This document shows positions 1 to 64,000 of a stretch of 64,000 nt of DNA, piece by piece (the stretch's first letter is position 1; each line of letters begins with the position of its first letter). The notes beneath the pieces are model-generated. The model was given only the letters and a program-made list of their open reading frames with translations. It did no database searches and was not told where the DNA came from. The stretch covers positions 198,725 to 262,724 of the forward strand of contig CANTCQ010000001.1 of NCBI GenBank assembly GCA_947652325.1, read 5' to 3'. Origin of the DNA: an uncultured Mycoplasmatota bacterium (GTDB lineage Bacteria; Bacillota_I; Bacilli_A; RF39; UBA660). The position numbers were made by a program, and so were the translations under genes.

Positions 1-1
1 T

Positions 2-823
2 TTTGGATGTTTATTACTTTTTATTTTTTTCTTGCCTACTCTTGTTCATTATTTTAATAAAGAGGAAGAAAAGCCAGATTATAGTTTACCCAATACCCAA
101 GATAAGATAAATAATTCAAATACATTGGAAAATCAAGAAGATGCTATGTATGAACTTCATAATACACTTTCTATTTCTTTAGAAGAAGATATTACTATCA
201 AAAACTTTCGTTTCGAAAATACTACTTTTATTTTTACAGTAATAAACAATGGAAGCAACCGTTTTTCTTTTAATCAAAAGAATTATTTTTTAGAAATGTA
301 CACAGAAAATAATACGTTGTTGGAACGCATTATTTTAGTAAAAGATACAATTCCAAAAGAAGCTAGTGTGGATTTTTCTTATCCAATAATGCAAAACACT
401 GCTACAAATACGAAAAAAATTCGTTTTGTTGAAAAGGCTATTGCAGATTATCCAAATATTACTTTGAATAAAACAGAAGCAGAAGAACAATTATTGGTAT
501 GTGAAAATGAAGGAGAAACGCTGAGCTATCATTTTAAAGAGGATAAGTTGGAAGCAATAAATGATGTGATAAACTATTCTAATCAAAATACAAATTATAA
601 TGTTAAATTAGAAGAATGGAAAAATAAGGTAAGCTTTTATAATAACACCCATGGTGTATCCTCAACTTTTATAGAGACGGGAAATAGTTTTATTGTAAAT
701 ACAATTATAGATTTAAAAACGACAAATATAAACACTTTATCTAATGCCCATTATTATCGTTTAGATACAGAGCCTAAAGTTGTTAATTTTGAAATGGAAT
801 CTCGGGGGTTTCGTTGTAAGTAA
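2..823 (+). CDS. hypothetical membrane-anchored protein (5' end outside window)
   Basis: The frame is open from the window edge. A hydrophobic FGCLLLFIFFLPTLV segment is followed by an Asn/Thr-rich soluble region. It lies directly upstream of scpA. Confidence 0.5.
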   Translation, partial: FGCLLLFIFFLPTLVHYFNKEEEKPDYSLPNTQDKINNSNTLENQEDAMYELHNTLSISLEEDITIKNFRFENTTFIFTVINNGSNRFSFNQKNYFLEMYTENNTLLERIILVKDTIPKEASVDFSYPIMQNTATNTKKIRFVEKAIADYPNITLNKTEAEEQLLVCENEGETLSYHFKEDKLEAINDVINYSNQNTNYNVKLEEWKNKVSFYNNTHGVSSTFIETGNSFIVNTIIDLKTTNINTLSNAHYYRLDTEPKVVNFEMESRGFRCK

Positions 824-836
824 AGGAGGATTTTAA

Positions 837-1559
837 GTGGATTACTTAGTAGATATTAATGACTTTCATGGACCACTTGATTTGTTGTTACACTTAGTTC
901 GTTCGACCGAAATGGATGTATATGAAATTGATACTTCTGTAATTATTGAAGAATATTTAAATTATATAGAAAAAATGCAAGATTTAAATATTGATATTGC
1001 GAGTGAATTTTTGGTGATGGCGGCAACTCTTGTTCATTTAAAAAGCAAAATGTTAATTGGTTCCACCGAAGAAAAAGAGGAAGAAGAAAATGAATTTGAA
1101 ATTAACAGTGAAGAAGATTTAAAAACACGTATTTTAGAATATGAAAAATATAAAAATATGACAGAAGTATTTAAAGAGTTAGAAGAAAAAAGAACAAACT
1201 TTTACACCAAAGAACCACTTTCTTTAAAAGAATATACAGATAAAAAAATAATAAATGATGGAAGTATTACGGTAGAAGATTTAGTAAATGCTTTCTTGTC
1301 TTTTCAAGAAAGATTAAACTTTCAAAAACCGATTCATACGAAAATTACAAAAAAAGAATTGAGTGTAGAAGAGCGTATGACTTCTATAAAAAATAAATTA
1401 CAAAATAAGAAAAAAGTTGATTTTTTAGAACTTTTTGAAGAAGTAACAAAAGAATATTTTATTGTCACTTTTTTAGCCGTGTTGCAAATGAATAAAAATG
1501 ATGAAATAAACATTTATCAAGAAAGCAATTTTGCAAATATTATAATTGAAAGCAGATGA
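837..1559 (+). CDS. scpA: segregation and condensation protein A
   Basis: The N-terminal FHGPLDLLLHLV and DIASEFLVMAATL motifs are typical of ScpA. An RBS (aaggagg) lies upstream. The gene overlaps scpB. Confidence 0.9.
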   Translation: MDYLVDINDFHGPLDLLLHLVRSTEMDVYEIDTSVIIEEYLNYIEKMQDLNIDIASEFLVMAATLVHLKSKMLIGSTEEKEEEENEFEINSEEDLKTRILEYEKYKNMTEVFKELEEKRTNFYTKEPLSLKEYTDKKIINDGSITVEDLVNAFLSFQERLNFQKPIHTKITKKELSVEERMTSIKNKLQNKKKVDFLELFEEVTKEYFIVTFLAVLQMNKNDEINIYQESNFANIIIESR

Positions 1560-2139
1560 ATTTATGGATTTAAAAGGTGTTTTAGAAGGAATTTTATTTG
1601 TGGTGGGGGATGAAGGAATCACCTTACATAAAATTGTAGAAATTTTAAATATTTCTATGGAAGAAGCAAAAAATTTGTTAAAAGAATTGAAGTCTGCTTA
1701 TGAAAAAGAAGACAGAGGTATTAGAATTAGTTATCTTGGTGATGCTTTTAAACTTACAACAAAACAAGAACATAAAGAGTATTATGAAAAGTTAGTGGAA
1801 AATCCAGAAAATCATTTGCTTAGTCCTGCAGCGCTTGAAGTTTTAGCAATTGTTGCTTATAATCAACCCATTACGCGAATTGAAATAGATGAGATGAGAG
1901 GAATTTCTTCCAGTCATATGATTCGAAGATTAGTGGCAAAGGGTCTATTAAAAGAAGCTGGAAAAAGTACAATGCCAGGTCGACCTAATCTGTATAAAAC
2001 AACGAGTGATTTTCTGGATTATTTTGGACTTGCTACCATTAATGATTTACCTTCTATTAATATGGCAAAAAATGATTTAGAGGAAGAAAAAGAATTGTTT
2101 ACTTCTATTTATAAAGAAGAGGATAAAATAAATGAATGA
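1546..2139 (+). CDS. scpB: segregation and condensation protein B
   Basis: LEGILFVVGDEGITL and AALEVLAIVAYNQPITRIEIDEMRG are winged-helix motifs of ScpB. The start overlaps the scpA stop. Confidence 0.9.
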   Translation: MKADEFMDLKGVLEGILFVVGDEGITLHKIVEILNISMEEAKNLLKELKSAYEKEDRGIRISYLGDAFKLTTKQEHKEYYEKLVENPENHLLSPAALEVLAIVAYNQPITRIEIDEMRGISSSHMIRRLVAKGLLKEAGKSTMPGRPNLYKTTSDFLDYFGLATINDLPSINMAKNDLEEEKELFTSIYKEEDKINE

Positions 2140-2719
2140 TAATGATTTGTTAGTAGAAGAGATAGATATTTATAATAAAGAGTTTCTTTCTACTTCATTT
2201 GAAGAAAAAGAATTCCAGAATAAATCTTTAGGAAATATTATTTTTAAACGTGTTTCACTATTAAGTGCGCATTTTGAAAATATTATTTTTAATAATGTTT
2301 CTTTTGTGAATACGGATTTATCAAATGTAGTATTTACAAATTGTGGACTTCATCATTGTCATTTTATAGACTGTAAAATGTTAGGCACAACTTTTACAGA
2401 TTGTGTTTTAAAAAATACAAAATTTGAGAATTGTATTTCAAAGTATGTTGGATTTTCTTATGGGAAGATAATGGGTGTTTCCTTTTTAGAATCTGATTTA
2501 TCAGAAACTCGTTTTTATAATTTGAAATTAAATAAAATTTCTTTTCAAAATGTAAATTTGACAAAATCAGAATTTAGTGGAATTTCTTTAGCAGAAATAG
2601 ATTTATCAAATGCTACTATTGAAAATATTTTAATTGACCCTAAATACTTACGAGGAGTTATTTTAACGTATGACCAAATGATTTATTTAGCGCCACTTTT
2701 GGGAATAAAGATAAAATAA
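2132..2719 (+). CDS. pentapeptide repeat protein
   Basis: The sequence contains tandem A(D/N)LxF-like pentapeptides (FENIIFNNVSFVNTDLSNVVFTNCGLHHCHF..). The start overlaps the scpB end by 8 nt. Confidence 0.75.
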   Translation: MNDNDLLVEEIDIYNKEFLSTSFEEKEFQNKSLGNIIFKRVSLLSAHFENIIFNNVSFVNTDLSNVVFTNCGLHHCHFIDCKMLGTTFTDCVLKNTKFENCISKYVGFSYGKIMGVSFLESDLSETRFYNLKLNKISFQNVNLTKSEFSGISLAEIDLSNATIENILIDPKYLRGVILTYDQMIYLAPLLGIKIK

Positions 2720-2785
2720 CAGTTTTTTTATATTTTTTATAAATATAAATTTACTTTTATTTTAAATATGATATAATTTACTTAT

Positions 2786-2872
2786 GCCTCTGTGGTGAAA
2801 TTGGTAGACGCGCTGGACTCAAAATCCAGTAGTAGCAATACTGTGCCAGTTCAAGTCTGGCCAGAGGCACCA
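2786..2872 (+). tRNA. tRNA-Leu (anticodon CAA), long variable arm, encoded CCA
   Basis: Cloverleaf read by eye. The acceptor stem is GCCTCTG/CAGAGGC, the anticodon loop is CT-CAA-AA, the variable arm is long, the T-loop is GTTCAAGTC and the 3' end is ACCA. An extended -10 (TGATATAAT) lies at about 2767-2778. Confidence 0.9.
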
Positions 2873-2884
2873 GAGTGATACCAG

Positions 2885-2924
2885 ACTCGAACTTTTAGTA
2901 AATTATAAGAGTTCGAGTTTTAAT
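2885..2924 (+). terminator. rho-independent terminator after tRNA-Leu, part of the conserved left-end module
   Basis: The hairpin ACTCGAAC..GTTCGAGT is followed by a T-rich tail. The same hairpin follows tRNA-Ala at about 44306-44345. Confidence 0.6.
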
Positions 2925-2970
2925 ATTCTTAAATTTATGATAAAATATCTGTAGAAATCTAATTGGTTTA

Positions 2971-3004
2971 TGTCAATTTAGTAAAACACACTTGCACATT
3001 GACA
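2971..3004. repeat. conserved palindromic leader motif, copy 1 (TGTCAATTTAGTAAAACACACTTGCACATTGACA)
   Basis: The outer arms TGTCAAT/ATTGACA are inverted. The motif recurs at 5210, 10794 and 44390. It lies downstream of a TGATAAAAT extended -10 at 2938-2946. Confidence 0.7.
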
Positions 3005-3040
3005 GTATCAATTTGCGAGTATATAGGAGAGTTAGGTATT

Positions 3041-3496
3041 GTGAATAAAGTAAGCTATTATTTTTTAAACCAAATGTATGATGTTCAAGCTTTATCTCAA
3101 GATTATCAAGAGCATTTATCTCAAGTTTATGAATATGGCAGTCATATGCTAAATTATAATATAGAAATAACTAAAGGAGATTTTCAGGAAGTATTTAATA
3201 CAATATATAGTATATTAAGATTTCGAATAGATGATAAAGATTTTGAAAAGGTTAGTGAACATTATTTAAAGCTTTTAATGGCTGATGCTAGGGATGGTAA
3301 TAATGTAAATGTAAATTGGTTTATTAACCATGTGTGGTATTTATGTGTTGGTATATCTAATGAGATTGACATTAAAACATATAGAGATTGTATTTCCTTT
3401 ATACAACAAATTTTGATAAAAAAGTTTGATATTCAAGAAAATATAAAAGAAAAAGTAAAAAGAAAAATCTACGCTAAGTTTATGACAAAATGTTAA
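3041..3496 (+). CDS. hypothetical protein (cassette 1)
   Basis: A GTG start lies 11 nt after AGGAGA. The upstream TTG start in the ORF track would read through the leader motif. The stop lies inside the right-end repeat. Confidence 0.5.
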   Translation: MNKVSYYFLNQMYDVQALSQDYQEHLSQVYEYGSHMLNYNIEITKGDFQEVFNTIYSILRFRIDDKDFEKVSEHYLKLLMADARDGNNVNVNWFINHVWYLCVGISNEIDIKTYRDCISFIQQILIKKFDIQENIKEKVKRKIYAKFMTKC

Positions 3497-4077
3497 TTTG
3501 TCCTTCCTTAGGGCACCAGATTGATGTGAAATGGCTTCGAAAAGTTAGAAAATCAGATGTATTTACTAAAATCACTCTTCGAGATTTACAAAATCAAATG
3601 AGATTACATTTTATTGAAACTTACAATAAGGAATATGGTTTAGAAGATATTCTAAACGCAAAAATGGAAGGTAGAAATGAAGGTTATACTAAACCTGAAA
3701 ATGTTAGAATTAAGAAACAACTTAAAACTCAAGAGAATAATTTAAAACGAGCTAAAGATAAATCTGATAAATTAGATAGTGCTACCAAAGAAGTAAAAGA
3801 AATATTAAATAATACCAAACTTACAGGATTTAATAAAAATCAGTGCGTATTATCTCTTAATGAAAAAGAGAAAATTGATGAATTTGTTAAGCAAGTAGAT
3901 AATACTAATAAAGAGTATCACAGAATACAAAAGTTATCAGCAACTTTAGAAGAAATGAATTCTAATCTTTTTAGAAGTGAACAACAAATTGCGTATCTTA
4001 CTATGAAAAATTCAAATTTAGAATCAGAAAATATTACTCTAAATAAAAAGTTAAATGAACAAGAAATTACTATTTGA
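3490..4077 (+). CDS. coiled-coil protein, possibly a 5'-truncated Mob/Pre-type relaxase remnant
   Basis: The apparent start runs through the junction repeat, so the N-terminus is probably lost. The protein has a long Lys/Glu/Asn coiled coil. Frame-broken continuation is visible to about 4320. The Mob/Pre resemblance is from memory only. Confidence 0.3.
   Translation: MLICPSLGHQIDVKWLRKVRKSDVFTKITLRDLQNQMRLHFIETYNKEYGLEDILNAKMEGRNEGYTKPENVRIKKQLKTQENNLKRAKDKSDKLDSATKEVKEILNNTKLTGFNKNQCVLSLNEKEKIDEFVKQVDNTNKEYHRIQKLSATLEEMNSNLFRSEQQIAYLTMKNSNLESENITLNKKLNEQEITI
3491..3525. repeat. cassette junction repeat (right end TTTGTCCTTCCTTAGGGCACCA + left end GATTGAT)
   Basis: GGGCACCA at 3511-3518 is followed directly by GATTGAT. 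The same GATTGAT follows the CCA of tRNA-Ala. Confidence 0.65.
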
Positions 4078-4323
4078 TAATTTAAAAGATGAAAATAAAA
4101 CTTTATCTTCTAAACTTAAATATTTTAAAGATATGTTTTACAATCTTGTTTGATTTTTAATGAATAAAGTCTTTAGGATTAAAGATAATAAGTATAAAGA
4201 TTTTGCTAAAGAATTATATAATCACGGAGCATTGGATAAAGAAAATTCTGAAGGTATAATGGTTATGCCTAAAGCTAATTATTCAAAAGAAATTGAAACA
4301 TTAAAAAAAGAAGATTTTGAGCT

Positions 4324-4797
4324 TTAATGCTTAAAATCTCCTTTTAAAATGCTGATATTTTTAGTTTTCTTTGGTATTGAATTTAAACTATAATTAATGT
4401 TGCCTTTATCACTTTCACTTATAATAAGTTTTGAAGAATCATATGAACAATTTCCGTCACTATCAATTGTAATTGTTCTTTCACCTTTTGTTATAATAAA
4501 TTTTTTTAATTGTCCATAATTTAAAGATATCATATCAGTGGTTTTATTATTTTTTTCATCTAATTTTCTTTTTACTTTTAATAAAAAACTTGGGTATTCA
4601 TTTACTGAACTTGTAGATATTTCACATATTTTTGTATAAACTTCATTGATTTCTAAAGGAAAAGTTAATCCTAATAAATATTGTTGTAATTGTTCTTCAT
4701 TTTCTAATTTAAATACATAATCACTGAAAACATCAACTTTAATACTTTTTTGATTATGATACCTATTTAGAGCTAATGGATTATTTAAAACAAGCAA
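4324..4797 (-). CDS. hypothetical protein
   Basis: 157-aa ORF on the opposite strand between two coiled-coil remnants. No recognisable motif. Confidence 0.4.
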   Translation of the reverse strand: MLVLNNPLALNRYHNQKSIKVDVFSDYVFKLENEEQLQQYLLGLTFPLEINEVYTKICEISTSSVNEYPSFLLKVKRKLDEKNNKTTDMISLNYGQLKKFIITKGERTITIDSDGNCSYDSSKLIISESDKGNINYSLNSIPKKTKNISILKGDFKH

Positions 4798-5183
4798 ATG
4801 AGGCAGTTAATAAAGTTGTTAAAAGCGAAGGCCTTTATAAAGAGTTGGAAAAAGAAATTAAATATTACAAAGCATTTTTAGCAATCAATGATGAAAAAGA
4901 TAATGAAATAAAATATTTAAAGAAAGAACTTGAAGAAGTAAATACCAAATATAATTCTTTAAAAAGTTTTATTTCTAATTTACTTCAATTACTAAAAGGT
5001 ATATTTAAGAAAATATTATCTATTGGTACTGATAAAGAAAAAGATTTAGTTAGTGAGCAATTAAAAGAATGTTATGATAATCATTTATATAGTGAAAATG
5101 ATATAAGTGATATTGTTAGAAACACACCCAAAGAGATAGAATTAACAAATTATATCGAAGAAAAGGACTACGATTATTTTTAA
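4776..5183 (+). CDS. coiled-coil hypothetical protein, possibly a second Mob/Pre C-terminal remnant
   Basis: Heptad-rich sequence paralogous in style to the 3490-4320 region. It ends in the hairpin GGACTACGATT..AATCGTAGTCC at 5165-5195. Confidence 0.35.
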   Translation: MDYLKQANEAVNKVVKSEGLYKELEKEIKYYKAFLAINDEKDNEIKYLKKELEEVNTKYNSLKSFISNLLQLLKGIFKKILSIGTDKEKDLVSEQLKECYDNHLYSENDISDIVRNTPKEIELTNYIEEKDYDYF

Positions 5184-5209
5184 AATCGTAGTCCATAAAT
5201 ACTAAATGG

Positions 5210-5259
5210 TGTCAATTTAGTAAACATACTTGTACATTGACATAATCAATGAACGTGTG
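5210..5259. repeat. conserved leader motif, copy 2 (TGTCAATTTAGTAAACATACTTGTACATTGACATAATCAATGAACGTGTG)
   Basis: Near-identical to copy 3 at 10792-10839 along its whole length. Confidence 0.7.
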
Positions 5260-5373
5260 CAAAAGAACTTATCCTTTTGAAACCAAGAAAATATTTATTA
5301 TTAGATATTATGTTTTATCTTTGAAACTATTATAAATCAAAAAAATAGTGTATAATTTTATATGGTGGTTGTT

Positions 5374-7107
5374 ATGAAAGAAACAAGAAAAAATTTAGGA
5401 AGAGTCTACCAATATGGGAAGAAATACAAGATTTTTTTAGTGCTAGAACTAATAGGATCAGTACTAGGCATTGTATTTAGTATAGTTATTCCAATATTGT
5501 CGGCACAGCAATTAGTCAAGTTTACGGATTCAGTATGGGACCAAGTAATTATTATAAGTAGTATTTTGTTTGGTGTAAGTATTCTTCAATGCTTATCAAA
5601 TATTTTAATTAGAAAAAGTTCTCAGTTTTTCTGGACAGGAATTGTCTCAACAATTAAGCTTAAACTAGGAAGAAAATTAGTAAAAACTGAACAAAAATAT
5701 ATTGATACTTCATCCTCAGGTGTTTTTATTCAAAGAATTGATAATGATACTGAAAATTTAGGTTCTATTTTTACTATTGGTTTAAATTATTTAACGGGGG
5801 TAATATCTAGCATTGGAGTTTTTATTGCTATTTTTATTATTAATAAACAAGTTTTTTTATATTTCCTTATTGTTTCAGTTATTTTATCTTTATTACATTT
5901 ATCTAAAATAAAAAAATATGGTAAAGAGTTTTCAATTTTTTTAAAACAAAGTGATAAAGTTACAAGTTTAGTAGGAGAATTAGTTAGAGGTGTTAGAGAT
6001 ATTAAAATGCTAAATGCTAAGGAAAACTTTCTCTCTAATTTTTATAATAATATTGAAATACAAAACAGAAATAAATATATTATGAGAAATACTGAACTAG
6101 CGTATAACTTTATCATCTCACTTTCTAAAGGAATGTTTGAACTAATACTTGTATTCATATTAATTTATTTAGTAAAAGGAGAAATTATAGAAATATCAAT
6201 AGCTGTAGTTTTATTCTCTTATAGAGCTAATGTAATGGAAAATTTTATGGAAAAGCTAGGCGATATGCTAACTGAAATCAAAAAGTTTAATATTTCTTGC
6301 AATAGGGTATTTTCTTTATTAGAAAATAGAGAATTTCCAAAAGAAGAATTTGGTAAAAAACATATTAATAACATTAAGGGGAATTTTGAATTTGATAATG
6401 TAACATTCGGGTACATAGAAGATTATCCAGTTTTAAAAAATATCTCATTTAAGATAAAAGAAAATGAAATGGTAGCTTTTGTTGGTAAAAGCGGTGCTGG
6501 AAAAACAACAATTTTTAATTTACTATGTAAAATATATGATATTGATAATGGAGTAATAAAGATTGATGGAGAAGATATAAAAAATCTAGATGAATATTCA
6601 ATTCGTGAAAACATTACCATTATTAGTCAAAATCCTTATATTTTTAACATGAGTATTCGAGATAACTTAAATTTAGTGAAAAAAGATTTAACAGAAGAGG
6701 AAATGATTGAAGCTTGTAGAATGGCATGTTTAGATGAATTTATTGATACCCTACCAGAAAAATATGACACAATTGTTGGAGAAGGTGGAGTAATTTTATC
6801 AGGAGGTCAAAGACAAAGATTAGCAATTGCTCGTGCATTTATCCAAGATACAAAAATAATATTATTTGATGAGGCTACTTCAGCATTAGATAACGAAACT
6901 CAAGAACATATACAACAGGCAATAAGCAACATGAAAGATAAATATACTATATTAATAATTGCTCATAGATTATCTACTATAGTTAATTCAGATAGAATAA
7001 TGTTAGTAGAAGATGGACATATTACAGATTCTGGTACACATAAAGAATTATTATTAAAAAATAAAACTTATAAAAAACTTTATGAAAACGAAATTTTGGA
7101 TAAATAA
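5374..7107 (+). CDS. ABC transporter, fused permease/ATP-binding exporter
   Basis: The N-terminal half is a six-helix hydrophobic domain. Walker A is GKSGAGKTT, the signature is LSGGQRQR and Walker B is ILFDEATSALD. The ATG at 5374 is preferred because a GGTGG RBS precedes it. Confidence 0.9.
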   Translation: MKETRKNLGRVYQYGKKYKIFLVLELIGSVLGIVFSIVIPILSAQQLVKFTDSVWDQVIIISSILFGVSILQCLSNILIRKSSQFFWTGIVSTIKLKLGRKLVKTEQKYIDTSSSGVFIQRIDNDTENLGSIFTIGLNYLTGVISSIGVFIAIFIINKQVFLYFLIVSVILSLLHLSKIKKYGKEFSIFLKQSDKVTSLVGELVRGVRDIKMLNAKENFLSNFYNNIEIQNRNKYIMRNTELAYNFIISLSKGMFELILVFILIYLVKGEIIEISIAVVLFSYRANVMENFMEKLGDMLTEIKKFNISCNRVFSLLENREFPKEEFGKKHINNIKGNFEFDNVTFGYIEDYPVLKNISFKIKENEMVAFVGKSGAGKTTIFNLLCKIYDIDNGVIKIDGEDIKNLDEYSIRENITIISQNPYIFNMSIRDNLNLVKKDLTEEEMIEACRMACLDEFIDTLPEKYDTIVGEGGVILSGGQRQRLAIARAFIQDTKIILFDEATSALDNETQEHIQQAISNMKDKYTILIIAHRLSTIVNSDRIMLVEDGHITDSGTHKELLLKNKTYKKLYENEILDK

Positions 7108-7130
7108 TAGAAGGAAATATTGTTATAATA

Positions 7131-7165
7131 TAGTCAGTTAATAAATTATTACTGACTATTTCTTT
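7131..7165 (+). terminator. rho-independent terminator after the ABC exporter
   Basis: Hairpin TAGTCAGT..ACTGACTA followed by TTTCTTT. Confidence 0.6.
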
Positions 7166-7173
7166 GCCTAGAT

Positions 7174-7226
7174 AGTTGTTGTACTTCTCTCTCTCGGGCA
7201 CCAGTAAGCAATCTGTCCGAACTTTT
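7174..7226. repeat. cassette junction repeat (AGTTGTTGTACTTCTCTCTCTCGGGCACCA + diverged left end GTAAGCAATCTGTCCGAACTTTTA)
   Basis: This is the best match to the right-end consensus. It is almost identical to 45274-45303. Confidence 0.7.
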
Positions 7227-7311
7227 ATAGTTTAGGGCTTAAATATATAAGTATCAATTTCTAAAGAAGTTGGTACTTTTTTAGTGTTTAAGAAAGAAAG
7301 GACAGGTTTAA

Positions 7312-7587
7312 ATGGTAAATATTACAAAGGAAAAATTAGAAATTGATAACGAATTAAAGAAAAAGATAGAATTTATATGTAGTTTTTGTAATACTACTCC
7401 AACTATTATTAATGGTAATATTAGAAAAATTAATAAGACAAATTTAAACTATATTGAACCTCATAGAATAATTATTAAAGGTATTACATTTCTAGCATTT
7501 AATTATTCTAATGAAATATTTGTTGAAAATTTATCTAAAAACATTAAATTATCAGATTTAGAAGACTTTATAAAACAAATAAACTAA
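7312..7587 (+). CDS. hypothetical protein
   Basis: 91-aa ORF with an upstream RBS-like AAGGA. No recognisable motifs. Confidence 0.4.
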   Translation: MVNITKEKLEIDNELKKKIEFICSFCNTTPTIINGNIRKINKTNLNYIEPHRIIIKGITFLAFNYSNEIFVENLSKNIKLSDLEDFIKQIN

Positions 7588-7741
7588 ATTATATATAAAT
7601 GTATTAACTTCTTCTAAAATTGCCTTTAAATAGGCAAAAAATGGTAATTATGCCTAGACTTTATATCAAAAGTATCTATAATAAGTAAGCAATAAAAGGA
7701 AGTTTTATGTTTTTGTGGGGGTTAATGTAAAACAAATATAA

Positions 7742-9436
<1,695 letters not shown>

Positions 9437-10363
9437 AAAAGCATAAGCATACTATAGAAATAATGAATAGGTATTTTTGTTTAAGTAATTTAACTGTTTT
9501 AAGTTATGACGTAAAAGGAAATCGTAGAGAAAATTTAGCTGAAGATTATTTTTATCAATATATTCAAGAACATAAGGAAGATATAGAAACAATAAAAGCA
9601 GTAGCATTAAAAATTAAAAATCTTGGATTTAATGAAATTACTTTTGGAGAAAAATTAGATTTTACTAAAACTGAATATGAGTTAGATACTTCATATGGAA
9701 GTGATTTTACTTTTTTAGAAAATATGGAAGTTAATTCTACGTATATAAATAGTCCAATTAAATACAGAACTAACGATTCATGTTATTGCATGATTTTAGG
9801 ATCTGTTGGATATGGTGATAATAAGGAAGTTAGTAAATATGGTAAAAATATAGAATTAAATAGTCTAATATTTGATTCAAATAGATTGCCAAATGAAATA
9901 ACAAGAGAATCTACTATAGAGCTTATTTACGAATTAGCACAAGAGAAAAAAGCAGAATATGAAGATATACGAGATTCTGTAGATTTAAGTATATCTACCA
10001 GCGATTTAAAAGATTATTTTGAGCGTTTGAAAGCAGTAACTGAAAGAATTGATAAAATAAAAGATAATCAAGAATTGATGAATTTATTAAATCAAATGCA
10101 AAATACATTGGTACAATTACAATTATTTGGAGTGAATTTTGAAAATCAAATAGTTGATTCTCATACAGATATTACAGATGAAACAATGAAAAGAGAGAAA
10201 AAAGTATATTTAAATAGAAGATATTGGGCTAGTATAGATATTGATTAAATATTATAAAATTTAATAAAGTGATAAAAACGGATTGCTACTTTTTTCATTA
10301 TTTGTTAAAATATTACTAGAAATTGATACAAACATTGTATTGATTACTGAATTTAGCGAAAAA

Positions 10364-10421
10364 AGTTTGAAATAACTTTCTTACTCGCACCAGATTGATA
10401 GAAAACTCGAACTTTTCGAGT
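10364..10421. repeat. cassette junction repeat (AGTTTGAAATAACTTTCTTACTCGCACCA + GATTGATAGAAAACTCGAACTTTTCGAGT)
   Basis: CACCAGATTGATAG matches the tRNA-Ala/island junction at 44289-44302 exactly. The agreement resumes at AAACTCGAACTTTT after a 1-nt difference. Confidence 0.7.
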
Positions 10422-10430
10422 ATTAAGTAA

Positions 10431-10456
10431 AACGACTTGTCAAAAAGTCGTTTTTA
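10431..10456 (+). terminator. rho-independent terminator
   Basis: Hairpin AACGACTT..AAGTCGTT followed by TTTT. Confidence 0.55.
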
Positions 10457-10499
10457 TGTTATTATGAATATGTCAAGGAAACTTGAATATAATAAAAAA

Positions 10500-10586
10500 G
10501 GGAATACTTAACCTTTCCATGTTGAGTGTTCGCCAAAGGTTTGGTTAGCACTTAATCTACGAAAGTAAATTGAGTGCTTTTTTCTT
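10500..10586 (+). ncRNA. putative antisense antitoxin sRNA, convergent with the small toxin ORF
   Basis: A TATAAT box lies at 10488-10493. The terminator hairpin AGCACTTAAT..ATTGAGTGCT plus a T-run sits at about 10549-10586. The toxin transcript would probably overlap it at the 3' end. Confidence 0.3.
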
Positions 10587-10597
10587 ATGATAGTTTA

Positions 10598-10681
10598 CTA
10601 AATTACAAAAGTAAAGAGTAAGGCTATGAGTAAGAAGATAATTAGAATAAGAGAAAGAATCAAAAAATCTTTCTTATGCAT
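10598..10681 (-). CDS. type I toxin-like small hydrophobic peptide (27 aa, MHKKDFLILSLILIIFLLIALLFTFVI)
   Basis: Not in the ORF track because it is too short. It has a strong RBS (AAAGGAGG, 8 nt before the ATG) and its own extended -10 (TGATATAAT, complement of 10744-10752). The 5' UTR can pair with the RBS region. Confidence 0.55.
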   Translation of the reverse strand: MHKKDFLILSLILIIFLLIALLFTFVI

Positions 10682-10776
10682 ATCATCAGCCTCCTTTCAC
10701 ATGAAAGTTGGCAAGCACTCAACGATTAAATATTCCTAATATAATTATATCAGGTTATTTATTTTATAACAATGTT

Positions 10777-10839
10777 GTTTACTAAATTTTGGCAATTTAG
10801 TAAACACATTTGTACACTGACATAATCATTGAACGTGTG
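10777..10839. repeat. conserved leader motif, copy 3, preceded by a perfect 12-bp inverted repeat
   Basis: GTTTACTAAATT (10777-10788) and AATTTAGTAAAC (10794-10805) are exact reverse complements. The motif continues as ACATTTGTACACTGACATAATCATTGAACGTGTG and runs directly into the RBS of the next gene. Confidence 0.7.
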
Positions 10840-10851
10840 TAGGAGGTACTT

Positions 10852-11544
10852 ATGAGGAAAACAGTAACAACATTATTTATGTTAGAATCATTAGATGGAA
10901 AAATTAATAGTGGTAATAGCGATAATCTTGATGCTGATAAAGATTGGTGTAGAATAACTGGAGTTAAGGAAGGATTACATCAATACTATGAAATTGAAGC
11001 TACTACAGATTTTTATTCATTAAATACTGGTAGAGTTATGGCTAAAATCGGAGTTAATGAAAGAACAGAATATCATAATAAAGTAGATTGCAGATTTATT
11101 ATTATAGATAATAAACCTCATTTAAATGAAAAAGGTATAGATTATATATGTCATTGGGTTGATAGACTTATACTTGTAACAACAAATAAAAATCATGTTG
11201 CATATTCATTGCAAGAAAAATATGATAATCTTGATATCTTATTTTATGATTCTTTAAATCTAAGTACTTTATTATCTGATATGGCAGAAAAATATAATGC
11301 AGAAGCAATTACAATTCAATCTGGTGGAACATTAAATGGAAAATTTTTAAGAGAAAATTTAATTGACTATGTTAATGTAGTTATTGCTCCATTATTGGTA
11401 GGTGGAAAAGATACATCAACTTTAATAGATGGAGAAGCAATAACTTCTTCTGAAGATCTTAATAAGTTAAAGGCTCTACAATTAATTGAGTGCAACCAAT
11501 TAGAAAATTCATATATTCAATTGAAATATAAAGTAATAAAATAA
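10852..11544 (+). CDS. dihydrofolate reductase-family / RibD C-terminal domain protein
   Basis: The N-terminal LFMLESLDGKIN and the C-terminal QSGGTLNGKFLRENLIDYVNVVIAPLLVGG match the RibD_C pattern. The RBS is TAGGAGG. Confidence 0.65.
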   Translation: MRKTVTTLFMLESLDGKINSGNSDNLDADKDWCRITGVKEGLHQYYEIEATTDFYSLNTGRVMAKIGVNERTEYHNKVDCRFIIIDNKPHLNEKGIDYICHWVDRLILVTTNKNHVAYSLQEKYDNLDILFYDSLNLSTLLSDMAEKYNAEAITIQSGGTLNGKFLRENLIDYVNVVIAPLLVGGKDTSTLIDGEAITSSEDLNKLKALQLIECNQLENSYIQLKYKVIK

Positions 11545-11545
11545 A

Positions 11546-11598
11546 AGTTGTTGAACGTCCTCCCTTAGGGCACCATAATGTGATTAACTTGAACCCTC
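11546..11598. repeat. cassette junction repeat (AGTTGTTGAACGTCCTCCCTTAGGGCACCA + TAATGTGATTAACTTGAACC)
   Basis: The right-end consensus starts 2 nt after the stop codon of the preceding gene. Confidence 0.65.
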
Positions 11599-11632
11599 TT
11601 ATTTATTGGGGAATGAGTGATGTTCTAAGTAA

Positions 11633-11661
11633 AAATCTTCACAAATAAGTGAAGATTTTTG
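11633..11661 (+). terminator. rho-independent terminator
   Basis: Hairpin ATCTTCAC..GTGAAGAT followed by TTTTT. Confidence 0.55.
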
Positions 11662-11835
11662 CATTTTATAATGATTTTTTTGTAAAAAGTAGATAGGATA
11701 TAATAATATAAGACATTTTTAAATCAGAAATCAAACTGATTTTATTTGGAAATAAAACATAAACTATTAAGAAATTATTTGATATGTGTTACAATAGAAC
11801 TAACAGATAAATAGTAATTTGGTACTGAGGCATAT

Positions 11836-12147
11836 TTGGGAATGAGAAATAACAAATATAAAACCGAAGAAATATATTATGCTTCTAATCCTGCAACTTT
11901 AGGTTTAAAAGCAAGTATTCGAGGATTATTTTACGATTTTCATTGCGTTATGAATAATGAAATAATACTTTTACATTTACCTAAATATATTCAAGATAAA
12001 AGTTTTGAATTGAGTGAAGAGGAGTATGAGGAATTAGATGAACTAGCTACATTAATGCTAAATGTTGATTCTAATTTTGAAAAATTATTAGAGATATGGA
12101 ATAGTAAAGAAAAATTTAGAATTATGTCTGGTGCACTAAATAGCTAA
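11836..12147 (+). pseudogene. C-terminal fragment of a transglutaminase-like protein, paralog of 60672-60968
   Basis: EEIYYASNPATLGLKASIRGLFYDFHCVMNNEIILLHLPKYIQDK aligns with DIYYASNPLKYGLEAAIHGLFYDFHSIMNNEIIFLHLPKYIVDK at 60696 onward. The catalytic N-terminal domain is absent. Confidence 0.6.
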
Positions 12148-12222
12148 ATCGTTTTGTTAAAATCACAAAAATAGTGTTATACTATAGTTAATTAATTTAT
12201 GCTAACTATTTTTTGCCTAAGG

Positions 12223-12255
12223 AGTTTGTTGTACGTTCTAATGAATGGTACAATG
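12223..12255. repeat. degenerate cassette right-end repeat (AGTTTGTTGTACGTTCTAATGAATGGTACAATGG)
   Basis: It shares TTTGCCTA.G.AGTT.GTTGTAC with 7164-7185. The GGGCACCA terminus has decayed. Confidence 0.45.
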
Positions 12256-12465
12256 GAAAATTTGGTTTTGATATATAAAATCAATGAAAAGATTGATTTT
12301 TTTATTTTTGGAAAGAAATTATAGAAAGGGTTGGTGTCTATGATTAATGTAATTCTTCTAGGCTGAGGGATTGAACTACTACAAGATAAAGGCAATTTAT
12401 TTTAGTATAAATAAATAGTAAATAATTCAAATATATTATATAATAGTATATAGAAAGTGATAATT

Positions 12466-13293
12466 ATGAAAGATAAAATTAATATAACATCCGATGCAAT
12501 CACATCAGTTTCTGATACTTGTGAAACACAAATAATTTTACAAAGACATTGTGATTTTAATAGATTAAATGGTAATTTATTAGATTCATCAATTAGGAAA
12601 CAAAAAAAAATAGTATTAGAGGTTTTAAAAAATCTGGAAACATATACTTTAAATAATATTTATTTTCTCTTTGTTGCTAGTAATACAATCAATCCAAATA
12701 GCGAAAATAAAAGATGCGTTGATACTATTAATATAGCAATGTATTTAGTACAAAAATTTTTAGAGTCTAAAGGTATTAGTAAAAATCATGTCATCAATTT
12801 GGATGAAAAATTAAATTATGATATGAAAATTAAACAAACAAATAAGTTTTCTGAACCTAATATGTTTACAGATAAAAAGGGGTACTTAGAATTTTTAAAA
12901 GAAAAAAACCATGGTATAAATCAGCAGTTTTGGAGAGATTTTGAAGAAGATGTATATAAATTTGAAAGAGAAGAATTAAATGCTGAAGGTCCAGATGAAA
13001 TAGTAACAAGAGGAGTTTATTATATAAAAGTACTTCAAAGATTTTCTAGTTATTTTCATATAAAAAATCCAAATAGCAAATTAATTGTTTGGTGTGGAAC
13101 ACACTATGATTTAATAAGTCCACTTGTTAAACAAACAATTTTTGACTATGAAAAAAGTGACACTATAAATGTAGATTATTGTGGAGGCATTTCGTTGGAA
13201 ATTGATAAATCAAATAATTTAATTGCAAACGTTAATGGTCGTTTTTTTCCTGTAGATTTTGAAGATATAAAACAGCCTCATCGACGCTTGTAA
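12466..13293 (+). CDS. hypothetical protein, possibly histidine-phosphatase-like
   Basis: LQRHCD near the N-terminus and WCGTHYDLISPL later loosely fit the RHG...H pattern. This is a weak call. Confidence 0.35.
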   Translation: MKDKINITSDAITSVSDTCETQIILQRHCDFNRLNGNLLDSSIRKQKKIVLEVLKNLETYTLNNIYFLFVASNTINPNSENKRCVDTINIAMYLVQKFLESKGISKNHVINLDEKLNYDMKIKQTNKFSEPNMFTDKKGYLEFLKEKNHGINQQFWRDFEEDVYKFEREELNAEGPDEIVTRGVYYIKVLQRFSSYFHIKNPNSKLIVWCGTHYDLISPLVKQTIFDYEKSDTINVDYCGGISLEIDKSNNLIANVNGRFFPVDFEDIKQPHRRL

Positions 13294-13807
13294 AAATTGG
13301 GACTCCATTTTCTTTAAATCTAGAAAAATATTTTCTATTTCTTTTAATTTTTTCAATATCATCGCTTTTTATTCCTCCATCATAATTATGTTCTTCTCGA
13401 TATTTTATATATTTAAAATGGGTATCAAAATCTGGGATAACGATTGCATCAGGGACAATATTTACGGAACTAGCTCCAATAATCCAAAAACCTAGCTTTT
13501 TTGCTTGTTCTGTTATTACATCTGCTCTTCTTTCTATTGTGTCTATTTCTTCACCACTTAAGTTCCACCAATCGCCTTTAGGAAAAGCGTTGCAAGCTGC
13601 CCATAAAACATCGCCATCAATCCAATTATTCTTTTGTTGATGTTTAATATAATAGGTTTTGCCAACACCACTAGGGCCATAAATAAAAAGTCCTTTTTTG
13701 TGAGTAATGTATTTTTGTTTTAATTTATTATACACACTGGAACCGTCAGTAAAAACAATGGGAGTATTTTGGTCTAATAGTTCATTATCTAAAAAATAAT
13801 TTTCCAT
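13232..13807 (-). CDS. P-loop NTPase/kinase-like protein
   Basis: The Walker A motif is YGPSGVGKTY. The gene converges on 12466-13293 and overlaps it by 62 nt. Confidence 0.55.
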   Translation of the reverse strand: MENYFLDNELLDQNTPIVFTDGSSVYNKLKQKYITHKKGLFIYGPSGVGKTYYIKHQQKNNWIDGDVLWAACNAFPKGDWWNLSGEEIDTIERRADVITEQAKKLGFWIIGASSVNIVPDAIVIPDFDTHFKYIKYREEHNYDGGIKSDDIEKIKRNRKYFSRFKENGVPIFTSVDEAVLYLQNLQEKNDH

Positions 13808-14091
13808 ATTATTTTATCCTTTCATAATTTAATTATATCATTTTACAAAAAGAAAGTATATTTATAATTAGAAATGTACATAGTATCTTAAAAAAATGAA
13901 GTGTATGAAATATTTTAATAATAAATTTAGATTATTTTTTATAAAGTTTTTATGAAAAAAATTTTAAAATAAATATTGATAATCAAATACAGTTAAGATA
14001 AATGATAGTATAAATTTTTTGGTTTAAGTTAAAAAATAAATATTGTATAAATTTTATCATTTTTTGCAACCTATTAAAAGGTGATGTTATT

Positions 14092-15531
14092 TTGAGTTTA
14101 TGGAAAGAATATAAAAGTGCATGTTCTTTTCCGAAGTTAAAAGAAGATATACAAGTGGATACATTAATTATTGGCGGTGGAATAACAGGAATGACTACTT
14201 TATATTATTTAAAAGATAATATTTCTGCTTGTCTTGTTGATGCTAATCATATCGGAGAAGGAGTAACTGCAAATACTATCGGAAAATTAACATATTTGCA
14301 AGGTGCTATTTATTCAAAATTATCTAAAAATATTAATCCTCTTGTTGCGGATTCCTATTTAAAATCTCAAAAAGATGCAATAAGTTTTGCAAAAGAGATT
14401 ATTGAAAAAAACAATATTTCTTGTCATTTAGAAAAAGTAAAGTCTTATTCGTTAGCGATAAAAGAAAAAGATGTAAAAGCATTAAAAGAAGAGAAAAATT
14501 TTTTAGAAAAACAAAATATAAAAGTAGAAGAAAATACGCTTTGTTCACAAAATTATAAGTATGCTATAGGAGTGGAAGATACCTATGTTTTTAATCCGAT
14601 GGAATACATAAATGGATTAAAAGAAATTTTAAAAGAGAAACAAATTTACGAGCAAACAAAAATTACAAAAATAGAATTAAATCATAATCAATATATTTGT
14701 TATACCAAAAATGCAAATATTACTTGTAAAAATGTAATTGTGGCTTGCCATTATCCTTTTTTTACAATTCCTTTTTTTCTTCCATTAAAATCTCATATTG
14801 AAAAATCTTACATTATTGCTTGTAAATACGATAAAAATGAGAAGTATTCTTGTATTACCGTTTCCAATCCAGGTTTTTCTGTTCGATTTTATGAAGATGG
14901 AAAAAACATTTATAAAATTTGTTTAGGTAAAAGTCATGTAACTGCAATTAATCAAGATGATAAAAAAAACTTTCAGAAAGTAAAACAATTATTTTCTATT
15001 AAAGAAGCAGATATCGTAAAAGAATGGAGCAATATCGATATTATTACTGATGATTTTTTGCCTTATATCGGTCTTATGAAAAAGAACTTTTATATGGCAA
15101 CTGGGTTTAATACTTGGGGCATGACCAATGGAATTTTAGCCGGTAAAATAATATCAGAACTTTTATTATGTGGAAAAAGTAACTATCAAGATTTGTTTTC
15201 TCTACATAGAATAAACAAATACAAAATAAAAAGTTTTTTTGCCAATACAGCTATTAGTATGAAAGCGATGCTAGGAAGTAAATTAACACATAAAAAATGG
15301 TATCCTTCTTCTTTAAAATTTATTCATGAAAATGGAAAATCAGTTGCTATTTATACAGACAAAGACAAGAAAGAACATAAAGTTTTTACGACCTGTCCTC
15401 ATTTAGGGTGTAGCCTTATTTTTAATGAAAATGAACTTACTTGGGATTGCCCTTGCCATAGTTCACGGTTTGATTTAGACGGAAAATGTATTAAAGGGCC
15501 AAGTTTATATGATATTTCTTGTAAAAAATGA
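14092..15531 (+). CDS. FAD-dependent oxidoreductase with C-terminal Rieske 2Fe-2S domain (YhfW-like)
   Basis: The dinucleotide fold is DTLIIGGGITGMT. The Rieske motif is CPHLGC..(17)..CPCHSS. A TTG start follows the AAGGTGA RBS. Confidence 0.8.
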   Translation: MSLWKEYKSACSFPKLKEDIQVDTLIIGGGITGMTTLYYLKDNISACLVDANHIGEGVTANTIGKLTYLQGAIYSKLSKNINPLVADSYLKSQKDAISFAKEIIEKNNISCHLEKVKSYSLAIKEKDVKALKEEKNFLEKQNIKVEENTLCSQNYKYAIGVEDTYVFNPMEYINGLKEILKEKQIYEQTKITKIELNHNQYICYTKNANITCKNVIVACHYPFFTIPFFLPLKSHIEKSYIIACKYDKNEKYSCITVSNPGFSVRFYEDGKNIYKICLGKSHVTAINQDDKKNFQKVKQLFSIKEADIVKEWSNIDIITDDFLPYIGLMKKNFYMATGFNTWGMTNGILAGKIISELLLCGKSNYQDLFSLHRINKYKIKSFFANTAISMKAMLGSKLTHKKWYPSSLKFIHENGKSVAIYTDKDKKEHKVFTTCPHLGCSLIFNENELTWDCPCHSSRFDLDGKCIKGPSLYDISCKK

Positions 15532-15555
15532 TATGATATTTTTAAGGTGATGTTT

Positions 15556-16131
15556 ATGTTTGATTATGAAAAGTTATATAAAGAAATGTATCAATATACT
15601 TTAATGATTTTGCAACTATTCAATAAGCAATATGGTTTTTATTTTTCTTTAAAAATGCAAAATAAAATGGCTAATTTATTAAATGGTGATAATGTTTCTT
15701 CTCTTTATATAGAAGAATTTCATTCCATTTGTTCTAGACATTTCTCTTTTTTTAAAGATGAAAAAAGAGAAATACAAAGTAAATTAGGAAAAGATTTAAT
15801 ACAATATTTTATAGATTTATCAATACAAAGAAATGATAATTTAGAAAATCAAACGATTTCCGATGTTTTGAAAAAAGGTTTTTCTTCTTGGATAGCTTTT
15901 GAATTTTCAAAACAAAATCAGCTTCATTGGCAAATTCCAGAAGATAAAGACTCTTTTATTCACTATTTGAAAAAGAAGTTCTTGGCTTTTGATAGTTTGC
16001 TTCTTTCAATTTTTGCTAATGATTATTTGAAATTTACAGAAATTTTTTTTGAACAAACAGGTGAAAATTTAGAAGAGGTTTATAGAGATTATCTTTTAAA
16101 TCAATCAGAAGAAGTTAATCTTGCTTTTTAA
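15556..16131 (+). CDS. hypothetical protein
   Basis: ORF with an AAGGTGA RBS. No recognised motif. Confidence 0.45.
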   Translation: MFDYEKLYKEMYQYTLMILQLFNKQYGFYFSLKMQNKMANLLNGDNVSSLYIEEFHSICSRHFSFFKDEKREIQSKLGKDLIQYFIDLSIQRNDNLENQTISDVLKKGFSSWIAFEFSKQNQLHWQIPEDKDSFIHYLKKKFLAFDSLLLSIFANDYLKFTEIFFEQTGENLEEVYRDYLLNQSEEVNLAF

Positions 16132-17266
16132 TTCGTTTTAATTTTTGAAGACTATCATTTAATAATGGATATTCTTTTTTTATACAAGAAATGCCATTTT
16201 CTATTAAAATTTTTTGAATATCTTTTTTTTGATTTTCTCTAACTTGTAAAAAGGTTTGAAAAGCAGTTGTAGGATTTTCTTTATATAGTTTTATTAAATC
16301 TAAACTAGTTAAAAATGAAATAATGTATTTTGCTTCTTTTTTAATATTTACATTTGTATACATGTCTATTGAAGATATAGAAATAAAATCACTTAATCCA
16401 TGTTCTATACTTTTTTCAATCATGAATTCTATGGATATTTGATTTATCTTTTTATATGAAAGAATTTTTAAATAATTTATATAAAATAAACGAAAACTTT
16501 GTATGATAGCTAAAATCTGTAAGTATTCTAATGTTTGTATTTCTTGCTTCGTAATCACTTTTCTTTCTTTTAAAAATTCTAAAGATAAAAAATCAAAATA
16601 GCTTCCTTCTAATTCTAATAAAAAATAATGGTCTGTATTATAAGAATTGTTGTTTTCAAAAATGTAAAAAATACTATGGGCTATTTCATGGTTTAGTGTT
16701 AAAAAGTCTTTACTATTCCTTTCTTTATTAATCTGAATAAAGGGAAGATATTGTGGATAATAAAAAAATATTGTCTCCCCTAGTAATGATTCTGTAGAAT
16801 TCATCTTTTTAAATCTTAATAGGTGATGATTAGGGTTTGTATAATGAAGAAATAGTTGTTCATAATTGCCATTGTAAAGCCATTTATAAAAATCGTGTGA
16901 TAAATTTACAATTTCTTCATTGTTTTGTTTTTTCTTTGGTAAAGCATAATTATATGAGGTCTCTTTAAAATCTTGAAAAAGAGGTAAAGATTTTCCTATT
17001 ATTTCGCGAATAAATTTAGGAGTTTCAAAATAACTATTTAGTGTTTCTTGTGATAGAAGTTTATCTTTATCCACATATTTTTCTTTCGGGAAAGTAGGAA
17101 GAGAAAGGAATGAAGGATTTAATTCTTCTTCCATTTGTTTTAATTTTTCAATTTGTTCTGTAATGCCATTCTTTTCTTCTAAAGTAAGACCACTCGTTTT
17201 TCTTAATAATTCTATATGTTTTCGTTTTAAATTTCTTATTTTTTGAATGTCCCAATTGTAATCCAT
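16115..17266 (-). CDS. putative zinc metallopeptidase (HEXXH, M3-like)
   Basis: The only recognisable feature is the HEIAH motif in LTLNHEIAHSIF. Confidence 0.45.
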   Translation of the reverse strand: MDYNWDIQKIRNLKRKHIELLRKTSGLTLEEKNGITEQIEKLKQMEEELNPSFLSLPTFPKEKYVDKDKLLSQETLNSYFETPKFIREIIGKSLPLFQDFKETSYNYALPKKKQNNEEIVNLSHDFYKWLYNGNYEQLFLHYTNPNHHLLRFKKMNSTESLLGETIFFYYPQYLPFIQINKERNSKDFLTLNHEIAHSIFYIFENNNSYNTDHYFLLELEGSYFDFLSLEFLKERKVITKQEIQTLEYLQILAIIQSFRLFYINYLKILSYKKINQISIEFMIEKSIEHGLSDFISISSIDMYTNVNIKKEAKYIISFLTSLDLIKLYKENPTTAFQTFLQVRENQKKDIQKILIENGISCIKKEYPLLNDSLQKLKRIKKQD

Positions 17267-17358
17267 TTTTTACATCCTTTTTCTAATAGTTGCTATTTTA
17301 ATATTTCTTCTTTTAAAAAGCAATGTTTTTTAGTATAATTTCTGTAATGGTGATACAT

Positions 17359-18222
17359 ATGAATGTAAGTAAATCTTGGAAAGATTATGAGTGTTTGGAT
17401 GCAGGTGGAGGAGAAAAATTAGAGCGATTTGGCACTTTTTTCTTTAGAAGACCTGACCCACAAGCTATATGGAAAGTAACAGATTATGCTCTTTGGAGGA
17501 AGGTGGATGGTTTTTACCATAGAAGTAGCGAAGGTGGTGGACTTTGGGAATTCAAAACAAAACTCCCCGAGTTTTGGACTTTACAGTATAAGCATTTGAC
17601 ATTTAAAGTCAGTCCCACAAATTTTAAACATACAGGTATTTTTCCTGAACAAGCAGTAAACTGGGATTTTATGATGGACAAAATAAAGAAAGCCAATCGA
17701 GAGATTAAAGTTTTAAATTTATTTGCTTATACAGGATGTGCAACAATGGCTGTTTCTTCTGTGGGAGCTAAAGTTGTGCAAGTCGATGCTTCAAAGGGAA
17801 TGAGTGAATGGGCTAAAGAAAATATGCACCTGTCGCATTTGGAAAAAAATGAAATTCATTTTATTGTCGATGATTGTGTAAAGTTTGTTGAGCGAGAAAT
17901 AAGGCGTGGCAATAAATATGATGCTATTGTTATGGACCCTCCTAGTTATGGAAGAGGACCGAATAAAGAAGTTTGGAAATTTGAAAAAAATATTTATTAT
18001 TTAATTGATTTGTGTATGCAAGTTTTGTCAAATAGGCCTTTATTCTTTTTAATTAATTCTTATACAACGGGTATTTCAAGTACTGTTCTTTTAAACATTT
18101 TAAAAACAACAATGTTAAAAAAGTATCCACATGGTCAAGTATCTGCTGGAGAAGTAGGACTACCTATAACAAGAGATAATCTGATTTTGCCTTGTGGAAT
18201 TTATGGTCGTTGGGAAGAATGA
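17359..18222 (+). CDS. class I SAM-dependent (rRNA-type) methyltransferase
   Basis: The SAM-binding motif is VLNLFAYTGCATMA and a DAIVMDPPSYGRG motif is present. The ATG at 17359 follows a GGTGA RBS. Confidence 0.75.
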   Translation: MNVSKSWKDYECLDAGGGEKLERFGTFFFRRPDPQAIWKVTDYALWRKVDGFYHRSSEGGGLWEFKTKLPEFWTLQYKHLTFKVSPTNFKHTGIFPEQAVNWDFMMDKIKKANREIKVLNLFAYTGCATMAVSSVGAKVVQVDASKGMSEWAKENMHLSHLEKNEIHFIVDDCVKFVEREIRRGNKYDAIVMDPPSYGRGPNKEVWKFEKNIYYLIDLCMQVLSNRPLFFLINSYTTGISSTVLLNILKTTMLKKYPHGQVSAGEVGLPITRDNLILPCGIYGRWEE

Positions 18223-18869
18223 TAAATATTTTATTTGAAGATAATCATTTACTTGTTGTGGAAAAGCCCGTTAATGTTTTAGTACAAGCAGATAATACAG
18301 GTGATAAAGATTTACTTTCTATGTTAAAAGAGTATCTAAAAGAAAAATACCAGAAACCAGGGAATGTGTATTTAGGACTTGTTCATCGATTGGACCGTGT
18401 AGTAGGGGGAGTGATGGTATTTGCCAAAACTTCGAAAGCCGCGGCAAGACTTACAAAACAAGTGCAAAATCACGAAATGAAAAAAGTCTATTATGCCGTC
18501 GTATATGGAATGTTAGAGGAAGGAGGAAGGCTCGAAAATTATTTGTTAAAGGATGAAAAAAGCAACACTTCTTTTGTAGATAAAAGAGGAAAGCTTTCTA
18601 TTTTAAATTACGAAGTAATTGCTACGAAAGAAAGTTTTACTTTAGTAAAAATCTATTTAAAAACAGGTAGACACCATCAAATACGTGTGCAATTTAGTTA
18701 TTTTGGGTATCCTTTGTTTGGCGATGCTAGGTATAATAAAAATTATAAAAAAGGAGAGCAGATTGCTTTGTTTGCTAAAGAACTTTCTTTTTTTCATCCT
18801 ATTACAAAAGACTATGTAACCTTTTCATTAGATTTACCTCCATGTTATCCTTATACATTATTTAAATAA
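18219..18869 (+). CDS. RluA-family pseudouridine synthase
   Basis: Catalytic HRLDRVVGGVMVFAKT and TGRHHQIRVQ motifs are present. The start forms an ATGA overlap with the upstream stop. Confidence 0.85.
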   Translation: MINILFEDNHLLVVEKPVNVLVQADNTGDKDLLSMLKEYLKEKYQKPGNVYLGLVHRLDRVVGGVMVFAKTSKAAARLTKQVQNHEMKKVYYAVVYGMLEEGGRLENYLLKDEKSNTSFVDKRGKLSILNYEVIATKESFTLVKIYLKTGRHHQIRVQFSYFGYPLFGDARYNKNYKKGEQIALFAKELSFFHPITKDYVTFSLDLPPCYPYTLFK

Positions 18870-18938
18870 AGAAAAAGTATTATTTGTAAAAAATGTACTT
18901 TTTTTTCTTTTCATTCATATATTTTTTTAGGTGATACA

Positions 18939-19436
18939 ATGCGATATTTTGTGGATATGCCTTATCCAGAAATCAAGGTAGAAAAAAAAGATGTAGAACT
19001 GGCGAAAGAAATTTTAAATTTGTATGCAGGCGAAGTTAGTGAAGATACGGCAACACACAATTATTCTTTTCAAATGATGATGATGCACGATGATAAAGAA
19101 AAGAAAGAAATTTTAAAAGGCATTGCCATAACAGAAATGCATCATTTGGAAATACTAGGTCTTTTGATTAAAGAACTTGGGCTTACTCCTTTTTTTGTTG
19201 GAGTAAGTAATGGCTCTACAAAATGGTTTAGCGGAGAATATGTGACCTATGAAAAAGAGTGGAAAAAAATGCTTCTTTCTAATATTGGACTTGAAGAACT
19301 GGCGATAAGAAATTATGAAAGAGTGATTGAAAAAACAAGTGATGAATGTGTAAAGCATATTTTAAGACGTATTATTTTGGATGAAAGGTTACATATCGAA
19401 ATATTTTCAAAACTTTATGGGCAGGCAAAATCGTGA
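18939..19436 (+). CDS. ferritin-like / manganese-catalase-family (CotJC-like) protein
   Basis: GEVSEDTATHNY and ITEMHHLEILG resemble the di-metal helices of CotJC/Mn-catalase. Confidence 0.5.
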   Translation: MRYFVDMPYPEIKVEKKDVELAKEILNLYAGEVSEDTATHNYSFQMMMMHDDKEKKEILKGIAITEMHHLEILGLLIKELGLTPFFVGVSNGSTKWFSGEYVTYEKEWKKMLLSNIGLEELAIRNYERVIEKTSDECVKHILRRIILDERLHIEIFSKLYGQAKS

Positions 19437-20143
19437 TATGTTACAATATATTTGTGATGTATAGTGAGTAAATTATCAAATGAATTATGAATACTACAAT
19501 ATTTAAGTACTCATAGGAAATATTCTTTACAAGAACTTACTGTAAAGTTAAAAGTTATAAAACGTATGATAAGAACTTATAGGGAATATTGAAAAATCAG
19601 GTATTTTTATCGATGCTATACATGGGCCCTATGGTGGATAATCTTACGTAATAATGCTTTTTTCCAAGTCCTGTTTTTACTTCTTCTGATTGTGAATTAT
19701 TAGAAAAACTAAATGCTTCAAATACAAAAGGACTTACAGATTTGATTTTCAAAATGAAATATTTTATTTCTTTATTTAACGAAGAGTGGCATACAGATAC
19801 TTCCATTTATATAATAGTAAGTCGAGCGATAAAAGAAAAAAGAAAAGCAATTTACTTAATTATATGGAAGATTTAGAACATGTCTTTCTTGTTCGTTTAC
19901 ATTTAATGTATAACCATATTTTAATTTTACAAAGTAACTTTACAGATAGTGGACCTGTTGATTGTGACTTATGGGGCCAAAGTTATTTTATTTGCTGTTA
20001 TTTTGAATTTATATATAGGGCATAATTGTGTGGTAAATGCATCTTTTTTTGAAGCATGTTTCAAAATGTTTATGTGTTAAACCATTAGGAAGCAATTGAC
20101 ATATATTAGAGTTACAAAAGTAGCTCTTTTTTACGCATTTTAC

Positions 20144-20174
20144 TTGACAGCGTGGGGGGGGGGTAAGTTATAAT
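20144..20174 (+). promoter_or_regulatory. promoter with a G10 tract in the spacer (TTGACA-19 nt-TATAAT)
   Basis: The -35 TTGACA is at 20144-20149, the G10 tract at 20154-20163 and the -10 TATAAT at 20169-20174, 27 nt upstream of the ATG at 20201. Confidence 0.7.
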
Positions 20175-20200
20175 ATTTCTGATTTAAGAGGGACTCTGTT

Positions 20201-21853
20201 ATGAATGATAAAGCTATAGAATTTGAAACTACTATTTATAAAGTAAAAAGCTCTTTAACTCGTTTAAAAAAAATAGGTTTACGTATAGAAAAATATGAGA
20301 GATTGGTAGATGAGGTTATAGAAACCTGCAACAAAGAAACTGATTATAATATGGAAAATGTTTTTGGAGCAGCTGAGAATTTTTCAGAAGGTATGTTAGC
20401 AAATAGTTACATAAAAGCAATAAGTAAATTGGAGAGCATATTTTTAGAATTAAGTAAGTATGAAATTTATTTAAAAGTTGCGGCTTTTAATCAAATATTA
20501 AAGGAATTTTTAAATTCTAAAAATAAAGAGAAGATAAAATTTATTGAATTAAAAGACCAATTAAGGGGTTTATTAAATGATTTAAAAAAATCAGGAACAT
20601 TGGATTATCAAGTAGAAGGGGCTTTAGTAGAAGATATTTATTTTTTTACTTATCAACTTATACAAGAAGAAATAAAATGTTTTGGAACGAGTTCACTTTT
20701 AAGTGCTTTGAAACAAGATGAGATTCATAAATACAATTTGGATAAACAAATTCGTAAAGAATTGGAAACGTTAAATTTGAAAAAAGAGAAATATTCTTTA
20801 TTGAAACTTCGAAAAAATGAAATAGATACTCAAGAAGGCCTTCATGCTACTTATTTAGAAGAATACTTTATTTTAAATTTAATGAAAGCGACCATGAGTG
20901 AGCAAGATAGACAAAATTTATTAGAAGAAATGGCCTATGAGATTACCTTTGCTTATAAACAAGCAAAAAATATTGAAAAGGATATAGATAAAAATCGAGA
21001 GAGTATAACTGAAAATAGTCAAAAAATTCAAAAGTATTTAAAAAAAATATACAAAAATATAGCTTTATTTGCCACTTCTGCAAGTATAACTGCAGGATTA
21101 ATTACAGGAAGTTTAACTTTAGGAAAAAAGTGGGCTTGTGAAAAAAAGTACAATGTGACAACTTATTCTTTTAGTTCTATAGATGGAGAATTGCCAATAA
21201 AGACAGAAAAGTCTTATTCTATTGAAAATACTATTCAATTATATGAATATAAACCTTTTAAAGAAGCAGATAGTTTTAATTATTATACGAGAACTGTAAA
21301 CACTTTTGATTTAAGTTCTTTAAAGGAAAGGAATTTAGAGGATTATCTAAACATAAATTTAGAAGCATTAAGAACTATAGTTGAAACAGGTTATGACTAT
21401 AAAGAGAATTTAAGTGTAAGTGATTTATACCAAGAAACACTTTTTATTGTAGAAAAAAAAGTAACAGATGAAGAAAATGTAGAAATAACGTACAATGCGT
21501 TTTCGCATGTTTTGATTTTTCTTGATTTTCTAATAATTGATGTTTTGATAGAATTAATACTGGCAGTGGGAATAGCAAAGATAGAAAATAGAAAATATTT
21601 AGAGTGGAATCTTCTTTCGTCTTTAAGAAAAATGATTGTTACATATAGAAAGATAATTGTCCAAAAGCAAAAAATAGCAAATACAGAAGAAGAACTTAAA
21701 AATTTAGATTTGGAAATGAAAAATTTATTTTTAGAAAATAGAGATTTGTTACAGAAAATACCAACTCTTCTTACTGTTTTTGAAGGGGAATCAAATTTTA
21801 GGGAAGAAGTGGAATCTATAAAAAAGAATTTATCTCGATTTCTTAAATTGTAA
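20201..21853 (+). CDS. hypothetical membrane protein with coiled-coil regions
   Basis: There are two hydrophobic segments (IALFATSASITAGLITGSLTLG and VLIFLDFLIIDVLIELILAVGIA), and the N- and C-terminal parts are coiled-coil-like. Confidence 0.5.
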   Translation: MNDKAIEFETTIYKVKSSLTRLKKIGLRIEKYERLVDEVIETCNKETDYNMENVFGAAENFSEGMLANSYIKAISKLESIFLELSKYEIYLKVAAFNQILKEFLNSKNKEKIKFIELKDQLRGLLNDLKKSGTLDYQVEGALVEDIYFFTYQLIQEEIKCFGTSSLLSALKQDEIHKYNLDKQIRKELETLNLKKEKYSLLKLRKNEIDTQEGLHATYLEEYFILNLMKATMSEQDRQNLLEEMAYEITFAYKQAKNIEKDIDKNRESITENSQKIQKYLKKIYKNIALFATSASITAGLITGSLTLGKKWACEKKYNVTTYSFSSIDGELPIKTEKSYSIENTIQLYEYKPFKEADSFNYYTRTVNTFDLSSLKERNLEDYLNINLEALRTIVETGYDYKENLSVSDLYQETLFIVEKKVTDEENVEITYNAFSHVLIFLDFLIIDVLIELILAVGIAKIENRKYLEWNLLSSLRKMIVTYRKIIVQKQKIANTEEELKNLDLEMKNLFLENRDLLQKIPTLLTVFEGESNFREEVESIKKNLSRFLKL

Positions 21854-21986
21854 AAATAAATTGAAAGAAGAAATTTTCTAATTTTAATTTATTTTTTTTA
21901 TAAAAAGTAGACATATTTTAAAAGTGTTTTATAGAAACTTCTTTTCACTCATGTTATAATTATTTACAATGAAGAGAGGGTTAGAC

Positions 21987-23531
21987 ATGGATGCTAAATT
22001 TGATGTAATTGTTATTGGTGCTGGAAATGCAGGACTAGTTGCTGCTCTTGAACTTGTGAAAAATGATAAAAAGGTTTTGGTTTTAGATAGTAATTCTGTT
22101 CCTGGTGGTTTTGCTACTAGTTTTATTCGAGGAAGATTTGAGTTTGATGCATCTTTAAATTTTTTAAATGAATTAGGTAGTGAGGAACATAAAGGAGAAT
22201 TATATCATCTTTTTTCACGATTAGGGATTCTAGAGAAAATGCAATTTGCCAATATAAAGGATGCTTACCATGTGTATTTTGTTGATAGTAAAGAAAATTA
22301 TAAGATGCCTTTTGGGGTTAATGAATTTATAGAAAAAATGGAAGAATATGTACCTGGATGTCGTACAGTTATGAAGAAATTCTTTATTATAGCAAAAGAA
22401 GCAAGAGAAGCTTTATTATACATTGAACAAAACAAAGGAAAAGTTTCGGAAGAATATTTAAAAAGAGAATATATTAATTTTATGAAAGTGGCAACGTTTT
22501 CATTAGAAAAAGTATTAAATGCTCTTAAAATGCCTAAAAAAGCACAAGAAATTTTGACATCTTATTGGGTTTATTTAGGAAGCCCTATTTCTACATTAAG
22601 TTTTATTTCTTTTGCTTCTCGTTTTTATGCTTATATTTCTTTTGGAGCTCAAATTCCTCTTAAAAGAAGTCATGAAATTAGTTTAGTACTAGCAGAAGAA
22701 ATCGAAAAATTAGGAGGTGTTGTTCAATACTATTCAACAGTAGATGAAATTTTATTTAAAAATAAAAAAGTGGCTGGTGTAAAACTTACTAACGATGAAA
22801 TTTATGAAGCAGAACATATTATTTCTTCAGTTTCTCCAACAATTTTGTATGGAAAAATGTTGCCTTCTTTACTTGTTCCAAAAGAAGCAGTTCGTTTAAC
22901 AAATTCAAGAGTTTTGGGTGCTAGAGGTTTTTCTATTTATCTTGGTTTAAATCAAAGTGCAGAAGATTTAGGACTTCATGAGTACAGCTATATGATTTCT
23001 CATTCTTCAGATAGTGATAAAGAGTTTCAAAATATGAGTTCGATTAAAAATAAGAGTAGTATAGCGATTGTTTTAAATAATGCCATACCTAATTGTTCTC
23101 CGAAAGGAACTACACTGATGTGTTTTACTTCGCTGTTTTTTGGTGATGCTTTTTCTAAAAATATTAAGGAAAATAATTATTTTGAAGTGAAAGAAAAAAT
23201 AGCTAAAAGTATATTGGATGCTTTTGAAAATACTACTGGTATTATTATTCAACCTTATATTGAAGAAATTGAAATTGCTTCTCCTCTTACATTTGCACGA
23301 TACGGAAATCATCCAGATGGTGCTATATTTGGTTATAAAGTTACAGGACTTGATAATGTACTTCCAAGATTGCTTCGAATGGAAGAAGAAAATTTTATTC
23401 CGAATTTAAGAACGTGTGGAGGCTTTAGTATTTTATCATCTGGTTATAATTCTACTTATTTATCGGGAGAATTAATTGCAAAGCTTACGTTACAAGATAT
23501 AAAAGAGGAGGAAGAACATGACAGAGATTGA
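21987..23531 (+). CDS. NAD(P)/FAD-dependent oxidoreductase (phytoene desaturase/CrtI family)
   Basis: The Rossmann motif is FDVIVIGAGNAGLVAALEL..VLVLDSNSVPGG. Confidence 0.75.
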   Translation: MDAKFDVIVIGAGNAGLVAALELVKNDKKVLVLDSNSVPGGFATSFIRGRFEFDASLNFLNELGSEEHKGELYHLFSRLGILEKMQFANIKDAYHVYFVDSKENYKMPFGVNEFIEKMEEYVPGCRTVMKKFFIIAKEAREALLYIEQNKGKVSEEYLKREYINFMKVATFSLEKVLNALKMPKKAQEILTSYWVYLGSPISTLSFISFASRFYAYISFGAQIPLKRSHEISLVLAEEIEKLGGVVQYYSTVDEILFKNKKVAGVKLTNDEIYEAEHIISSVSPTILYGKMLPSLLVPKEAVRLTNSRVLGARGFSIYLGLNQSAEDLGLHEYSYMISHSSDSDKEFQNMSSIKNKSSIAIVLNNAIPNCSPKGTTLMCFTSLFFGDAFSKNIKENNYFEVKEKIAKSILDAFENTTGIIIQPYIEEIEIASPLTFARYGNHPDGAIFGYKVTGLDNVLPRLLRMEEENFIPNLRTCGGFSILSSGYNSTYLSGELIAKLTLQDIKEEEEHDRD

Positions 23532-24693
23532 AATTGATTTACATGGAATTGATGAAAAAGATATGTCTAAATATGCTCACTTAAAAAAAGAAAGAGAAAA
23601 AATTATAAAAGATGCTTCTGGTAATCCTATATCTACTCATTTTCCTCTTAATGAGATGGCTATGAAATTACATCCAAGAGTTCAATATGTAAAAGTGGCA
23701 GAAGTGATTCATGAAAATCAAGATACAAAATCTTTTATTTTGGTTCCTGATACAGAGAAAGGAACGAAAGCACTTGCTTTTTTTAAAGCGGGTCAATACA
23801 TTAGTTTAGAGGTACCTATAGAAAATGGTGTGTATCATAGACCATATTCTCTTAGTAGCTCCCCAAAAGATGCTTTAGAAAATAAATATAAAATTACAAT
23901 AAAAAAATTTCCTCATGGAAGAGTATCCAATTATTTTTTTGATTTTGTGCAAGTTGGAGATTCTTTTTCAATTAGTGCTCCTACGGGAACTTTTACTTAT
24001 GAGCGCTTACGAGATGCACAACACATTATCGCTATAGTAGGTGGAAGTGGAATTACCCCTATTATGTCTATGGCAGAGGCTATTTGTGATGGAACTTTAG
24101 AAAATGTTTTTATGACTATTTTGTATGGGGCTAAAACAGAAGAAGATATTCTTTTTAAAGAAAGATTAAATGAAATTGTTTCTAAAACTTCAAAAATTAA
24201 AGTAGAATATGTTTTAAGTGAAGAAAAAAATGAAAATTATTTACATGGTTTTATTAGAAAAGATTTAATTGACCAATATGTAGAAGAAGAAAATTCCTTT
24301 TTTCTTTGTGGACCTGTTCCTATGTATTCTTATTTGAATGAAGTATTAAAAGAGTATAATATTGCTAAAAAATACATTCGACATGGATTGTTTAAAAGTG
24401 AGTTAGACGATATTAATTATGAAGAATATCTACTTACTGTTTTTACTAATAATAAAAAATTTACAATTCCTTGCTATGGTAATATGACTTTATTGGATGC
24501 AATGGAAAAAAATGGAGTTATAGCTTTAAGTAAATGTCATGTTGGAGAATGTGGTTTTTGCAGAAGTAAAATTATAAGTGGTAAAGTAAAAACTTTTGTT
24601 GGAAGTAATCGTTTGAAAGATAAAAGTTATAATTATATTCATCCTTGTGCTTCTTATCCAGAAAGCGATATAGTTTTAAAATTACCTAAATAG
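23518..24693 (+). CDS. ferredoxin-NAD(P) reductase-like flavoprotein with C-terminal 2Fe-2S domain
   Basis: The FAD motif is RPYSLSS, the NAD motif is GGSGITP and the 2Fe-2S motif is CHVGECGFCRSK. The gene overlaps the upstream gene by 14 nt. Confidence 0.75.
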   Translation: MTEIEIDLHGIDEKDMSKYAHLKKEREKIIKDASGNPISTHFPLNEMAMKLHPRVQYVKVAEVIHENQDTKSFILVPDTEKGTKALAFFKAGQYISLEVPIENGVYHRPYSLSSSPKDALENKYKITIKKFPHGRVSNYFFDFVQVGDSFSISAPTGTFTYERLRDAQHIIAIVGGSGITPIMSMAEAICDGTLENVFMTILYGAKTEEDILFKERLNEIVSKTSKIKVEYVLSEEKNENYLHGFIRKDLIDQYVEEENSFFLCGPVPMYSYLNEVLKEYNIAKKYIRHGLFKSELDDINYEEYLLTVFTNNKKFTIPCYGNMTLLDAMEKNGVIALSKCHVGECGFCRSKIISGKVKTFVGSNRLKDKSYNYIHPCASYPESDIVLKLPK

Positions 24694-24863
24694 TTTTAAA
24701 TAAAATAAACTTTTATATAAAAAGGCTTTTATTTTCTGTGTTGATAATGGTGTCTATTTATTGTTTGAAAGATATTAATAATTCTAAAAATGTTAGTAAA
24801 ATAACTTACCAATTATTAGTTTTTATGATAATAATGATGTTTACCCAAGATTTTTAATAGATT

Positions 24864-24897
24864 AAAAAAAATCGTTTAAAAAGAACGATTTTTTTTT
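24864..24897. terminator. bidirectional terminator
   Basis: The hairpin ATCGTT..AACGAT is flanked by an A-run and a T-run. It lies between convergent genes. Confidence 0.6.
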
Positions 24898-25498
24898 ATC
24901 TGTTATAGAATTCAACAATAAGACTTTCATTAATTTCGCTATTTAACTCACTTCTATCTGGAAGTCTTACAAAAGTACCAGCCATTTTTTTAGTATCAAA
25001 ATCTACGTAAGCAGGCCTATTTAAAGTTGCTTCTAAGGATTCTTTGATTGCTTTATGTTCTAAAGAATTTTCTTTAATACTAATTATACTTCCAGGTTTT
25101 ACTTGGAATGATGGAATATCAACTTTTATTCCATTTACTAAAATATGTCCGTGGTTTACAACTTGTCTTGCACCACGTCTAGTTTTAGAAAGTCCCATAC
25201 GATAAACTAAATTATCTAAACGGCTTTCTAATAATTTTAGTAAATTTTCGCCAGCTACACCTTTCATACGGGAAGCACGCTCAAATACTTTTCTAAATTG
25301 TTTTTCTGTAAGTCCATACATTAAACGTACTTTTTGTTTTTCTTGTAATTGAACACCATATTCACTAATTTTTTTACGTCTGTCTACTCCATGCATACCT
25401 GGTGCATAAGGCCGGCGTGCAAGTTCTTTCCCATTTTCTAAAAGTGAAAAATTAAGTCTTCTAGCTTTTTTATAAGCAGGTCCTGTATATCTTGCCAT
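24896..25498 (-). CDS. rpsD: 30S ribosomal protein S4
   Basis: The N-terminus [15 protein letters not shown] and the overall S4 sequence are recognisable. Confidence 0.95.
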
Positions 25499-26236
25499 AA
25501 AATTCTCCTTTCTTTCAATTTGCTATAAGTTATGGAAAAAGAAATAATTAGGGAGTTTATATTAATCATTTCTTATGAGGCAGTCTCTAATACTTTGAAC
25601 TTATTATAAACACGTTAAATATCTCTTTTTTCCGCTGCCAACTCATTGCATATTACATTATACACTATATTTTTATTATGTCAAATTGATAAGTATGTCT
25701 ATTTTTATGTTAATATATAAAAAAATAAGTATTAAAAAACTACCATATTTTTATAATGTATTATACTAAGAAAAGTTTTATAAAAAGGAAGGCAGTTGAT
25801 TTGTATATTCAAAGAGAACTTATTATATTTTTAGAAGAAACGGTACTTTAGGAACAAAAAAAGAATATATTTTGGATATCTTTTAGTTAAATTTTATTAA
25901 AAGCTTATATTGTTTTTCATTTGCTTCGTTCATCTAAAAATGATATTTTTCATATTCTTAATGGTGTATTGATTAAAATTTAAATTATCAAGAAAAGGTA
26001 ACTATATTAAAGCAATGTCTGTTTATGAAAAGCAAAGAAACTTATGATAAAGTAATTCAAATAGTAACTTTTTTTAGAGATTCTGCTTTCTTTGTTTTAA
26101 ATCAATATTTATGGTTGGAATAGGCTGAAAATTTAATTCATGGTTTAGAAACTATAAAATTTTTAAAAGAGTATATTCAAGAAGAAATGAAAACTTTTAT
26201 GGGACAAGAAGAAATAAATCGAACAAGAAAACTAAG

Positions 26237-27364
26237 TTGAATTTCTTTTTTCGTGGTATAATATATTTGGTGAAGAAATTGAACAAAACAGCTAGAGAAA
26301 TATTAGAAATTTTAGAGTCAAAAGGTTTTTTTGCTTATATTGTGGGAGGTTATGTAAGAGATTATTTGCTTGGTATTTCAAGTACAGATATTGATATTTG
26401 CACCAATGCTAGTATGAAAGATGTTTTGTCTATTTTAGTTGGAAAAATTAATAAATATCATTCTTTTACGATGCGAAAAAAAGAATTAACAATTGATATT
26501 ACTTCTTGTCGAATAGATGGAGAATATAATGGAAGAAGGCCAAAAGAAGTTTTTTATACTGATGATTTGAAAAAAGATTTAGAACGTAGAGATTTTACAA
26601 TTAATACCATTTGTATGAATAAAGAGGGAGAAATTTTTGATTTTTTAGATGGGATTGTAGATTTGAAAAGAAAAATTATTAAAATGGTTGGGGACCCTCA
26701 AAAAAGAATAAAAGAAGATGTTTTGCGTATTTTAAGAGCGATTCGTTTTGCTACAGTTTTGGATTTTAAAATTGATAATGTGCTTGAAAAAGCCATTAAA
26801 GAAAATGCTTATTTATTAACAAATTTAAGTGGCTATCGTATTAAAGAGGAAGTTTCAAAGATTTTACTTTCCAAACATTTTAAAAAAGGACTTTCTTATC
26901 TTAAAAGATATGGGATATGTCCTTTTATTGGTATTTCTTTTTCTAATTTGGTTTACACAAGTGATTTATGTGGAATGTGGGCACAAATAAATATAAAAAG
27001 AGAATTGCCATTTACAAAACAAGAAAAAAAGAATATAGTAAAGATACAAGAAATTTTAAAAGTACAATTTATTACAAAAGAAGTATTGTATTCTTATGAC
27101 TTATATTTTTGCTTAATTGCTGCAGAAATACTAGGTATAAATAAAGATTCTATTCATGAAATGTATCAAAGTATGCCTATTTATCAAAGAAAAGATTTGG
27201 CTATTTCTTTTTTTGAAATACAAGAGGTTTTGCAAATATTTGATGCTAGAAAAGTAAAAGAAATTGAAAATAGTGTTATACGAGAGATTTTAAATGGTCA
27301 TATGAAAAATGAAAAAGAAAAGCTAAAGGAATATATTTTTGCAAATCGTTCGAGGTGGTTATAA
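26237..27364 (+). CDS. cca: CCA-adding tRNA nucleotidyltransferase
   Basis: The motif GGYVRDYLLG..DIDICT and RDFTINT are present. The start is uncertain (candidates at 26237, 26270 and 26279). Confidence 0.8.
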   Translation: MNFFFRGIIYLVKKLNKTAREILEILESKGFFAYIVGGYVRDYLLGISSTDIDICTNASMKDVLSILVGKINKYHSFTMRKKELTIDITSCRIDGEYNGRRPKEVFYTDDLKKDLERRDFTINTICMNKEGEIFDFLDGIVDLKRKIIKMVGDPQKRIKEDVLRILRAIRFATVLDFKIDNVLEKAIKENAYLLTNLSGYRIKEEVSKILLSKHFKKGLSYLKRYGICPFIGISFSNLVYTSDLCGMWAQINIKRELPFTKQEKKNIVKIQEILKVQFITKEVLYSYDLYFCLIAAEILGINKDSIHEMYQSMPIYQRKDLAISFFEIQEVLQIFDARKVKEIENSVIREILNGHMKNEKEKLKEYIFANRSRWL

Positions 27365-27999
27365 TGAACATTACATTAATGAAAGAGAAAATGTTGGTAT
27401 TTCCAACTTATTTGGTTCCCATTTGTAAAAATTATGATTTGGGTTTGGAAGATTTTTTATTGCTTATCTATTTTTGGAATCATAAAGAAGAGATTTTTGA
27501 CGTTTTGGAAGTATCTAAATCACTAAAAATAAAAGAGGAAGTAGTCCTTGTCTCTTTTAATCGTTTACTTGAAAAGAAGTTAATTAAATTGGAACTTCTA
27601 AAAGATGAGAATAAAAAACGAATGGAATATGTTAATTTAGATGCTTTATACTGTATATTAGATGAAAGTTTTAAAGAGAAAGAAAAAAGTGTAGAGAAAG
27701 AAGATGTCTATACTGTTTTTGAAACAGAATTTGGACGTACTATCTCTTCCATGGAATATGAAATTATTAAAGCTTGGTTTGAAAAAGGATTTAGTGAGGA
27801 ACTTATTTTAGGAGCTTTAAAAGAGGCAGTGTTTAATGGAGCAAATAATTTAAGGTATATTGATAAAATTTTATATGAGTGGCAAAGAAAAGGGTATAAA
27901 ACGATGAAGGAGGTAAATAATCATAAGTTTGTTCGAAATTCTAAGGAAGAAGCAAAGGAACTTTTTGATTATAATTGGTTAGATGATAGCGAAGGATAA
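27364..27999 (+). CDS. dnaD: DnaD-domain replication initiation protein
   Basis: The C-terminal DnaD domain reads FETEFGRTISSMEYEIIKAW..LRYIDKILYEWQRKG. Gene order dnaD-nth matches Bacillus. Confidence 0.75.
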   Translation: MNITLMKEKMLVFPTYLVPICKNYDLGLEDFLLLIYFWNHKEEIFDVLEVSKSLKIKEEVVLVSFNRLLEKKLIKLELLKDENKKRMEYVNLDALYCILDESFKEKEKSVEKEDVYTVFETEFGRTISSMEYEIIKAWFEKGFSEELILGALKEAVFNGANNLRYIDKILYEWQRKGYKTMKEVNNHKFVRNSKEEAKELFDYNWLDDSEG

Positions 28000-28603
28000 A
28001 GTTTTAGATTATTTGGATGAGCTTTTTTTTGATGCTCGGTGTGAACTTATTTATCATAAGGATTATGAACTTTTAATTGCGACTGTTTTGAGTGCTCAAT
28101 GTACGGATAAAAGAGTGAATATGGTAACACAAAAGTTATTTTCTAAATATGATATTTTTTCCCTTGCTAAAATTCCTATAAAAAATATTGAGAGTATAAT
28201 AAGGCCAGTAGGGACTTATACGAGAAAATCCATATATATAAAAGAAATTGCTACTCGTTTAGTAGAAAGTTATGGAGGAAAAGTTCCAAATGACCGTGAA
28301 TTTTTAGAAAGTTTACCAGGAGTAGGGCGTAAAACTTGTAATGTTGTGTTATCCAATTTGTATAATGAACCTGCTATTGCGGTAGATACTCATGTGGAAC
28401 GTGTTTCTAAACGTTTGAAGTTGGCTCGTAAAAATGATTCTGTGTTAGAAGTGGAAAAAAAGTTAATGAAGTATTTTCCGAAAGATAAGTGGAGTAGGGT
28501 GCATCACCAATTGGTTTTATTTGGAAGATATAAATGTAAAAGTATTTCCCCGCTTTGCGAGGATTGTAAGTTTCAAGAATTTTGTACATATAAAAAAAGA
28601 TAG
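27983..28603 (+). CDS. nth: endonuclease III
   Basis: The HhH-GPD region reads LIATVLSAQCTDKRVN..LPGVGRKTCNVV. The 4Fe-4S cluster motif is CKSISPLCEDCKFQEFC. Confidence 0.9.
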   Translation: MIAKDKVLDYLDELFFDARCELIYHKDYELLIATVLSAQCTDKRVNMVTQKLFSKYDIFSLAKIPIKNIESIIRPVGTYTRKSIYIKEIATRLVESYGGKVPNDREFLESLPGVGRKTCNVVLSNLYNEPAIAVDTHVERVSKRLKLARKNDSVLEVEKKLMKYFPKDKWSRVHHQLVLFGRYKCKSISPLCEDCKFQEFCTYKKR

Positions 28604-28634
28604 TTTATTAATCTATTTTAAACTATCTTTTTAA
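28597..28634. terminator. bidirectional terminator between nth and ponA
   Basis: The hairpin AAGATAGTTTA..TAAACTATCTT is flanked by A- and T-runs. Confidence 0.65.
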
Positions 28635-28648
28635 TTGTTTGGTTTAAT

Positions 28649-31240
28649 TTATGTTCCGGAATTTGTTTGGTTGTTATTTCCACTATTTGTACCAGAGTTC
28701 GGAATGTTTGGTTTATTTGTATTACCGGTTTCATCATCAGGGTCAGTAGGAGTATCAGGATTTGTTATATTACTTAAATTTGCAGTAATGGTAAGTCCAT
28801 CACTCATATTACTTTTTAATATACTATAGCAAGCTTTGATAACAAATTTATAATTTTTAGCTTCAGTGGCAATATAGGTAAAACTGGTTTTGTCTGTATA
28901 TCCAAGACTAATTAAAGAGCCATCTTTATTTTCTAAATACACTTGGTAGCCGATAGAGCCTATATGGCTTGTATTATAAGCTATTCTTTCATTATAATAT
29001 TTTTCAGCAAAACTTGTATTTCCAAATTTATAGTTATCGTTAAAATAGGTTTGTAATTTAGTTGTATCAATTGCTTCAGGTGTTGATAGAGCATTCCATT
29101 TTAGAAGAATTTCAGTCCCTACGGTCGTTGCATTTCCATTTGTTGGAGTGGCTAGTTTATCGAATCTATTTGAGATGCTAGTTGGTTCTGTTCCCTGTTT
29201 AAATAGCTCGGTTTTCTTTAAATTATCTGGAGTATTAGCGCTGGCTAATTGCAAAGGAATTGTTCCAAATTCAATCGTTGCTTCTACAACACTACTTGGT
29301 TTTGTAAAACGAGCATTGGGTTTTAGTATTTTACTTGCAACAGCAACCATAATATCACGTCTTGCCCGACTTCCTTGCGAAGAAGTATTATATCCTTCTG
29401 TTAATTTATCGTATCCGTACCATAATGAAATAGAATAATCAGGAGTGTATACTGTATTCCAATGGTCAGGAGTTGCACTTGTTGGAATTTTTAATCTTCT
29501 AGCTTCTGCTTCTTCAATAGTTGTTGTCCCACCTTTTGCTGCAATATCTGTTCCATTTACGCGAATATTTCCACCAACACTTTTTCCACCTTGTACCAAA
29601 ATATTTGTAATCATATAAGCAGTTTCTTCACTCATAACTCGTGTTTTAGTGTATTTATAAGTGTATTCTTCTTCATTTTCTAAGTAAATAATTTTTGTAA
29701 AAGAGTAAGGTTCAATAAAATAACCCCCTCGACCAAATGCAGCATAAGCAGCACTTATTTCCAAAGGACTTGTTCCATCGAATCCTCCAATGGAAGCAGA
29801 TTCATAAAGATTTTCTCCAAAATCAATTCCTAAGTTATGAATAAATTCAATTTTTTTAGCTTCTTCTACTTGTTGGAAAGCTTGCAAGGCAGGAATATTT
29901 CGAGAATCAATTAGAGCATCTCGCATGGTAATTAATCCTACATGTTTTCCATCGTAATTTCTTATGGTTCCACCTGTTGTGTAAGTGTAAGGCTCATCAA
30001 TAAAAGTTGTTCCAGTAGAGGCATTGTTGTATTCAATTAAGGGACCATAATCAAAAATTGGTTTAGCAGTAGAACCAGGTTGCCTTTTAGTAAGAGCACG
30101 ATTGGTTCCTGTTTTTATGTAGTTTCTTCCAGGTGCAAGTCCAAGAATAGAGCCATCGACTGTTGAAGTAACTGCAATGCCGTTTTGAACTAATTCATCT
30201 TTAAATTTGTAAAGTTCTCCTTTTTCAAAAGAAGTTAAAACGTCTTGAATATTTCGGTCTAAAGTAGTAGTAATATCCATTGGAACGACACTTGGGTCCA
30301 TTCCCGTTTTTTCTTTTACTTCTGCTAAAACATATTCAATGAAAGGTTGAAGTCCCGAATTATCTGTTTTGCCATCATTTTTTGTATCTTTTAATAAAGA
30401 AGCAATCGGAATTTCTGCAGCATTTTTTGCTTCTTCTTCTGTAATGTATCCATGTCTTACCATTAAATCTAATACTACTTTTTGTCTCGATTTACAATTT
30501 TTAGGGTTTCTTATTGGGTGGAACCAAGCGGGGTTATTAAACATTCCAACCAAAATGGATGCTTCAGGTAAGGAAATATCGGAGATTGACTTTCCAAAAT
30601 AAGTTTGACTCGCTTGTTCGATTCCATAAACGCCATCATAATTTGTGCTTCCATACCCAAACCATTGTGAATTCACATAAAATTCAATTACTTCCTCTTT
30701 AGTATAAGCTTTTTCTATTTTAAAAACTGCCATATAAATGTCTGTAAATTTACGAATAATTCCTTTTATTCCTTTGGTTTCTTTTTCGCTATACGTGTTT
30801 TTTGCAATTTGCATGGTTAGGGTAGAAGCTCCTCCTGCATCATCTTGTCCCATGACTTGTTTTATACTTGCTTTTAAAAATCTAGCTGCATCTACACCGT
30901 TATGTTGAAAGAATCTTGCATCTTCTGTTGCTACTAAAGCATCAATAAATACTTGTGGTAAATCATTGTAGGTTACAAGTTCTCGATTTTCTGCACCGAC
31001 ACGCGTAATTTCTTCTCCATTTTTATCTCTTAAAATCGTGGCTTCTTTGTTATATAATTTCGTTGTATTAAAATCAGGAGCTGTTACGATAATATAAATT
31101 CCAAAAACCAAGACTGTAATTGCAGCAAGTATTCCTAAAAACATTAAAATGGTGAAGAAAATACTTCTTACTTTTCTTTTATCTTTTTTTTGCTTGGTTC
31201 CTTTCTTCTTTAATTTATTTACAATTTTTAATTTTGCCAT
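28649..31240 (-). CDS. ponA: class A penicillin-binding protein (transglycosylase/transpeptidase)
   Basis: An N-terminal TM anchor is present. The GT51 motif is EDARFFQHNGVD and the transpeptidase motif is GSTAKP (SxxK). The C-terminal tail is low-complexity and Asn/Thr/Gly-rich. Confidence 0.9.
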   Translation of the reverse strand: MAKLKIVNKLKKKGTKQKKDKRKVRSIFFTILMFLGILAAITVLVFGIYIIVTAPDFNTTKLYNKEATILRDKNGEEITRVGAENRELVTYNDLPQVFIDALVATEDARFFQHNGVDAARFLKASIKQVMGQDDAGGASTLTMQIAKNTYSEKETKGIKGIIRKFTDIYMAVFKIEKAYTKEEVIEFYVNSQWFGYGSTNYDGVYGIEQASQTYFGKSISDISLPEASILVGMFNNPAWFHPIRNPKNCKSRQKVVLDLMVRHGYITEEEAKNAAEIPIASLLKDTKNDGKTDNSGLQPFIEYVLAEVKEKTGMDPSVVPMDITTTLDRNIQDVLTSFEKGELYKFKDELVQNGIAVTSTVDGSILGLAPGRNYIKTGTNRALTKRQPGSTAKPIFDYGPLIEYNNASTGTTFIDEPYTYTTGGTIRNYDGKHVGLITMRDALIDSRNIPALQAFQQVEEAKKIEFIHNLGIDFGENLYESASIGGFDGTSPLEISAAYAAFGRGGYFIEPYSFTKIIYLENEEEYTYKYTKTRVMSEETAYMITNILVQGGKSVGGNIRVNGTDIAAKGGTTTIEEAEARRLKIPTSATPDHWNTVYTPDYSISLWYGYDKLTEGYNTSSQGSRARRDIMVAVASKILKPNARFTKPSSVVEATIEFGTIPLQLASANTPDNLKKTELFKQGTEPTSISNRFDKLATPTNGNATTVGTEILLKWNALSTPEAIDTTKLQTYFNDNYKFGNTSFAEKYYNERIAYNTSHIGSIGYQVYLENKDGSLISLGYTDKTSFTYIATEAKNYKFVIKACYSILKSNMSDGLTITANLSNITNPDTPTDPDDETGNTNKPNIPNSGTNSGNNNQTNSGT

Positions 31241-31806
31241 ATTAATTCCTCCTTATTAAAATATATTTCATCTACTATTTTCAAATAATCGAGTGTCGGA
31301 TTAAAACCGTATTTTATTTTATATCCATTTTTATTTATATATGCATATTCAATGCTTTTTCGAGCGTATTTTTCTATATAAGAAAGTAAATCTTCTCCAT
31401 TTAATAAATAAACATTTTCATTCATTTTGATAATTAGAAAAGCAATACCTTTGTGTTTGATGACTTTTTTTATGTGCTCTAGTTGATGTGGGTGAATATT
31501 CGCAAGTGGAAAAGAGGTTTTATTTTTGGTTACTTTGGCATCAAATTCAATATATTTGCCTTTATATAAACCGTTATAGTCTAGAGTAGATGGTTCTTTA
31601 AAAAAGGCACGTTCAATGACTTTTCCTTTCGGTGAGTAAGAAACTTTGGCTACTCCGATGGGGGTTGGTTTTTTAAAAATCAAAGCGATGTCTTTTTCTA
31701 GATAGTATGCATTTGAAGTATTTAAATCTTCTTCTAAATCCATTCCTCGGTTTTTATAACTTAGGGGTTTTTTGTATTCTTTTTCAATGTTATTTGGATA
31801 TTTCAC
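31228..31806 (-). CDS. recU: Holliday junction resolvase RecU
   Basis: YKNRGMDLEEDLN, TLDYNGLYKGKYIEFDAK and KTSFPLANIHPHQLEH align closely with Bacillus RecU. The gene overlaps ponA by 13 nt. Confidence 0.85.
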   Translation of the reverse strand: MKYPNNIEKEYKKPLSYKNRGMDLEEDLNTSNAYYLEKDIALIFKKPTPIGVAKVSYSPKGKVIERAFFKEPSTLDYNGLYKGKYIEFDAKVTKNKTSFPLANIHPHQLEHIKKVIKHKGIAFLIIKMNENVYLLNGEDLLSYIEKYARKSIEYAYINKNGYKIKYGFNPTLDYLKIVDEIYFNKEELIWQN

Positions 31807-31909
31807 ATTAAACCTCCTAAAAAGATTATACTATATTTTGTTTTTATTTACTATATAAGGAAAAAAACTTTACAAGGAAAGACAAGAAAAATTTTGTAGA
31901 AAAAAGTAC

Positions 31910-31948
31910 TTGACAGTGGTGGTGGTGGTGGGGGGGTTAAGTTACAAT
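31910..31948 (+). promoter_or_regulatory. promoter homologous to 20144-20174, with a (TGG)n repeat running into G7 in the spacer
   Basis: The -35 TTGACA is at 31910-31915. The sequence G(TGG)4TGGGGGGG spans 31916-31936. The -10 TACAAT is at 31943-31948, giving a 27-nt spacer. It shares TACTTGACAG..GGGG(T)TAAGTTA.AAT with the 20144 promoter. Confidence 0.6.
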
Positions 31949-31978
31949 ACCCTTTAATAAAAAGAGGGGGATTATTTT

Positions 31979-33382
31979 ATGAATTATAAAGTAGAAAATA
32001 AATTTTATGATAAAATAAAACAAAAGGTAGTAGATGGTATTTTTATAGAGGGAAAAAATTGTAGATTTAGTAGATTTGAACAGGATAAGAGTTTGCCTAA
32101 GCATTACGCTTATTTAATGCAATATAAGAATTTTAAATTTAAAGATGTACCAAAAGAAGCACAAACAAAAGAATTCTTTTTAAACATGTTTACGTATAGT
32201 GATGTTTTTAATTATATTAAAAGTCATATAAAAGAGTTTGATAGGCAATTTTTTAAAGATTTGATTACTACTAATCCGTTTGCCTTAACACTTGATAATA
32301 ATTGTTTTTCTATTATTCCAATTGAATATATTGATGAAGAAATGTGTTCTTTAGCTATTTTACAAAATAAAAATTGGTGCGACTATACGTGGTTTTATTT
32401 AGTTGTAGAAAGAAAACCACAAGTGTTAACAGAAGATTTATGGAAATTAGGAGCTCGGTTGTATGCAAGAGAAGTGAATGGTAAAAATAAATTTTTAAGT
32501 ATAACGCCTGAAAAGTATAAAGATTATGAATATTATTTAGAAATGTGTAGTTGTAATTTTAATGAAAATTGTCCATTGGATACTAATAAAGGTCATATTA
32601 TAGACACTATTCCTAAAGAAATTCTTTCTCTACGTTTTGTTTTAGATTTGTTAAAAATAGATATTCAAAGTGTTGCTAGGTTTAATGAGCAAATGCTAGA
32701 GATGAAAATTCCGTATTGTGAAGAAACTGAAAAAATATGGCAGTTTGTAGTACGACATGTTGGAGAGACAATACGGAATATAAAACTAAACGAAGAAAGA
32801 ATAGAATTCTTTTTAAGACATTATGCCAAAGATTCTCATGAATACATTTGGTGTTTTAAAAATAATTTTAAGAGATATTTAAAAAAGAAAAGAAATCTAG
32901 AAGCTCTAAAAAAGACAGAAGAAAGAACCCGAAATTTTTTGGAAAATACCTCAAAAATGGCTCTGAACGGTATTAATCAGAAACTAAAGCAAGGAGAAAA
33001 TCCAATAGATGCCATTAATGATACTAATCAATTGCTTAGGCCGTTTGAAAAATCGTATAGTATTTCACAATTACCCATCAAGTATGAAGGAGAAGTTCCT
33101 ATAGAATTTCGTAAACAATTAGATACAGAAGAGTATTTACAAATGTTTTATAAAAAAATCGGCGTTCAAATTATAGAAGAGGAGGATAATCTTTTTTATA
33201 GCGTAGTGGTGCCAGAAGGTTGGAGCGAAGAAAATGATGGGTGCTGGTGCTATGTAAAAGATGAAAATGGGAATCCTGTGATAGATTATGTTTATCAAAG
33301 CGTATTTTATGATAGAGATGCCTATGTAAAAAGGGTTTATTTATCAAAGTTAGAACAAGAAGAAAATCGAGGTCGAAAGTAA
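31979..33382 (+). CDS. hypothetical cytoplasmic protein with DUF4116-like helical repeats
   Basis: Segments of the type IP.E(Y/I)..EEMC..A(I/V).. recur. No signal peptide is present. The RBS is AGAGGGGG. Confidence 0.5.
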   Translation: MNYKVENKFYDKIKQKVVDGIFIEGKNCRFSRFEQDKSLPKHYAYLMQYKNFKFKDVPKEAQTKEFFLNMFTYSDVFNYIKSHIKEFDRQFFKDLITTNPFALTLDNNCFSIIPIEYIDEEMCSLAILQNKNWCDYTWFYLVVERKPQVLTEDLWKLGARLYAREVNGKNKFLSITPEKYKDYEYYLEMCSCNFNENCPLDTNKGHIIDTIPKEILSLRFVLDLLKIDIQSVARFNEQMLEMKIPYCEETEKIWQFVVRHVGETIRNIKLNEERIEFFLRHYAKDSHEYIWCFKNNFKRYLKKKRNLEALKKTEERTRNFLENTSKMALNGINQKLKQGENPIDAINDTNQLLRPFEKSYSISQLPIKYEGEVPIEFRKQLDTEEYLQMFYKKIGVQIIEEEDNLFYSVVVPEGWSEENDGCWCYVKDENGNPVIDYVYQSVFYDRDAYVKRVYLSKLEQEENRGRK

Positions 33383-33717
33383 TTTGAAAAATGCACAGTA
33401 TATTTGCGTATTTTTTGCCGTTTTGAACATATTTTGTCTTCTATTGTCGAAAGTCTTTTTCTTTTTTTTTGATTTAGTAAAATGGTACAAAAGGGTGATA
33501 TTTATGTTTCGATTAGAAATATTTTATAATGAAATGCTAGAAAAGATACAAAAAGCTGAACTTTTACTTACAAAGAAAAGTTTAATAAGTGAGAAGTATC
33601 CTTTATCTAAAAAAAGTATATGATATTGTAACAGCTTTTCTGATGAACGATTCTTTCTAGTCACTTGACAATATTGGCTATCCTTTATTATAATGGATAG
33701 GTAAGAAGGTGGTAACT

Positions 33718-34065
33718 ATGTATAATGAAAAGAATGAAAAAATATTATTAACTGCACAAGATATTTTTGAAAAAGATTTTAAAATTGATGCGAGAGGATA
33801 TCGTCCTCAAGAAGTTGATAAATTTTTAGATATGATTATTGCCGATTATACTGAATTTAGTGCCATTATAAAAAGACAGGAAAAAGAAATACAATCATTA
33901 ACAAGTGACAATGTGAAGTTGAAACAAGAATATAGTAAACTTCGGAGTCGTTTGGATGCTGCTAGTGATGAAGGAAGTAGTACTAGTAAAAATTCTGTTA
34001 ATAATGTGGACCTTTTAAGAAGAATTAGTCAGTTAGAAAAGGTTGTTTTTGGAAGAAATGAATAA
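33718..34065 (+). CDS. gpsB: cell-cycle protein GpsB (DivIVA domain)
   Basis: LTAQDIFEKDFKIDARGYRPQEVDKFLDMIIADY closely matches the Bacillus GpsB N-terminus. It is followed by rnpB, as in Bacillus. Confidence 0.85.
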   Translation: MYNEKNEKILLTAQDIFEKDFKIDARGYRPQEVDKFLDMIIADYTEFSAIIKRQEKEIQSLTSDNVKLKQEYSKLRSRLDAASDEGSSTSKNSVNNVDLLRRISQLEKVVFGRNE

Positions 34066-34067
34066 TT

Positions 34068-34405
34068 TGTAGGCAAATGCTGCATTATTTTTATGTAGAG
34101 GAAAGTCCATGCTCACACAGTCTGTGATGATTGTAGTGTTCGTGCTTAGGGAAAAAATAACCTAAGGAAAGTTTATCTTTACGGCGAAGAAATTACCTTT
34201 TAACTGGTAAAAGTATTTATAAAGTGCCAAAGAGACGAGTTCTTTTGGAAACGAAAGAAGTGGAACGCGGTAAACCCCACGAGTGAGAAACCCAAATTTT
34301 GGTAGGGGAGCTTTTGCTAGGAATTAGAACGATGCAAAAGACCATTTATGGTAGATAAATATTTGCCACACTCTAGTAGTGTACAGAACATGGCTTATTC
34401 AGGTT
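34068..34405 (+). ncRNA. rnpB: RNase P RNA (bacterial type B)
   Basis: The universal GAGGAAAGTCCATGCTC (P4 5' strand) and ACAGAACATGGCTTA (P4 3' strand) are present, as is CGCGGTAAACCCCACGAGTGAGAAACCC. The ends are approximate. Confidence 0.85.
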
Positions 34406-34436
34406 ATTTATTTTTATTACAAAGGAGTCGATAATC

Positions 34437-34910
34437 TTGAACGAAATTGGTGAGCTCTTTCGAGTGACCAGGGAGGAAGCTGGTGTTTCACTTAGTGAAG
34501 CCAGTAAAGATTTGGATATAAAAGAGGTTATATTAGAAAATATCGAAGATGGAAACATTGGCTGTTTTAAAGATATTTTTGTCTTAAAAAACTATATAAG
34601 CAATTATTCAAAATATTTAGGAATAGATTCTGATAAAGTAATTGATGATTTTAATGAATATATGTTTGAATATACATCTAAAATTCCAATAGCAGAGATT
34701 GAACGCCAAATAGAGGAACAAAAATCTATAAAAGATGGAAAAGATGAAATATCTTCTCCTTATACAAAAGAGAGTAGAAAACACAACAAAAGTATTTATG
34801 TTTTTTTGTATTCTGTTCTTGTACTTCTTGTCATTATGGTGGTTTTTTGGTGTGTAAAACAAATCACAATAAATAAAGCAACAGCAACATTTATAAGCTA
34901 TGTTAAATAA
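34437..34910 (+). CDS. RodZ-like HTH membrane protein
   Basis: An N-terminal XRE-type HTH (LFRVTREEAGVSLSEASKDL) is followed by a single TM helix near the C-terminus. It sits upstream of pgsA like Bacillus rodZ. The start is TTG after an AAGGAG RBS. Confidence 0.65.
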   Translation: MNEIGELFRVTREEAGVSLSEASKDLDIKEVILENIEDGNIGCFKDIFVLKNYISNYSKYLGIDSDKVIDDFNEYMFEYTSKIPIAEIERQIEEQKSIKDGKDEISSPYTKESRKHNKSIYVFLYSVLVLLVIMVVFWCVKQITINKATATFISYVK

Positions 34911-34921
34911 GGAGAGTGTGT

Positions 34922-35521
34922 ATGAACTTACCAAATAAAATTACAATGGGTAGAATCTTTTTATCTATATGTACTTTGGTTTTGCTTATTGTTCCTTGGT
35001 ACCAATTAGGTATTCAATTTCCTATTTTTACTATGATGGGTCGAGTAGTTATTGATTCAAAATATTTGGTAGCAGGTGTATTTTTCATTATTGCCTCAAT
35101 AACGGATTTTTTGGATGGATATATTGCTCGAAGCGAGAATTTGATTACGGATTCTGGAAAAGTATTAGATGCTATTGCTGATAAAGTACTTGTAAATGGT
35201 ATTTTAATTATTTTAGCTTATCAAGGTTTTATTTCTATTTTAGTTCCGATTGTAATTATTGTAAGAGATACCATTGTAGATGCCATTAAAATGGCGAGTG
35301 GAAATAAAGGTAAGGTTGTTGGAGCCAGTACAATGGGAAAAGTAAAAACCGTTTGTATGATGATTGGAATTAGTTTTATGTTATTTTATAATTTACCTTT
35401 TGAGCTTTTACATGTTCCAGTTGCTGATATTTTAATTATTTTTGCTTGTGTTTTATCGGTAGCTTCAGGATGTCAATATTATTTTGATGCAAAAAATTTG
35501 TTGTGTCAAGAAGAAAAATAA
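34922..35521 (+). CDS. pgsA: CDP-diacylglycerol--glycerol-3-phosphate 3-phosphatidyltransferase
   Basis: The CDP-alcohol phosphatidyltransferase motif is DFLDGYIARSENLITDSGKVLDAIADK. Confidence 0.9.
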   Translation: MNLPNKITMGRIFLSICTLVLLIVPWYQLGIQFPIFTMMGRVVIDSKYLVAGVFFIIASITDFLDGYIARSENLITDSGKVLDAIADKVLVNGILIILAYQGFISILVPIVIIVRDTIVDAIKMASGNKGKVVGASTMGKVKTVCMMIGISFMLFYNLPFELLHVPVADILIIFACVLSVASGCQYYFDAKNLLCQEEK

Positions 35522-35733
35522 GAATAGTTTTTTACTGTTCTTTTTTTATTTTTTATAGAAGTGAATTTCAAAAATCTGTAATCAATTTTTCTCCCTTTTT
35601 TTTAATTGGATTAGAAAAAATTTTATTTTTGTACAAAAAATGCATCACAAACAATTGTTTGTAAAAAGTGTTGACAAACTTTTTTTTCTATAATAAAATA
35701 AAGTTGTAGTGAAGATTACACGAGGGAGGATTT

Positions 35734-36780
35734 ATGAAAACAACAAAAGATGTAAAAGATAAAGATAAGGCTTTAGAATCTGTTTTAGCGGATATAGAAA
35801 AACAGTTTGGCAAAGGTGCTATTATGAAACTTGGAGAAGAAGCACATTTAGAAGTCGATATTACAAGTAGTGGTTCTTTAACTTTAGATGTTGCTTTAGG
35901 AGTTGGAGGCTATCCTAAAGGTCGTATTATTGAGATTTATGGACCAGAATCTTCTGGTAAGACAACATTTGCTTTGCATGCCATAGCAGAAGTTCAAAAA
36001 AAAGGAGGTCGTGCGGCATACATAGATGCTGAACACGCACTTGACCCTGTTTATGCAAAAAATTTGGGAGTTAATTTAAATGAGCTTTTATTATCACAAC
36101 CTGATACAGGCGAACAGGCACTTGAAATATGTGAGGCGTTGGTTCGCAGTGAAGCGGTTAATATTGTGGTTATTGATTCAGTTGCAGCGCTTGTTCCACA
36201 GGCTGAAATTGATGGAGAAATGGGAGATAGTCATGTAGGACTTCAAGCCAGATTGATGAGTCAAGCTTTAAGAAAACTATCTGGAGTTATTAGTAAAACG
36301 AAAACTACAGCTATTTTTATCAATCAATTAAGAGAAAAAGTAGGTGTTATGTTTGGAAACCCAGAAACAACTCCAGGAGGAAGAGCTTTAAAATTTTATT
36401 CTACTATTCGTTTGGATATTCGAAGAGCAGAACAAATTAAAGCTGGAGACCAAGTAATAGGAAATCGTACAACAATTAAAGTGGTTAAAAATAAAGTAGC
36501 TCCTCCATTTAAAACAGCAAGTGTTGATATTATGTATGGCGAAGGTGTTAGTCGCGAAGGAGAAATTATTGATATTGCGAGTGAATTAAACATTGTCGAA
36601 AAAAGTGGTGCTTGGTATTCTTATAATGGCGAAAAAATTGGACAGGGAAAAGAGAATGTTAAGTCACTTCTTAAAGAAAATACAAATTTACGAGAAGAAC
36701 TTGAGAAAAAAATTCGAGTTCATTATGGGTTTATTTCGGAAACTGAAAAGAAAGAAAAGATTATTTCTGGCGAAGAATAA
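35734..36780 (+). CDS. recA: recombinase A
   Basis: [22 protein letters not shown], Walker [10 protein letters not shown] and the remainder of the protein are an unmistakable RecA sequence. Confidence 0.97.
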
Positions 36781-36895
36781 TCTTTTTTTATATAAAAAAA
36801 ATTTATTGCTAATTTTTTATTTAAACCTTATAATATAAATATATAGACTAATTTATTAAATGAATTGCTATAGATAGAAATAATGGAGGAATTAT

Positions 36896-38452
36896 ATGAA
36901 TTTTAATTTAACATCCATTATTTTAGCTTTGATTATCGGAATTATTGTTGGAATTGTTATTATTTTAGTTTTAAATGCAATTAAAGGAAATAAAGCAGAA
37001 GAAAATGCTATTAAATTATTAGAAAATGCTAAAAAAGATGCTGATAAACATAAAAGAGATGTATTGCTTGAAATTAAAGAAGAGTCTTTTCGCTTAAAAC
37101 AAGAGAATGAAAAAGAAATAAAGCAGCGAAAAGAAGAGATAAAAGAATCAGAATCTCGTTTAATGCAACGGGAAAATAGTTTAGATAAACGTGAGGAAAT
37201 GTTGCAAAAAAGAGATGCTTTATTAGATGAACGTGATACTAATTTAGTAACAAAACAAAAAGAATTGCAAGAAAATCAAGCCAAAATGGATGAAATGTTG
37301 AAAGAAGAAATGCAACAACTTGAACAGATTTCAAAGTTTTCTCGTGATAAAGCACGTGAAATGATTATGAAACGTGTAGAAGAAGAGATGTCTTTGGAAA
37401 TTACAAATTATATTAAAGAGAAAGAAAGTGAAGCAACTTTAGTTGCAAATGAAAAAGCAAAAGATTTAATTGTTTCTAGTATGCAACGATATTCTGAGGA
37501 TGTTGCAAGCGAACAAACGGTTAGCACTATTAGTTTACCTAACGATGAAATGAAAGGGAGATTAATTGGTCGAGAAGGAAGAAATATAAGAACAATTGAA
37601 TCTGTAACAGGAGTAGATTTAATTATTGATGATACCCCAGAAGCTATTGTTGTTTCAAGTTTTGATCCGCTTCGCCGTGAAATTGCTAAAGTTACCATTG
37701 AAACTTTGATTAAAGATGGTAGAATTCATCCCTCACGTATTGAAGGAGTATACGATAAAGTGGAGAAGGATATTCATACAAAGATTACGGAAATGGGTCA
37801 AGATGCTTTGTTTAGCCTAGGACTTACAAATGTAGAACCGGAACTTGTACATTTAATTGGAAAACTTCATTTTAGAACAAGTTATGGTCAAAATGCACTA
37901 AAACATTCTATAGAAGTAGCAAATCTTTCTGGTTTAATGGCTAGTGAATTAAGAGAAAATGTGAATTTAGCAAAAAGAGCTGGACTTTTACATGATATTG
38001 GCAAATCAATTGATTTTGAAATAGAAGGTTCTCATATCGAAATAGGTTTAGATATTGCAAAAAAATATCATGAAAATGATGTTGTATTAAATGCAATAGC
38101 ATCTCACCATGGAGATGAAAAGCAAACTTCTGTCATTTCGGTTTTGGTTCAAATTGCAGATACATTATCAGCTGCTAGACCAGGTGCAAGGAATGATTCT
38201 TTAGAAAATTATATTAAGAGATTAGAACAACTTGAAGAAATTGGAAATTCTTTTGAAGGTGTAGATAAAGCTTTTGCTATGCAAGCTGGTCGTGAAGTAC
38301 GCATCATGGTTAAACCTGATGAAGTGGATGATACAACTAGTTTTAAAATGGCAAGGGATATTAAAGAGAAAATTGAGTCGGAAATGCAATATCCAGGTAC
38401 AATTAAAATTACAGTAATAAGAGAAACGAGAGCGCAGGAGGAAGCGAAGTAG
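36896..38452 (+). CDS. rny: ribonuclease Y
   Basis: The domain order is N-terminal TM helix, coiled coil, KH domain (LIGREGRNIRTIE) and HD domain (LHDIGK). Confidence 0.95.
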   Translation: MNFNLTSIILALIIGIIVGIVIILVLNAIKGNKAEENAIKLLENAKKDADKHKRDVLLEIKEESFRLKQENEKEIKQRKEEIKESESRLMQRENSLDKREEMLQKRDALLDERDTNLVTKQKELQENQAKMDEMLKEEMQQLEQISKFSRDKAREMIMKRVEEEMSLEITNYIKEKESEATLVANEKAKDLIVSSMQRYSEDVASEQTVSTISLPNDEMKGRLIGREGRNIRTIESVTGVDLIIDDTPEAIVVSSFDPLRREIAKVTIETLIKDGRIHPSRIEGVYDKVEKDIHTKITEMGQDALFSLGLTNVEPELVHLIGKLHFRTSYGQNALKHSIEVANLSGLMASELRENVNLAKRAGLLHDIGKSIDFEIEGSHIEIGLDIAKKYHENDVVLNAIASHHGDEKQTSVISVLVQIADTLSAARPGARNDSLENYIKRLEQLEEIGNSFEGVDKAFAMQAGREVRIMVKPDEVDDTTSFKMARDIKEKIESEMQYPGTIKITVIRETRAQEEAK

Positions 38453-38524
38453 TTTCTTTTTTCATACCTTGAAAAGAGATAAAAAGATGTAGTATAATTG
38501 AATAATAATAGAGGAGGAAAAAAG

Positions 38525-40956
38525 ATGGAAGAAAAGAAAAATTTCCCAACTAGAAAAAGTGTGGGGGGGGGATATTAGATAAAAAGTCCCTAAATAGTCT
38601 AGAAAAGAAAATATTTTTAATTATAAGTATTTTATGTTTTTCAATATTAATAGTAGGAATAACATATGCGTATATAGCATATTATACAAATCAAAAAGGA
38701 ATCAATGTGTTAGAAACAGATTGTGTACATATAGATATGGAAGATTTAAGTGAAGGAATAAGTCTAAGAAATGCTTACCCCTTAACAGATGAACAAGGAT
38801 ATAATACAAAACCATATCGATTTCGTATAACAAATACATGTAATATAGGAGTAGATTATAATGTAAATATAGAAGTATTTGATATAGCAAATAGAATGTC
38901 TAGTAAAAATGTAGCAGCAAAAGTAGACGAGTTTGAAAAGAAAATATTGACAAGTGAAATAAGTACAACTCCTACTTATACTGGAGATGAAGGAACATCA
39001 ATAGAGAGTTATAATGTATATACAAATACACTTTCACCAGGAGAAAGTAAAAGTCATGATATAAGAATATGGTTAGATGAGAGTGCAGGAAATGATTCTC
39101 AAAATAAAGAATTTAAAAGTAAAATAGTAATAGAAGCAATACAAAATCAAATAGCGCAGATGACATTTAGTGAATATATTATAGACCAAAGCAAGTCACA
39201 AGATAGAGGAATAGAGAGAATAGAACATGAAGCAACAGAACAAATTCCGGCTTTAACGGATTATAGATATACAGGAGCAAATCCAAATAATTATGTATAT
39301 TTTGGATGTAGTGAAAATTGTACAGAAGAGAATCTATATCGAATTATAGGAGTAATACCAACACAAAGTAGCGAAAATGGAGCATATGAAAACCGTGTAA
39401 AGTTAATCAAAGCAAGTGAATATATTGGCCCTAATGCTGAGGATGGTTCAAGATTTACTCCAAGTGGAAAAGGATATAAATGGAATGCAGATGGAAATAA
39501 TAAATGGGAAGAAAGTACATTAAAAGAAGAGTTAAACACAGAATACTGGAATAGTTTAGAAGAATATCAAAAATATATAGAACCTTCAAAATGGTATTTA
39601 GGGTCTCCACTTGGTGAGAAACAATCAACATATACTTCTGAACAATTTTATAAAGAAGAGCGAAGCAAAACGCCAGGATATAGTCAGGGAGCAATATCCT
39701 ATATAGATAATATAGGATTAATGTACCCAAGTGATTATGGCTATTCACTAGAAAAAAAATATAGAGAACCATCTATTTATGAAAACGAATTACATTATAG
39801 GAGTCAAGCATGGCTATATAATATGGAAGAAAAATATTATGAATGGACAATAACTCCAGAAAATACAAGTCAGGATTTTGTAAAAGTGTGGGTAGTCGAT
39901 AAACAAGGAAGAATAGATTATTATCGAGCTTATTATGATAATTATTTATTTATTGCCCGACCAACCTTTTATTTAAAGAGTAGTATAATGTATGGGGGAG
40001 GATTAGGTACAAAAGAAGAACCATTTCAAATAATAGAAAATTCCAATCGAATGAGTGATTATATAATAGCAAAAAGTACAACCGATGAGACAATAGAAAA
40101 AGTGAGTCATGAAGCAACAGAACAAACTCCGACTTTAACGGATTATAGATATACAGGAGCAAATCCAAATAATTATGTATGTTTTGGCTATGAAGGAGAA
40201 AGATGTCCAGATGAAAATTTATATCGAATTATAGGAGTAATACCAACGCAAAGTAGCGAAAATGGAGCATATGAAAATCGTGTAAAGTTAATCAAAACAA
40301 GTAATTATGTAGAAAATGAGAGTGGTTATTTAGAAAATAGTATTGGTCCTGCTACTCCAGAAGGAACAGGTTATCGTTGGAATAAAGATGCTAATATTAA
40401 TAATTGGGAAGAGAGTTCATTGAATACTAAAGTTTTAAATAATATATATTGGAACTCTTTAGGAGAATATCAAAAATATATAGAATCATCAAAATGGTAT
40501 TTAGGTTCATTAAACAATGATATGTATGAATTATATACAGTAGGAAATTTATATAATGTAGAAAGAAGCAATGTTTCTTCTTATAGTGGTGGAGCAACAT
40601 TCTACATAAGTAATATTGGTTTAATGTATCCAAGTGATTATGGATATTCCATATCAAAAGAATATTGGAATAATAATAGTATAAGTAATTATCAAAATGA
40701 ATATATAAAAAATGCATGGTTATATAATTTAAGTGGTGGAGAATACGTAGAATGGTTGATTTCTGCTTCACATGATTTTCCAAATGGCAGTGTTTCTGCA
40801 TGGAATATTGGATATACTGGAAATATTTGGGGAGGTTTTAGTGTAATTTATTTTGCTCAAGTGTATGCAATACGTCCTACCTTTTATTTGAAATCTAGTG
40901 TATTATTTCGAGGAGGAGAAGGAACAATAGATAATCCTTATTATTTATCAATATGA
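38525..40956 (+). CDS. phase-variable surface-anchored protein with two tandem modules of about 294 aa, currently frameshifted at a G9 tract
   Basis: The ATG at 38525 follows a GGAGGA RBS. With G9 the reading frame stops at 38576-38578. One extra G joins it to the long ORF (track entry 38707-40956), which is open back to 38572 and encodes the signal anchor KKIFLIISILCFSILIVGITYAYIAYY. Confidence 0.7.
38563..38571 (+). repeat. homopolymeric G9 tract inside the 5' coding region
   Basis: The nine G residues were counted directly from the sequence. Confidence 0.95.
39226..39420 (+). repeat. near-identical internal direct repeat, copy 1 (partner at 40108-40300)
   Basis: CATGAAGCAACAGAACAAA.TCCG.CTTTAACGGATTATAGATATACAGGAGCAAATCCAAATAATTATGTAT and TATATCGAATTATAGGAGTAATACCAAC.CAAAGTAGCGAAAATGGAGCATATGAAAA.CGTGTAAAGTTAATCAAA are shared with copy 2, 882 nt downstream. 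Confidence 0.85.
40108..40300 (+). repeat. near-identical internal direct repeat, copy 2
   Basis: See copy 1 at 39226-39420. Confidence 0.85.
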
Positions 40957-41135
40957 TAGATATAAAAACACTTCGGAAGAGCAGAGGGTATACACAAAAA
41001 GAATTAGCTGCAAAATTGGGAATTAAACAACAACAATATGCAAGATATGAAAGTGGAACTACTAAAATTTCAGTATCTATGTTAGAAAAAATATTAGATA
41101 TCTGTCAATATAAAATGAAAATTGTGAAAAAATAA
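40953..41135 (+). CDS. XRE-family helix-turn-helix protein (60 aa)
   Basis: The HTH motif is RKSRGYTQKELAAKLGIKQQQYARYESG. The start forms an ATGA overlap with the stop of the surface-protein gene. Confidence 0.8.
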   Translation: MIDIKTLRKSRGYTQKELAAKLGIKQQQYARYESGTTKISVSMLEKILDICQYKMKIVKK

Positions 41136-41228
41136 AATTATCAAAGTAGATAATTGCTAATAATTGGTGTTTTGTCATAAGCACCATTTTTTTTATGGCA
41201 TAAAATAGACTAGAAAGGAAATGGTAAT

Positions 41229-41561
41229 ATGAAAAATAATCGTTGTATGGATACAAGTATGTTTCCTGAAACTAATCAAACAACTACGGAAACAAATATA
41301 AATGTTGAAATGGGTATGGGAATGCCTGGAATGATGGGAATGGGTTGCTCATGTCCACCTCAATCTATGATGTGTCCACCTGTTATGGAATGTCCGCAAG
41401 TTAGATGTTGTCATAGAGTTATTAATTATGAAGTACCTCATATTATTCCTTGCCATACAAAAATGATTAATCATCATGTTTATAGACATACTTATCAACC
41501 ATGTTTTAGTTATTCAGAAGAAGACGAATGTTCTGAAGTTTATGACCAAAAATGTTGTTAA
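41229..41561 (+). CDS. Cys/Met/His-rich protein, CotD-like spore coat protein
   Basis: VINYEVPHIIPCHTKMINHHVYRHTYQP resembles the VPHIHP.HT..VNH..F.H motif of Bacillus CotD. The N-terminal half is rich in MGMGMPGMMGMG and Cys. Confidence 0.55.
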   Translation: MKNNRCMDTSMFPETNQTTTETNINVEMGMGMPGMMGMGCSCPPQSMMCPPVMECPQVRCCHRVINYEVPHIIPCHTKMINHHVYRHTYQPCFSYSEEDECSEVYDQKCC

Positions 41562-41562
41562 A

Positions 41563-41590
41563 AATCTCGAGAAATCGAGATTTTCTTTTG
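41563..41590 (+). terminator. rho-independent terminator
   Basis: Hairpin AATCTCGA..TCGAGATT followed by TTCTTTT. Confidence 0.65.
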
Positions 41591-41673
41591 AAATCAAATT
41601 TTGTCAAATTATAGCGCATTTTGTCTTTTTTTCATGTTAGAAAAATGCTATAATAGTTTTTAAGGTGATGGTA

Positions 41674-42009
41674 ATGAATAATAAAGGTTACACAATTCCA
41701 GAATTATTAATTGTTATTGTGATAGTAGGGATTTTTTCTATTGTTGCAATTAATAAAGCAAGTTATGCTTTTGTGGATACAGATACAATTGGAGAGCAAA
41801 CGGAAAAGATGATTTTAGTTAAGAGTGCCACTGCTTATGCAAATAGTATAAAAAATGAATTAAAATCAGATGTTGACCGTTATATTGTAGGAAAAGATTT
41901 AGTAGATGTAGGTTATTTAGTAGATGATGAGCACATATATACAAATGTGAAAGTAAAATTAAGTTATCATGCTGAAAATGATACTGTTTCAGCCAATATT
42001 TTAGAATAA
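41674..42009 (+). CDS. prepilin-type N-terminal cleavage/methylation domain protein (pseudopilin-like)
   Basis: MNNKG|YTIPELLIVIVIVGIFSIVAI has the class III signal with Glu at +5. The RBS is AAGGTGA. Confidence 0.75.
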   Translation: MNNKGYTIPELLIVIVIVGIFSIVAINKASYAFVDTDTIGEQTEKMILVKSATAYANSIKNELKSDVDRYIVGKDLVDVGYLVDDEHIYTNVKVKLSYHAENDTVSANILE

Positions 42010-42010
42010 T

Positions 42011-43924
42011 ATGGCAATAACAAAAACGAATTTTATTCATTTTACTAGATGTCCTAGGTATGCAAGTTTAGCAGAACTAAAAAAAGAAAGATTAGAAGCA
42101 GATATTAGTTACAAAGAATACAAACAAGCCGAATTACAGGAAAATTTAAGTGAAATTATTGGTTCTATGTATGAAATCAATGAAGAAACAGGAGAAGAAA
42201 CGGATTTAGTAGATAAAGTAAATCGCCAGTTGGAAGCCATGATGGATTATTATAAATTAGTTGAAAAAGAAGCTGGACGAATTAGTGAAAAAACATTTGG
42301 TGGAAAATCTATTTTTGCTGAAAAAACAAAAGACCAAGAGTGTTTTGATTTTTCTATGCATGGTATAAAATATAAGTGTTATGTTGATATTTACAATGAA
42401 AATGCACAAGGAATTAATATTATAGAAGTAAAAGCAACTACAAGTAAAAAATATAAGGAATTAATGGCAGGTCATAAAAAATGTGATAAGTATTCTATTT
42501 GGGAAAAAATAAATAATATAAATTATTTAAAAGGAGAACTTTCTCATTATGATTTAGAATCAGAAATGCCTTTAAAAGATTATGAAAAACATAAACATAA
42601 ATTTTTTGACCGTTATCGTCTAGGACAATATGTTTATGATTTGGCCATTCAGCGTTATATTATTGAGCACGAATATAAAAGTACCCATACAGAAGAAAAA
42701 TTAAAAAATTTTCATTATTATTTAGGAGTTTTAAATGCTGATTATATTTTTGATGGCACGTATGACAATGGAAATCCTGTTTATAATGTTGATGTCAATG
42801 GTAATGAGTTGATTACTTTTTTTGATATGACGCAAATCACAGAAGAATATCAAAAATTTGTAGACGCTGACCGAGAAAGATTAGAATATTATTTAAATGA
42901 TTTGGATGCATCTCCTTATCCTTTAGGGGAATATTGTGGATTTAAAAAACAGAGTGGTTGTAAATTTTTTAATCCCATTTGTGGTAAAAGAATACCTGTT
43001 AAAAATTCAAGTCTGTCTTATATTCATAATGGTTTTGGATTTGTAGATGAAAGCGGAGAAAGAAGAAAAGGATTAGAATTAATTAATGAAGGATATCTTC
43101 AAATGCTTGATGTTCCTGAAACTTGGATTACAAAAAAAGCACATCTCATACAAAGAAATTGTTTGGAATTTGATAGAGTTTATGTAGATAAGGAAAAGAT
43201 TTACAATGGCTTAAAACAATTAAAATATCCAATATATCATTTGGATTTTGAAACAATGCCTTGCCCTGTTCCAAGATTTCGAGGAGAATGGCCTTATATT
43301 CAATCTCCTTTTGAGTTCAGTTTACATATTGAGCGTGAACCAGGTATTTGTGATAAAGAAAAAGATAATATTGTATTTCTTGCTAAAACCCATCAAGATG
43401 AGCGAGAAGAAATGATAAAATTAATGCTTGAATATATGAATCCTGATGAAGGTACTTTATTTGCTCAAAATGTAGCTTTTGAAAAAGCAAGAATTAAGGA
43501 AATGGCTAAAATATTTCCTGAATATCGTGTCCCATTAATGAAACTTTATGATAGAGGGTTTGATTTGTTATGGCTTGTTAATACGAATTCTAAGATGTAT
43601 ATGGATTTAGGATATGATGAAGAGCGTGCCAAAACTTTTAATTTTTATGATAAAAGACTGTCTGGCTCTTTTTCTATTAAAAAAACATTGCCTGTTTTTA
43701 GTGATTTAAAATACGATAATTTAGTCGTTAAGAATGGAACAGAGGCCATTGTTGAATATGCAAATTATGAAAAAATGAGCAAGGAAGAGTATGCTTTAAA
43801 ATACCAAGCTTTGCTTATTTATTGTCAGCAAGATACTTGGGCGATGGTAGAAATTTTGAATGCTTTACGAGAACTTGTAAAAGATTTGTCAAAAAATGGT
43901 GAAAATGTTGTCATGTTTACATAA
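42011..43924 (+). CDS. DUF2779-type protein: Cas4/RecB-like PD-(D/E)xK nuclease N-domain plus DEDDy-like exonuclease C-domain
   Basis: The N-terminus FIHFTRCPRY and CGFKKQSGCKFFNPIC supply one plus three Cys. VDIYNE..IIEVKAT fits the D..ExK motif. The C-terminal part has HLDFET, NVAFEKARI and YCQQD. The start is 1 nt after the pilin-like gene. Confidence 0.7.
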   Translation: MAITKTNFIHFTRCPRYASLAELKKERLEADISYKEYKQAELQENLSEIIGSMYEINEETGEETDLVDKVNRQLEAMMDYYKLVEKEAGRISEKTFGGKSIFAEKTKDQECFDFSMHGIKYKCYVDIYNENAQGINIIEVKATTSKKYKELMAGHKKCDKYSIWEKINNINYLKGELSHYDLESEMPLKDYEKHKHKFFDRYRLGQYVYDLAIQRYIIEHEYKSTHTEEKLKNFHYYLGVLNADYIFDGTYDNGNPVYNVDVNGNELITFFDMTQITEEYQKFVDADRERLEYYLNDLDASPYPLGEYCGFKKQSGCKFFNPICGKRIPVKNSSLSYIHNGFGFVDESGERRKGLELINEGYLQMLDVPETWITKKAHLIQRNCLEFDRVYVDKEKIYNGLKQLKYPIYHLDFETMPCPVPRFRGEWPYIQSPFEFSLHIEREPGICDKEKDNIVFLAKTHQDEREEMIKLMLEYMNPDEGTLFAQNVAFEKARIKEMAKIFPEYRVPLMKLYDRGFDLLWLVNTNSKMYMDLGYDEERAKTFNFYDKRLSGSFSIKKTLPVFSDLKYDNLVVKNGTEAIVEYANYEKMSKEEYALKYQALLIYCQQDTWAMVEILNALRELVKDLSKNGENVVMFT

Positions 43925-43959
43925 TGTTTAGTATGATAGTAATGTAAGGATGTGAAGAT

Positions 43960-44166
43960 ATGTTATACCCATCAATTGATAAATTATTAAATATAGTGGA
44001 TTCAAAGTACAAACTTGTTCATGTTGCTTCTATCAGAAGTAAACAAATGAGTGAAAAAAATCATTACCAAATGAAAGAAAAGGAATACTGTAATAAAAAA
44101 GAACTTGGTCGTGCTTTAGAGGAAGTAGAAAAAGGGCTAATAACTTTAAAAGAAAAAGAAAGTTAA
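43960..44166 (+). CDS. rpoZ: DNA-directed RNA polymerase subunit omega
   Basis: MLYPSIDKLLNIVDSKYKLVHVASIRSKQM matches the Firmicute RpoZ N-terminus. Confidence 0.85.
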   Translation: MLYPSIDKLLNIVDSKYKLVHVASIRSKQMSEKNHYQMKEKEYCNKKELGRALEEVEKGLITLKEKES

Positions 44167-44216
44167 AAAAATACTTGCGAAATGAAAATGGTTATGGTAT
44201 CATAATCTTGTCTTTT

Positions 44217-44293
44217 GGGGAATTAGCTCAGCTGGCTAGAGCACCACGTTTGCACCGTGGGGGTCAAGGGTTCGAATCCCTTATTCTCCACCA
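44217..44293 (+). tRNA. tRNA-Ala (anticodon UGC), encoded CCA
   Basis: The acceptor stem GGGGAAT/ATTCTCC carries the G3:U70 identity pair. The anticodon arm is CCACG-TTTGCAC-CGTGG and the T-loop is GGTTCGAATCC. A promoter (TTGCGA-17-TATCAT with TG) lies at 44175-44203. Confidence 0.92.
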
Positions 44294-44389
44294 GATTGAT
44301 AGGAAACTCGAACTTTTAGATTTTATGAGGGTTCGAGTTTTAATATATCTAAATTTATGATAGAATATTTATAGAAATTAAATTGAATA

Positions 44390-44434
44390 TGTCAATTTAG
44401 TAAACACACTTGCTCATTGCATATGTCAATGAGC
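44390..44434. repeat. conserved leader motif, copy 4 (TGTCAATTTAGTAAACACACTTGCTCATTGCATATGTCAATGAGC)
   Basis: The first 24 nt match copy 1 apart from a 1-nt length difference in the A-run. It lies downstream of a TGATAGAAT extended -10 at 44358-44366. Confidence 0.7.
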
Positions 44435-44461
44435 TTAATAAGCAAGTATTAGGGGATACTA

Positions 44462-45272
44462 ATGGATAAGATAAAGAATATAGAAAAATATATAGATACA
44501 GTTAAGTTGCATAGTAATTTTTTTAAAAAGTATTATTTTCATTTTAACTAAACTGGATTCTATTTTACACCATGGGATACTATCTAAAAATCTAATTCAA
44601 CAAAAATATTTACCTAGTCTTTATACACATGATGGTCGCGATTTTGATTCAAAAAATGGAAATACTTATGTATCTTTAACTCGATATACAGATAATTGCG
44701 AATTTTCTACTATGTTTGAGTCGTTTCCACTTCATACTTTGACATGTCTATCACTATTAGTAAATAAATCTATTAATGTAGAAAAACAAGGAGAAAGAGA
44801 AACATTTTTTGATGATGAATTGTTTTGTTTGGATTCAATTCCAAATTCAAACCTTGAGGGAATTATTCTTCCTGAACATTTATCTACACTATTAATTAGT
44901 GAAGTTAATTGTTTACCAAATGATCTTTCTTGCTATACTAAATCTTATCTTAATCATTGGATAGATTGTATGCAAAGATATTTTAATACAGCCTTACCGT
45001 ATGAAGTGATTGAAGAGATAAAAGCTAGTCATGAGCAATTATGGGATATTTTAGAAGAGTATGAAAATCCAGATAGATGGGTGCAATCTGCAATTAGAAC
45101 ACAACGTGATCAGTATGGTAAAGATTTAAAAGATGTTCTTGCAAATATATTACAAAACTTATGGTCAAAAAAATTTGATATATCTAATCCAACATATATA
45201 GATGTTTTAATGAGAGTAAATGACAACCAATTACCAGTTTATGAAATAAAGCAGAAAAAACGAATAATTTAA
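44462..45272 (+). pseudogene. hypothetical protein, frameshifted in a T7/A5 run
   Basis: The ATG at 44462 (RBS AGGGGA) reads 29 codons to a TAA. The long downstream frame (track ORF 44712-45272) is open back to 44496. Loss of one T in the run at 44518-44524 would fuse the two frames. Confidence 0.5.
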
Positions 45273-45273
45273 A

Positions 45274-45327
45274 ATTTGTTGTACTTCTCTTTTTTGGGCA
45301 CCATTAAAGGATTATACGAACCACTTC
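45274..45327. repeat. cassette junction repeat (ATTTGTTGTACTTCTCTTTTTTGGGCACCA + TTAAAGGATTATACGAACC)
   Basis: Nearly identical to 7174-7203. It starts 2 nt after the stop of the preceding gene. Confidence 0.7.
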
Positions 45328-45365
45328 TATATTTCGTAGAAGGGTTCGCAACCATTAGAACAATA

Positions 45366-45394
45366 AAAAGAGACGCAAAATAGCGTCTTTTTTT
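45366..45394 (+). terminator. rho-independent terminator
   Basis: Hairpin AGACGC..GCGTCT followed by a T7 run. Confidence 0.65.
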
Positions 45395-45467
45395 ATGCAT
45401 AAATGGTTATTTATTGTCGATTGGTGATATAATAGATTTACGAAGTATCTTTGCAGGAGGTTTAAAA

Positions 45468-46586
45468 ATGAAGGATAATGTTTTTAATATAAATATTTAC
45501 GAAACAGTAGCAAATTCATCAGAATACATACCTATTATTATCGGAGGATTATTTGGATTAACAACTTTAATGTTAGCAGTATTCTCTTTAATAAGTAATG
45601 ATGTAACAAAAAAAACTTCTGGTTTTTCTCTTATCAATCTAAAAAGATATAAAAGATGGCTTTTACTTTTGCCAATATATTTGGTTTTCATAACAACATT
45701 TCTTATGATGTTCTTTGAAAGTCTTAACAATGAAACTTTTTTGTTCATTAGTACAGTTGTAATTATATTAGTGGTTTCTTTACAAACAAACTTTATACTA
45801 CAGCCTTTATATAATCAAAATAAATGTAAACAAGCAATAATTAAAAATAGAGTTAATTCATTCAAGAAAAAAATAAAGAAATCTAAAACGAATAATAAAA
45901 TTGAAGAAATATTAGAGAATGAAAAAGTAGAGCTATTTGACTTGATAGCATTTGATAATGAAGAAAATAAATATGTTTTACTAAATGACAAAAAAATTAT
46001 CTATACTTCATATATCGAAGTTCTTAGAGAAAAGAAAGAATCTATGAATGAAAGTTTAAATATTAGTTTAATAGAAATAGGAATAAATATATTTGGAGAT
46101 GATTTTGTGGATATTTCAAGTGATTTTGAATTTCCTGAAATAATATTACTAGATGTATTTTTAAATAGAAATAAAACAAAATTTAGTATTTCACTACATC
46201 AAAGAAATTTAGAGTTGATTCATACATTGTTTGAATCACATAGGAATGGTGCTCCTATTGAAACAATTTATAATGACGAACAAATAATATTATTTTTAAC
46301 TCAAACTGTTATGAATCCAGAGGCAATGATTTTTATTTTAAATTATATTTTTGATACAGCTAATTGGAGCTATAGCGATTCATCTTTCATCAAGTTCTTA
46401 TTATCTGTTTTTTCAAATTCATTTCATATATTTTCTAAAATGTATGAAACATATCTTAACGAAGAAACATATAAAAGATTTGAAGATATTATGATTAATT
46501 TTAAAAACAAAAAGGAATTGAAAAAAGAAAATGATGAATTTGATATTAGATTTAATTTAATCATTAAAACTTTAAGTGAGGTATAG
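45468..46586 (+). CDS. hypothetical membrane protein (3 N-terminal TM helices plus a cytoplasmic domain)
   Basis: The ATG at 45468 follows an AGGAGG RBS. The hydrophobic segments are IPIIIGGLFGLTTLMLAVFSLI, LLLLPIYLVFITTFLMMFF and FLFISTVVIILVVSL. Confidence 0.55.
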   Translation: MKDNVFNINIYETVANSSEYIPIIIGGLFGLTTLMLAVFSLISNDVTKKTSGFSLINLKRYKRWLLLLPIYLVFITTFLMMFFESLNNETFLFISTVVIILVVSLQTNFILQPLYNQNKCKQAIIKNRVNSFKKKIKKSKTNNKIEEILENEKVELFDLIAFDNEENKYVLLNDKKIIYTSYIEVLREKKESMNESLNISLIEIGINIFGDDFVDISSDFEFPEIILLDVFLNRNKTKFSISLHQRNLELIHTLFESHRNGAPIETIYNDEQIILFLTQTVMNPEAMIFILNYIFDTANWSYSDSSFIKFLLSVFSNSFHIFSKMYETYLNEETYKRFEDIMINFKNKKELKKENDEFDIRFNLIIKTLSEV

Positions 46587-46587
46587 T

Positions 46588-49515
46588 ATGAAAAAAAATT
46601 ATTCTGTATATTATTCGGTTTCTAACGATGAACTAGATAATTTCTATAATGGAGAAAATATTGATTTTAAAATCGATGTTATAGACTTTCTAAGACATAT
46701 AGATAAAAATGATGAGTCATATGAAAAAATGAAACAATGTTATAAAATAAAAACACTTACACAGAAGCAAATTGAAAGATTAAATTTCATACAATATCTT
46801 CATTTTTTATCAAAAAAGGATGATTATAACGCAAAAAAAGTAAAACGCGAATTAAAAAAAGGCTCAATTTATAATGATGATTTTTTATTTGATTTTTGTG
46901 AAGTTGATACATTTGAAGAACATATAAAACTTTTTGATGATAATATAACTAGTGGAAAAATAATCAAAAGTATTTATAAAAATAAGTTTCACAAAAGTAA
47001 TATGGAATATTTATATATGGAAAATTTAAATAGAGAAGCAAATGTATTTAACGATAAATATTTAGAGAAAAAAATTAAAAAGCATATGATTCGAATTTTG
47101 AAAAAAGAAAAACTAACAATCCTAGAATTTTTGTATATATGGCAAATAATTATTTTAGTTAAAGCTCATTTTGTTGCTTTAAAGTTTATGCGTGACGAAT
47201 TATTTCTTGATGCTATGTTGGTAGAAAAAGCATTAAATAAATTTATAGTGTTTAAAAACAATTACTCAAATGTTTTTTCAAAAAAACAAATAATTGATTT
47301 TAATGAAACCATTGTTTCAATTTATAGATTACTGGGTAGTAGAATAAATATTTCTGAAGATGACTTTAAAGAAAATCAAAAAAAGTGTGTTAAATTTATT
47401 GATAGTAATGCTAGTTTGTTAAATCGTAATACAGTTTTTCTTAAAACAATATTTAATGGTGGAAAAATTAGTAAAGACAAAGTAATCAGTGAGATAAAAG
47501 ATATCTTAAATAATAAGTCATCTGGAGAAGTTATGTATTTAGCCTTTCTTGGAACTAGTGAATTAAAACCTGAACAATACACTTCTTATATCCAAGAATT
47601 AGAAAATATACAATATGATAAATCAAAAATAGAAGAAATTAATTTACAATCTTTAAACTTTGCGATAGAAATAATTAAATTCTGGAGTGGTGGTAAATTT
47701 AATCTAACCTTTTTAAAATCTAATATGTATTTAGACCCCTTTTTAAGATTGTGTTTTGAATATGATAATCAAAATATTAATTATAATCAATTTCTCGACA
47801 GATTAAATGGGATAAATTATATACCAGTTTCTATAATATTAGATTGGAATAGATTAGAAAAAATGTTTGAAAAAACAAATTCTTATGAATGGTTTAAAAA
47901 AATTGTTAGCAAAATGGATTACGATGAATTAAAATATTTTAGATTAAAAAGTTATTTAATTAATTTCTATTCCAAAATCATACATAAGGATAATGTATTA
48001 TTACTTAGCAATTTTTCGGAAATGGATTCTTTTATTAGAACAATATTTGATGACATTATTTATTTATACTATTCTATTATTATCCATATCAATGTTTATA
48101 GAAATTTTGATAAAAGTGTAAAAGAATCAATAATAACTATCATTCAAGATTTCAATATCTTAGAGAAAACCTTGACAGATAAACAATACCTTATTGAATT
48201 TGTGTATCTTCTAGTATCACTAAGTATTGAGTCCGAAGATAAGGATTTGAAAGAATCACTTCTAGAACTAATCATTAATAATGATATATTAAAAGATAAT
48301 AATATATTGATATTCGGATTGACTTATGACAATGATAAAGTGTTGTTAAAACATTATGATTCAATATTTGACTCGATTTTAAATTACTATAATGACATTA
48401 AGAATGTAAATAAAAATGATTATATGTTAATATCTCAAATTACTTATAATTCTTTAACGAATCGCGTTAATATCAATGAAATTCCTAAGAATCATTATTT
48501 TTCTAAAAATGGTAAGAATTATATTTTAAAAAATGATTATGACGATAATTTAAAAGATTTATATACTGATTTAAAAATCGAAAAAATTGAAGAGACATCA
48601 GATGATATGGTAGAATATAACCTTCTAGACCTCCTAACTCATAGGATATTCTTTGCTAATGTTGAAAAAATGAAAGCAGGAAAAGTTATTAAAACCTCAA
48701 AAGATGTAACTGGAGAAGAATTACTAAAAGAAATGGAAAAAGCAATTGGTTATGATAAAACACGAAAAGACCTAGAACTTATTCGCTCTGGAAAATCTTT
48801 AAGTTCAGTATGGTTTAATATTTATACAATGCACAATTACTTTAAAGATGTTGAGCAAGCTAATACAAAAATGTTTAATAATTCGAGAAATGAATTGATT
48901 AGAGTAGATAATGCATTGTTACACTTTTCATCATTAATTCTAGCTGTAAAATTAGGTTTGAAGGACATAATATTAAGTGATGATAGAATGTTTATTACTA
49001 GTTCAGTATATGAAGATTTAATGTATCAAAAAACATTTGAAATATCAGAATTAACTGATGGTATAATTGAACCTAGAATTAATTATGATGATTTGTTTGA
49101 TAATGTATGTATTTTAGTAAGTGAGATGAACGATAAATCAAGAGTAATCAGCATTACAAAAGCAAACATTATGGGAACAAAACATATAGATTATATAAAT
49201 AAATATGACCAAGACTTATTTAAATTCTTTGTAAATACTAATGATAGCAATAGATATTTCCTTATTACTGAAGACCCATTTTATTATAAAGTAGATGGTT
49301 TTAAGGAAAGGTCATTTAGTTTATATAGTTATGTAGTAGAAAAATTTATTCAAAATGATATTGATAGTGTTAGATTGTTGGAAATAACTGAAAAATTATA
49401 TTTTTGCAATTATAACTTCAATGTGAGTAAGAGTTTATTCAATTTTTTATTAGAAAAATCGGATGATGATAATATACGAAAAATTATAGAAAAAATAAAA
49501 ACCTCTGTAATATAG
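46588..49515 (+). CDS. large hypothetical protein (about 975 aa), mostly helical, with possible C-terminal PIN-like region
   Basis: The start is 2 nt after the upstream stop. No Walker motifs are present. There is an R-x6-H motif (RVDNALLH). The C-terminal part has IILSDDRMF, SVYEDL and YFLITEDPFY, which resemble PIN acidic motifs. This is a weak call made by eye. Confidence 0.55.
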   Translation: MKKNYSVYYSVSNDELDNFYNGENIDFKIDVIDFLRHIDKNDESYEKMKQCYKIKTLTQKQIERLNFIQYLHFLSKKDDYNAKKVKRELKKGSIYNDDFLFDFCEVDTFEEHIKLFDDNITSGKIIKSIYKNKFHKSNMEYLYMENLNREANVFNDKYLEKKIKKHMIRILKKEKLTILEFLYIWQIIILVKAHFVALKFMRDELFLDAMLVEKALNKFIVFKNNYSNVFSKKQIIDFNETIVSIYRLLGSRINISEDDFKENQKKCVKFIDSNASLLNRNTVFLKTIFNGGKISKDKVISEIKDILNNKSSGEVMYLAFLGTSELKPEQYTSYIQELENIQYDKSKIEEINLQSLNFAIEIIKFWSGGKFNLTFLKSNMYLDPFLRLCFEYDNQNINYNQFLDRLNGINYIPVSIILDWNRLEKMFEKTNSYEWFKKIVSKMDYDELKYFRLKSYLINFYSKIIHKDNVLLLSNFSEMDSFIRTIFDDIIYLYYSIIIHINVYRNFDKSVKESIITIIQDFNILEKTLTDKQYLIEFVYLLVSLSIESEDKDLKESLLELIINNDILKDNNILIFGLTYDNDKVLLKHYDSIFDSILNYYNDIKNVNKNDYMLISQITYNSLTNRVNINEIPKNHYFSKNGKNYILKNDYDDNLKDLYTDLKIEKIEETSDDMVEYNLLDLLTHRIFFANVEKMKAGKVIKTSKDVTGEELLKEMEKAIGYDKTRKDLELIRSGKSLSSVWFNIYTMHNYFKDVEQANTKMFNNSRNELIRVDNALLHFSSLILAVKLGLKDIILSDDRMFITSSVYEDLMYQKTFEISELTDGIIEPRINYDDLFDNVCILVSEMNDKSRVISITKANIMGTKHIDYINKYDQDLFKFFVNTNDSNRYFLITEDPFYYKVDGFKERSFSLYSYVVEKFIQNDIDSVRLLEITEKLYFCNYNFNVSKSLFNFLLEKSDDDNIRKIIEKIKTSVI

Positions 49516-49522
49516 ATAAAAG

Positions 49523-49547
49523 CATTTCTATTGTGAAATGTTTTTTT
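49523..49547 (+). terminator. rho-independent terminator
   Basis: Hairpin CATTTC..GAAATG followed by a T7 run. Confidence 0.6.
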
Positions 49548-49846
49548 ATTAATAGGGGGTAGTAAATATATCTTGATATAAATTTACGAATAAGCCGATA
49601 ACACTCTCTACAGCCTCGTTTCATATTTAAAACAAAGTTTTTATAATAAGACTTGTTTTAACCTTTTCGTTTGAAAGAAAAATAGACTATTACCGTTTGT
49701 AAGTCCGTTGAGAAATTTATTTATAGAAAAAAGGTGTCCATACCATACTAATGGCTTCTTTTATTTTTACTTCTAGTTTTTTTATCAGTAGTATATTTAT
49801 ACAAAATATTATTGGCTAGTTATAACCTCGATTGGCGGAAATGTTC

Positions 49847-50128
49847 TTAATGCCTTATATGTACATTGCAAATATAGATATTCAACTTTTTCTTTTTGCT
49901 TTTACTACAATTTGTTTTTTCATTTTCTAAATTTGATGGTTGGTTATCATAACATTTTTGAAGTGTATTCATTTTTGCTTCCTTTAATTTCTTTGTTTTG
50001 TTTTCTTTTAATTTTTCTTGTTTCATAAATTCTTCATACTTTGTGTGAGTTTTTTCAATATGTGCTAAAACATCACTAATTAAAATATAAGAACTTATAT
50101 AATCCACTTGTTGTTTTGTAAGATTCAT
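49847..50128 (-). CDS. hypothetical Lys-rich small protein
   Basis: 93-aa ORF in a region of remnants. Support is weak. Confidence 0.3.
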   Translation of the reverse strand: MNLTKQQVDYISSYILISDVLAHIEKTHTKYEEFMKQEKLKENKTKKLKEAKMNTLQKCYDNQPSNLENEKTNCSKSKKKKLNIYICNVHIRH

Positions 50129-50232
50129 ATGGAAAACTCGCTCCTCTCTACTTGATTTTCGAAATTATTTACTGTACAATAAATACGGAAATGCGAAATA
50201 ACAAATAAAATATTTCATAAAACCTAAATTAA

Positions 50233-50385
50233 GTTTATTGCAAAAAACTAAATCAAAGTGATTTAGCCAATTTAACAGGTATTTCTTTATCAACATTAAG
50301 TCCATACTTTTCAGCAGAAGCAGAATCTAAAATAAGTACTTTAATTAAGATAGAAAGTGCTTTAACGTGTAGAATATCCAAATAA
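50233..50385 (+). pseudogene. XRE-type HTH gene fragment lacking a start
   Basis: KKLNQSDLANLTGISLSTLSPYFSAEAESKISTLIKIESAL is a recognisable HTH, but it is bounded by a stop codon at 50230-50232. Confidence 0.4.
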
Positions 50386-50386
50386 A

Positions 50387-50473
50387 ATGCCAAGAATTAT
50401 TGAAGATTATTTATTAACAACAAAATTATTTTGTGGATATTGTAAAGAAATGAAGGTCGAATTTTATAAATAA
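50387..50473 (+). pseudogene. possible large-serine-recombinase zinc-ribbon fragment (28 aa)
   Basis: TKLFCGYCKEM resembles the CxxC knuckle of the recombinase zinc-ribbon domain. The fragment is isolated. Confidence 0.3.
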
Positions 50474-50488
50474 AAGGGAGAATTCAAT

Positions 50489-50779
50489 ATGTCACGTGAA
50501 GATGAATTTAAAATGTTAGTTGGCGGATATTTTGGAATTGAAGAAATGGACGAGTATAAATTAAAATTGTATGTACTACAAGAAATAGAAGAATATATAA
50601 AGAAGTTAATATTAGAAAATTTTGTTGAAAATTTTGAGTATAGAAAAGAAGCAGAAAGTATAAAAAATGATCTTTCTTTAAAAAGAAAATTGCAAGATAG
50701 TTTACTTACTTTAAGAAAAATAGATGGACCACTTGATTTGATTTTATTAATAAAAAATAAAATTTATGAATTGGATTAA
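50489..50779 (+). CDS. hypothetical protein
   Basis: 96-aa ORF with a GGGAGA RBS. Confidence 0.45.
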   Translation: MSREDEFKMLVGGYFGIEEMDEYKLKLYVLQEIEEYIKKLILENFVENFEYRKEAESIKNDLSLKRKLQDSLLTLRKIDGPLDLILLIKNKIYELD

Positions 50780-50852
50780 ATTTTTATTTCTGATAAAAAT
50801 ATTGAGTAAAAAATATTAAACTATTGAAAATAAAGAGAAAGGAAGAACAGGA

Positions 50853-51566
50853 ATGATAGATTACCAAAAAATACAAATGGAAATCAAAGCGTTAGAAAAA
50901 AGTAATTTGTATCAATCAGAACAATTGGAAACTATTAAATATGCTATGTATGCAATAAAAGATAGAGATTTTTTATATTTACTTACAGACCCTTCTATTC
51001 CAAATGAATTTATGACAATGTATATTTCATTGAATACAAGAAAAATAAATGTAAAAAAGTATATAGAAGAAAAATGGCATGAAAAAGGATTTGATTCAAA
51101 ACAATTATATGAATTAATATTAGCAGATAGTAAAGGTTATGACATAAGTGAAGTTGATTTGAATGACTCTGTAGAAAAAATAAGTGAAATTTTAAATCAT
51201 CAAATAGCACAAAAAAAATTAAAAGAAAAATATGAAGTTTCTTCCTTATCTAGTGAAGAATTACTAAAACTAAAAAAGATTGGATTTGCTCCTAATGTAG
51301 CTATTTTTTTATTACGAATAGCTGAGGAGTATGAGATAGAAAGTTTACTTGATGAAAAATTAAAAGACTGTACTTTAGAACAAATGAAATATTTAGTTAG
51401 TGTCTATACTACAGGAGTTTCTATAGAGGCTATTAAAAATTCGAATTTAAGTGTAGAGGAAATGAAAGAAATAGTATTACATTTTAAAGATTCGGTAAAT
51501 TTTTTAAATTCAGTTCGCCAAAGTAGAGATGATAGAAGAAAAGAAAGCTTTATATTTAGGCGTTAA
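50853..51566 (+). CDS. hypothetical helical-repeat protein
   Basis: 237-aa ORF with an AAAGGAAG RBS. No motif recognised. Confidence 0.45.
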   Translation: MIDYQKIQMEIKALEKSNLYQSEQLETIKYAMYAIKDRDFLYLLTDPSIPNEFMTMYISLNTRKINVKKYIEEKWHEKGFDSKQLYELILADSKGYDISEVDLNDSVEKISEILNHQIAQKKLKEKYEVSSLSSEELLKLKKIGFAPNVAIFLLRIAEEYEIESLLDEKLKDCTLEQMKYLVSVYTTGVSIEAIKNSNLSVEEMKEIVLHFKDSVNFLNSVRQSRDDRRKESFIFRR

Positions 51567-51571
51567 AAAAT

Positions 51572-52207
51572 ATGAAAAATATAATTTTTGGTATTTTTTT
51601 GTTCTTTTTTTTATTTATAATTTTATATTATTTTCAAATTATTCCTCATAAAAGTTACGATAATTCTTATTTTCAAATTTCTACTTATAAAAGTTCTGTT
51701 GATAAAGATAGGGATGGAGTGGATGACCAAACCGATATTTTATTAAATGTACGAGAATATATTTCTACAAAACCAAAGTATAAAAGTAAGTATTATGTTT
51801 CTGGGTATCCAGATGATAGTTATGGCGTTTGTACAGATGTAGTAGCAAATGGATTATTACATGCTGGGTATGATTTAATGGAGTTAGTGAATCAAGATAT
51901 AATAGAAAATAAAGAAGAATATAATATTTCGATTGTGGATAAAAAAATTGATTTTCGAAGAGTTGTCAATTTAAATGTTTATTTTAAAAGAAATGCGATT
52001 TCCTTAACAACGGATATATCTGATATATCCAAATGGCAAGGGGGAGATATTGTAGTTTTTCAAAATCATATAGCGATTGTTTCAGATAAAAGAAACAAAA
52101 AAGGAATTCCTTTTGTCATTCATCATGCGAGTCCTTATCAAGTACGTTATGAAGAAGATATATTAGAAAAAAGAAACGATATCGTTGCTCATTATCGAAT
52201 AAGTTAA
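51572..52207 (+). CDS. DUF1287-family protein with N-terminal membrane anchor
   Basis: YGVCTDVVANGLLHAGYDL, GDIVVF, HIAIVSDKRN and PFVIHH follow the DUF1287 pattern. Confidence 0.6.
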   Translation: MKNIIFGIFLFFFLFIILYYFQIIPHKSYDNSYFQISTYKSSVDKDRDGVDDQTDILLNVREYISTKPKYKSKYYVSGYPDDSYGVCTDVVANGLLHAGYDLMELVNQDIIENKEEYNISIVDKKIDFRRVVNLNVYFKRNAISLTTDISDISKWQGGDIVVFQNHIAIVSDKRNKKGIPFVIHHASPYQVRYEEDILEKRNDIVAHYRIS

Positions 52208-52486
52208 TACTTGACTTTCATTGGTATATTTACCAAATTAAAAGAGTGGATTTTATGGATAAGAATTATACCAAAGCGAAACAATTTACAAACATTTTTG
52301 TGAAAATATATTTATCTATGGCTGATTTAGAGAAGGCAAAGCAAACATATAGCAAAGAATACAAAAATTTGACTTATATTTTAATGAAGAGGTTATATCT
52401 TCTAGGTTTAGGCGTTAAAAAGCGAAAAGCTTTTTTATTTTTTTCTTAAATTTATGGTACAATAAGTTTATAAGATGGTGGTCGTT

Positions 52487-53509
52487 ATGAAAAAGATAAG
52501 TTTTACGGTTCCTTGTTATAATTCAGCAGAGTATATGGAACGCTGTATTGATTCATTGTTGGTGGGTAGAGATGATGTAGAAATTATCATTGTAGATGAT
52601 GGTAGTAAAGATAAGACAGGGGAAATTGCAGATAATTACGAAAAAAAATATCCCAATATTGTGAAAGTTATTCATAAGGAAAATGGAGGACATGGAAGTG
52701 GTGTGAACGTAGGACTTTCTGTGGCTACTGGACTTTATTTTAAAGTAGTGGATAGTGATGATTGGTTAGATGAAAATTCTCTTTTAAAACTTTTAGATAA
52801 AATAAAAGTGCTTGCAAAAATAGAAGAAACAGTCGATTTATTTGTTTGTAATTATGTTTATGACCATTTGGATGAAGGAACACAAAGAGTAATGCGCTAT
52901 AGAAATGTTTTTTCAACAGATACAATTTGCACTTGGAATGAATTGAAACGTTTTAAGCCTAGTCAATATTTAATTATGCATTCTTTAATTTACAAAACAA
53001 GTGTTTTAAAAGAAAGTAAAATAAAACTTCCTGAACATACTTTTTATGTAGATAACTTGCTTGCTTATCAACCTCTTCCTTTTGTAAATACTATTCTTTA
53101 TTTAAATTATGACCTTTATCATTATTATATTGGTAGAGAAGACCAATCGGTAAATGAAAGTGTAATGCTTGGACGTGTTGACCAACAAATAAAAGTTACA
53201 AAATTAATTGCTGAAAGTATAGATTTAAGTATTTTAAAGAAAAAAAATTCAAAATTATATCGATACCTTTTAAGTTATTTTTCTATGATGATGACTATAT
53301 CTTCTGTCCTTCTTTTAAAAAAGAAAGATAAAGAGTCATTGAAAAAAAGAGAAGAACTATGGAATTTTGTAAAAAAAATGGATAAAAGATTGTATAGGAA
53401 GTTAAAGTTTTCTAAGTTAGCAGGGTTAACTTATTTACCGAGTAAAGTTGGTAGTTTTATTACCTTACAAGGATATAAAATTGCACAAAAAGTATATCGC
53501 TTTAATTAA
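52487..53509 (+). CDS. family 2 glycosyltransferase
   Basis: The GT2 N-terminus reads SFTVPCYNSAEYMERCIDSLL..IIIVDDGSKD..VDSDDW. Confidence 0.85.
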   Translation: MKKISFTVPCYNSAEYMERCIDSLLVGRDDVEIIIVDDGSKDKTGEIADNYEKKYPNIVKVIHKENGGHGSGVNVGLSVATGLYFKVVDSDDWLDENSLLKLLDKIKVLAKIEETVDLFVCNYVYDHLDEGTQRVMRYRNVFSTDTICTWNELKRFKPSQYLIMHSLIYKTSVLKESKIKLPEHTFYVDNLLAYQPLPFVNTILYLNYDLYHYYIGREDQSVNESVMLGRVDQQIKVTKLIAESIDLSILKKKNSKLYRYLLSYFSMMMTISSVLLLKKKDKESLKKREELWNFVKKMDKRLYRKLKFSKLAGLTYLPSKVGSFITLQGYKIAQKVYRFN

Positions 53510-53606
53510 GAATAGCACTCTTGCCGTTCTTTTTTTCTTTTTTTAACATATTTTATAAGGATAGTATTTTTAATAAAATTATGTTATACTTAAAATTACG
53601 AGGTGA

Positions 53607-54110
53607 ATGGTATTGACAACACTTCAAAAAGAAGAATTTGAAAGAATTATAAAAGATATAGATACAAATGAAAATTTTAGAGAACTTGACAATGAGATGC
53701 ATCATGGTATATCTCGTTATGGGCATGCTTATCGTGTTGCTAAGGGTGTGTATTCAATTACAAAGAATTTGGGTTTTCGTTATGAGGAAGCAACAAGAGC
53801 TGCTCTTTTGCATGATTTTTATTTTGATTATCAATTGGAAGAAAATGGGCCAGTTAAAAACTTAGTGGAACATCAAAATATGGCGCTTTTAAATGCTGAT
53901 AAGTATTATGATTTGACAGATAGACAAAAAAATATGATTGAATCTCATATGTTTCCTATGTGTAAAGTGTTACCCAAATACAAAGAAAGCATTTGTCTTA
54001 CAATTGTTGATAAAGCAGTTGCTATTTATGAACAAAATCGTTATAAAGTTGGAATGAAATTAGGGGTTTATTTACTTTTTGTTTTTAATATGATTACCTT
54101 ACAAAAATAA
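53607..54110 (+). CDS. HD-domain phosphohydrolase with C-terminal hydrophobic helix
   Basis: The HD motif is HGISRYGHAYRV..AALLHDF. Confidence 0.65.
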   Translation: MVLTTLQKEEFERIIKDIDTNENFRELDNEMHHGISRYGHAYRVAKGVYSITKNLGFRYEEATRAALLHDFYFDYQLEENGPVKNLVEHQNMALLNADKYYDLTDRQKNMIESHMFPMCKVLPKYKESICLTIVDKAVAIYEQNRYKVGMKLGVYLLFVFNMITLQK

Positions 54111-54218
54111 AAATTATCAAAATTTGGTAATTTTTTCTTCTAACAAAAGTATAATGAAGGTGGTAAACTAAGAAGTAGAATATATGTGAAATTGTTTAAA
54201 AAATAAGGAGAGATGAAA

Positions 54219-55103
54219 ATGGAAAAAGCAAAAGTTTATTTTACAAAAGACATTACACCAAATGCTGTTGTAAGGATGTATGAAGCATTAGGTGTAAATT
54301 TACCTGGTAAAGTGGCGGTAAAAGTACATTCTGGAGAACAGGGAAATCAAAATTATTTACGGCCAGAATTTATGATGGAAATGGTAAATCGTGTAAATGG
54401 TACTATTGTAGAATGTAATACTGCTTATGATGGTTCTCGAAATAATAGTGAGAAACATAAAATATTATTAAAAAATCATGGTTGGAGTGATGTATTTTTA
54501 GTTGACTTATTAGATGAAGATGGACCAGATAAAGTGCTTTCTATTGAAAATGGAAGGGTTATAAAAGAAAATTATGTTGGGAAAAATATTGAAAATTACG
54601 ATTCTATGCTTGTTTTATCGCATTTTAAAGGACATCCAATGGGGGGATATGGCGGAGCTTTAAAACAGCTTTCTATAGGAGTCGCATCTACTATTGGTAA
54701 ATGTTATATTCATTCTGCTGGAGCGAGTAAAGACCAAAATAATATGTGGAACCATTTGCCCAAACAAGATAGATTTTTAGAAGCAATGGCTGATGCTGCT
54801 AGTAGTGTAGTCAAATACTTTAAAGGGAATATGGCTTTTGTAAATATTATGTGTAATTTATCTGTGGATTGTGATTGTTGTGCTGTTGCAGAAGACCCTT
54901 GTATGCAAGATATTGGTATTTTATCAAGTTTAGACCCTGTTGCTTTAGACCAAGCATGCATTGATTTAATTTATAAATCTTCTGATAAAGGCAGAGACCA
55001 TTTCGTAGAAAGAGTTGAAAAACAGCATGGTATACATACTATAGAGGCAGCAGAAAGTCTTGGCTGTGGGACAAGAGAATATGAGCTCATTGAAATTAGT
55101 TGA
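54219..55103 (+). CDS. DUF362-like protein with Cys cluster
   Basis: KVAVKVHSGEQGN and the SVDCDCCAVAEDPC cluster are present. The family assignment is from memory. Confidence 0.5.
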   Translation: MEKAKVYFTKDITPNAVVRMYEALGVNLPGKVAVKVHSGEQGNQNYLRPEFMMEMVNRVNGTIVECNTAYDGSRNNSEKHKILLKNHGWSDVFLVDLLDEDGPDKVLSIENGRVIKENYVGKNIENYDSMLVLSHFKGHPMGGYGGALKQLSIGVASTIGKCYIHSAGASKDQNNMWNHLPKQDRFLEAMADAASSVVKYFKGNMAFVNIMCNLSVDCDCCAVAEDPCMQDIGILSSLDPVALDQACIDLIYKSSDKGRDHFVERVEKQHGIHTIEAAESLGCGTREYELIEIS

Positions 55104-55130
55104 AGATACTAAAAATAGTATCTTTTTTTT
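55104..55130 (+). terminator. rho-independent terminator
   Basis: Hairpin AGATACT..AGTATCT followed by a T7 run. Confidence 0.65.
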
Positions 55131-55198
55131 AAAATTTATTTTCATTCACCAATCATAATTAATGCTTTTTTTTCTTTTTTATGCTAAAATAAATTTGT

Positions 55199-55274
55199 GT
55201 TCCCGTAGTTTATTTGGATAAAACGAGGCCCTCCTAAGGCTTAGCGGACAGTTCGAATCTGTCCGGGAACACCA
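55199..55274 (+). tRNA. tRNA-Arg (anticodon CCU), encoded CCA
   Basis: The acceptor stem is GTTCCCG/CGGGAAC, the anticodon arm is AGGCC-CTCCTAA-GGCTT and the T-arm is GACAG-TTCGAAT-CTGTC. An extended -10 (TGCTAAAAT) lies at about 55182-55190. Confidence 0.88.
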
Positions 55275-55513
55275 TATTGTATTTTTTATAAATATGATAC
55301 CATTTTTCAAATTGAACCTTCTTTTATCAGTGAATTTAATAAGAAAGTGATTGTAGTTGTAATGTGATGCATAATACGAAGCTTTCTCGTGCTGAAAGAA
55401 AAAAGAATATAGATTTTATCATAGAAGAAATATGTAATAAGATATATTAGATTTCTACAAAATGTAGAGATTTTTTTTGTTTATTCATGCTACAATTTAA
55501 GTGGTGAAGCAAA

Positions 55514-56287
55514 GTGAATATTGGAAAAAGAATTGCAAATTTAAGAAAAAAGCAAAAAATGACACAGGAACAATTAGCTGAAAAATTATTTGTAACAGAC
55601 AAAACAGTATCAAGCTGGGAGTCGAATCGAACAGAACCAAATTTAGAAATGTTAATCAGTTTAAGTAAAATATTAGATTGTGATGTAAGTTATTTAATTT
55701 ACGGAGATAATGTAAAAAGTGATGTAGAAACAGAAATTAAAATTAAACTTAGTGAAAAAGAGTTTAAAGAGTTGCATTTGTTTTTAAAAGAAAATGCCGA
55801 TTTTCAAGGAAAAAGTAGGCAAGAGGATACATATTATGAACCAATGTATAGAAAATTTATAAATGACCAATTTGAAAAAGGTTTATCTGTTTTAGAATGG
55901 TTACGTATTGGAGTTCGTGGCAATAAAAAGATTTTAAATTATAAGCATTGGTATGACAATAAATATTGTGATGAATATGAAATAGAAATTGATGATGCCC
56001 ACAACTTAGATAAAATATTTAAAGTTTTAGGAATTGAAGAATTGGTTGTAGTTGATAAGATAAGAAATAAGTTTATGTATTTAAATAAGTATGAAATAGC
56101 TTTGGACCAAGTAAAAGAATTAGGTTATTTTGTAGAAATTGAAGTTAAGGAATACGAAAGTACACCACTTGAAGAATATGATTCTTTATTAAAAGTAGCA
56201 AAAGGTTTGCATTTCCCTTTAGAAAATTTAGATAAAGTTGGGTATCCTTATCATTTATTAATAAATATTAATAAAAGAATAAATTAG
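55514..56287 (+). CDS. XRE-HTH fused to CYTH (CyaB/triphosphate-tunnel) domain
   Basis: The N-terminal HTH is LRKKQKMTQEQLAEKLFVTDKTVSSWESN. The CYTH ExExK signature is ETEIKIKL, followed by YFVEIEV beta strands. Confidence 0.75.
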   Translation: MNIGKRIANLRKKQKMTQEQLAEKLFVTDKTVSSWESNRTEPNLEMLISLSKILDCDVSYLIYGDNVKSDVETEIKIKLSEKEFKELHLFLKENADFQGKSRQEDTYYEPMYRKFINDQFEKGLSVLEWLRIGVRGNKKILNYKHWYDNKYCDEYEIEIDDAHNLDKIFKVLGIEELVVVDKIRNKFMYLNKYEIALDQVKELGYFVEIEVKEYESTPLEEYDSLLKVAKGLHFPLENLDKVGYPYHLLININKRIN

Positions 56288-56388
56288 ATTTTCTTTTGTT
56301 TATATAATTGTAATAAAGTCTTTCTCTTTTTTATTTTTTTGGTATTATAAAAAAAAATTTTAAACAAAAGAGAGATAAGGCGGTTTTT

Positions 56389-57045
56389 ATGTTTAAATTT
56401 GATAATTCTTTTTTAGGAAAAAGAATTATCAAATTAGGAAAGCATTATTCAGAATGGACAGAAGAGGAGAAGAAAGATTTTATTTTAGATTATTTTCAAG
56501 TGACATTATCAAATTTAGATTCTTACGTGGAATCGTTACCACATGACCTTTTTAGTTCTACTATTTCCACTTTAAAAAAATGGGGGTTCGAAATTATTTA
56601 TTCTGATTCTGTTCAATATATACGTGACCCTAATTTAGTAGGAACTTTAGGAGAAGAAATTATTATGTTTCATAGGTCATCTGGTATGCTTTATTATTTG
56701 AATTCTTTTCAAAAGAAAACAGCGAATGGATTAGTAAATGATATTAAAAGAAGTGAACTTTATTTTTGCATGTCGAGTTTTAAAACGAGTATTCCTTTAG
56801 ATTTTCAAAATAAAGTAAGTCAATGTTCAAAAATTAATTATGCCGATGGTTCAAATTTTAGAATGTATTCTAATATTGAAATAGATACTATTAAACAGCT
56901 TTTAGATTCTTGTGATTTTGTAAAACCTTGGAATCTATTGGAATTTGATTTGGGTATTTTAAATGAAGGAGAATGTTTTCAAATTATAAATGGAATGCCT
57001 ATTTCTGTTGAACGAGAAACTATGAAGCAAATTCTAGTAAATTAA
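56389..57045 (+). CDS. hypothetical protein
   Basis: 218-aa ORF. No motif recognised. Confidence 0.45.
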   Translation: MFKFDNSFLGKRIIKLGKHYSEWTEEEKKDFILDYFQVTLSNLDSYVESLPHDLFSSTISTLKKWGFEIIYSDSVQYIRDPNLVGTLGEEIIMFHRSSGMLYYLNSFQKKTANGLVNDIKRSELYFCMSSFKTSIPLDFQNKVSQCSKINYADGSNFRMYSNIEIDTIKQLLDSCDFVKPWNLLEFDLGILNEGECFQIINGMPISVERETMKQILVN

Positions 57046-57302
57046 ATTGAACAAATGCCAAGTGATATTCAAGATGTAATAAATTATAAAAAAGATGTAG
57101 GTAAATATAAAATGGTTGAAAAATGAAATAAATTATTTCTTCGTTATGATTTTAAAAATTCAAAATTTTAAATTAATAGTAGTTGAATATTTATTATAGC
57201 AAGAAACTGCTTTTTTATAGTTTAGGTTTTATTGTGTGTAAATAAATTACTAACAGTGATTAAATCTACTTGTACAAGAATAGTTAAAATAAAAATACTT
57301 TA

Positions 57303-58853
57303 TCATTGTATTAAAGTATTTTTATTTTGTATTGTAAAGCTTTGGTTAATTCCTTCTCCAGAATTAGGATATTTGGAAGAGTAAGCAAAATCTACAATGT
57401 AGAAAAATGTAAATAGTATACATAATATTAATTTTCTTTTTTGTGGTATTTTTTCAAAAATACTATCTAAGAAAGGAGCAACAAAGTAAATAAAGGCACA
57501 ACCACCAATTCCAAAAACAATTAAACCTTCCATACAAATGCGGCCATGTAAGTTTAAGAAAAATCCATCATAATCCCAGTATCTAGCATTTTTAAATGTT
57601 TCTAAATACCAACCTGTTGCATATTCAAGAGTTCCACAAATGAGTAGTGCCAGAATAAAAGTAAGAATAGGATTATCACGTGTTTTCTTTAAAAGAAGTA
57701 ATAGTAATATTAAACCCCAACCGTAGATATGTAACCAAGGACCATGTAAGGTCCCACGATTAACAAATTCGCCATATTGAAATAAATGAAGACCAACTTC
57801 CCAAATCCAACCTACAATAGATGCAGTAAAAAACATTAATAGAAGTGAAGAAAAATTATAGTTTTTTTTGTAATTTGTATGTAACCATTTTTTAGAAGGA
57901 ATTTCTTTAACAATGCTTTTTTCTGTAGGATAGATGTCTCCATTTTCTTCTAAAGCCTCATCTTTTAGATAAGAGATATTGGATACATTTTGAATTTTTG
58001 CTAAAGTGCGCATTTCCATATAAAATTCTGCTAAGCAACATTTTTTATATGGAGTTGTAAAAATAATTCCAATTAAATGAAAACTCATAGTATCTAAAAT
58101 TGTCCAACCTAGTAAACTAAGGTCTAACTTACAAAGTTCCCATTTGTGTTTTTTCATCATATCTTGGGATAATTTTATAGCCATTTTGCCATTTATATCA
58201 GGATTTTCTGCTAAAATGAAAGGAACTAAAGCATAAGCATAATGTTTAATAAAACCACCTATAAGTGTTAGATACCAACACCATTCATAAATCATTTTTC
58301 TTGCCATGGCAAAACTAACGTTTTTGTGTTTTCTAACTTTATAGGGAAAAAATAAACGATGAAAATTTGTTTTTTTATACTTTCTATTTTCTAAAAAAAA
58401 TCTAGCTTCTCCAACTCTTAAAACGTTTTGTATAAAAAGCCAGTATAGAAAAGTAAGTATGGCTCCTAGTAAAATAATAATACTTGCCCAAACTCGTTCA
58501 TGAAATATGAGTTGATTAAAAGAATTTAATAACCCAAAGATAAAATTTCCTGATGCTGTTACATTATTAAAGATATTTGCTAATACTCCTCTTGTTGGTT
58601 TGTAAGAAGAAATACTTGTATTGATTTTAGCAATTCTTTCAAAAGATTCTCTTGCGATATCTGAGTTAATGGAGGAGAAGAAGTGTTCTTCTTTAATTGA
58701 GATTGTATTTTCCTTATTATTTACATATTGTGTTGTGGTTATTTTATAGGAACCTAAGAGTAAAGAGATAAAAAAAGCAATGGCAACAGAGCGCCAATAA
58801 TTTTTTCTTAGTACTTTTTTCGCTTGTTTTTTTATTTCTTTTCTACTTCTCAT
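57303..58853 (-). CDS. polytopic membrane protein (DUF975-like N-half, PF06541-like C-half)
   Basis: The N-terminus RKEIKKQAKKVLRKNYWRSVAIAF is DUF975-like. The C-terminal half contains GPWLHIYGWG..EYATGWYLE..YWDY. Confidence 0.55.
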   Translation of the reverse strand: MRSRKEIKKQAKKVLRKNYWRSVAIAFFISLLLGSYKITTTQYVNNKENTISIKEEHFFSSINSDIARESFERIAKINTSISSYKPTRGVLANIFNNVTASGNFIFGLLNSFNQLIFHERVWASIIILLGAILTFLYWLFIQNVLRVGEARFFLENRKYKKTNFHRLFFPYKVRKHKNVSFAMARKMIYEWCWYLTLIGGFIKHYAYALVPFILAENPDINGKMAIKLSQDMMKKHKWELCKLDLSLLGWTILDTMSFHLIGIIFTTPYKKCCLAEFYMEMRTLAKIQNVSNISYLKDEALEENGDIYPTEKSIVKEIPSKKWLHTNYKKNYNFSSLLLMFFTASIVGWIWEVGLHLFQYGEFVNRGTLHGPWLHIYGWGLILLLLLLKKTRDNPILTFILALLICGTLEYATGWYLETFKNARYWDYDGFFLNLHGRICMEGLIVFGIGGCAFIYFVAPFLDSIFEKIPQKRKLILCILFTFFYIVDFAYSSKYPNSGEGINQSFTIQNKNTLIQ

Positions 58854-58955
58854 TTTACTACCTCAATAGTTTGTTTTTCTGTTTTCATCTTATAGTTTTT
58901 TTCTTGTTTTGTCAAACTTTTAACTATCATATACTTAATTATAGGAACGTGATTT

Positions 58956-60008
58956 ATGAATAATTTATTTTCATATTTAAAATGGAGAGGCGACTTGTCT
59001 TTTTACGAGGCTCCTTTCAATGAAGTAGACAATGCTATTTTATGCGCATTTTCATATATTCCTTTAGAGGATTTTTTAACAAAAGATAAGACTTTTTCAA
59101 TTTTAGAATTGTATGCATTGTATCAAAAAAACGTAAAAAAAGAAAAATTGTTTAAGCAAAATCAAAAAAAGTTATTTGATAATTTACAGCAAAGTAAACG
59201 ATTTCAAAATGTCAAAGTTGCTCAGTTTGTAAATGAAGTCGAGCAGATAAAGGAAAAACAATTTTGTGCTATGACTTTTATTTTAACAGAGGATTTATTA
59301 TTTGTTGCCTATCGGGGAACAGATGAATCTCTGATTGCTTGGAAAGAAAATTTTAATTTGAGTTATATGGATTATGTTCCTTCTCAAAAAAGAGCGGTTT
59401 CATATTTAGAAGAAATTCTGATGCATACCAATAAAAAAGTCATAGTAGGAGGACATTCTAAAGGTGGTAATTTGGCGATGTACGCCTATCTTTTTTGTAA
59501 CGAAAAACTGCAAAGTAAAATGATACAAGTTTATAACAATGATGGTCCAGGTCTTCATAAAAATATAGAAATAGAAAAAAAAGAGTTAGAACAAAAAATT
59601 ATTACTTTTTTACCAAAAGCAAGTATTATTGGGAATTTATTTGAAAACTTAAGTACTATTTTTTTTATTAAAAGCTCTAGCTTTGGTATTTTACAGCATG
59701 ATTTGTATACCTGGGAAGTAGAAAACAATCACTTTATTTACATAAAGGAAATGGATAAAAAAACGAAAGACTTGTGTAATTTTTTAAATAAAATGTTAGA
59801 AGATTTATCTCTAGAAAAAAAGGAAAAAATTATTTCTTTTCTTTATGAAACGATAGCGGATTTTGGTATTTCCAATGTAGAAGAATTTATTGAGCAAATT
59901 GGCAAAAAACAAATACTCAAAAAATACAATATTACCATTGAAGATATGCAAATTGTATTTAAAATTTTGCCAGTCGTAATGGAAATTTTTAAAAAATTAA
60001 AATTGTAA
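58956..60008 (+). CDS. DUF2974 / Mbeg1-like alpha/beta hydrolase
   Basis: SYLKWRGDLSF, FVAYRGTDESLIAWKENF and the nucleophile elbow GGHSKGG are present. Confidence 0.7.
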   Translation: MNNLFSYLKWRGDLSFYEAPFNEVDNAILCAFSYIPLEDFLTKDKTFSILELYALYQKNVKKEKLFKQNQKKLFDNLQQSKRFQNVKVAQFVNEVEQIKEKQFCAMTFILTEDLLFVAYRGTDESLIAWKENFNLSYMDYVPSQKRAVSYLEEILMHTNKKVIVGGHSKGGNLAMYAYLFCNEKLQSKMIQVYNNDGPGLHKNIEIEKKELEQKIITFLPKASIIGNLFENLSTIFFIKSSSFGILQHDLYTWEVENNHFIYIKEMDKKTKDLCNFLNKMLEDLSLEKKEKIISFLYETIADFGISNVEEFIEQIGKKQILKKYNITIEDMQIVFKILPVVMEIFKKLKL

Positions 60009-60047
60009 TTCTTTTCTTTATTTAGTATACTTAAGCTAAATAAAGAA

Positions 60048-60968
60048 GTGATTATTTTGCAAAAAGAGATATTACAATTTTACAAACAAATAAGTTGTTT
60101 TACGGATTTGGGAAAGTATAAAACTTTTGCTAAGAAATTTCCCAATTCCATTGAAAAGTTGTGTTTGTTACAAAGACATCAAATTATTCATCCGTTTGAT
60201 TTATGTGATGAAGAGCAAAGAAAAGATACTGAAAACTTTTATGGAGATATGACAAGGGTTCCAAGAACAAGTTTGAACTATGAAAATGATTTATTTCCTA
60301 CTGCTCAAGCTATGCTTGTAGAATTATTACGAAGAAATAAAAAGTATTCTATCAATAGAGAAATTCAAAATAAAATTCATGTTTGTTGTCGCGAACAAGC
60401 TATATTGCTTGCTAGTATTTTAAAAGCAAAAAGAATTCCTGCTCGAGTACGTAGTGGATTTGCATTTTATGTTACAAAACTTTCTTCAGCAGGAGACCAT
60501 TGGATTACGAAATATTATGATAAAAAGAAAAAAAGATGGATTTTAGTCGATGCAGATATGTATTTTTCACAAGTACAAGATATATTAGAGGAGTATTCTA
60601 TTGATTTTAATCTTTTAGATATTCCTCATGAAAAATTTATTTTTGGAGCAGAAGCTTATTTGAAATTGTGAAAAGGAATTTTACAAGAAAAAGATATTTA
60701 CTATGCTTCTAATCCTTTAAAATATGGTTTAGAGGCAGCAATTCATGGGTTATTTTATGATTTTCATTCTATTATGAATAATGAAATTATTTTTTTGCAT
60801 CTTCCTAAATATATTGTAGATAAAAATTTTATGTTAACGGAAGAAGAATTAAGAGAGTTAGATTTTTTAGCTGAACTTATGCAGAATGTTGATAACAATT
60901 TTAATGAACTTATGCACATATGGAAAAAAGTTGAGAAATATCGAGTTATGACCGGTGGAATGAATTAA
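60048..60968 (+). pseudogene. transglutaminase-like cysteine protease-fold protein interrupted by an in-frame TGA
   Basis: The Cys-His-Asp pattern is CCREQAILLASILKAKRIPARVRSG, GDHWITKYY and WILVDAD. The TGA at 60669-60671 is in frame with ORF 60774-60968. The sequence across the stop reads AYLKL*KGILQEKDIYYASNP. Confidence 0.6.
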
Positions 60969-61008
60969 TAAATAAGGTATATATATTAATTTTGAGAGGT
61001 ATTTTAAA

Positions 61009-61800
61009 ATGAATTTTGATAGTTTAAATAAAATGATTCTTTATATTGAACATCATCTTGATAGTGTAATTGATTTTAATCAATTAAGTAAAATAACGAA
61101 TACTAATATATTTATTTTAGAGCGGATTTTTACGTTTTTAACAAATATGACGATTACAGAGTACATAAAAAAAAGAAGGTTAAGTAAAGCCTTTGAAGAA
61201 ATAAGAAATACTAAACATAAAGTTATTGATATTGCTTTTAAATATCAATATAATTCTGCATCCTCTTTTAATAGAGCTTTTAAGCAATTATTTTCTATAA
61301 CTCCTACCGAATGTAGAAAAGGGATTGGCAATTATAAAATAATACCTGTAGCATATTTTGAATCCAATAAAGGAAAATATAATTTTGATTATAAAATAAA
61401 AAAATTAGATTCCATATTTTTATATTGTTATCATGTCGTGGCTAATCATCACTCGGATTTATTATACAAAATAAAACATTTATATAACGAGGTTACAACA
61501 AACGGTATGTATAAAGAATTTACGGAAAGAGGTATGTACGGAATTTTTTCTAAAAATAAAGATGTCTATCATTACTATTTAGGCTCTACTCATTATTTTT
61601 CTGATTTAGAAAAGTATGAAATTAAAAAAAACGATTATGCTGAGTTTAAGCTTTCGTCAAGAGAGCAAAATGAAATTGTTTCTTTAGAGGAAAAAATTAA
61701 TAAACAGTGGATACCTGCTACGGATTATATTATTCAAGAAAATATTAAAATTGAATTATATGTAGGAGACGATTGTTTTATTTATGTACCTATAAAATAA
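61009..61800 (+). CDS. AraC-family regulator with GyrI-like effector domain
   Basis: The HTH_18 region reads ITEYIKKRRLSKAFEEI..IAFKYQYNSASSFNRAFKQLFSITPTECRK. Confidence 0.8.
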   Translation: MNFDSLNKMILYIEHHLDSVIDFNQLSKITNTNIFILERIFTFLTNMTITEYIKKRRLSKAFEEIRNTKHKVIDIAFKYQYNSASSFNRAFKQLFSITPTECRKGIGNYKIIPVAYFESNKGKYNFDYKIKKLDSIFLYCYHVVANHHSDLLYKIKHLYNEVTTNGMYKEFTERGMYGIFSKNKDVYHYYLGSTHYFSDLEKYEIKKNDYAEFKLSSREQNEIVSLEEKINKQWIPATDYIIQENIKIELYVGDDCFIYVPIK

Positions 61801-61873
61801 TCTTAACAAATTTCATATTAAATATGTAAAGAAATATGTTTGCAATTATTTTACAATTTTATTGGTGAAGTTT

Positions 61874-63607
61874 ATGTTTAAAAGAAATTTTAGAATTACA
61901 AAAGATTATTTTTCTTTAATAAAATTTAAAAATAAATATTTAATCACCTTTTTCATGGTTGATTTTGTAAATGTTTTAATAAGTCTTTTAATCCCTTATT
62001 ATATATCATTGATAGTAGAAAATGTGACCAATGCATTCTATAATGCGGCATTTACTTTTGTTATCTTGTTAGGTACTACTTATATATTAAATAAATTAGG
62101 TTCTTATTGTACAAATTGGTGTTATGCTCATTTTTTTAAAGAGGCATATGTAGAAGTCCACAAACAATTAGTAAATAGCATTTATCATTTTGATGAAGAT
62201 TATTCTAAAAAAATTTCTATTGGCAAAATTATAAATTCTTCTAATATGGATATTCTAAATATCGCAGAAATCCCTTCCTTTATCATTGAATTATTTATTG
62301 AGTTTATTAAATTATTTGTTATTTATTTTGTTTTTATAAAATATAATATTTTGGTAACATTTTATGTTATTTTTATTGATTTCATATATTATCATTTTGC
62401 AAGAAGATGTAATGATAAAAATGCCTTTTATTTAAAAAAACAAAGAAATTATGCTGATAAAATAACAGGAATGTTATCACAAATTTTAACAGGACTTAAA
62501 GAAATTAAAAATTTTGGTATAGGAGAAAAATTAGATAATAAAATAGATGGTTACAGAAAAAGATGGCAAGAAAATTATTTTTTAAAAAGAAAATATTATT
62601 TTACGCGAAAAACTTTAGTAGGATTTATAATCGATTTTGGTAAAATAATATTATATTTTATTATGATAATTCTTTTGATGAAAGGTAAAATACAATTTTC
62701 TATTTTTTTACTGTTAATTTCTTATTATGATAAGGCAAAAGAGTCAATTCATAATATAATGCATTTTGATGTTTCTATTATGGAAGAATCTGTTTCATTA
62801 TATAGGATAAGTGAAATCATTCAATATGGAAATAAAACCTTAAAAATAGATGGACCAATTTACAATGATGATATCGTAGGCATTGTTGAATTTAAAAATG
62901 TTTCTTTTACATACAATCAACTTCCTTTGTTACAAAATATTTCTTTTATTGCTTACCCAAATCAAGTGACGACAATTGTTGGAAAAACAGGAACAGGAAA
63001 AACGACTTTATTTAATCTTCTATTAAGATTGTATAAAGTGGACAGGGGTAAAATTTTAATAGATAATCTAAATATTTATGATTATTCTAGAAGTGTTTAT
63101 CATTCAAATATAAGTATTGTAAATCAAAAGACTTTTATTTTTAATATGAGTATAAGAGCGAATCTATCTCTTATTGACTCCAATAAAAAAAGACAAGTGG
63201 ATGCCTGTAAAAGAGTGGGAATACATGATTTCATTATGTCTTTACCTGATGGTTATAATACTATTTTAAAAGAAGATGCAACGAATATAAGTGGAGGGCA
63301 AAAACAATTATTATCTTTGGCTCGAGCACTTCTTACTACTTCTGAAATTTTACTTTTAGATGAAGTTACCTCTTCATTAGACCCCAATACTACTTATAAA
63401 ATTATAAACCTTTTAGATGATTTGAAAACTGACCATACGATTATTGTGATTACGCACAATAAAGAATTAATGAAATTTTCTGATAAACTTATTTTTTTAC
63501 ATAATGCTAAAATTGAATGTATGGGAAAACATGAAAATTTGATAAAAAGTAATAATGTTTATAAAAAATTCTATGAAGTTAATGAAACTCTGTATAAATT
63601 TATGTAA
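61874..63607 (+). CDS. ABC transporter, fused permease/ATP-binding exporter
   Basis: Walker A is GKTGTGKTT, the signature is ISGGQKQL and Walker B is LLLDEVTSSLD. The N-terminal domain is hydrophobic. Confidence 0.9.
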   Translation: MFKRNFRITKDYFSLIKFKNKYLITFFMVDFVNVLISLLIPYYISLIVENVTNAFYNAAFTFVILLGTTYILNKLGSYCTNWCYAHFFKEAYVEVHKQLVNSIYHFDEDYSKKISIGKIINSSNMDILNIAEIPSFIIELFIEFIKLFVIYFVFIKYNILVTFYVIFIDFIYYHFARRCNDKNAFYLKKQRNYADKITGMLSQILTGLKEIKNFGIGEKLDNKIDGYRKRWQENYFLKRKYYFTRKTLVGFIIDFGKIILYFIMIILLMKGKIQFSIFLLLISYYDKAKESIHNIMHFDVSIMEESVSLYRISEIIQYGNKTLKIDGPIYNDDIVGIVEFKNVSFTYNQLPLLQNISFIAYPNQVTTIVGKTGTGKTTLFNLLLRLYKVDRGKILIDNLNIYDYSRSVYHSNISIVNQKTFIFNMSIRANLSLIDSNKKRQVDACKRVGIHDFIMSLPDGYNTILKEDATNISGGQKQLLSLARALLTTSEILLLDEVTSSLDPNTTYKIINLLDDLKTDHTIIVITHNKELMKFSDKLIFLHNAKIECMGKHENLIKSNNVYKKFYEVNETLYKFM

Positions 63608-63653
63608 AACAATTACTTTGTGTTAAAATAGAAAAAGTGGAGCGATTTTTTAT

Positions 63654-64000
63654 ATGAGAGAAAAAGGTAAAAAAAGAATAGCCAAGAAAATTATGGAAAT
63701 GATGGATGGGATATCTTATGGTTTTCCAGATAAAAGTGGTAGGAATATTTTAAAAGTAAATCCTAAAAAATATGAGGACAAGTTTCGCGATTTTTATTTT
63801 TTACAAACACCTGAAGAATTGATGAAAAGCAAATGCGGTGTTTGTTTTGAACAGGTAGAGTTAGAACGAAAATTATTTTTAGAAAATCAAATCACTGTAC
63901 AAACCTTTTTTATTTGTACTTATGATGCTACTAATTTACCAAGTCATACTTTTTTAGTTTATCAAGAAAGAGAAAAATATTATTGGTTTGAACATTCTTG
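63654..64000 (+). CDS. hypothetical protein (3' end outside window)
   Basis: The ATG at 63654 follows a GTGGAG RBS. The open frame MREKGKKRIAKKIMEMMDGISYGF..KCGVCFEQVE runs to the window edge. It is not in the ORF track because it is incomplete. Confidence 0.5.
   Translation, partial: MREKGKKRIAKKIMEMMDGISYGFPDKSGRNILKVNPKKYEDKFRDFYFLQTPEELMKSKCGVCFEQVELERKLFLENQITVQTFFICTYDATNLPSHTFLVYQEREKYYWFEHS

Follow-up and report, generated by a model that had tools for sequence, protein, structure and literature searches.

A single-gene cassette behind tRNA-Ala(UGC)

The stretch of DNA analysed here (the window, 64,000 nt) carries, inserted exactly after the CCA of its tRNA-Ala(UGC) gene, a unit that we call cassette E5, in which a left module is followed by an extended -10 sequence, a structured leader, one frameshifted ORF and a right end terminating in ...GGGCACCA (Table 1). 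E5 is a complete non-autonomous integrative cassette with no recombinase of its own. A first-pass annotation of the window had estimated by eye that the sequences following the CCA of tRNA-Ala and tRNA-Leu agree at about four-fifths of positions. Alignment bears this out, as the two blocks (44294-44422 and 2873-3004) are colinear with 111 of 134 columns identical (82.8%), and 130-nt segments of the window paired at random reach 52% +/- 3.5%. The elements it had named were all found in order: GA(T/G)TGATA, the ACTCGAAC/GTTCGAGT hairpin, TGATA(A/G)AAT and ATGTCAATTTAGTAAA. The right ends at 7174-7203 and 45274-45303 are near-identical, as it had claimed (26/30 positions), and the pattern GTTGTTGTACTTCTCT(N5)GGGCACCA, with up to three mismatches, finds only these two in the window, where none is expected. 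Its placement of the ORF end 2 nt before the right end needs correction; the stop codon occupies 45270-45272, leaving a gap of 1 nt before 45274.

Table 1. Coordinates of cassette E5 and of the tRNA-Leu(CAA) array in the window
Feature	Position	Strand	Description or evidence
tRNA-Leu(CAA), array head	2786..2872	+	
Cassette E1a	2873..3518	+	Left module, putative promoter, leader, ORF, right end ..TTAGGGCACCA
E1a ORF, 151 aa	3041-3496	+	
Unit E1b	3519..7203	+	Degenerate left module; right end 7174-7203
E1b 135-aa gene, typical of LSR elements	4776-5183	+	
E1b leader copy	5209	+	
E1b ABC transporter	5362-7107	+	
Unit E2, LSR element	7204..10392	+	Variant left end GTAAGCAATCTGTCCGAAC; right end ..CTTACTCGCACCA
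E2 91-aa ORF	7312-7587	+	
E2 decayed LSR, frameshifted and truncated	7805 to about 9016	+	Pfam Resolvase/Recombinase fragments; tblastn HSPs
Cassette E3	10393..11575	+	Left module; right end 11548-11575
E3 block resembling a type I toxin-antitoxin module	10440-10750		
E3 leader	10789	+	
E3 RibD_C-domain ORF	10852-11544	+	
tRNA-Ala(UGC)	44217..44293	+	ARAGORN, Rfam; left module begins at the base after CCA
Cassette E5, 1,010 bp	44294..45303	+	Full-length colinearity with the 1,013-bp L156 cassette
E5 left module	44294..44341	+	Exact consensus, 111 junctions; fold energy
E5 left-module hairpin, 16 bp, and T run	44303-44341	+	-19 kcal/mol, z -5.4
Putative extended -10 promoter TGATAGAAT	44358..44366	+	Sequence reading
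Conserved leader (..ATGTCAATTTAGTAAACACACTTG..)	44380..44437	+	Four window copies, 44 distinct copies in loci
Leader hairpin GCTCATTG/CAATGAGC	44412-44434	+	Compensatory changes
E5 cargo gene, frameshifted	44463..45272	+	Translation; intact 277-aa homologs
E5 right end (candidate P arm) ATTTGTTGTACTTCTCTTTTTTGGGCACCA	45274..45303	+	Pattern match; same end type elsewhere
Native tRNA-Ala trailer (candidate B' arm: TTAAAGGATTATACGAACC..GGTTCG hairpin)	45304..45395	+	Same sequence directly 3' of CCA in L162
Intrinsic terminator in the native tRNA-Ala trailer	45371-45388	+	Terminator scan

The left-module hairpin (stem of 15-16 bp, -18.5 to -19 kcal/mol, z about -5.4) and its T run would terminate the transcript of the tRNA or of an upstream gene. 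The extended -10 TGATAGAAT, which is kept in the class D modules of other loci, may drive the cassette gene. The leader occurs four times in the window, including at 5209 and 10789, two copies absent from the first-pass annotation, and in 44 distinct copies across the loci fetched for comparison; its hairpin GCTCATTG/CAATGAGC shows compensatory changes. RNAalifold gave no consensus structure for the leader, and covariation in a putative 5' hairpin (ACTAAAT/ATTTAGT) was no greater than in shuffles. The left module, the leader and the class C block, which has a candidate toxin peptide of 27 aa and a convergent small RNA that may repress it, matched no Rfam family at gathering or permissive thresholds. 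A TTGACA motif in the leader was considered as a -35 box and rejected, because no conserved -10 lies downstream of it.

E5 does contain one ORF, as first annotated, but relative to the 277-aa gene of which it is a copy it has lost 17 nt near 44546 and is frameshifted; intact 277-aa homologs reach identities of up to 93%. The cargo family has no Pfam match, and a PDB sequence search with its profile returned none. The model of the cargo protein (pLDDT 94) gave Foldseek matches to DarT and cholera toxin with E values of 0.04-0.5, a faint hint that the predicted fold may resemble ADP-ribosyltransferases. The small ORFs of E5, E1a and E2 had no credible match in Pfam, PHROGs or PADLOC.

The tandem array behind tRNA-Leu(CAA)

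At least four units stand in tandem behind the tRNA-Leu(CAA) gene, one of them with a decayed gene for a large serine recombinase (LSR), an enzyme class that the first-pass annotation did not name. Several parts of the array were likewise missing from it: a third left module at 10393, which follows not a tRNA but CTCGCACCA; another left module, degenerate, at 3519; and right ends at 3491-3518, 10360-10392 and 11548-11575. A degenerate right-end remnant also lies near 12228. The paralog of the 103-aa ORF at 60.7 kb was examined as a further cassette and rejected, since it lacks the end modules. The cargo of E3 recurs (88% aa identity) as the first cassette at tRNA-Leu(CAG) in locus L127, where it stands behind a left module of a different class. 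The decayed LSR gene is the only one in the window, and because this sole copy is a pseudogene and the E5 cargo is frameshifted, the E5 copy found here is probably a fossil.

Distribution of the left module

In the fetched loci the left module lies 3' of the CCA of 102 genes, representing about 18-19 tRNA species and tmRNA, and its carriers comprise more than 100 species-level MAGs of gut "Bacilli/Tenericutes". CCA precedes 133 of 136 distinct modules (CACCA 110, CTCCA 19, TACCA 4), frequencies that are biased by retrieval, as the loci were gathered with a pattern requiring CCA. No tRNA with G73 carried the module among the fetched loci. The module also follows about 35 right ends that are not tRNA ends, and thereby marks tandem junctions. 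Right ends of the E5 type are found on cassettes and LSR elements alike in at least 20 further species. What follows a terminal right end is not always a native tRNA trailer; that generalisation was dropped in view of variant left ends of other families (e.g., in L036 and L074).

One could regard the shared block as a lineage-specific, vertically inherited terminator/promoter unit of tRNA genes, unrelated to mobility. A hairpin with a T run is a good terminator, and the block does stand after many tRNAs in many genomes. However, tRNA-Arg(CCT) in the window lacks it, as do 55 of the 157 tRNA/tmRNA genes in the fetched loci; these 55 are followed by ordinary terminators and include tRNA species that carry the module elsewhere. 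The block is also absent at orthologous tRNA-Ala loci (L149, L146, L151 and L162), present behind the non-tRNA right ends, and near-identical, together with its downstream sequence, across species and tRNAs that themselves differ. The empty sites and the tRNA-less junctions refute this explanation, and we give it almost no credence.

The right end cannot come from the host tRNA, as the first-pass annotation had argued: tRNA-Ala terminates in TCTCCACCA, and CACCA is the sole stretch it has in common with ..GGGCACCA (the 3' terminus of tRNA-Leu is GAGGCACCA). Its further proposal, an element-encoded site recombining at the CCA of different tRNAs, agrees with the occurrence at no fewer than 18 tRNA species and tmRNA and with near-identical recombinases at different tRNAs.

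The family of tRNA-docked cassettes is widespread in uncultured gut bacteria and apparently undescribed; full-text searches returned no paper on LSR elements or on cassettes that occupy the 3' ends of multiple tRNAs, or on either in RF39-type bacteria. In BLAST searches of phage and plasmid collections only the tRNA of the tRNA-Ala locus was matched, and the right-end pattern was not found in viral contigs. The idea that viral contigs represent phages with the module as attP was rejected: the prophage ends abut fragments of tRNA-Cys or tRNA-Gly, after which separate cassettes or LSR elements follow.

Empty sites and the discreteness of cassettes

Unoccupied tRNA-Ala sites, which the first-pass annotation had suggested looking for in relatives, were found at four loci, all without the module. 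In the metagenome contig L162 the CCA is joined without interruption to TTAAAGGATTATACGAAC, the same flank that lies 3' of E5. When E5 is removed from the window in silico, the product is colinear with L162 (18/18 nt after CCA, 72/110 overall). In L149, L146 and L151 tRNA-Ala is followed by plain terminators. As L162 and L149 belong to species other than that of the window, "empty" denotes a site that either never had a cassette or has lost it, rather than proof of excision. Near-identical strains retrieved by an rpoZ look-up all contain E5 and gave occupied sites only, and neither a circular cassette nor an occupied/empty polymorphism within a single population was seen. Samples in which this organism occurs include ERZ14499418 and SRR257063xx. 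L139 has no tRNA-Ala after rpoZ. In L140 tRNA-Ala is inverted beside a reverse transcriptase.

The cargo family of E5 also occurs in L156 (77% aa identity), where its 1,013-bp cassette belongs to a different array and follows a right end that is not a tRNA end, and in L154 as the second cassette at tRNA-Leu(CAA). The homology between E5 and the L156 cassette starts at the GA following CACCA and stops immediately after GGGCACCA, and the flanks are unrelated. Among 36 complete units, 24 measure 0.57-1.5 kb and nearly all of these have one ORF of at least 50 aa, and the LSR-bearing units measure 3-7.4 kb.

Such small units might be deletion remnants of larger LSR elements, spread with whole arrays or elements or by homologous recombination between end modules, for which conserved stretches of 50-130 nt could suffice. 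Consistent with this, E1b retains the 135-aa core gene of LSR elements and has no LSR, the LSR of E2 is decayed, several ends are degenerate (3519 and the remnant near 12228), and no circular form has been seen. Against this stand the 24 small units, nearly all single-ORF, with canonical ends on both sides, the identical boundaries and near-equal lengths of E5 and the L156 cassette in unrelated surroundings, and the cargo shared by E3 and L127 despite different classes of left module. Precise P and P' ends found repeatedly around single genes are not what decay by deletion would be expected to leave, and we consider this explanation unlikely.

The probable recombinase and the likely position of crossover

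At least 17 loci have an intact LSR gene on the same strand, 450-600 nt downstream of the junction, and the LSR is the only recombinase consistently present. The proteins of L012 and L037 have the Pfam domains Resolvase, Recombinase and Zn_ribbon_recom, and the intact L037 gene spans 3808-5463. Closely related LSRs sit at different tRNAs: those at tmRNA and tRNA-Phe are 96% identical, and those at Thr-GGT and Leu-CAA 94.5%. These associations suggest that the LSR is most likely the enzyme that moves the cassettes. Another enzyme might instead do so, either a tyrosine recombinase that recognises folded ends, in the manner of integron attC sites, or an IS200/IS605-type HUH transposase inserting single-stranded DNA 3' of CACCA, with the LSR as a frequent passenger. 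The geometry is compatible with the HUH kind (insertion directly 3' of a fixed pentamer that recurs at the right end, with neither terminal inverted repeats nor duplication), the left end can fold into a strong hairpin, a small dyad is present in many of the right ends, and one viral contig carries a tyrosine integrase just upstream of the junction. That integrase (L012), however, belongs to a separate element with its own 19-nt fragment of tRNA-Gly. Furthermore, Pfam detected no Y1/HUH transposase, TnpB or IntI in 20 window ORFs (the cassette arrays and their flanks), the right ends of E5 and E1 form no convincing hairpin, and the LSR, at fixed distance and orientation in those 17 or more loci, has no consistent rival there. 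Hence a different enzyme seems highly improbable to us.

At nine other arrays the right end and the tRNA have only 5-7 nt in common, and long direct repeats are absent. At position -6 the tRNA and the right end differ (e.g., C versus G at tRNA-Ala). Position -4 tracks the discriminator base of the tRNA, an argument built on one clean pair, GGGCTCCA in L038 (tRNA-Gly) versus GGGCACCA in the otherwise identical L090 (tRNA-Leu), and on a few GCTCCA right ends. When P is compared with the reverse complement of P', the best axis of symmetry, over a span of 52 bp, falls between -5 and -4 (score 13.3 versus 10.1 for the next axis, a modest margin). From these sequence comparisons we infer a crossover at C72-N73. 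The first-pass view of recombination at the CCA would be refined in two respects: the common core is CACCA, and the exchange itself is placed outside the CCA. The motif of P' lies about 3 bp further out than the T-loop motif of the tRNA; the outward shift at characterised LSR sites, as in the Listeria A118 integrase-DNA structure, is reportedly 5 bp. Many P arms also contain a small T-arm-like dyad, for which an LSR binding double-stranded DNA has no obvious need.

Proposed mechanism of integration

The anatomy of the units, their distribution, exact insertion boundaries, unoccupied sites and association with LSR genes lead us to regard E5 as most probably a non-autonomous single-gene cassette of an LSR-mobilised family that uses tRNA/tmRNA 3' ends as its chromosomal attachment site. 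The attP would join some 30 bp of right end, which terminate in ..GGGCACCA and form the P arm, to the left module, whose invariant 20 nt GATTGATAGGAAACTCGAAC would form the P' recombinase arm. The attB would extend from the tRNA T arm to N73-CCA and the first ~20 bp of the trailer, so that the 3' half of tRNA-Ala, T arm to CACCA, would now be the left arm of the attachment site. Strands would be exchanged at the dinucleotide C72-N73, which reads CA in most tRNAs and CT in those for Gly and Cys; an exchange at this point would rebuild the tRNA intact and leave junctions sharing CACCA only. Each integration would recreate a usable site, which would explain tandem accumulation. Within the array the left-module hairpin would stop the transcript of the tRNA or preceding cassette, and the extended -10 and the conserved structured leader would then express the cargo. 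The presumed autonomous members (3-7 kb) carry the LSR gene ~0.5 kb inside the left end, with a 90-aa ORF ahead of it, and one-gene cassettes (0.6-1.5 kb), which have the same ends, would be moved in trans. Excision of E5 is predicted to join TCTCCACCA directly to TTAAAGGATTATACG, and the corresponding circle would join ..TTTTTTGGGCACCA to GATTGATAGGAAACTCGAACTTTTAGATT.

More tentatively, with belief and doubt close to balance, the system may be an integron-like one in which the LSR reads generic tRNA features (the T arm, C72-N73-CCA and the trailer hairpin), and almost any A73 or U73 tRNA or tmRNA gene could serve as a dock. Reduced-genome gut Bacilli would capture self-contained one-gene cassettes, each with terminator, promoter, leader and ORF, stack them and exchange them with one another in trans. 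Their arrays might be stabilised by type I toxin-antitoxin cassettes and be retargetable through the discriminator base of attP.

Significance and comparison with known systems

If the proposed mechanism is correct, gene-cassette arrays have arisen by a second, independent route, with a serine instead of a tyrosine recombinase and with tRNA 3' ends instead of attI. They would occur in a large, uncultured, genome-reduced branch of gut bacteria in which we found no comparable mobile elements described, and would explain the location of a good part of its accessory genes and assembly breaks at tRNA genes. Practical interest would attach to one LSR lineage that accepts many tRNAs through conserved tRNA features, its specificity apparently set by C72-N73: LSRs are used in genome engineering, and tRNA genes offer landing pads in any genome. 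The structured leader and the block resembling a type I toxin-antitoxin module would be uncharacterised regulatory parts travelling with the cassettes.

The cassettes differ from IS200/IS605 elements and PATEs in having no Y1 HUH domain in the scanned window ORFs and a strong hairpin at the left end only, and from MITEs and classical IS in that the ends are not inverted copies and nothing is repeated but the CACCA core, with which the tRNA itself ends. IMEs have been reviewed (PMC5704250). With classical tRNA/tmRNA islands and prophages the cassettes share the targeting of the 3' part of the gene and its restoration after integration. In Islander-type islands a tyrosine integrase, specific for one tDNA, splits the gene and displaces a tRNA fragment of tens of nt (PMC4383910); gene splitting by a tyrosine integrase, a displaced fragment and single-tDNA specificity are all lacking in the cassettes. 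The tycheposons of Prochlorococcus are likewise cargo elements at several tRNA genes; their repeated integrations push older ones inward, and islands in the streamlined genomes grow from the degenerate remnants. Tyrosine recombinases serve 910 of 937 tycheposons and related elements, and these have partial tRNA copies at their flanks (bioRxiv 10.1101/2020.12.28.424599). The cassettes have a right end that shares 5-7 nt with the tRNA and no T-arm sequence, and is thus not a tRNA fragment; unlike in tycheposons, one LSR lineage would act on many tRNAs and recombinase-free one-gene cassettes predominate.

What recalls integrons is that small cassettes, most of them with one gene and all with conserved ends for recombination, form arrays, that cargo is shuffled between arrays and that a toxin-antitoxin-like block rides in one. 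Unlike in integrons, there is no IntI (among 20 window ORFs), attI or common Pc, the dock is a tRNA 3' end and the associated enzyme a serine recombinase; each cassette has its own terminator, promoter sequence and leader, and the right ends of E1 and E5 have no attC-like palindrome. Non-autonomous tandem modules exchanged with an enzyme in trans are also known from CIME/ICE accretion in streptococci and from XerCD pdif modules on Acinetobacter plasmids, but these depend on tyrosine/Xer enzymes and dif-like or specific-gene sites with no link to tRNA 3' ends. In the SCCmec and pseudo-SCC islands of staphylococci, Ccr large serine recombinases act at the 3' end of rlmH/orfX. Here, too, an LSR is used, the 3' end of a conserved gene is kept functional, elements build up in tandem, those devoid of a recombinase have the same ends and rely on the enzyme in trans, and junctions share only a short core. 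SCC targets one protein gene, whereas the cassettes target many tRNA/tmRNA 3' ends, come in units down to 0.6 kb with one gene, its own promoter sequence and a conserved leader, and reside in uncultured gut Bacilli. The tRNA-docked system is probably a form of LSR integrative element whose non-autonomous cassettes line up in integron-like arrays.

Shared Ends at Two tRNA Genes and a Tandem Array

The first-pass annotation had proposed that the roughly 130 nt following the CCA of tRNA-Leu(CAA) and of tRNA-Ala(UGC) are colinear, and alignment bears this out: 111 of 134 columns are identical (82.8%), while random 130-nt pairs from the same AT-rich window reach 52 ± 3.5%. All the sub-motifs it named in this left module occur in the order given, including the terminator hairpin ACTCGAAC/GTTCGAGT, a 15–16-bp stem with a U run after it (−18.5 to −19 kcal/mol, z about −5.4). 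The two right ends, the approximately 30 bp closing a unit, likewise proved nearly identical (26 of 30 positions), a pattern matched nowhere else in the window and with no chance match expected. The single ORF reported just before the right end of E5, the cassette at tRNA-Ala, is present, but its stop codon lies at 45270–45272 and it is a frameshifted pseudogene. The left module is absent 3' of tRNA-Arg(CCT) in the window.

Further copies came from searching the window for repeats and scanning all its ..CCA sites: at 10393 a third canonical left module, which follows CTCGCACCA instead of a tRNA; at 3519 a degenerate one; and additional right ends at 3491–3518, 10360–10392 and 11548–11575. Units E1a, E1b, E2 and E3, with a decayed remnant 3' of E3, thus form a tandem array at tRNA-Leu. 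The large serine recombinase (LSR) gene in E2 retains a Resolvase domain (7805–8269) and a Recombinase fragment (8275–8634) by Pfam, and can be followed to about 9016 by tblastn. The decayed unit after E3 holds a 103-aa ORF (11867–12149) with a 63%-identical paralog at 60691–60973 that lacks cassette ends. Elsewhere in the window, a 749-aa ORF (38707–40956) contains an internal tandem duplication at 39210–40665 (about 885–903 nt, 80–90% identity), giving a repeated protein domain.

Table. tRNA genes, cassette units and leader copies in the window
Feature	Positions	Remarks
tRNA-Leu(CAA)	2786–2872	ARAGORN and Rfam
E1a	2873–3518	one 151-aa ORF
Leader copy	2965–3030	motif at 2970
E1b	3519–7203	ABC transporter among contents
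Leader copy	5204–5268	motif at 5209
E2	7204–10392	LSR gene, frameshifted and truncated
E3	10393–11575	RibD_C-domain ORF
Leader copy	10784–10848	motif at 10789
tRNA-Ala(UGC)	44217–44293	ARAGORN and Rfam
E5	44294–45303	1,010 bp, one gene
Leader copy	44384–44448	motif at 44389
tRNA-Arg(CCT)	55199–55274	ARAGORN and Rfam

The tRNA-Ala Locus with and without the Cassette

Relatives of the tRNA-Ala locus were collected through the DUF2779 protein of a flanking gene (percentages are identities). In L136 (89%), tRNA-Ala is followed by the module and different cargo, and the module is also present in L144. The module had been read as part of an inserted element, and three relatives agree with this, as L149 (80%), L146 (77%) and L151 (68%) carry a plain intrinsic terminator at this position. 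What directly follows tRNA-Ala and its terminator in L149 is orthologous to the window's 96-aa gene (50489), where the shared core picks up again; the tRNA-Ala island of the window therefore extends from 44294 to about 50400, and E5 is its tRNA-proximal unit. The remainder (45414–50400) contains 390-aa and 979-aa ORFs, both very low in GC (about 22%) and without a Pfam match, and a 93-aa ORF on the reverse strand; none of the three has a tblastn match in L136 or in any fetched locus outside the window's species.

When metagenomes were scanned for the junction that precise excision would leave, CTCCACCATTAAAGGATTATACG, one contig matched, L162, in which the CCA of tRNA-Ala is joined straight to TTAAAGGATTATACGAAC.., the sequence found after the E5 right end. 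The window with E5 removed in silico is colinear with L162 (tRNA 70/77, the first 18 nt after CCA identical, 72/110 overall), and the upstream DNA is unrelated. L162, which belongs to another organism, thus shows the uninterrupted form of the site and not an excision event. One relative (L140/L141, about 9329–10276) has an inverted tRNA-Ala beside a 315-aa reverse transcriptase (RVT_1), with an unrelated LSR (26% identity) upstream, which is another kind of insertion at the tRNA-Ala hotspot.

Distribution of the Left Module

The pattern CCA+GAKTGATA(N4)ACTCGAAC was matched by six viral contigs and by at least 119 stretches in GTDB species representatives (about 105 assemblies among the matches listed), nearly all of the genomes listed being uncultured gut MAGs labelled Bacilli, Tenericutes, Mycoplasma, Erysipelotrichaceae or Acholeplasma sp. 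CAG:878. Across the fetched loci, the module lies directly 3' of 102 tRNA or tmRNA genes, comprising 18 tRNA species and 12 tmRNA genes; the commonest tRNA hosts are Thr-GGT (18), Leu-CAA (17), Ala-UGC (13), Leu-TAG (8), Arg-CCT (7) and Gly-TCC (6). It is absent after 55 other tRNA or tmRNA genes of the same loci, and ordinary flanks or terminators occur there; these genes include species bearing the module elsewhere (Arg-CCT, Thr-CGT, Leu-TAA, Lys-CTT, Gly-GCC, Phe). At about 35 junctions the module is preceded by non-tRNA sequence with the consensus AAAAAGTTnnAAAnAnnnTCnnCnnTCGCACCA, which is the right end of the preceding unit. CCA precedes 133 of 136 distinct modules recovered with up to 3 mismatches (CACCA 110, CTCCA 19, TACCA 4), proportions biased by discovery because the search pattern itself contained CCA.

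Several metagenome contigs of the window's species (L007–L010) end inside or just 3' of tRNA-Ala or the left module, as would be expected if the module is a multi-copy genomic repeat. Other left-end families, such as TTGACGAATCTGTTCGAAC/GTAAGCAATCTGTCCGAAC and TAAGATAAAATCGTCGCAC, occur in L036, L074, L093, L109 and at 7204–7230 of the window; some of these variants adjoin LSRs only 44–49% identical to the main family, suggesting that the elements which target tRNA 3' ends form a wider superfamily.

The Probable Recombinase and Its Proposed Attachment Sites

With the L012 LSR as a tblastn query, same-strand homologs were found 450–600 nt 3' of the tRNA|module junction at 17 or more loci, the targets being Thr-GGT, Gly-TCC, Leu-TAG, Leu-CAA, Phe, Arg-ACG and tmRNA. 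These LSRs combine Resolvase, Recombinase and Zn_ribbon_recom domains. LSR-bearing units span 3–7.4 kb from the junction to the next right end, and this end is of the type seen in E1, E3 and E5 (e.g., AGTTGTTGTACTTCTCTCTCTCGGGCACCA). LSRs at different targets are nearly identical (tmRNA vs. tRNA-Phe 96%, Thr-GGT vs. Leu-CAA 94.5%, Gly-TCC vs. Leu-CAA 89%), and a single lineage of enzymes thus acts at many tRNA genes. Between module and LSR gene, about 35 loci encode a 90-aa protein with a CxxC motif (homolog of window 7312–7587), without a match in Pfam, PHROGs or PADLOC; it is a candidate for a directionality factor or a regulator.

Within a unit, the two junctions have only CACCA in common (CTCCA at U73 tRNAs). 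At position −6, tRNA and right end differ (C vs. G at tRNA-Ala and tmRNA, A vs. G at tRNA-Arg), and position −4, the discriminator, follows the tRNA: right ends GGGCTCCA at tRNA-Gly (L038) and GGGCACCA at tRNA-Leu (L090) differ at −4 alone, their LSRs being 89% identical. No G73 tRNA with the module was found among the fetched loci. Given the 2-bp exchange of serine recombinases, these patterns point to C72–N73 as the probable crossover dinucleotide. When the right-end profile was compared with reverse-complemented left modules, the best symmetry axis, by a modest margin over the next, fell between −5 and −4 and spanned 52 bp. Mirror motifs in attL are the tRNA T-loop GGTTCRAnTCC and the left-module TCGAAC; CGAAC is also present in hairpin stems of native trailers (L162, L089, L112). 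These features fit an LSR attP × attB scheme, short of proof, and the evidence for recombination is comparative throughout. Right ends often carry a 4–6-bp dyad with a 6–7-nt spacer at −30 to −15 (e.g., AAGTTTGAAATAACTT at 10363–10380 of the window, GTAGATATCTAC in L093), which resembles the tRNA T arm by shape, not sequence, and lies outside what the LSR model explains.

Small Cassettes and Their Cargo

Among the 36 units with both ends identified, 24 measure 0.57–1.5 kb, and nearly all of these have a single ORF of at least 50 aa. E5 carries a member of a 277-aa protein family (116 clusters). A 77%-identical cargo is found in L156 in a 1,013-bp cassette located after a non-tRNA right end; homology with E5 runs from CACCA|GA to GGGCACCA|, and the flanks are unrelated. 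E5-type cargo also forms the second cassette at tRNA-Leu(CAA) in L154 and adjoins tRNA-Leu(CAA) in L158–L161. At tRNA-Leu(CAG) in L127, the first cassette carries E3 cargo (88% aa identity) and has a left module of another class.

Compared with intact homologs, the E5 ORF shows a deletion of 17 nt, and in each of the six near-identical contigs that span it the reading is 186 aa. Since, in addition, the sole LSR within the 64-kb window is decayed, E5 is probably an immobile, inactivated copy, unless an LSR is supplied from the rest of the genome. The predicted fold of the family (pLDDT 94) gave weak but consistent Foldseek matches to DarT, CteC, cholera and pertussis toxins and pierisin (E 0.04–0.5, TM about 0.3); this modelled resemblance to ADP-ribosyltransferases is a lead, short of an assignment.

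Expression Signals and the Leader

Judged by sequence, the left-module hairpin would terminate the transcript of the tRNA or the preceding cassette, and TGATAGAAT (44358–44366) may act as an extended −10 promoter. The leader has the consensus ACTAAATtttGTCAATTTAGtAAACACACTTGyAyATTG-loop-CAATrtGCGTGTG in 44 distinct copies across species, and in LSR elements it sits after a conserved 135-aa gene. Its inner 8-bp hairpin GCTCATTG/CAATGAGC shows compensatory changes across these copies, with three pair types at each of two positions (33 compensatory cells, where shuffles average 10 and reach at most 23); the 5' hairpin shows no covariation in the 44 copies, and the leader has no Rfam match.

A conserved block of about 350 nt, also without an Rfam match, occurs at 10440–10750 of the window, at 9330–9650 of L136 and in many "class C" left modules. 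It contains the promoter-like TTGTCAAAAAGTCGTTTTTATGTTATTATGA, a putative small RNA GGGAATACTTAACCTTTCCATG..GAGTGCTTTTTT on the plus strand (about 10497–10585) and, convergently on the minus strand, a 27-aa hydrophobic ORF MHKKDFLILSLILIIFLLIALLFTFVI (about 10703–10620) with a GGAGG ribosome-binding site. The block looks like a type I toxin-antitoxin module carried within arrays.

Comparison with Known Systems

A full-text literature search, with partial journal coverage, returned no description of a tRNA-docked cassette system. The closest logic is that of SCCmec and pseudo-SCC islands, in which an LSR targets a conserved gene at its 3' end, with tandem accretion and recombinase-free units. 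The array form is close to that of integrons, and tycheposons of Prochlorococcus (bioRxiv 10.1101/2020.12.28.424599) likewise use several tRNA genes in streamlined genomes. The cassettes lack the defining features of integrons, of tycheposons and classical tDNA islands, of IS200/IS605 and of MITEs.

Follow-up and report, generated by a model that had tools for sequence, protein, structure and literature searches.

Kiwa and Zorya are among the described anti-phage systems closest to the locus reported here. Kiwa has two genes, the first for a small multi-pass membrane protein and the second for a larger soluble effector: KwaA spans the membrane with four transmembrane (TM) helices, and KwaB belongs to DUF4868. 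KwaA tetramers bind KwaB dimers (PMC11785009). A membrane-embedded sensor combined with a soluble nuclease or DNA-binding effector is an established logic in both Kiwa (PMC11785009) and Zorya (PMC11946911). PIN nucleases are also validated defence effectors (PMC13092281), and DS-3 and DS-5 are PIN-containing systems.

The window analysed here, a 64,000-nt stretch of DNA from an uncultured Mycoplasmatota bacterium, contains two genes, A and B, in the same arrangement as Kiwa, and, like Kiwa, their relatives are found in defence islands. The logic proposed here is likewise similar: a complex in the membrane would detect events there that accompany infection, and its soluble partner would target nucleic acid. 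However, A and B are missed by the PADLOC models of KwaA and KwaB, and the sequences are unrelated. A has three TM segments and a predicted cytoplasmic domain of 260 aa. B, at 975 aa, is a solenoid protein with a PIN-like tail. Membership in Kiwa was rejected, as PADLOC detected no KwaA/KwaB homology in A, B, 20 members of the B family or 7 members of the A family.

Zorya, which also resides in defence islands, resembles the predicted organisation of the pair in joining a membrane-anchored sensing module to a soluble nuclease effector. It has four genes and a MotAB-like proton-driven motor (ZorAB with ZorC/ZorD), whereas the pair has two genes. Neither a peptidoglycan-binding nor a motor domain is present in A or B, and PADLOC and Pfam gave no Zorya homology. 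With only two genes and no match to ZorA/ZorB or ZorC/D/ZorE, Zorya membership was rejected as well. Another two-gene system, Hydrolase-3TM, composed of a 3-TM protein and a hydrolytic enzyme, was reportedly found in P2/P4 hotspots by Rousset et al. in 2022. Its layout is like that of the pair, for which the enzyme role is a prediction. The sizes, the fold and the host range differ, Hydrolase-3TM being enterobacterial and the pair belonging to very low-G+C Bacillota. The A-B pair is best read as a candidate for a new system directed against phages or mobile elements, a functional reading on which our judgement is evenly divided.

Organisation of the operon

The two open reading frames are on the + strand at 45414-46586 (A) and 46576-49515 (B). 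Upstream of them, a terminator hairpin at 45363-45396 ends the preceding gene and insulates the operon (-17.1 kcal/mol, z = -8.2, with none of 200 shuffles equal in RNA folding). It is bidirectional, since A/T runs flank both of its sides. Between this terminator and gene A, 35 nt 5' of the gene A start, a perfect match to an extended -10 element, TGATATAAT, can be read from the sequence at 45425-45433 (+). No good -35 element was found for it. At two homologous loci, TGGTATAAT (L001) and TGGTACAAT (L003) are located at the matching relative position past the terminator. TGATATAAT is probably the promoter of the operon.

The credible start of gene A (45468-46586, +) is the ATG at 45468, which the ribosome-binding site (RBS) AGGAGG precedes by 7 nt (45455-45460, +). 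From this start to the stop codon TAG at 46584-46586 the product is 372 aa long, the same length as the database protein P0004. Gene B (46588-49515, +) encodes 975 aa, and its ATG is one nucleotide past the TAG of gene A. Its RBS, GAGG (46578-46581, +), lies within the end of gene A, an arrangement of translational coupling. A hairpin with a U-run at 49518-49547 (+), 3 nt past the stop codon of B, closes the operon. The hairpin itself (49518-49545) has a folding energy of -9.9 kcal/mol (z = -4.3, 0/200 shuffles equal), and U7 is next to it. A terminator pattern scan found only the upstream hairpin, on the - strand; the downstream hairpin was missed because it has too few G-C pairs.

The two-gene unit with flanking terminators reported in the first-pass annotation is thus real, as both hairpins hold by folding and the reading frames and RBSs are confirmed. 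The succession of terminator, extended -10, RBS, A, coupled B and terminator supports an autonomous operon, and the identical layout is seen at L001 and L003. A and B are real genes rather than chance reading frames, because full-length homologues exist at 19-61% identity.

Domains of proteins A and B

Hydropathy places three TM segments in A, at residues ~20-43, 63-86 and 90-112, followed by ~260 soluble residues. This agrees with the earlier description of three N-terminal TM helices and a cytoplasmic domain. In family alignments, loop 1 is basic and highly conserved (SNDVTKKTSGFSLINLKRY). Under the positive-inside rule, this loop and the ~260-aa helical domain would be cytoplasmic, and the short N-terminus would be outside. 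The A family comprises 29 database clusters of 330-388 aa, in addition to two fragments. No enzyme-like conserved polar motif is present in the alignments of the soluble domain, and no DNA-binding domain was found in A.

B had been described as a largely helical protein of roughly 975 aa, and its AF2 model (pLDDT 88.6, pTM 0.74) is consistent with this. There is no convincing TM segment in its hydropathy profile. Residues 1-625 (46588-48462, +) are modelled as an all-helical alpha-solenoid of ~36 helices, and the C-terminal domain is alpha/beta. In Foldseek searches of the PDB, the solenoid matched HEAT, TPR and ARM solenoids only (E >= 2e-3, TM <= 0.22). A role as scaffold or sensor is proposed for it. 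Residues 636-757 (48493-48858, +) form a beta-hairpin/helix module (636-690) and then a helical linker, and carry the conserved sequence F-x-N-I-E-K-x-x-A-G-K. A weak, sub-threshold match to ACT_phage (PF24021, E = 0.0026) covers residues 648-702 in 2 of 18 members. A loop in the beta-hairpin module holds the conserved A-G-K, and the residue after A-G-K is V, I, K, L or M, not S/T. Pfam gave no P-loop NTPase match for the B family. With no NTPase match and A-G-K lacking S/T, a STAND/NTPase-type conflict system with TPR sensors was rejected.

Residues 775-975 of B (48910-49515, +) are predicted to be a PIN-like alpha/beta domain with C-terminal helices (AF2 model of residues 628-975, pLDDT 88.0). 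The PIN superfamily is characterised by three alpha/beta/alpha layers around a parallel beta-sheet. The best Foldseek matches in the PDB are PIN domains, although weak: PAE2754 with E = 0.06 (0.059), probability 0.96 and TMt 0.59, and, among the other top matches, Nmd4, 3ix7 and SMG6/EST1A. The top BFVD match is also a PIN-domain protein. PIN E-values are ~0.06-0.09 across both libraries, none of them <= 1e-3, and the structural match spans residues ~775-945. Profile methods gave no such match. The Pfam PIN clan matched none of 20 full-length members (E <= 0.1) or 18 C-terminal domains (E <= 10), hhalign of the B family profile against VapC gave a probability of 0.05%, and PDB profile searches were empty. 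Based on the model, the C-terminal domain best resembles PIN at the fold level, an assignment that is weak.

The candidate active-site residues, all encoded on the + strand, are H779 (48922-48924), D810 (49015-49017), D874 (49207-49209), D876 (49213-49215), E895 (49270-49272) and D896 (49273-49275). Among 19 members, position 874 is always D, and position 896 is D in 18 and E in one. Positions 876 (D/E) and 895 (E/D) are acidic and, like N768 and N860, invariant or nearly so in members down to 19% identity. Mapped by eye against VapC (3tnd), residue 779 corresponds to the first PIN Asp, at beta1. It is H in 15 members, T in two, Q in one and S in one, and is never acidic. The position of the second PIN acid, residue 810, is acidic in 14/19. 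The four acids of PIN nucleases (Asp after beta1, Glu, Asp, and Asp in T-x-D) are therefore not all present in the B family.

The four motifs by which the first-pass annotation had characterised this region (RVDNALLH, IILSDDRMF, SVYEDL and YFLITEDPFY) are located where it had placed them, RVDNALLH being residues 772-779 (48901-48924). Its reading of three of them as PIN-like acidic motifs stands for YFLITEDPFY and, less strictly, for SVYEDL, which hold conserved acids. It fails for IILSDDRMF, where D798 is D in 6/19. The R-x6-H motif, which is HEPN-like, was not borne out: R772 is seen in one of the 19 members, and the AF2 model shows a beta-strand here. A HEPN nuclease, which has R-x4-6-H in an all-helical domain, was rejected, as R772 is not conserved and H779, although conserved (15/19), is at the end of this strand.

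The PIN nucleases (VapC toxins; PAE2754, PDB 1v8o) are the best, though weak, structural match to the modelled domain of B. The order and spacing of conserved residues are similar in the two, with T-x-D after the last core strand. H779...D810...D874...T894-x-D896 parallels D7...E42...D98...T-x-[D/N]116 of Shigella VapC, using the VapC sequence of 3tnd; both comparisons were mapped by eye. B differs from PIN nucleases in lacking profile similarity and the first Asp, and in having two extra invariant acids (876 and 895). Its domain ends a solenoid protein of 975 aa and is not a 130-aa toxin, and its partner is a membrane protein and not an antitoxin. A type II toxin-antitoxin system (VapBC) was rejected, because the upstream partner has 372 aa and three TM segments and lacks a DNA-binding domain.

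Gene order and co-variation suggest that A and B may form a complex. The most far-reaching proposal, put forward tentatively, is that the pair represents a new kind of defence against phages, restricted to Bacillota that are uncultured and very low in G+C. The three-pass A would tether and gate the solenoid protein B, whose tail would be a new PIN branch with a His/Asp/Asp/Glu/Asp site, and membrane events would be coupled to nucleic-acid cleavage without an NTPase or a second messenger. In the preferred, less specific reading, A would hold B at the membrane in a complex, and the ~625-residue solenoid would serve as a scaffold or recognition surface. The PIN-like domain would be the effector nuclease, with a metal site formed by D874, D/E876, E/D895 and D896, and with H779 replacing the first Asp. 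The cue might be an infection-associated membrane change that A detects. It might also be a phage protein or nucleic acid to which the solenoid binds. Arrival of the cue at the complex would unlock the nuclease. Cleavage of RNA (most likely) or DNA would then stop phage development, possibly at a cost to the cell.

The PIN-like domain of B could instead be non-catalytic, because none of the 19 members has the first catalytic Asp and only 14 have the second acid. The roles could then be reversed, which we regard as unlikely. B would be the sensor, its solenoid and degenerate PIN-like domain binding a phage protein or nucleic acid, and A would be a membrane-permeabilising or depolarising effector that kills or arrests the cell. 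The PIN domains of Nmd4 and EST1A, which are among the best structural matches, are usually seen as binding modules without catalytic activity. Abortive-infection systems often use small TM effectors. The three TM helices of A are conserved, and its soluble domain has no enzyme-like conserved polar motif. The defence context of the relatives, described below, is equally compatible with this arrangement. On the other hand, the near-invariance of D874, D/E876, E/D895, D896, N768 and N860 at 19% identity would be difficult to account for if there were no metal or catalytic site, and the ~260-aa cytoplasmic domain of A far exceeds the need of a simple pore-former.

Distribution and neighbourhoods of the pair

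The B family has 24 representatives among 1.84 billion clusters. A and B have no match in Pfam, NCBIfam, PHROGs, PADLOC or PDB sequences, and in PADLOC-DB 2.0 no above-threshold match was obtained for A, B, 20 B-family or 7 A-family members. Searches of plasmids, phages, viral contigs and species-representative genomes also gave no match. A housekeeping role is ruled out because the family is patchy, rare and missing from those sets. The pair had been annotated as of unknown function, and the profile searches, which put neither protein in a housekeeping or known family, agree.

A homologous A is directly upstream of B in all nine contexts examined, where B identity is 19-51%, the whole depth of the family. 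The pair is thus kept together, as its earlier treatment as a unit implied. The A-B junction in relatives ranges from an 11-nt gap to a 20-nt overlap. Pairwise identities of A and B are correlated at r = 0.97, a value inflated by shared phylogeny.

Known defence genes are present within 10 kb in six of the seven independent contexts with usable flanks, a raw count from a small sample that carries no background rate; the exception is the window locus itself. The neighbours are a type IIG restriction-modification system and HEC-05/GmrSD (L011); AbiEii, together with IS605 TnpB and RhuM (L014); a type II restriction enzyme and Dcm methylase, a NERD helicase, a DpdF-like helicase and an SLFN-type helicase (L017); ThsB-TIR (L024); two GmrSD/HEC-06 genes (L021); and a NERD-helicase-like gene (L036). 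The flanks of the pair differ between all lineages. At L021 and L022, a block of a 3' tRNA fragment, a tyrosine integrase, A and B is common at 98% identity, with different upstream flanks, and at L021 it runs on into replication, relaxase and methylase genes. In this clade the pair thus adjoins an integrase that belongs to an integrative (mobilisable) element targeting tRNA genes. An anti-phage role is the most probable one for the pair because its relatives adjoin restriction or abortive-infection genes or ride an integrating mobile element.

The defence-island context claimed in the first-pass annotation is true of these relatives and not of the window locus, because in the window's island no gene within 10 kb of the pair is a recognised defence gene. 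Its sole hint of defence is a weak PADLOC match (E = 5e-4) of a 237-aa ORF. A tRNA-Ala(UGC) is at 44217-44293, and after it G+C falls to a trough of 0.22-0.26 that contains the pair, versus 0.29-0.32 in the preceding 10 kb. Of the decayed fragments recorded downstream, the XRE HTH remnant is supported (HTH_3, E = 3.6e-7). The recombinase remnant, LLTTKLFCGYCKEMK, is 28 aa seen by eye only, and the profile search gave no match for it.

The mobile-element remnants and tRNA-Ala near the pair in the window, the tRNA-Ala 150 nt before the pair at L001, the IS605 TnpB adjoining it at L014 and the integrase at L021 and L022 could also fit a selfish module. The pair would then serve its carrier element, either as an addiction or stabilisation pair (a nuclease toxin with a membrane-bound restraint) or by an exclusion function. 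PIN is the classic fold of VapC toxins. We give this little credence. No small DNA-binding antitoxin accompanies the pair, the supposed toxin has 975 aa and its partner is a 372-aa membrane protein, unlike type II toxin-antitoxin systems. At L011, L014, L017 and L024 the pair is amid defence genes of the chromosome, and no integrase lies within 10 kb. Moreover, mobile elements commonly carry defence cargo, so this explanation overlaps with an anti-phage or anti-mobile-element system.

Least probable is a horizontally acquired accessory function outside conflict, in membrane-associated RNA processing or turnover or in the envelope or polysaccharides: the pair follows capsule/polysaccharide biosynthesis genes at L014 and L024, and in the window a GT2 glycosyltransferase is 3 kb downstream, recognised defence neighbours are absent and the pair is fixed, with no gain or loss seen within the species because every sampled strain sharing rpoZ carries it, but the pair occurs very sparsely and patchily with flanks that differ per lineage, known defence genes recur in the relatives as counted above, insertions commonly cluster at the ends of polysaccharide loci, and neither protein resembles a glycan enzyme or transporter.

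Possible implications for envelope-sensing defence

If confirmed as an anti-phage system, the A-B pair would join Kiwa, Zorya and Tmn in the short list of envelope-sensing systems, as a membrane-coupled nuclease. With only two proteins it would be a compact case, from uncultured Gram-positive bacteria of the gut or of digesters, which experimental screens have barely sampled. It would add two new protein families, both unannotated among ~15 billion proteins. Its divergent PIN-like active site, with His for the first Asp, would be open to simple point mutations. The case also illustrates how a confident structure prediction, obtained from ~20 metagenomic homologues, can lead to a testable mechanism for an orphan protein.

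Organisation of the operon and its island

Two ORFs of the same direction occupy 45.4–49.5 kb of the window. Gene A extends from ATG at 45468 to TAG at 46584–46586 on the forward strand and encodes 372 aa, exactly the length of P0004, a database protein. This start codon, 7 nt after AGGAGG, is the most plausible one. Gene B starts with ATG at 46588, 1 nt past the stop of gene A, and ends at 49515 on the same strand, encoding 975 aa. The GAGG motif ahead of it sits within the 3' end of gene A. The two genes are flanked by an upstream hairpin at 45363–45396 (-17.1 kcal/mol, z = -8.2), which has runs of A and T to either side, and by a downstream hairpin at 49518–49545 (-9.9 kcal/mol, z = -4.3) followed by U7. 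A perfect extended -10 element, TGATATAAT (45425–45433), lies between the upstream terminator and gene A. The same order of terminator, TGnTAnAAT, RBS, and gene A is seen in L001 and L003, two of the database contigs carrying homologues of the pair (L001–L036). Because the coupled ORFs have their own terminators, extended -10 element, and RBS, the first-pass annotation was correct in describing a self-contained two-gene operon. It also described three transmembrane helices in protein A, and hydropathy confirms them at about residues 20–43, 63–86, and 90–112; protein B shows no transmembrane segment of note by hydropathy. Since basic residues of protein A are crowded in loop 1 and after the third helix, the positive-inside rule predicts that its N-terminus is outside and that its 260-aa C-terminal domain is cytoplasmic.

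The operon is located downstream of tRNA-Ala(UGC) (44217–44293), which follows rpoZ. The G+C content falls to 0.22–0.26 at 45–52 kb, against 0.29–0.32 in the preceding 10 kb and 0.27–0.31 after the trough. A direct repeat of the 3' end of tRNA-Ala, as expected of an att site, was looked for in 44.1–56 kb and not found. No empty-site strain of the same species was found: all sampled contigs with an identical rpoZ that reach past tRNA-Ala carry the same downstream genes.

Between tRNA-Ala and the operon is an apparent frameshifted gene (44462–45272). ATG at 44462 opens MDKIKNIEKY..., and a stop follows about 90 nt on, just past a T/A homopolymer run (about 44519–44530). Beyond the stop, the frame shifts (...ILHHGILSKNL...VSLTRY...) and runs into a 186-aa ORF (44712–45272), which looks like the tail of this gene and has no family match. 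This ORF was considered as a third component of the system and rejected, being missing from L001, where the pair directly follows tRNA-Ala, and from all other clades.

Downstream of the operon, two fragments are seen at 50230–50460. One is a decayed XRE-type HTH of 47 aa that lacks a start codon (HTH_3, E = 3.6e-7). Beside it, a 28-aa fragment (MPRIIEDYLLTTKLFCGYCKEMKVEFYK) resembles the zinc ribbon of serine recombinases by eye only, with no profile match. Two more orphan ORFs of 96 aa and 237 aa (50489–51566) also fall within this trough of low G+C; residues 169–225 of the longer product weakly match a CARF-HEPN model of PADLOC (E = 5e-4). The island might thus contain another small accessory module here.

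Other features of the window are as follows. A 749-aa protein encoded at 38707–40956 is internally duplicated: it has two halves of about 300 aa each, in which ...ATEQ[IT]P[AT]LTDYRYTGANPNNYV...IGLMYPSDYGYS... occurs twice, and no Pfam match. Its gene overlaps a 60-aa XRE HTH gene by 4 nt and precedes a pilin-like gene (N_methyl motif, 41665–42009) and a DUF2779 gene. The product of 41229–41561 (110 aa) has a high content of Cys, Met, and Pro and matches CotD, an inner spore coat protein, below threshold (PF11122, E = 0.0012; 19.8 bits, where the cut-off is 22), which hints that the organism may form spores. The class B RNase P RNA at 34065–34401 (283.7 bits) places the organism among low-G+C Gram-positive bacteria; it belongs to the Bacillota and is very low in G+C.

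Architecture and conserved residues of protein B

The AlphaFold2 model of protein B, built on a 20-sequence alignment, has a mean pLDDT of 88.6 and a pTM of 0.74. It is composed of a solenoid of about 36 helices (residues 1–625), a small beta-hairpin/helix module (636–690), helices (709–757), and an alpha/beta domain that leads into C-terminal helices (775–975). Foldseek matches the full model to nothing but generic solenoids of the HEAT, TPR, and ARM types (E >= 2e-3, TM <= 0.22). When residues 628–975 are modelled alone (pLDDT 88.0), the best PDB structural matches are PIN domains. The top match is PAE2754 (E = 0.059, prob 0.96, TMt 0.59), and the others include Nmd4, 3ix7, SMG6/EST1A, and the PIN domain of Rrp44; the top BFVD match is also a PIN-domain protein (E = 0.09). 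These model-based scores are weak but consistent. The PIN-like tail suggested in the first-pass annotation is thus weakly supported at the fold level by the Foldseek matches, but not at the sequence level, where there is no PIN signal. For this reason, the C-terminal domain of protein B is called PIN-like in predicted fold and is not filed as a member of the PIN family.

Four positions are acidic in all 19 members compared: D874 (D in 19/19), 876 (D or E in 19/19), 895 (E or D in 19/19), and D896 (D in 18/19, E in 1/19). N768 (18/19), N860 (16/19), H779 (15/19), and an acidic residue at 810 (D or E in 14/19) are less strictly conserved. The order and spacing of H779...D810...D874...T894-x-D896 parallel D7...E42...D98...T-x-[D/N]116 of Shigella VapC, the sequence of which is identical to PDB 3tnd, when the two are mapped by eye. 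Under this by-eye mapping, the first catalytic aspartate is absent family-wide. The cluster of invariant acidic residues speaks for an active site that depends on metal. Given the lack of the first aspartate, the domain may instead be non-catalytic.

The motifs proposed by eye in this region fared differently. YFLITEDPFY contains the invariant E895 and D896, and SVYEDL contains the second acid, which is present but only semi-conserved. IILSDDRMF is not conserved, and its reading as a catalytic motif is ruled out by the variability of D798 and adjacent residues. The R-x6-H motif (RVDNALLH) does not hold either: R772 is seen in 1 of the 19 members, and the model shows this stretch as a beta-strand, which rules out a HEPN reading. 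A Walker A reading of EKMKAGKV was also rejected, as there is no S/T after GK and no NTPase profile match.

Residues 648–702 (48529–48693) resemble PF24021, the "Phage ACT-like domain", weakly and below threshold (E = 0.0026, 2 of 18 members), and the match falls on the beta-hairpin module ahead of the PIN-like domain. From this similarity, the module could be a ligand-binding switch, or the match could be noise.

Distribution and genomic company of the pair

Nothing above noise was obtained from Pfam, NCBIfam, PHROGs, PADLOC, or PDB sequences for proteins A and B or for 20 B-family and 7 A-family members. Profile searches therefore assign neither protein to a housekeeping family, and both are orphans. 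A word-indexed search of 5.8 billion clusters revealed only three relatives of each protein. An exhaustive profile search of 1.84 billion representatives revealed 24 relatives of protein B, about 17 of which are full length (918–975 aa) and colinear. A profile of diverse A proteins gave 29 clusters, none of them annotated, with lengths of 330–388 aa except for two fragments. The closest homologues are from MAGs named "Bacilli bacterium". No relatives were found in GTDB species representatives, IMG/VR, PLSDB plasmids, or INPHARED phages (the last two by tblastn).

In every retrieved context, a three-helix A homologue of 350–379 aa is directly upstream of a B homologue, and the expected co-occurrence of the two genes is borne out. 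The identity of the B homologues to protein B of the window is 51% in L001 and L002, 50% in L003, 35% in L011, 29% in L014, 24% in L017, about 25% in L021 and L024, and 19% in L036; the L004 contig stops just within its gene B homologue. The junction of the two genes varies from an 11-nt gap to a 20-nt overlap. Pairwise identities of A and B correlate with r = 0.97, a value inflated by shared phylogeny. No third gene is common to all contexts, and the window and L001–L004 share no conserved flanks except tRNA-Ala.

The A homologue of L004 is the closest relative of protein A outside the species (61% identity). Its start is overlapped by 17 nt by a 117-aa XRE-family HTH gene (261–614), which suggests that a transcriptional regulator is attached to the pair in this lineage. 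Unlike in L004, the HTH in the window is only a remnant downstream of the pair.

Neighbours within 10 kb were assigned by Pfam annotation and a PADLOC scan. L011 has a Type IIG restriction-modification enzyme (E = 0) and a HEC-05/GmrSD-like protein, and L014 has IS605 TnpB, AbiEii (1e-79), and RhuM. L017 has a Dcm methylase, a Sau3AI/MutH-like type II restriction enzyme (1e-86), DpdF-like and NERD helicases, a MazG-like protein, and an SLFN-type helicase. A ThsB-TIR protein is seen in L024, two GmrSD/HEC-06 proteins in L021, and a NERD-helicase-like gene in L036. Defence neighbours are thus present, by raw count, in six of the seven lineages with usable flanks. The exception is the window, where no recognised defence genes are found within 10 kb of the pair. 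The defence-island context originally proposed for this locus consequently applies to the relatives but not to the locus itself.

MutT-like NUDIX genes are adjacent to the pair in L011 (12961–13344) and one gene away in L017 (7754–8125), with 38% mutual identity. NUDIX was rejected as an associated gene, since these copies are on opposite sides of the pair, other clades lack them, and the L021 copy is unrelated; they are probably flank markers. A metallophosphatase gene that lies 25 nt upstream of the A homologue in L017 is probably another such marker.

L021 and L022 share a 98% identical block in the order of 3' tRNA part, tyrosine integrase, A, and B, while the DNA upstream of the block is wholly different between them. 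The left end of the block, at 8280–8330 in both contigs, is a 3' tRNA fragment (...GGTCGTAAGTTCGAGTCTTACCCCCGCAACCA). Beyond the pair, L021 carries excisionase-like, replication, relaxase, and methylase genes. Here the pair is cargo on an integrative mobilisable element that targets a tRNA gene, and it lies at the integrase (att-site) end. The arrangement agrees with that of the window, in which the pair is located after tRNA-Ala with mobile-element remnants downstream, and with L001, where the pair begins 150 nt past tRNA-Ala.

Comparison with known defence systems

The reading with most support is that the pair forms a defence module: protein A would anchor and gate protein B at the membrane, with the PIN-like tail of B as the nuclease effector. 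This reading has three rivals, namely reversed roles, in which protein A would be the effector and disrupt the membrane, a selfish function of the mobile element, and an accessory role outside conflict. Kiwa (PMC11785009) and Zorya (PMC11946911) both combine a membrane complex that detects infection with a soluble partner whose target is nucleic acid, and the logic proposed for the pair is the same. A further resemblance is to PIN-containing defence systems that were validated recently (PMC13092281). The pair belongs to none of these, since all tests for homology failed. Nor does it have the features that define VapBC toxin-antitoxin systems, HEPN nucleases, or STAND NTPases. Judged from sequence and structural models, the pair is a credible candidate for a new defence system of a familiar general kind. 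This candidate system is rare, and its range is limited to uncultured bacteria of low G+C content.
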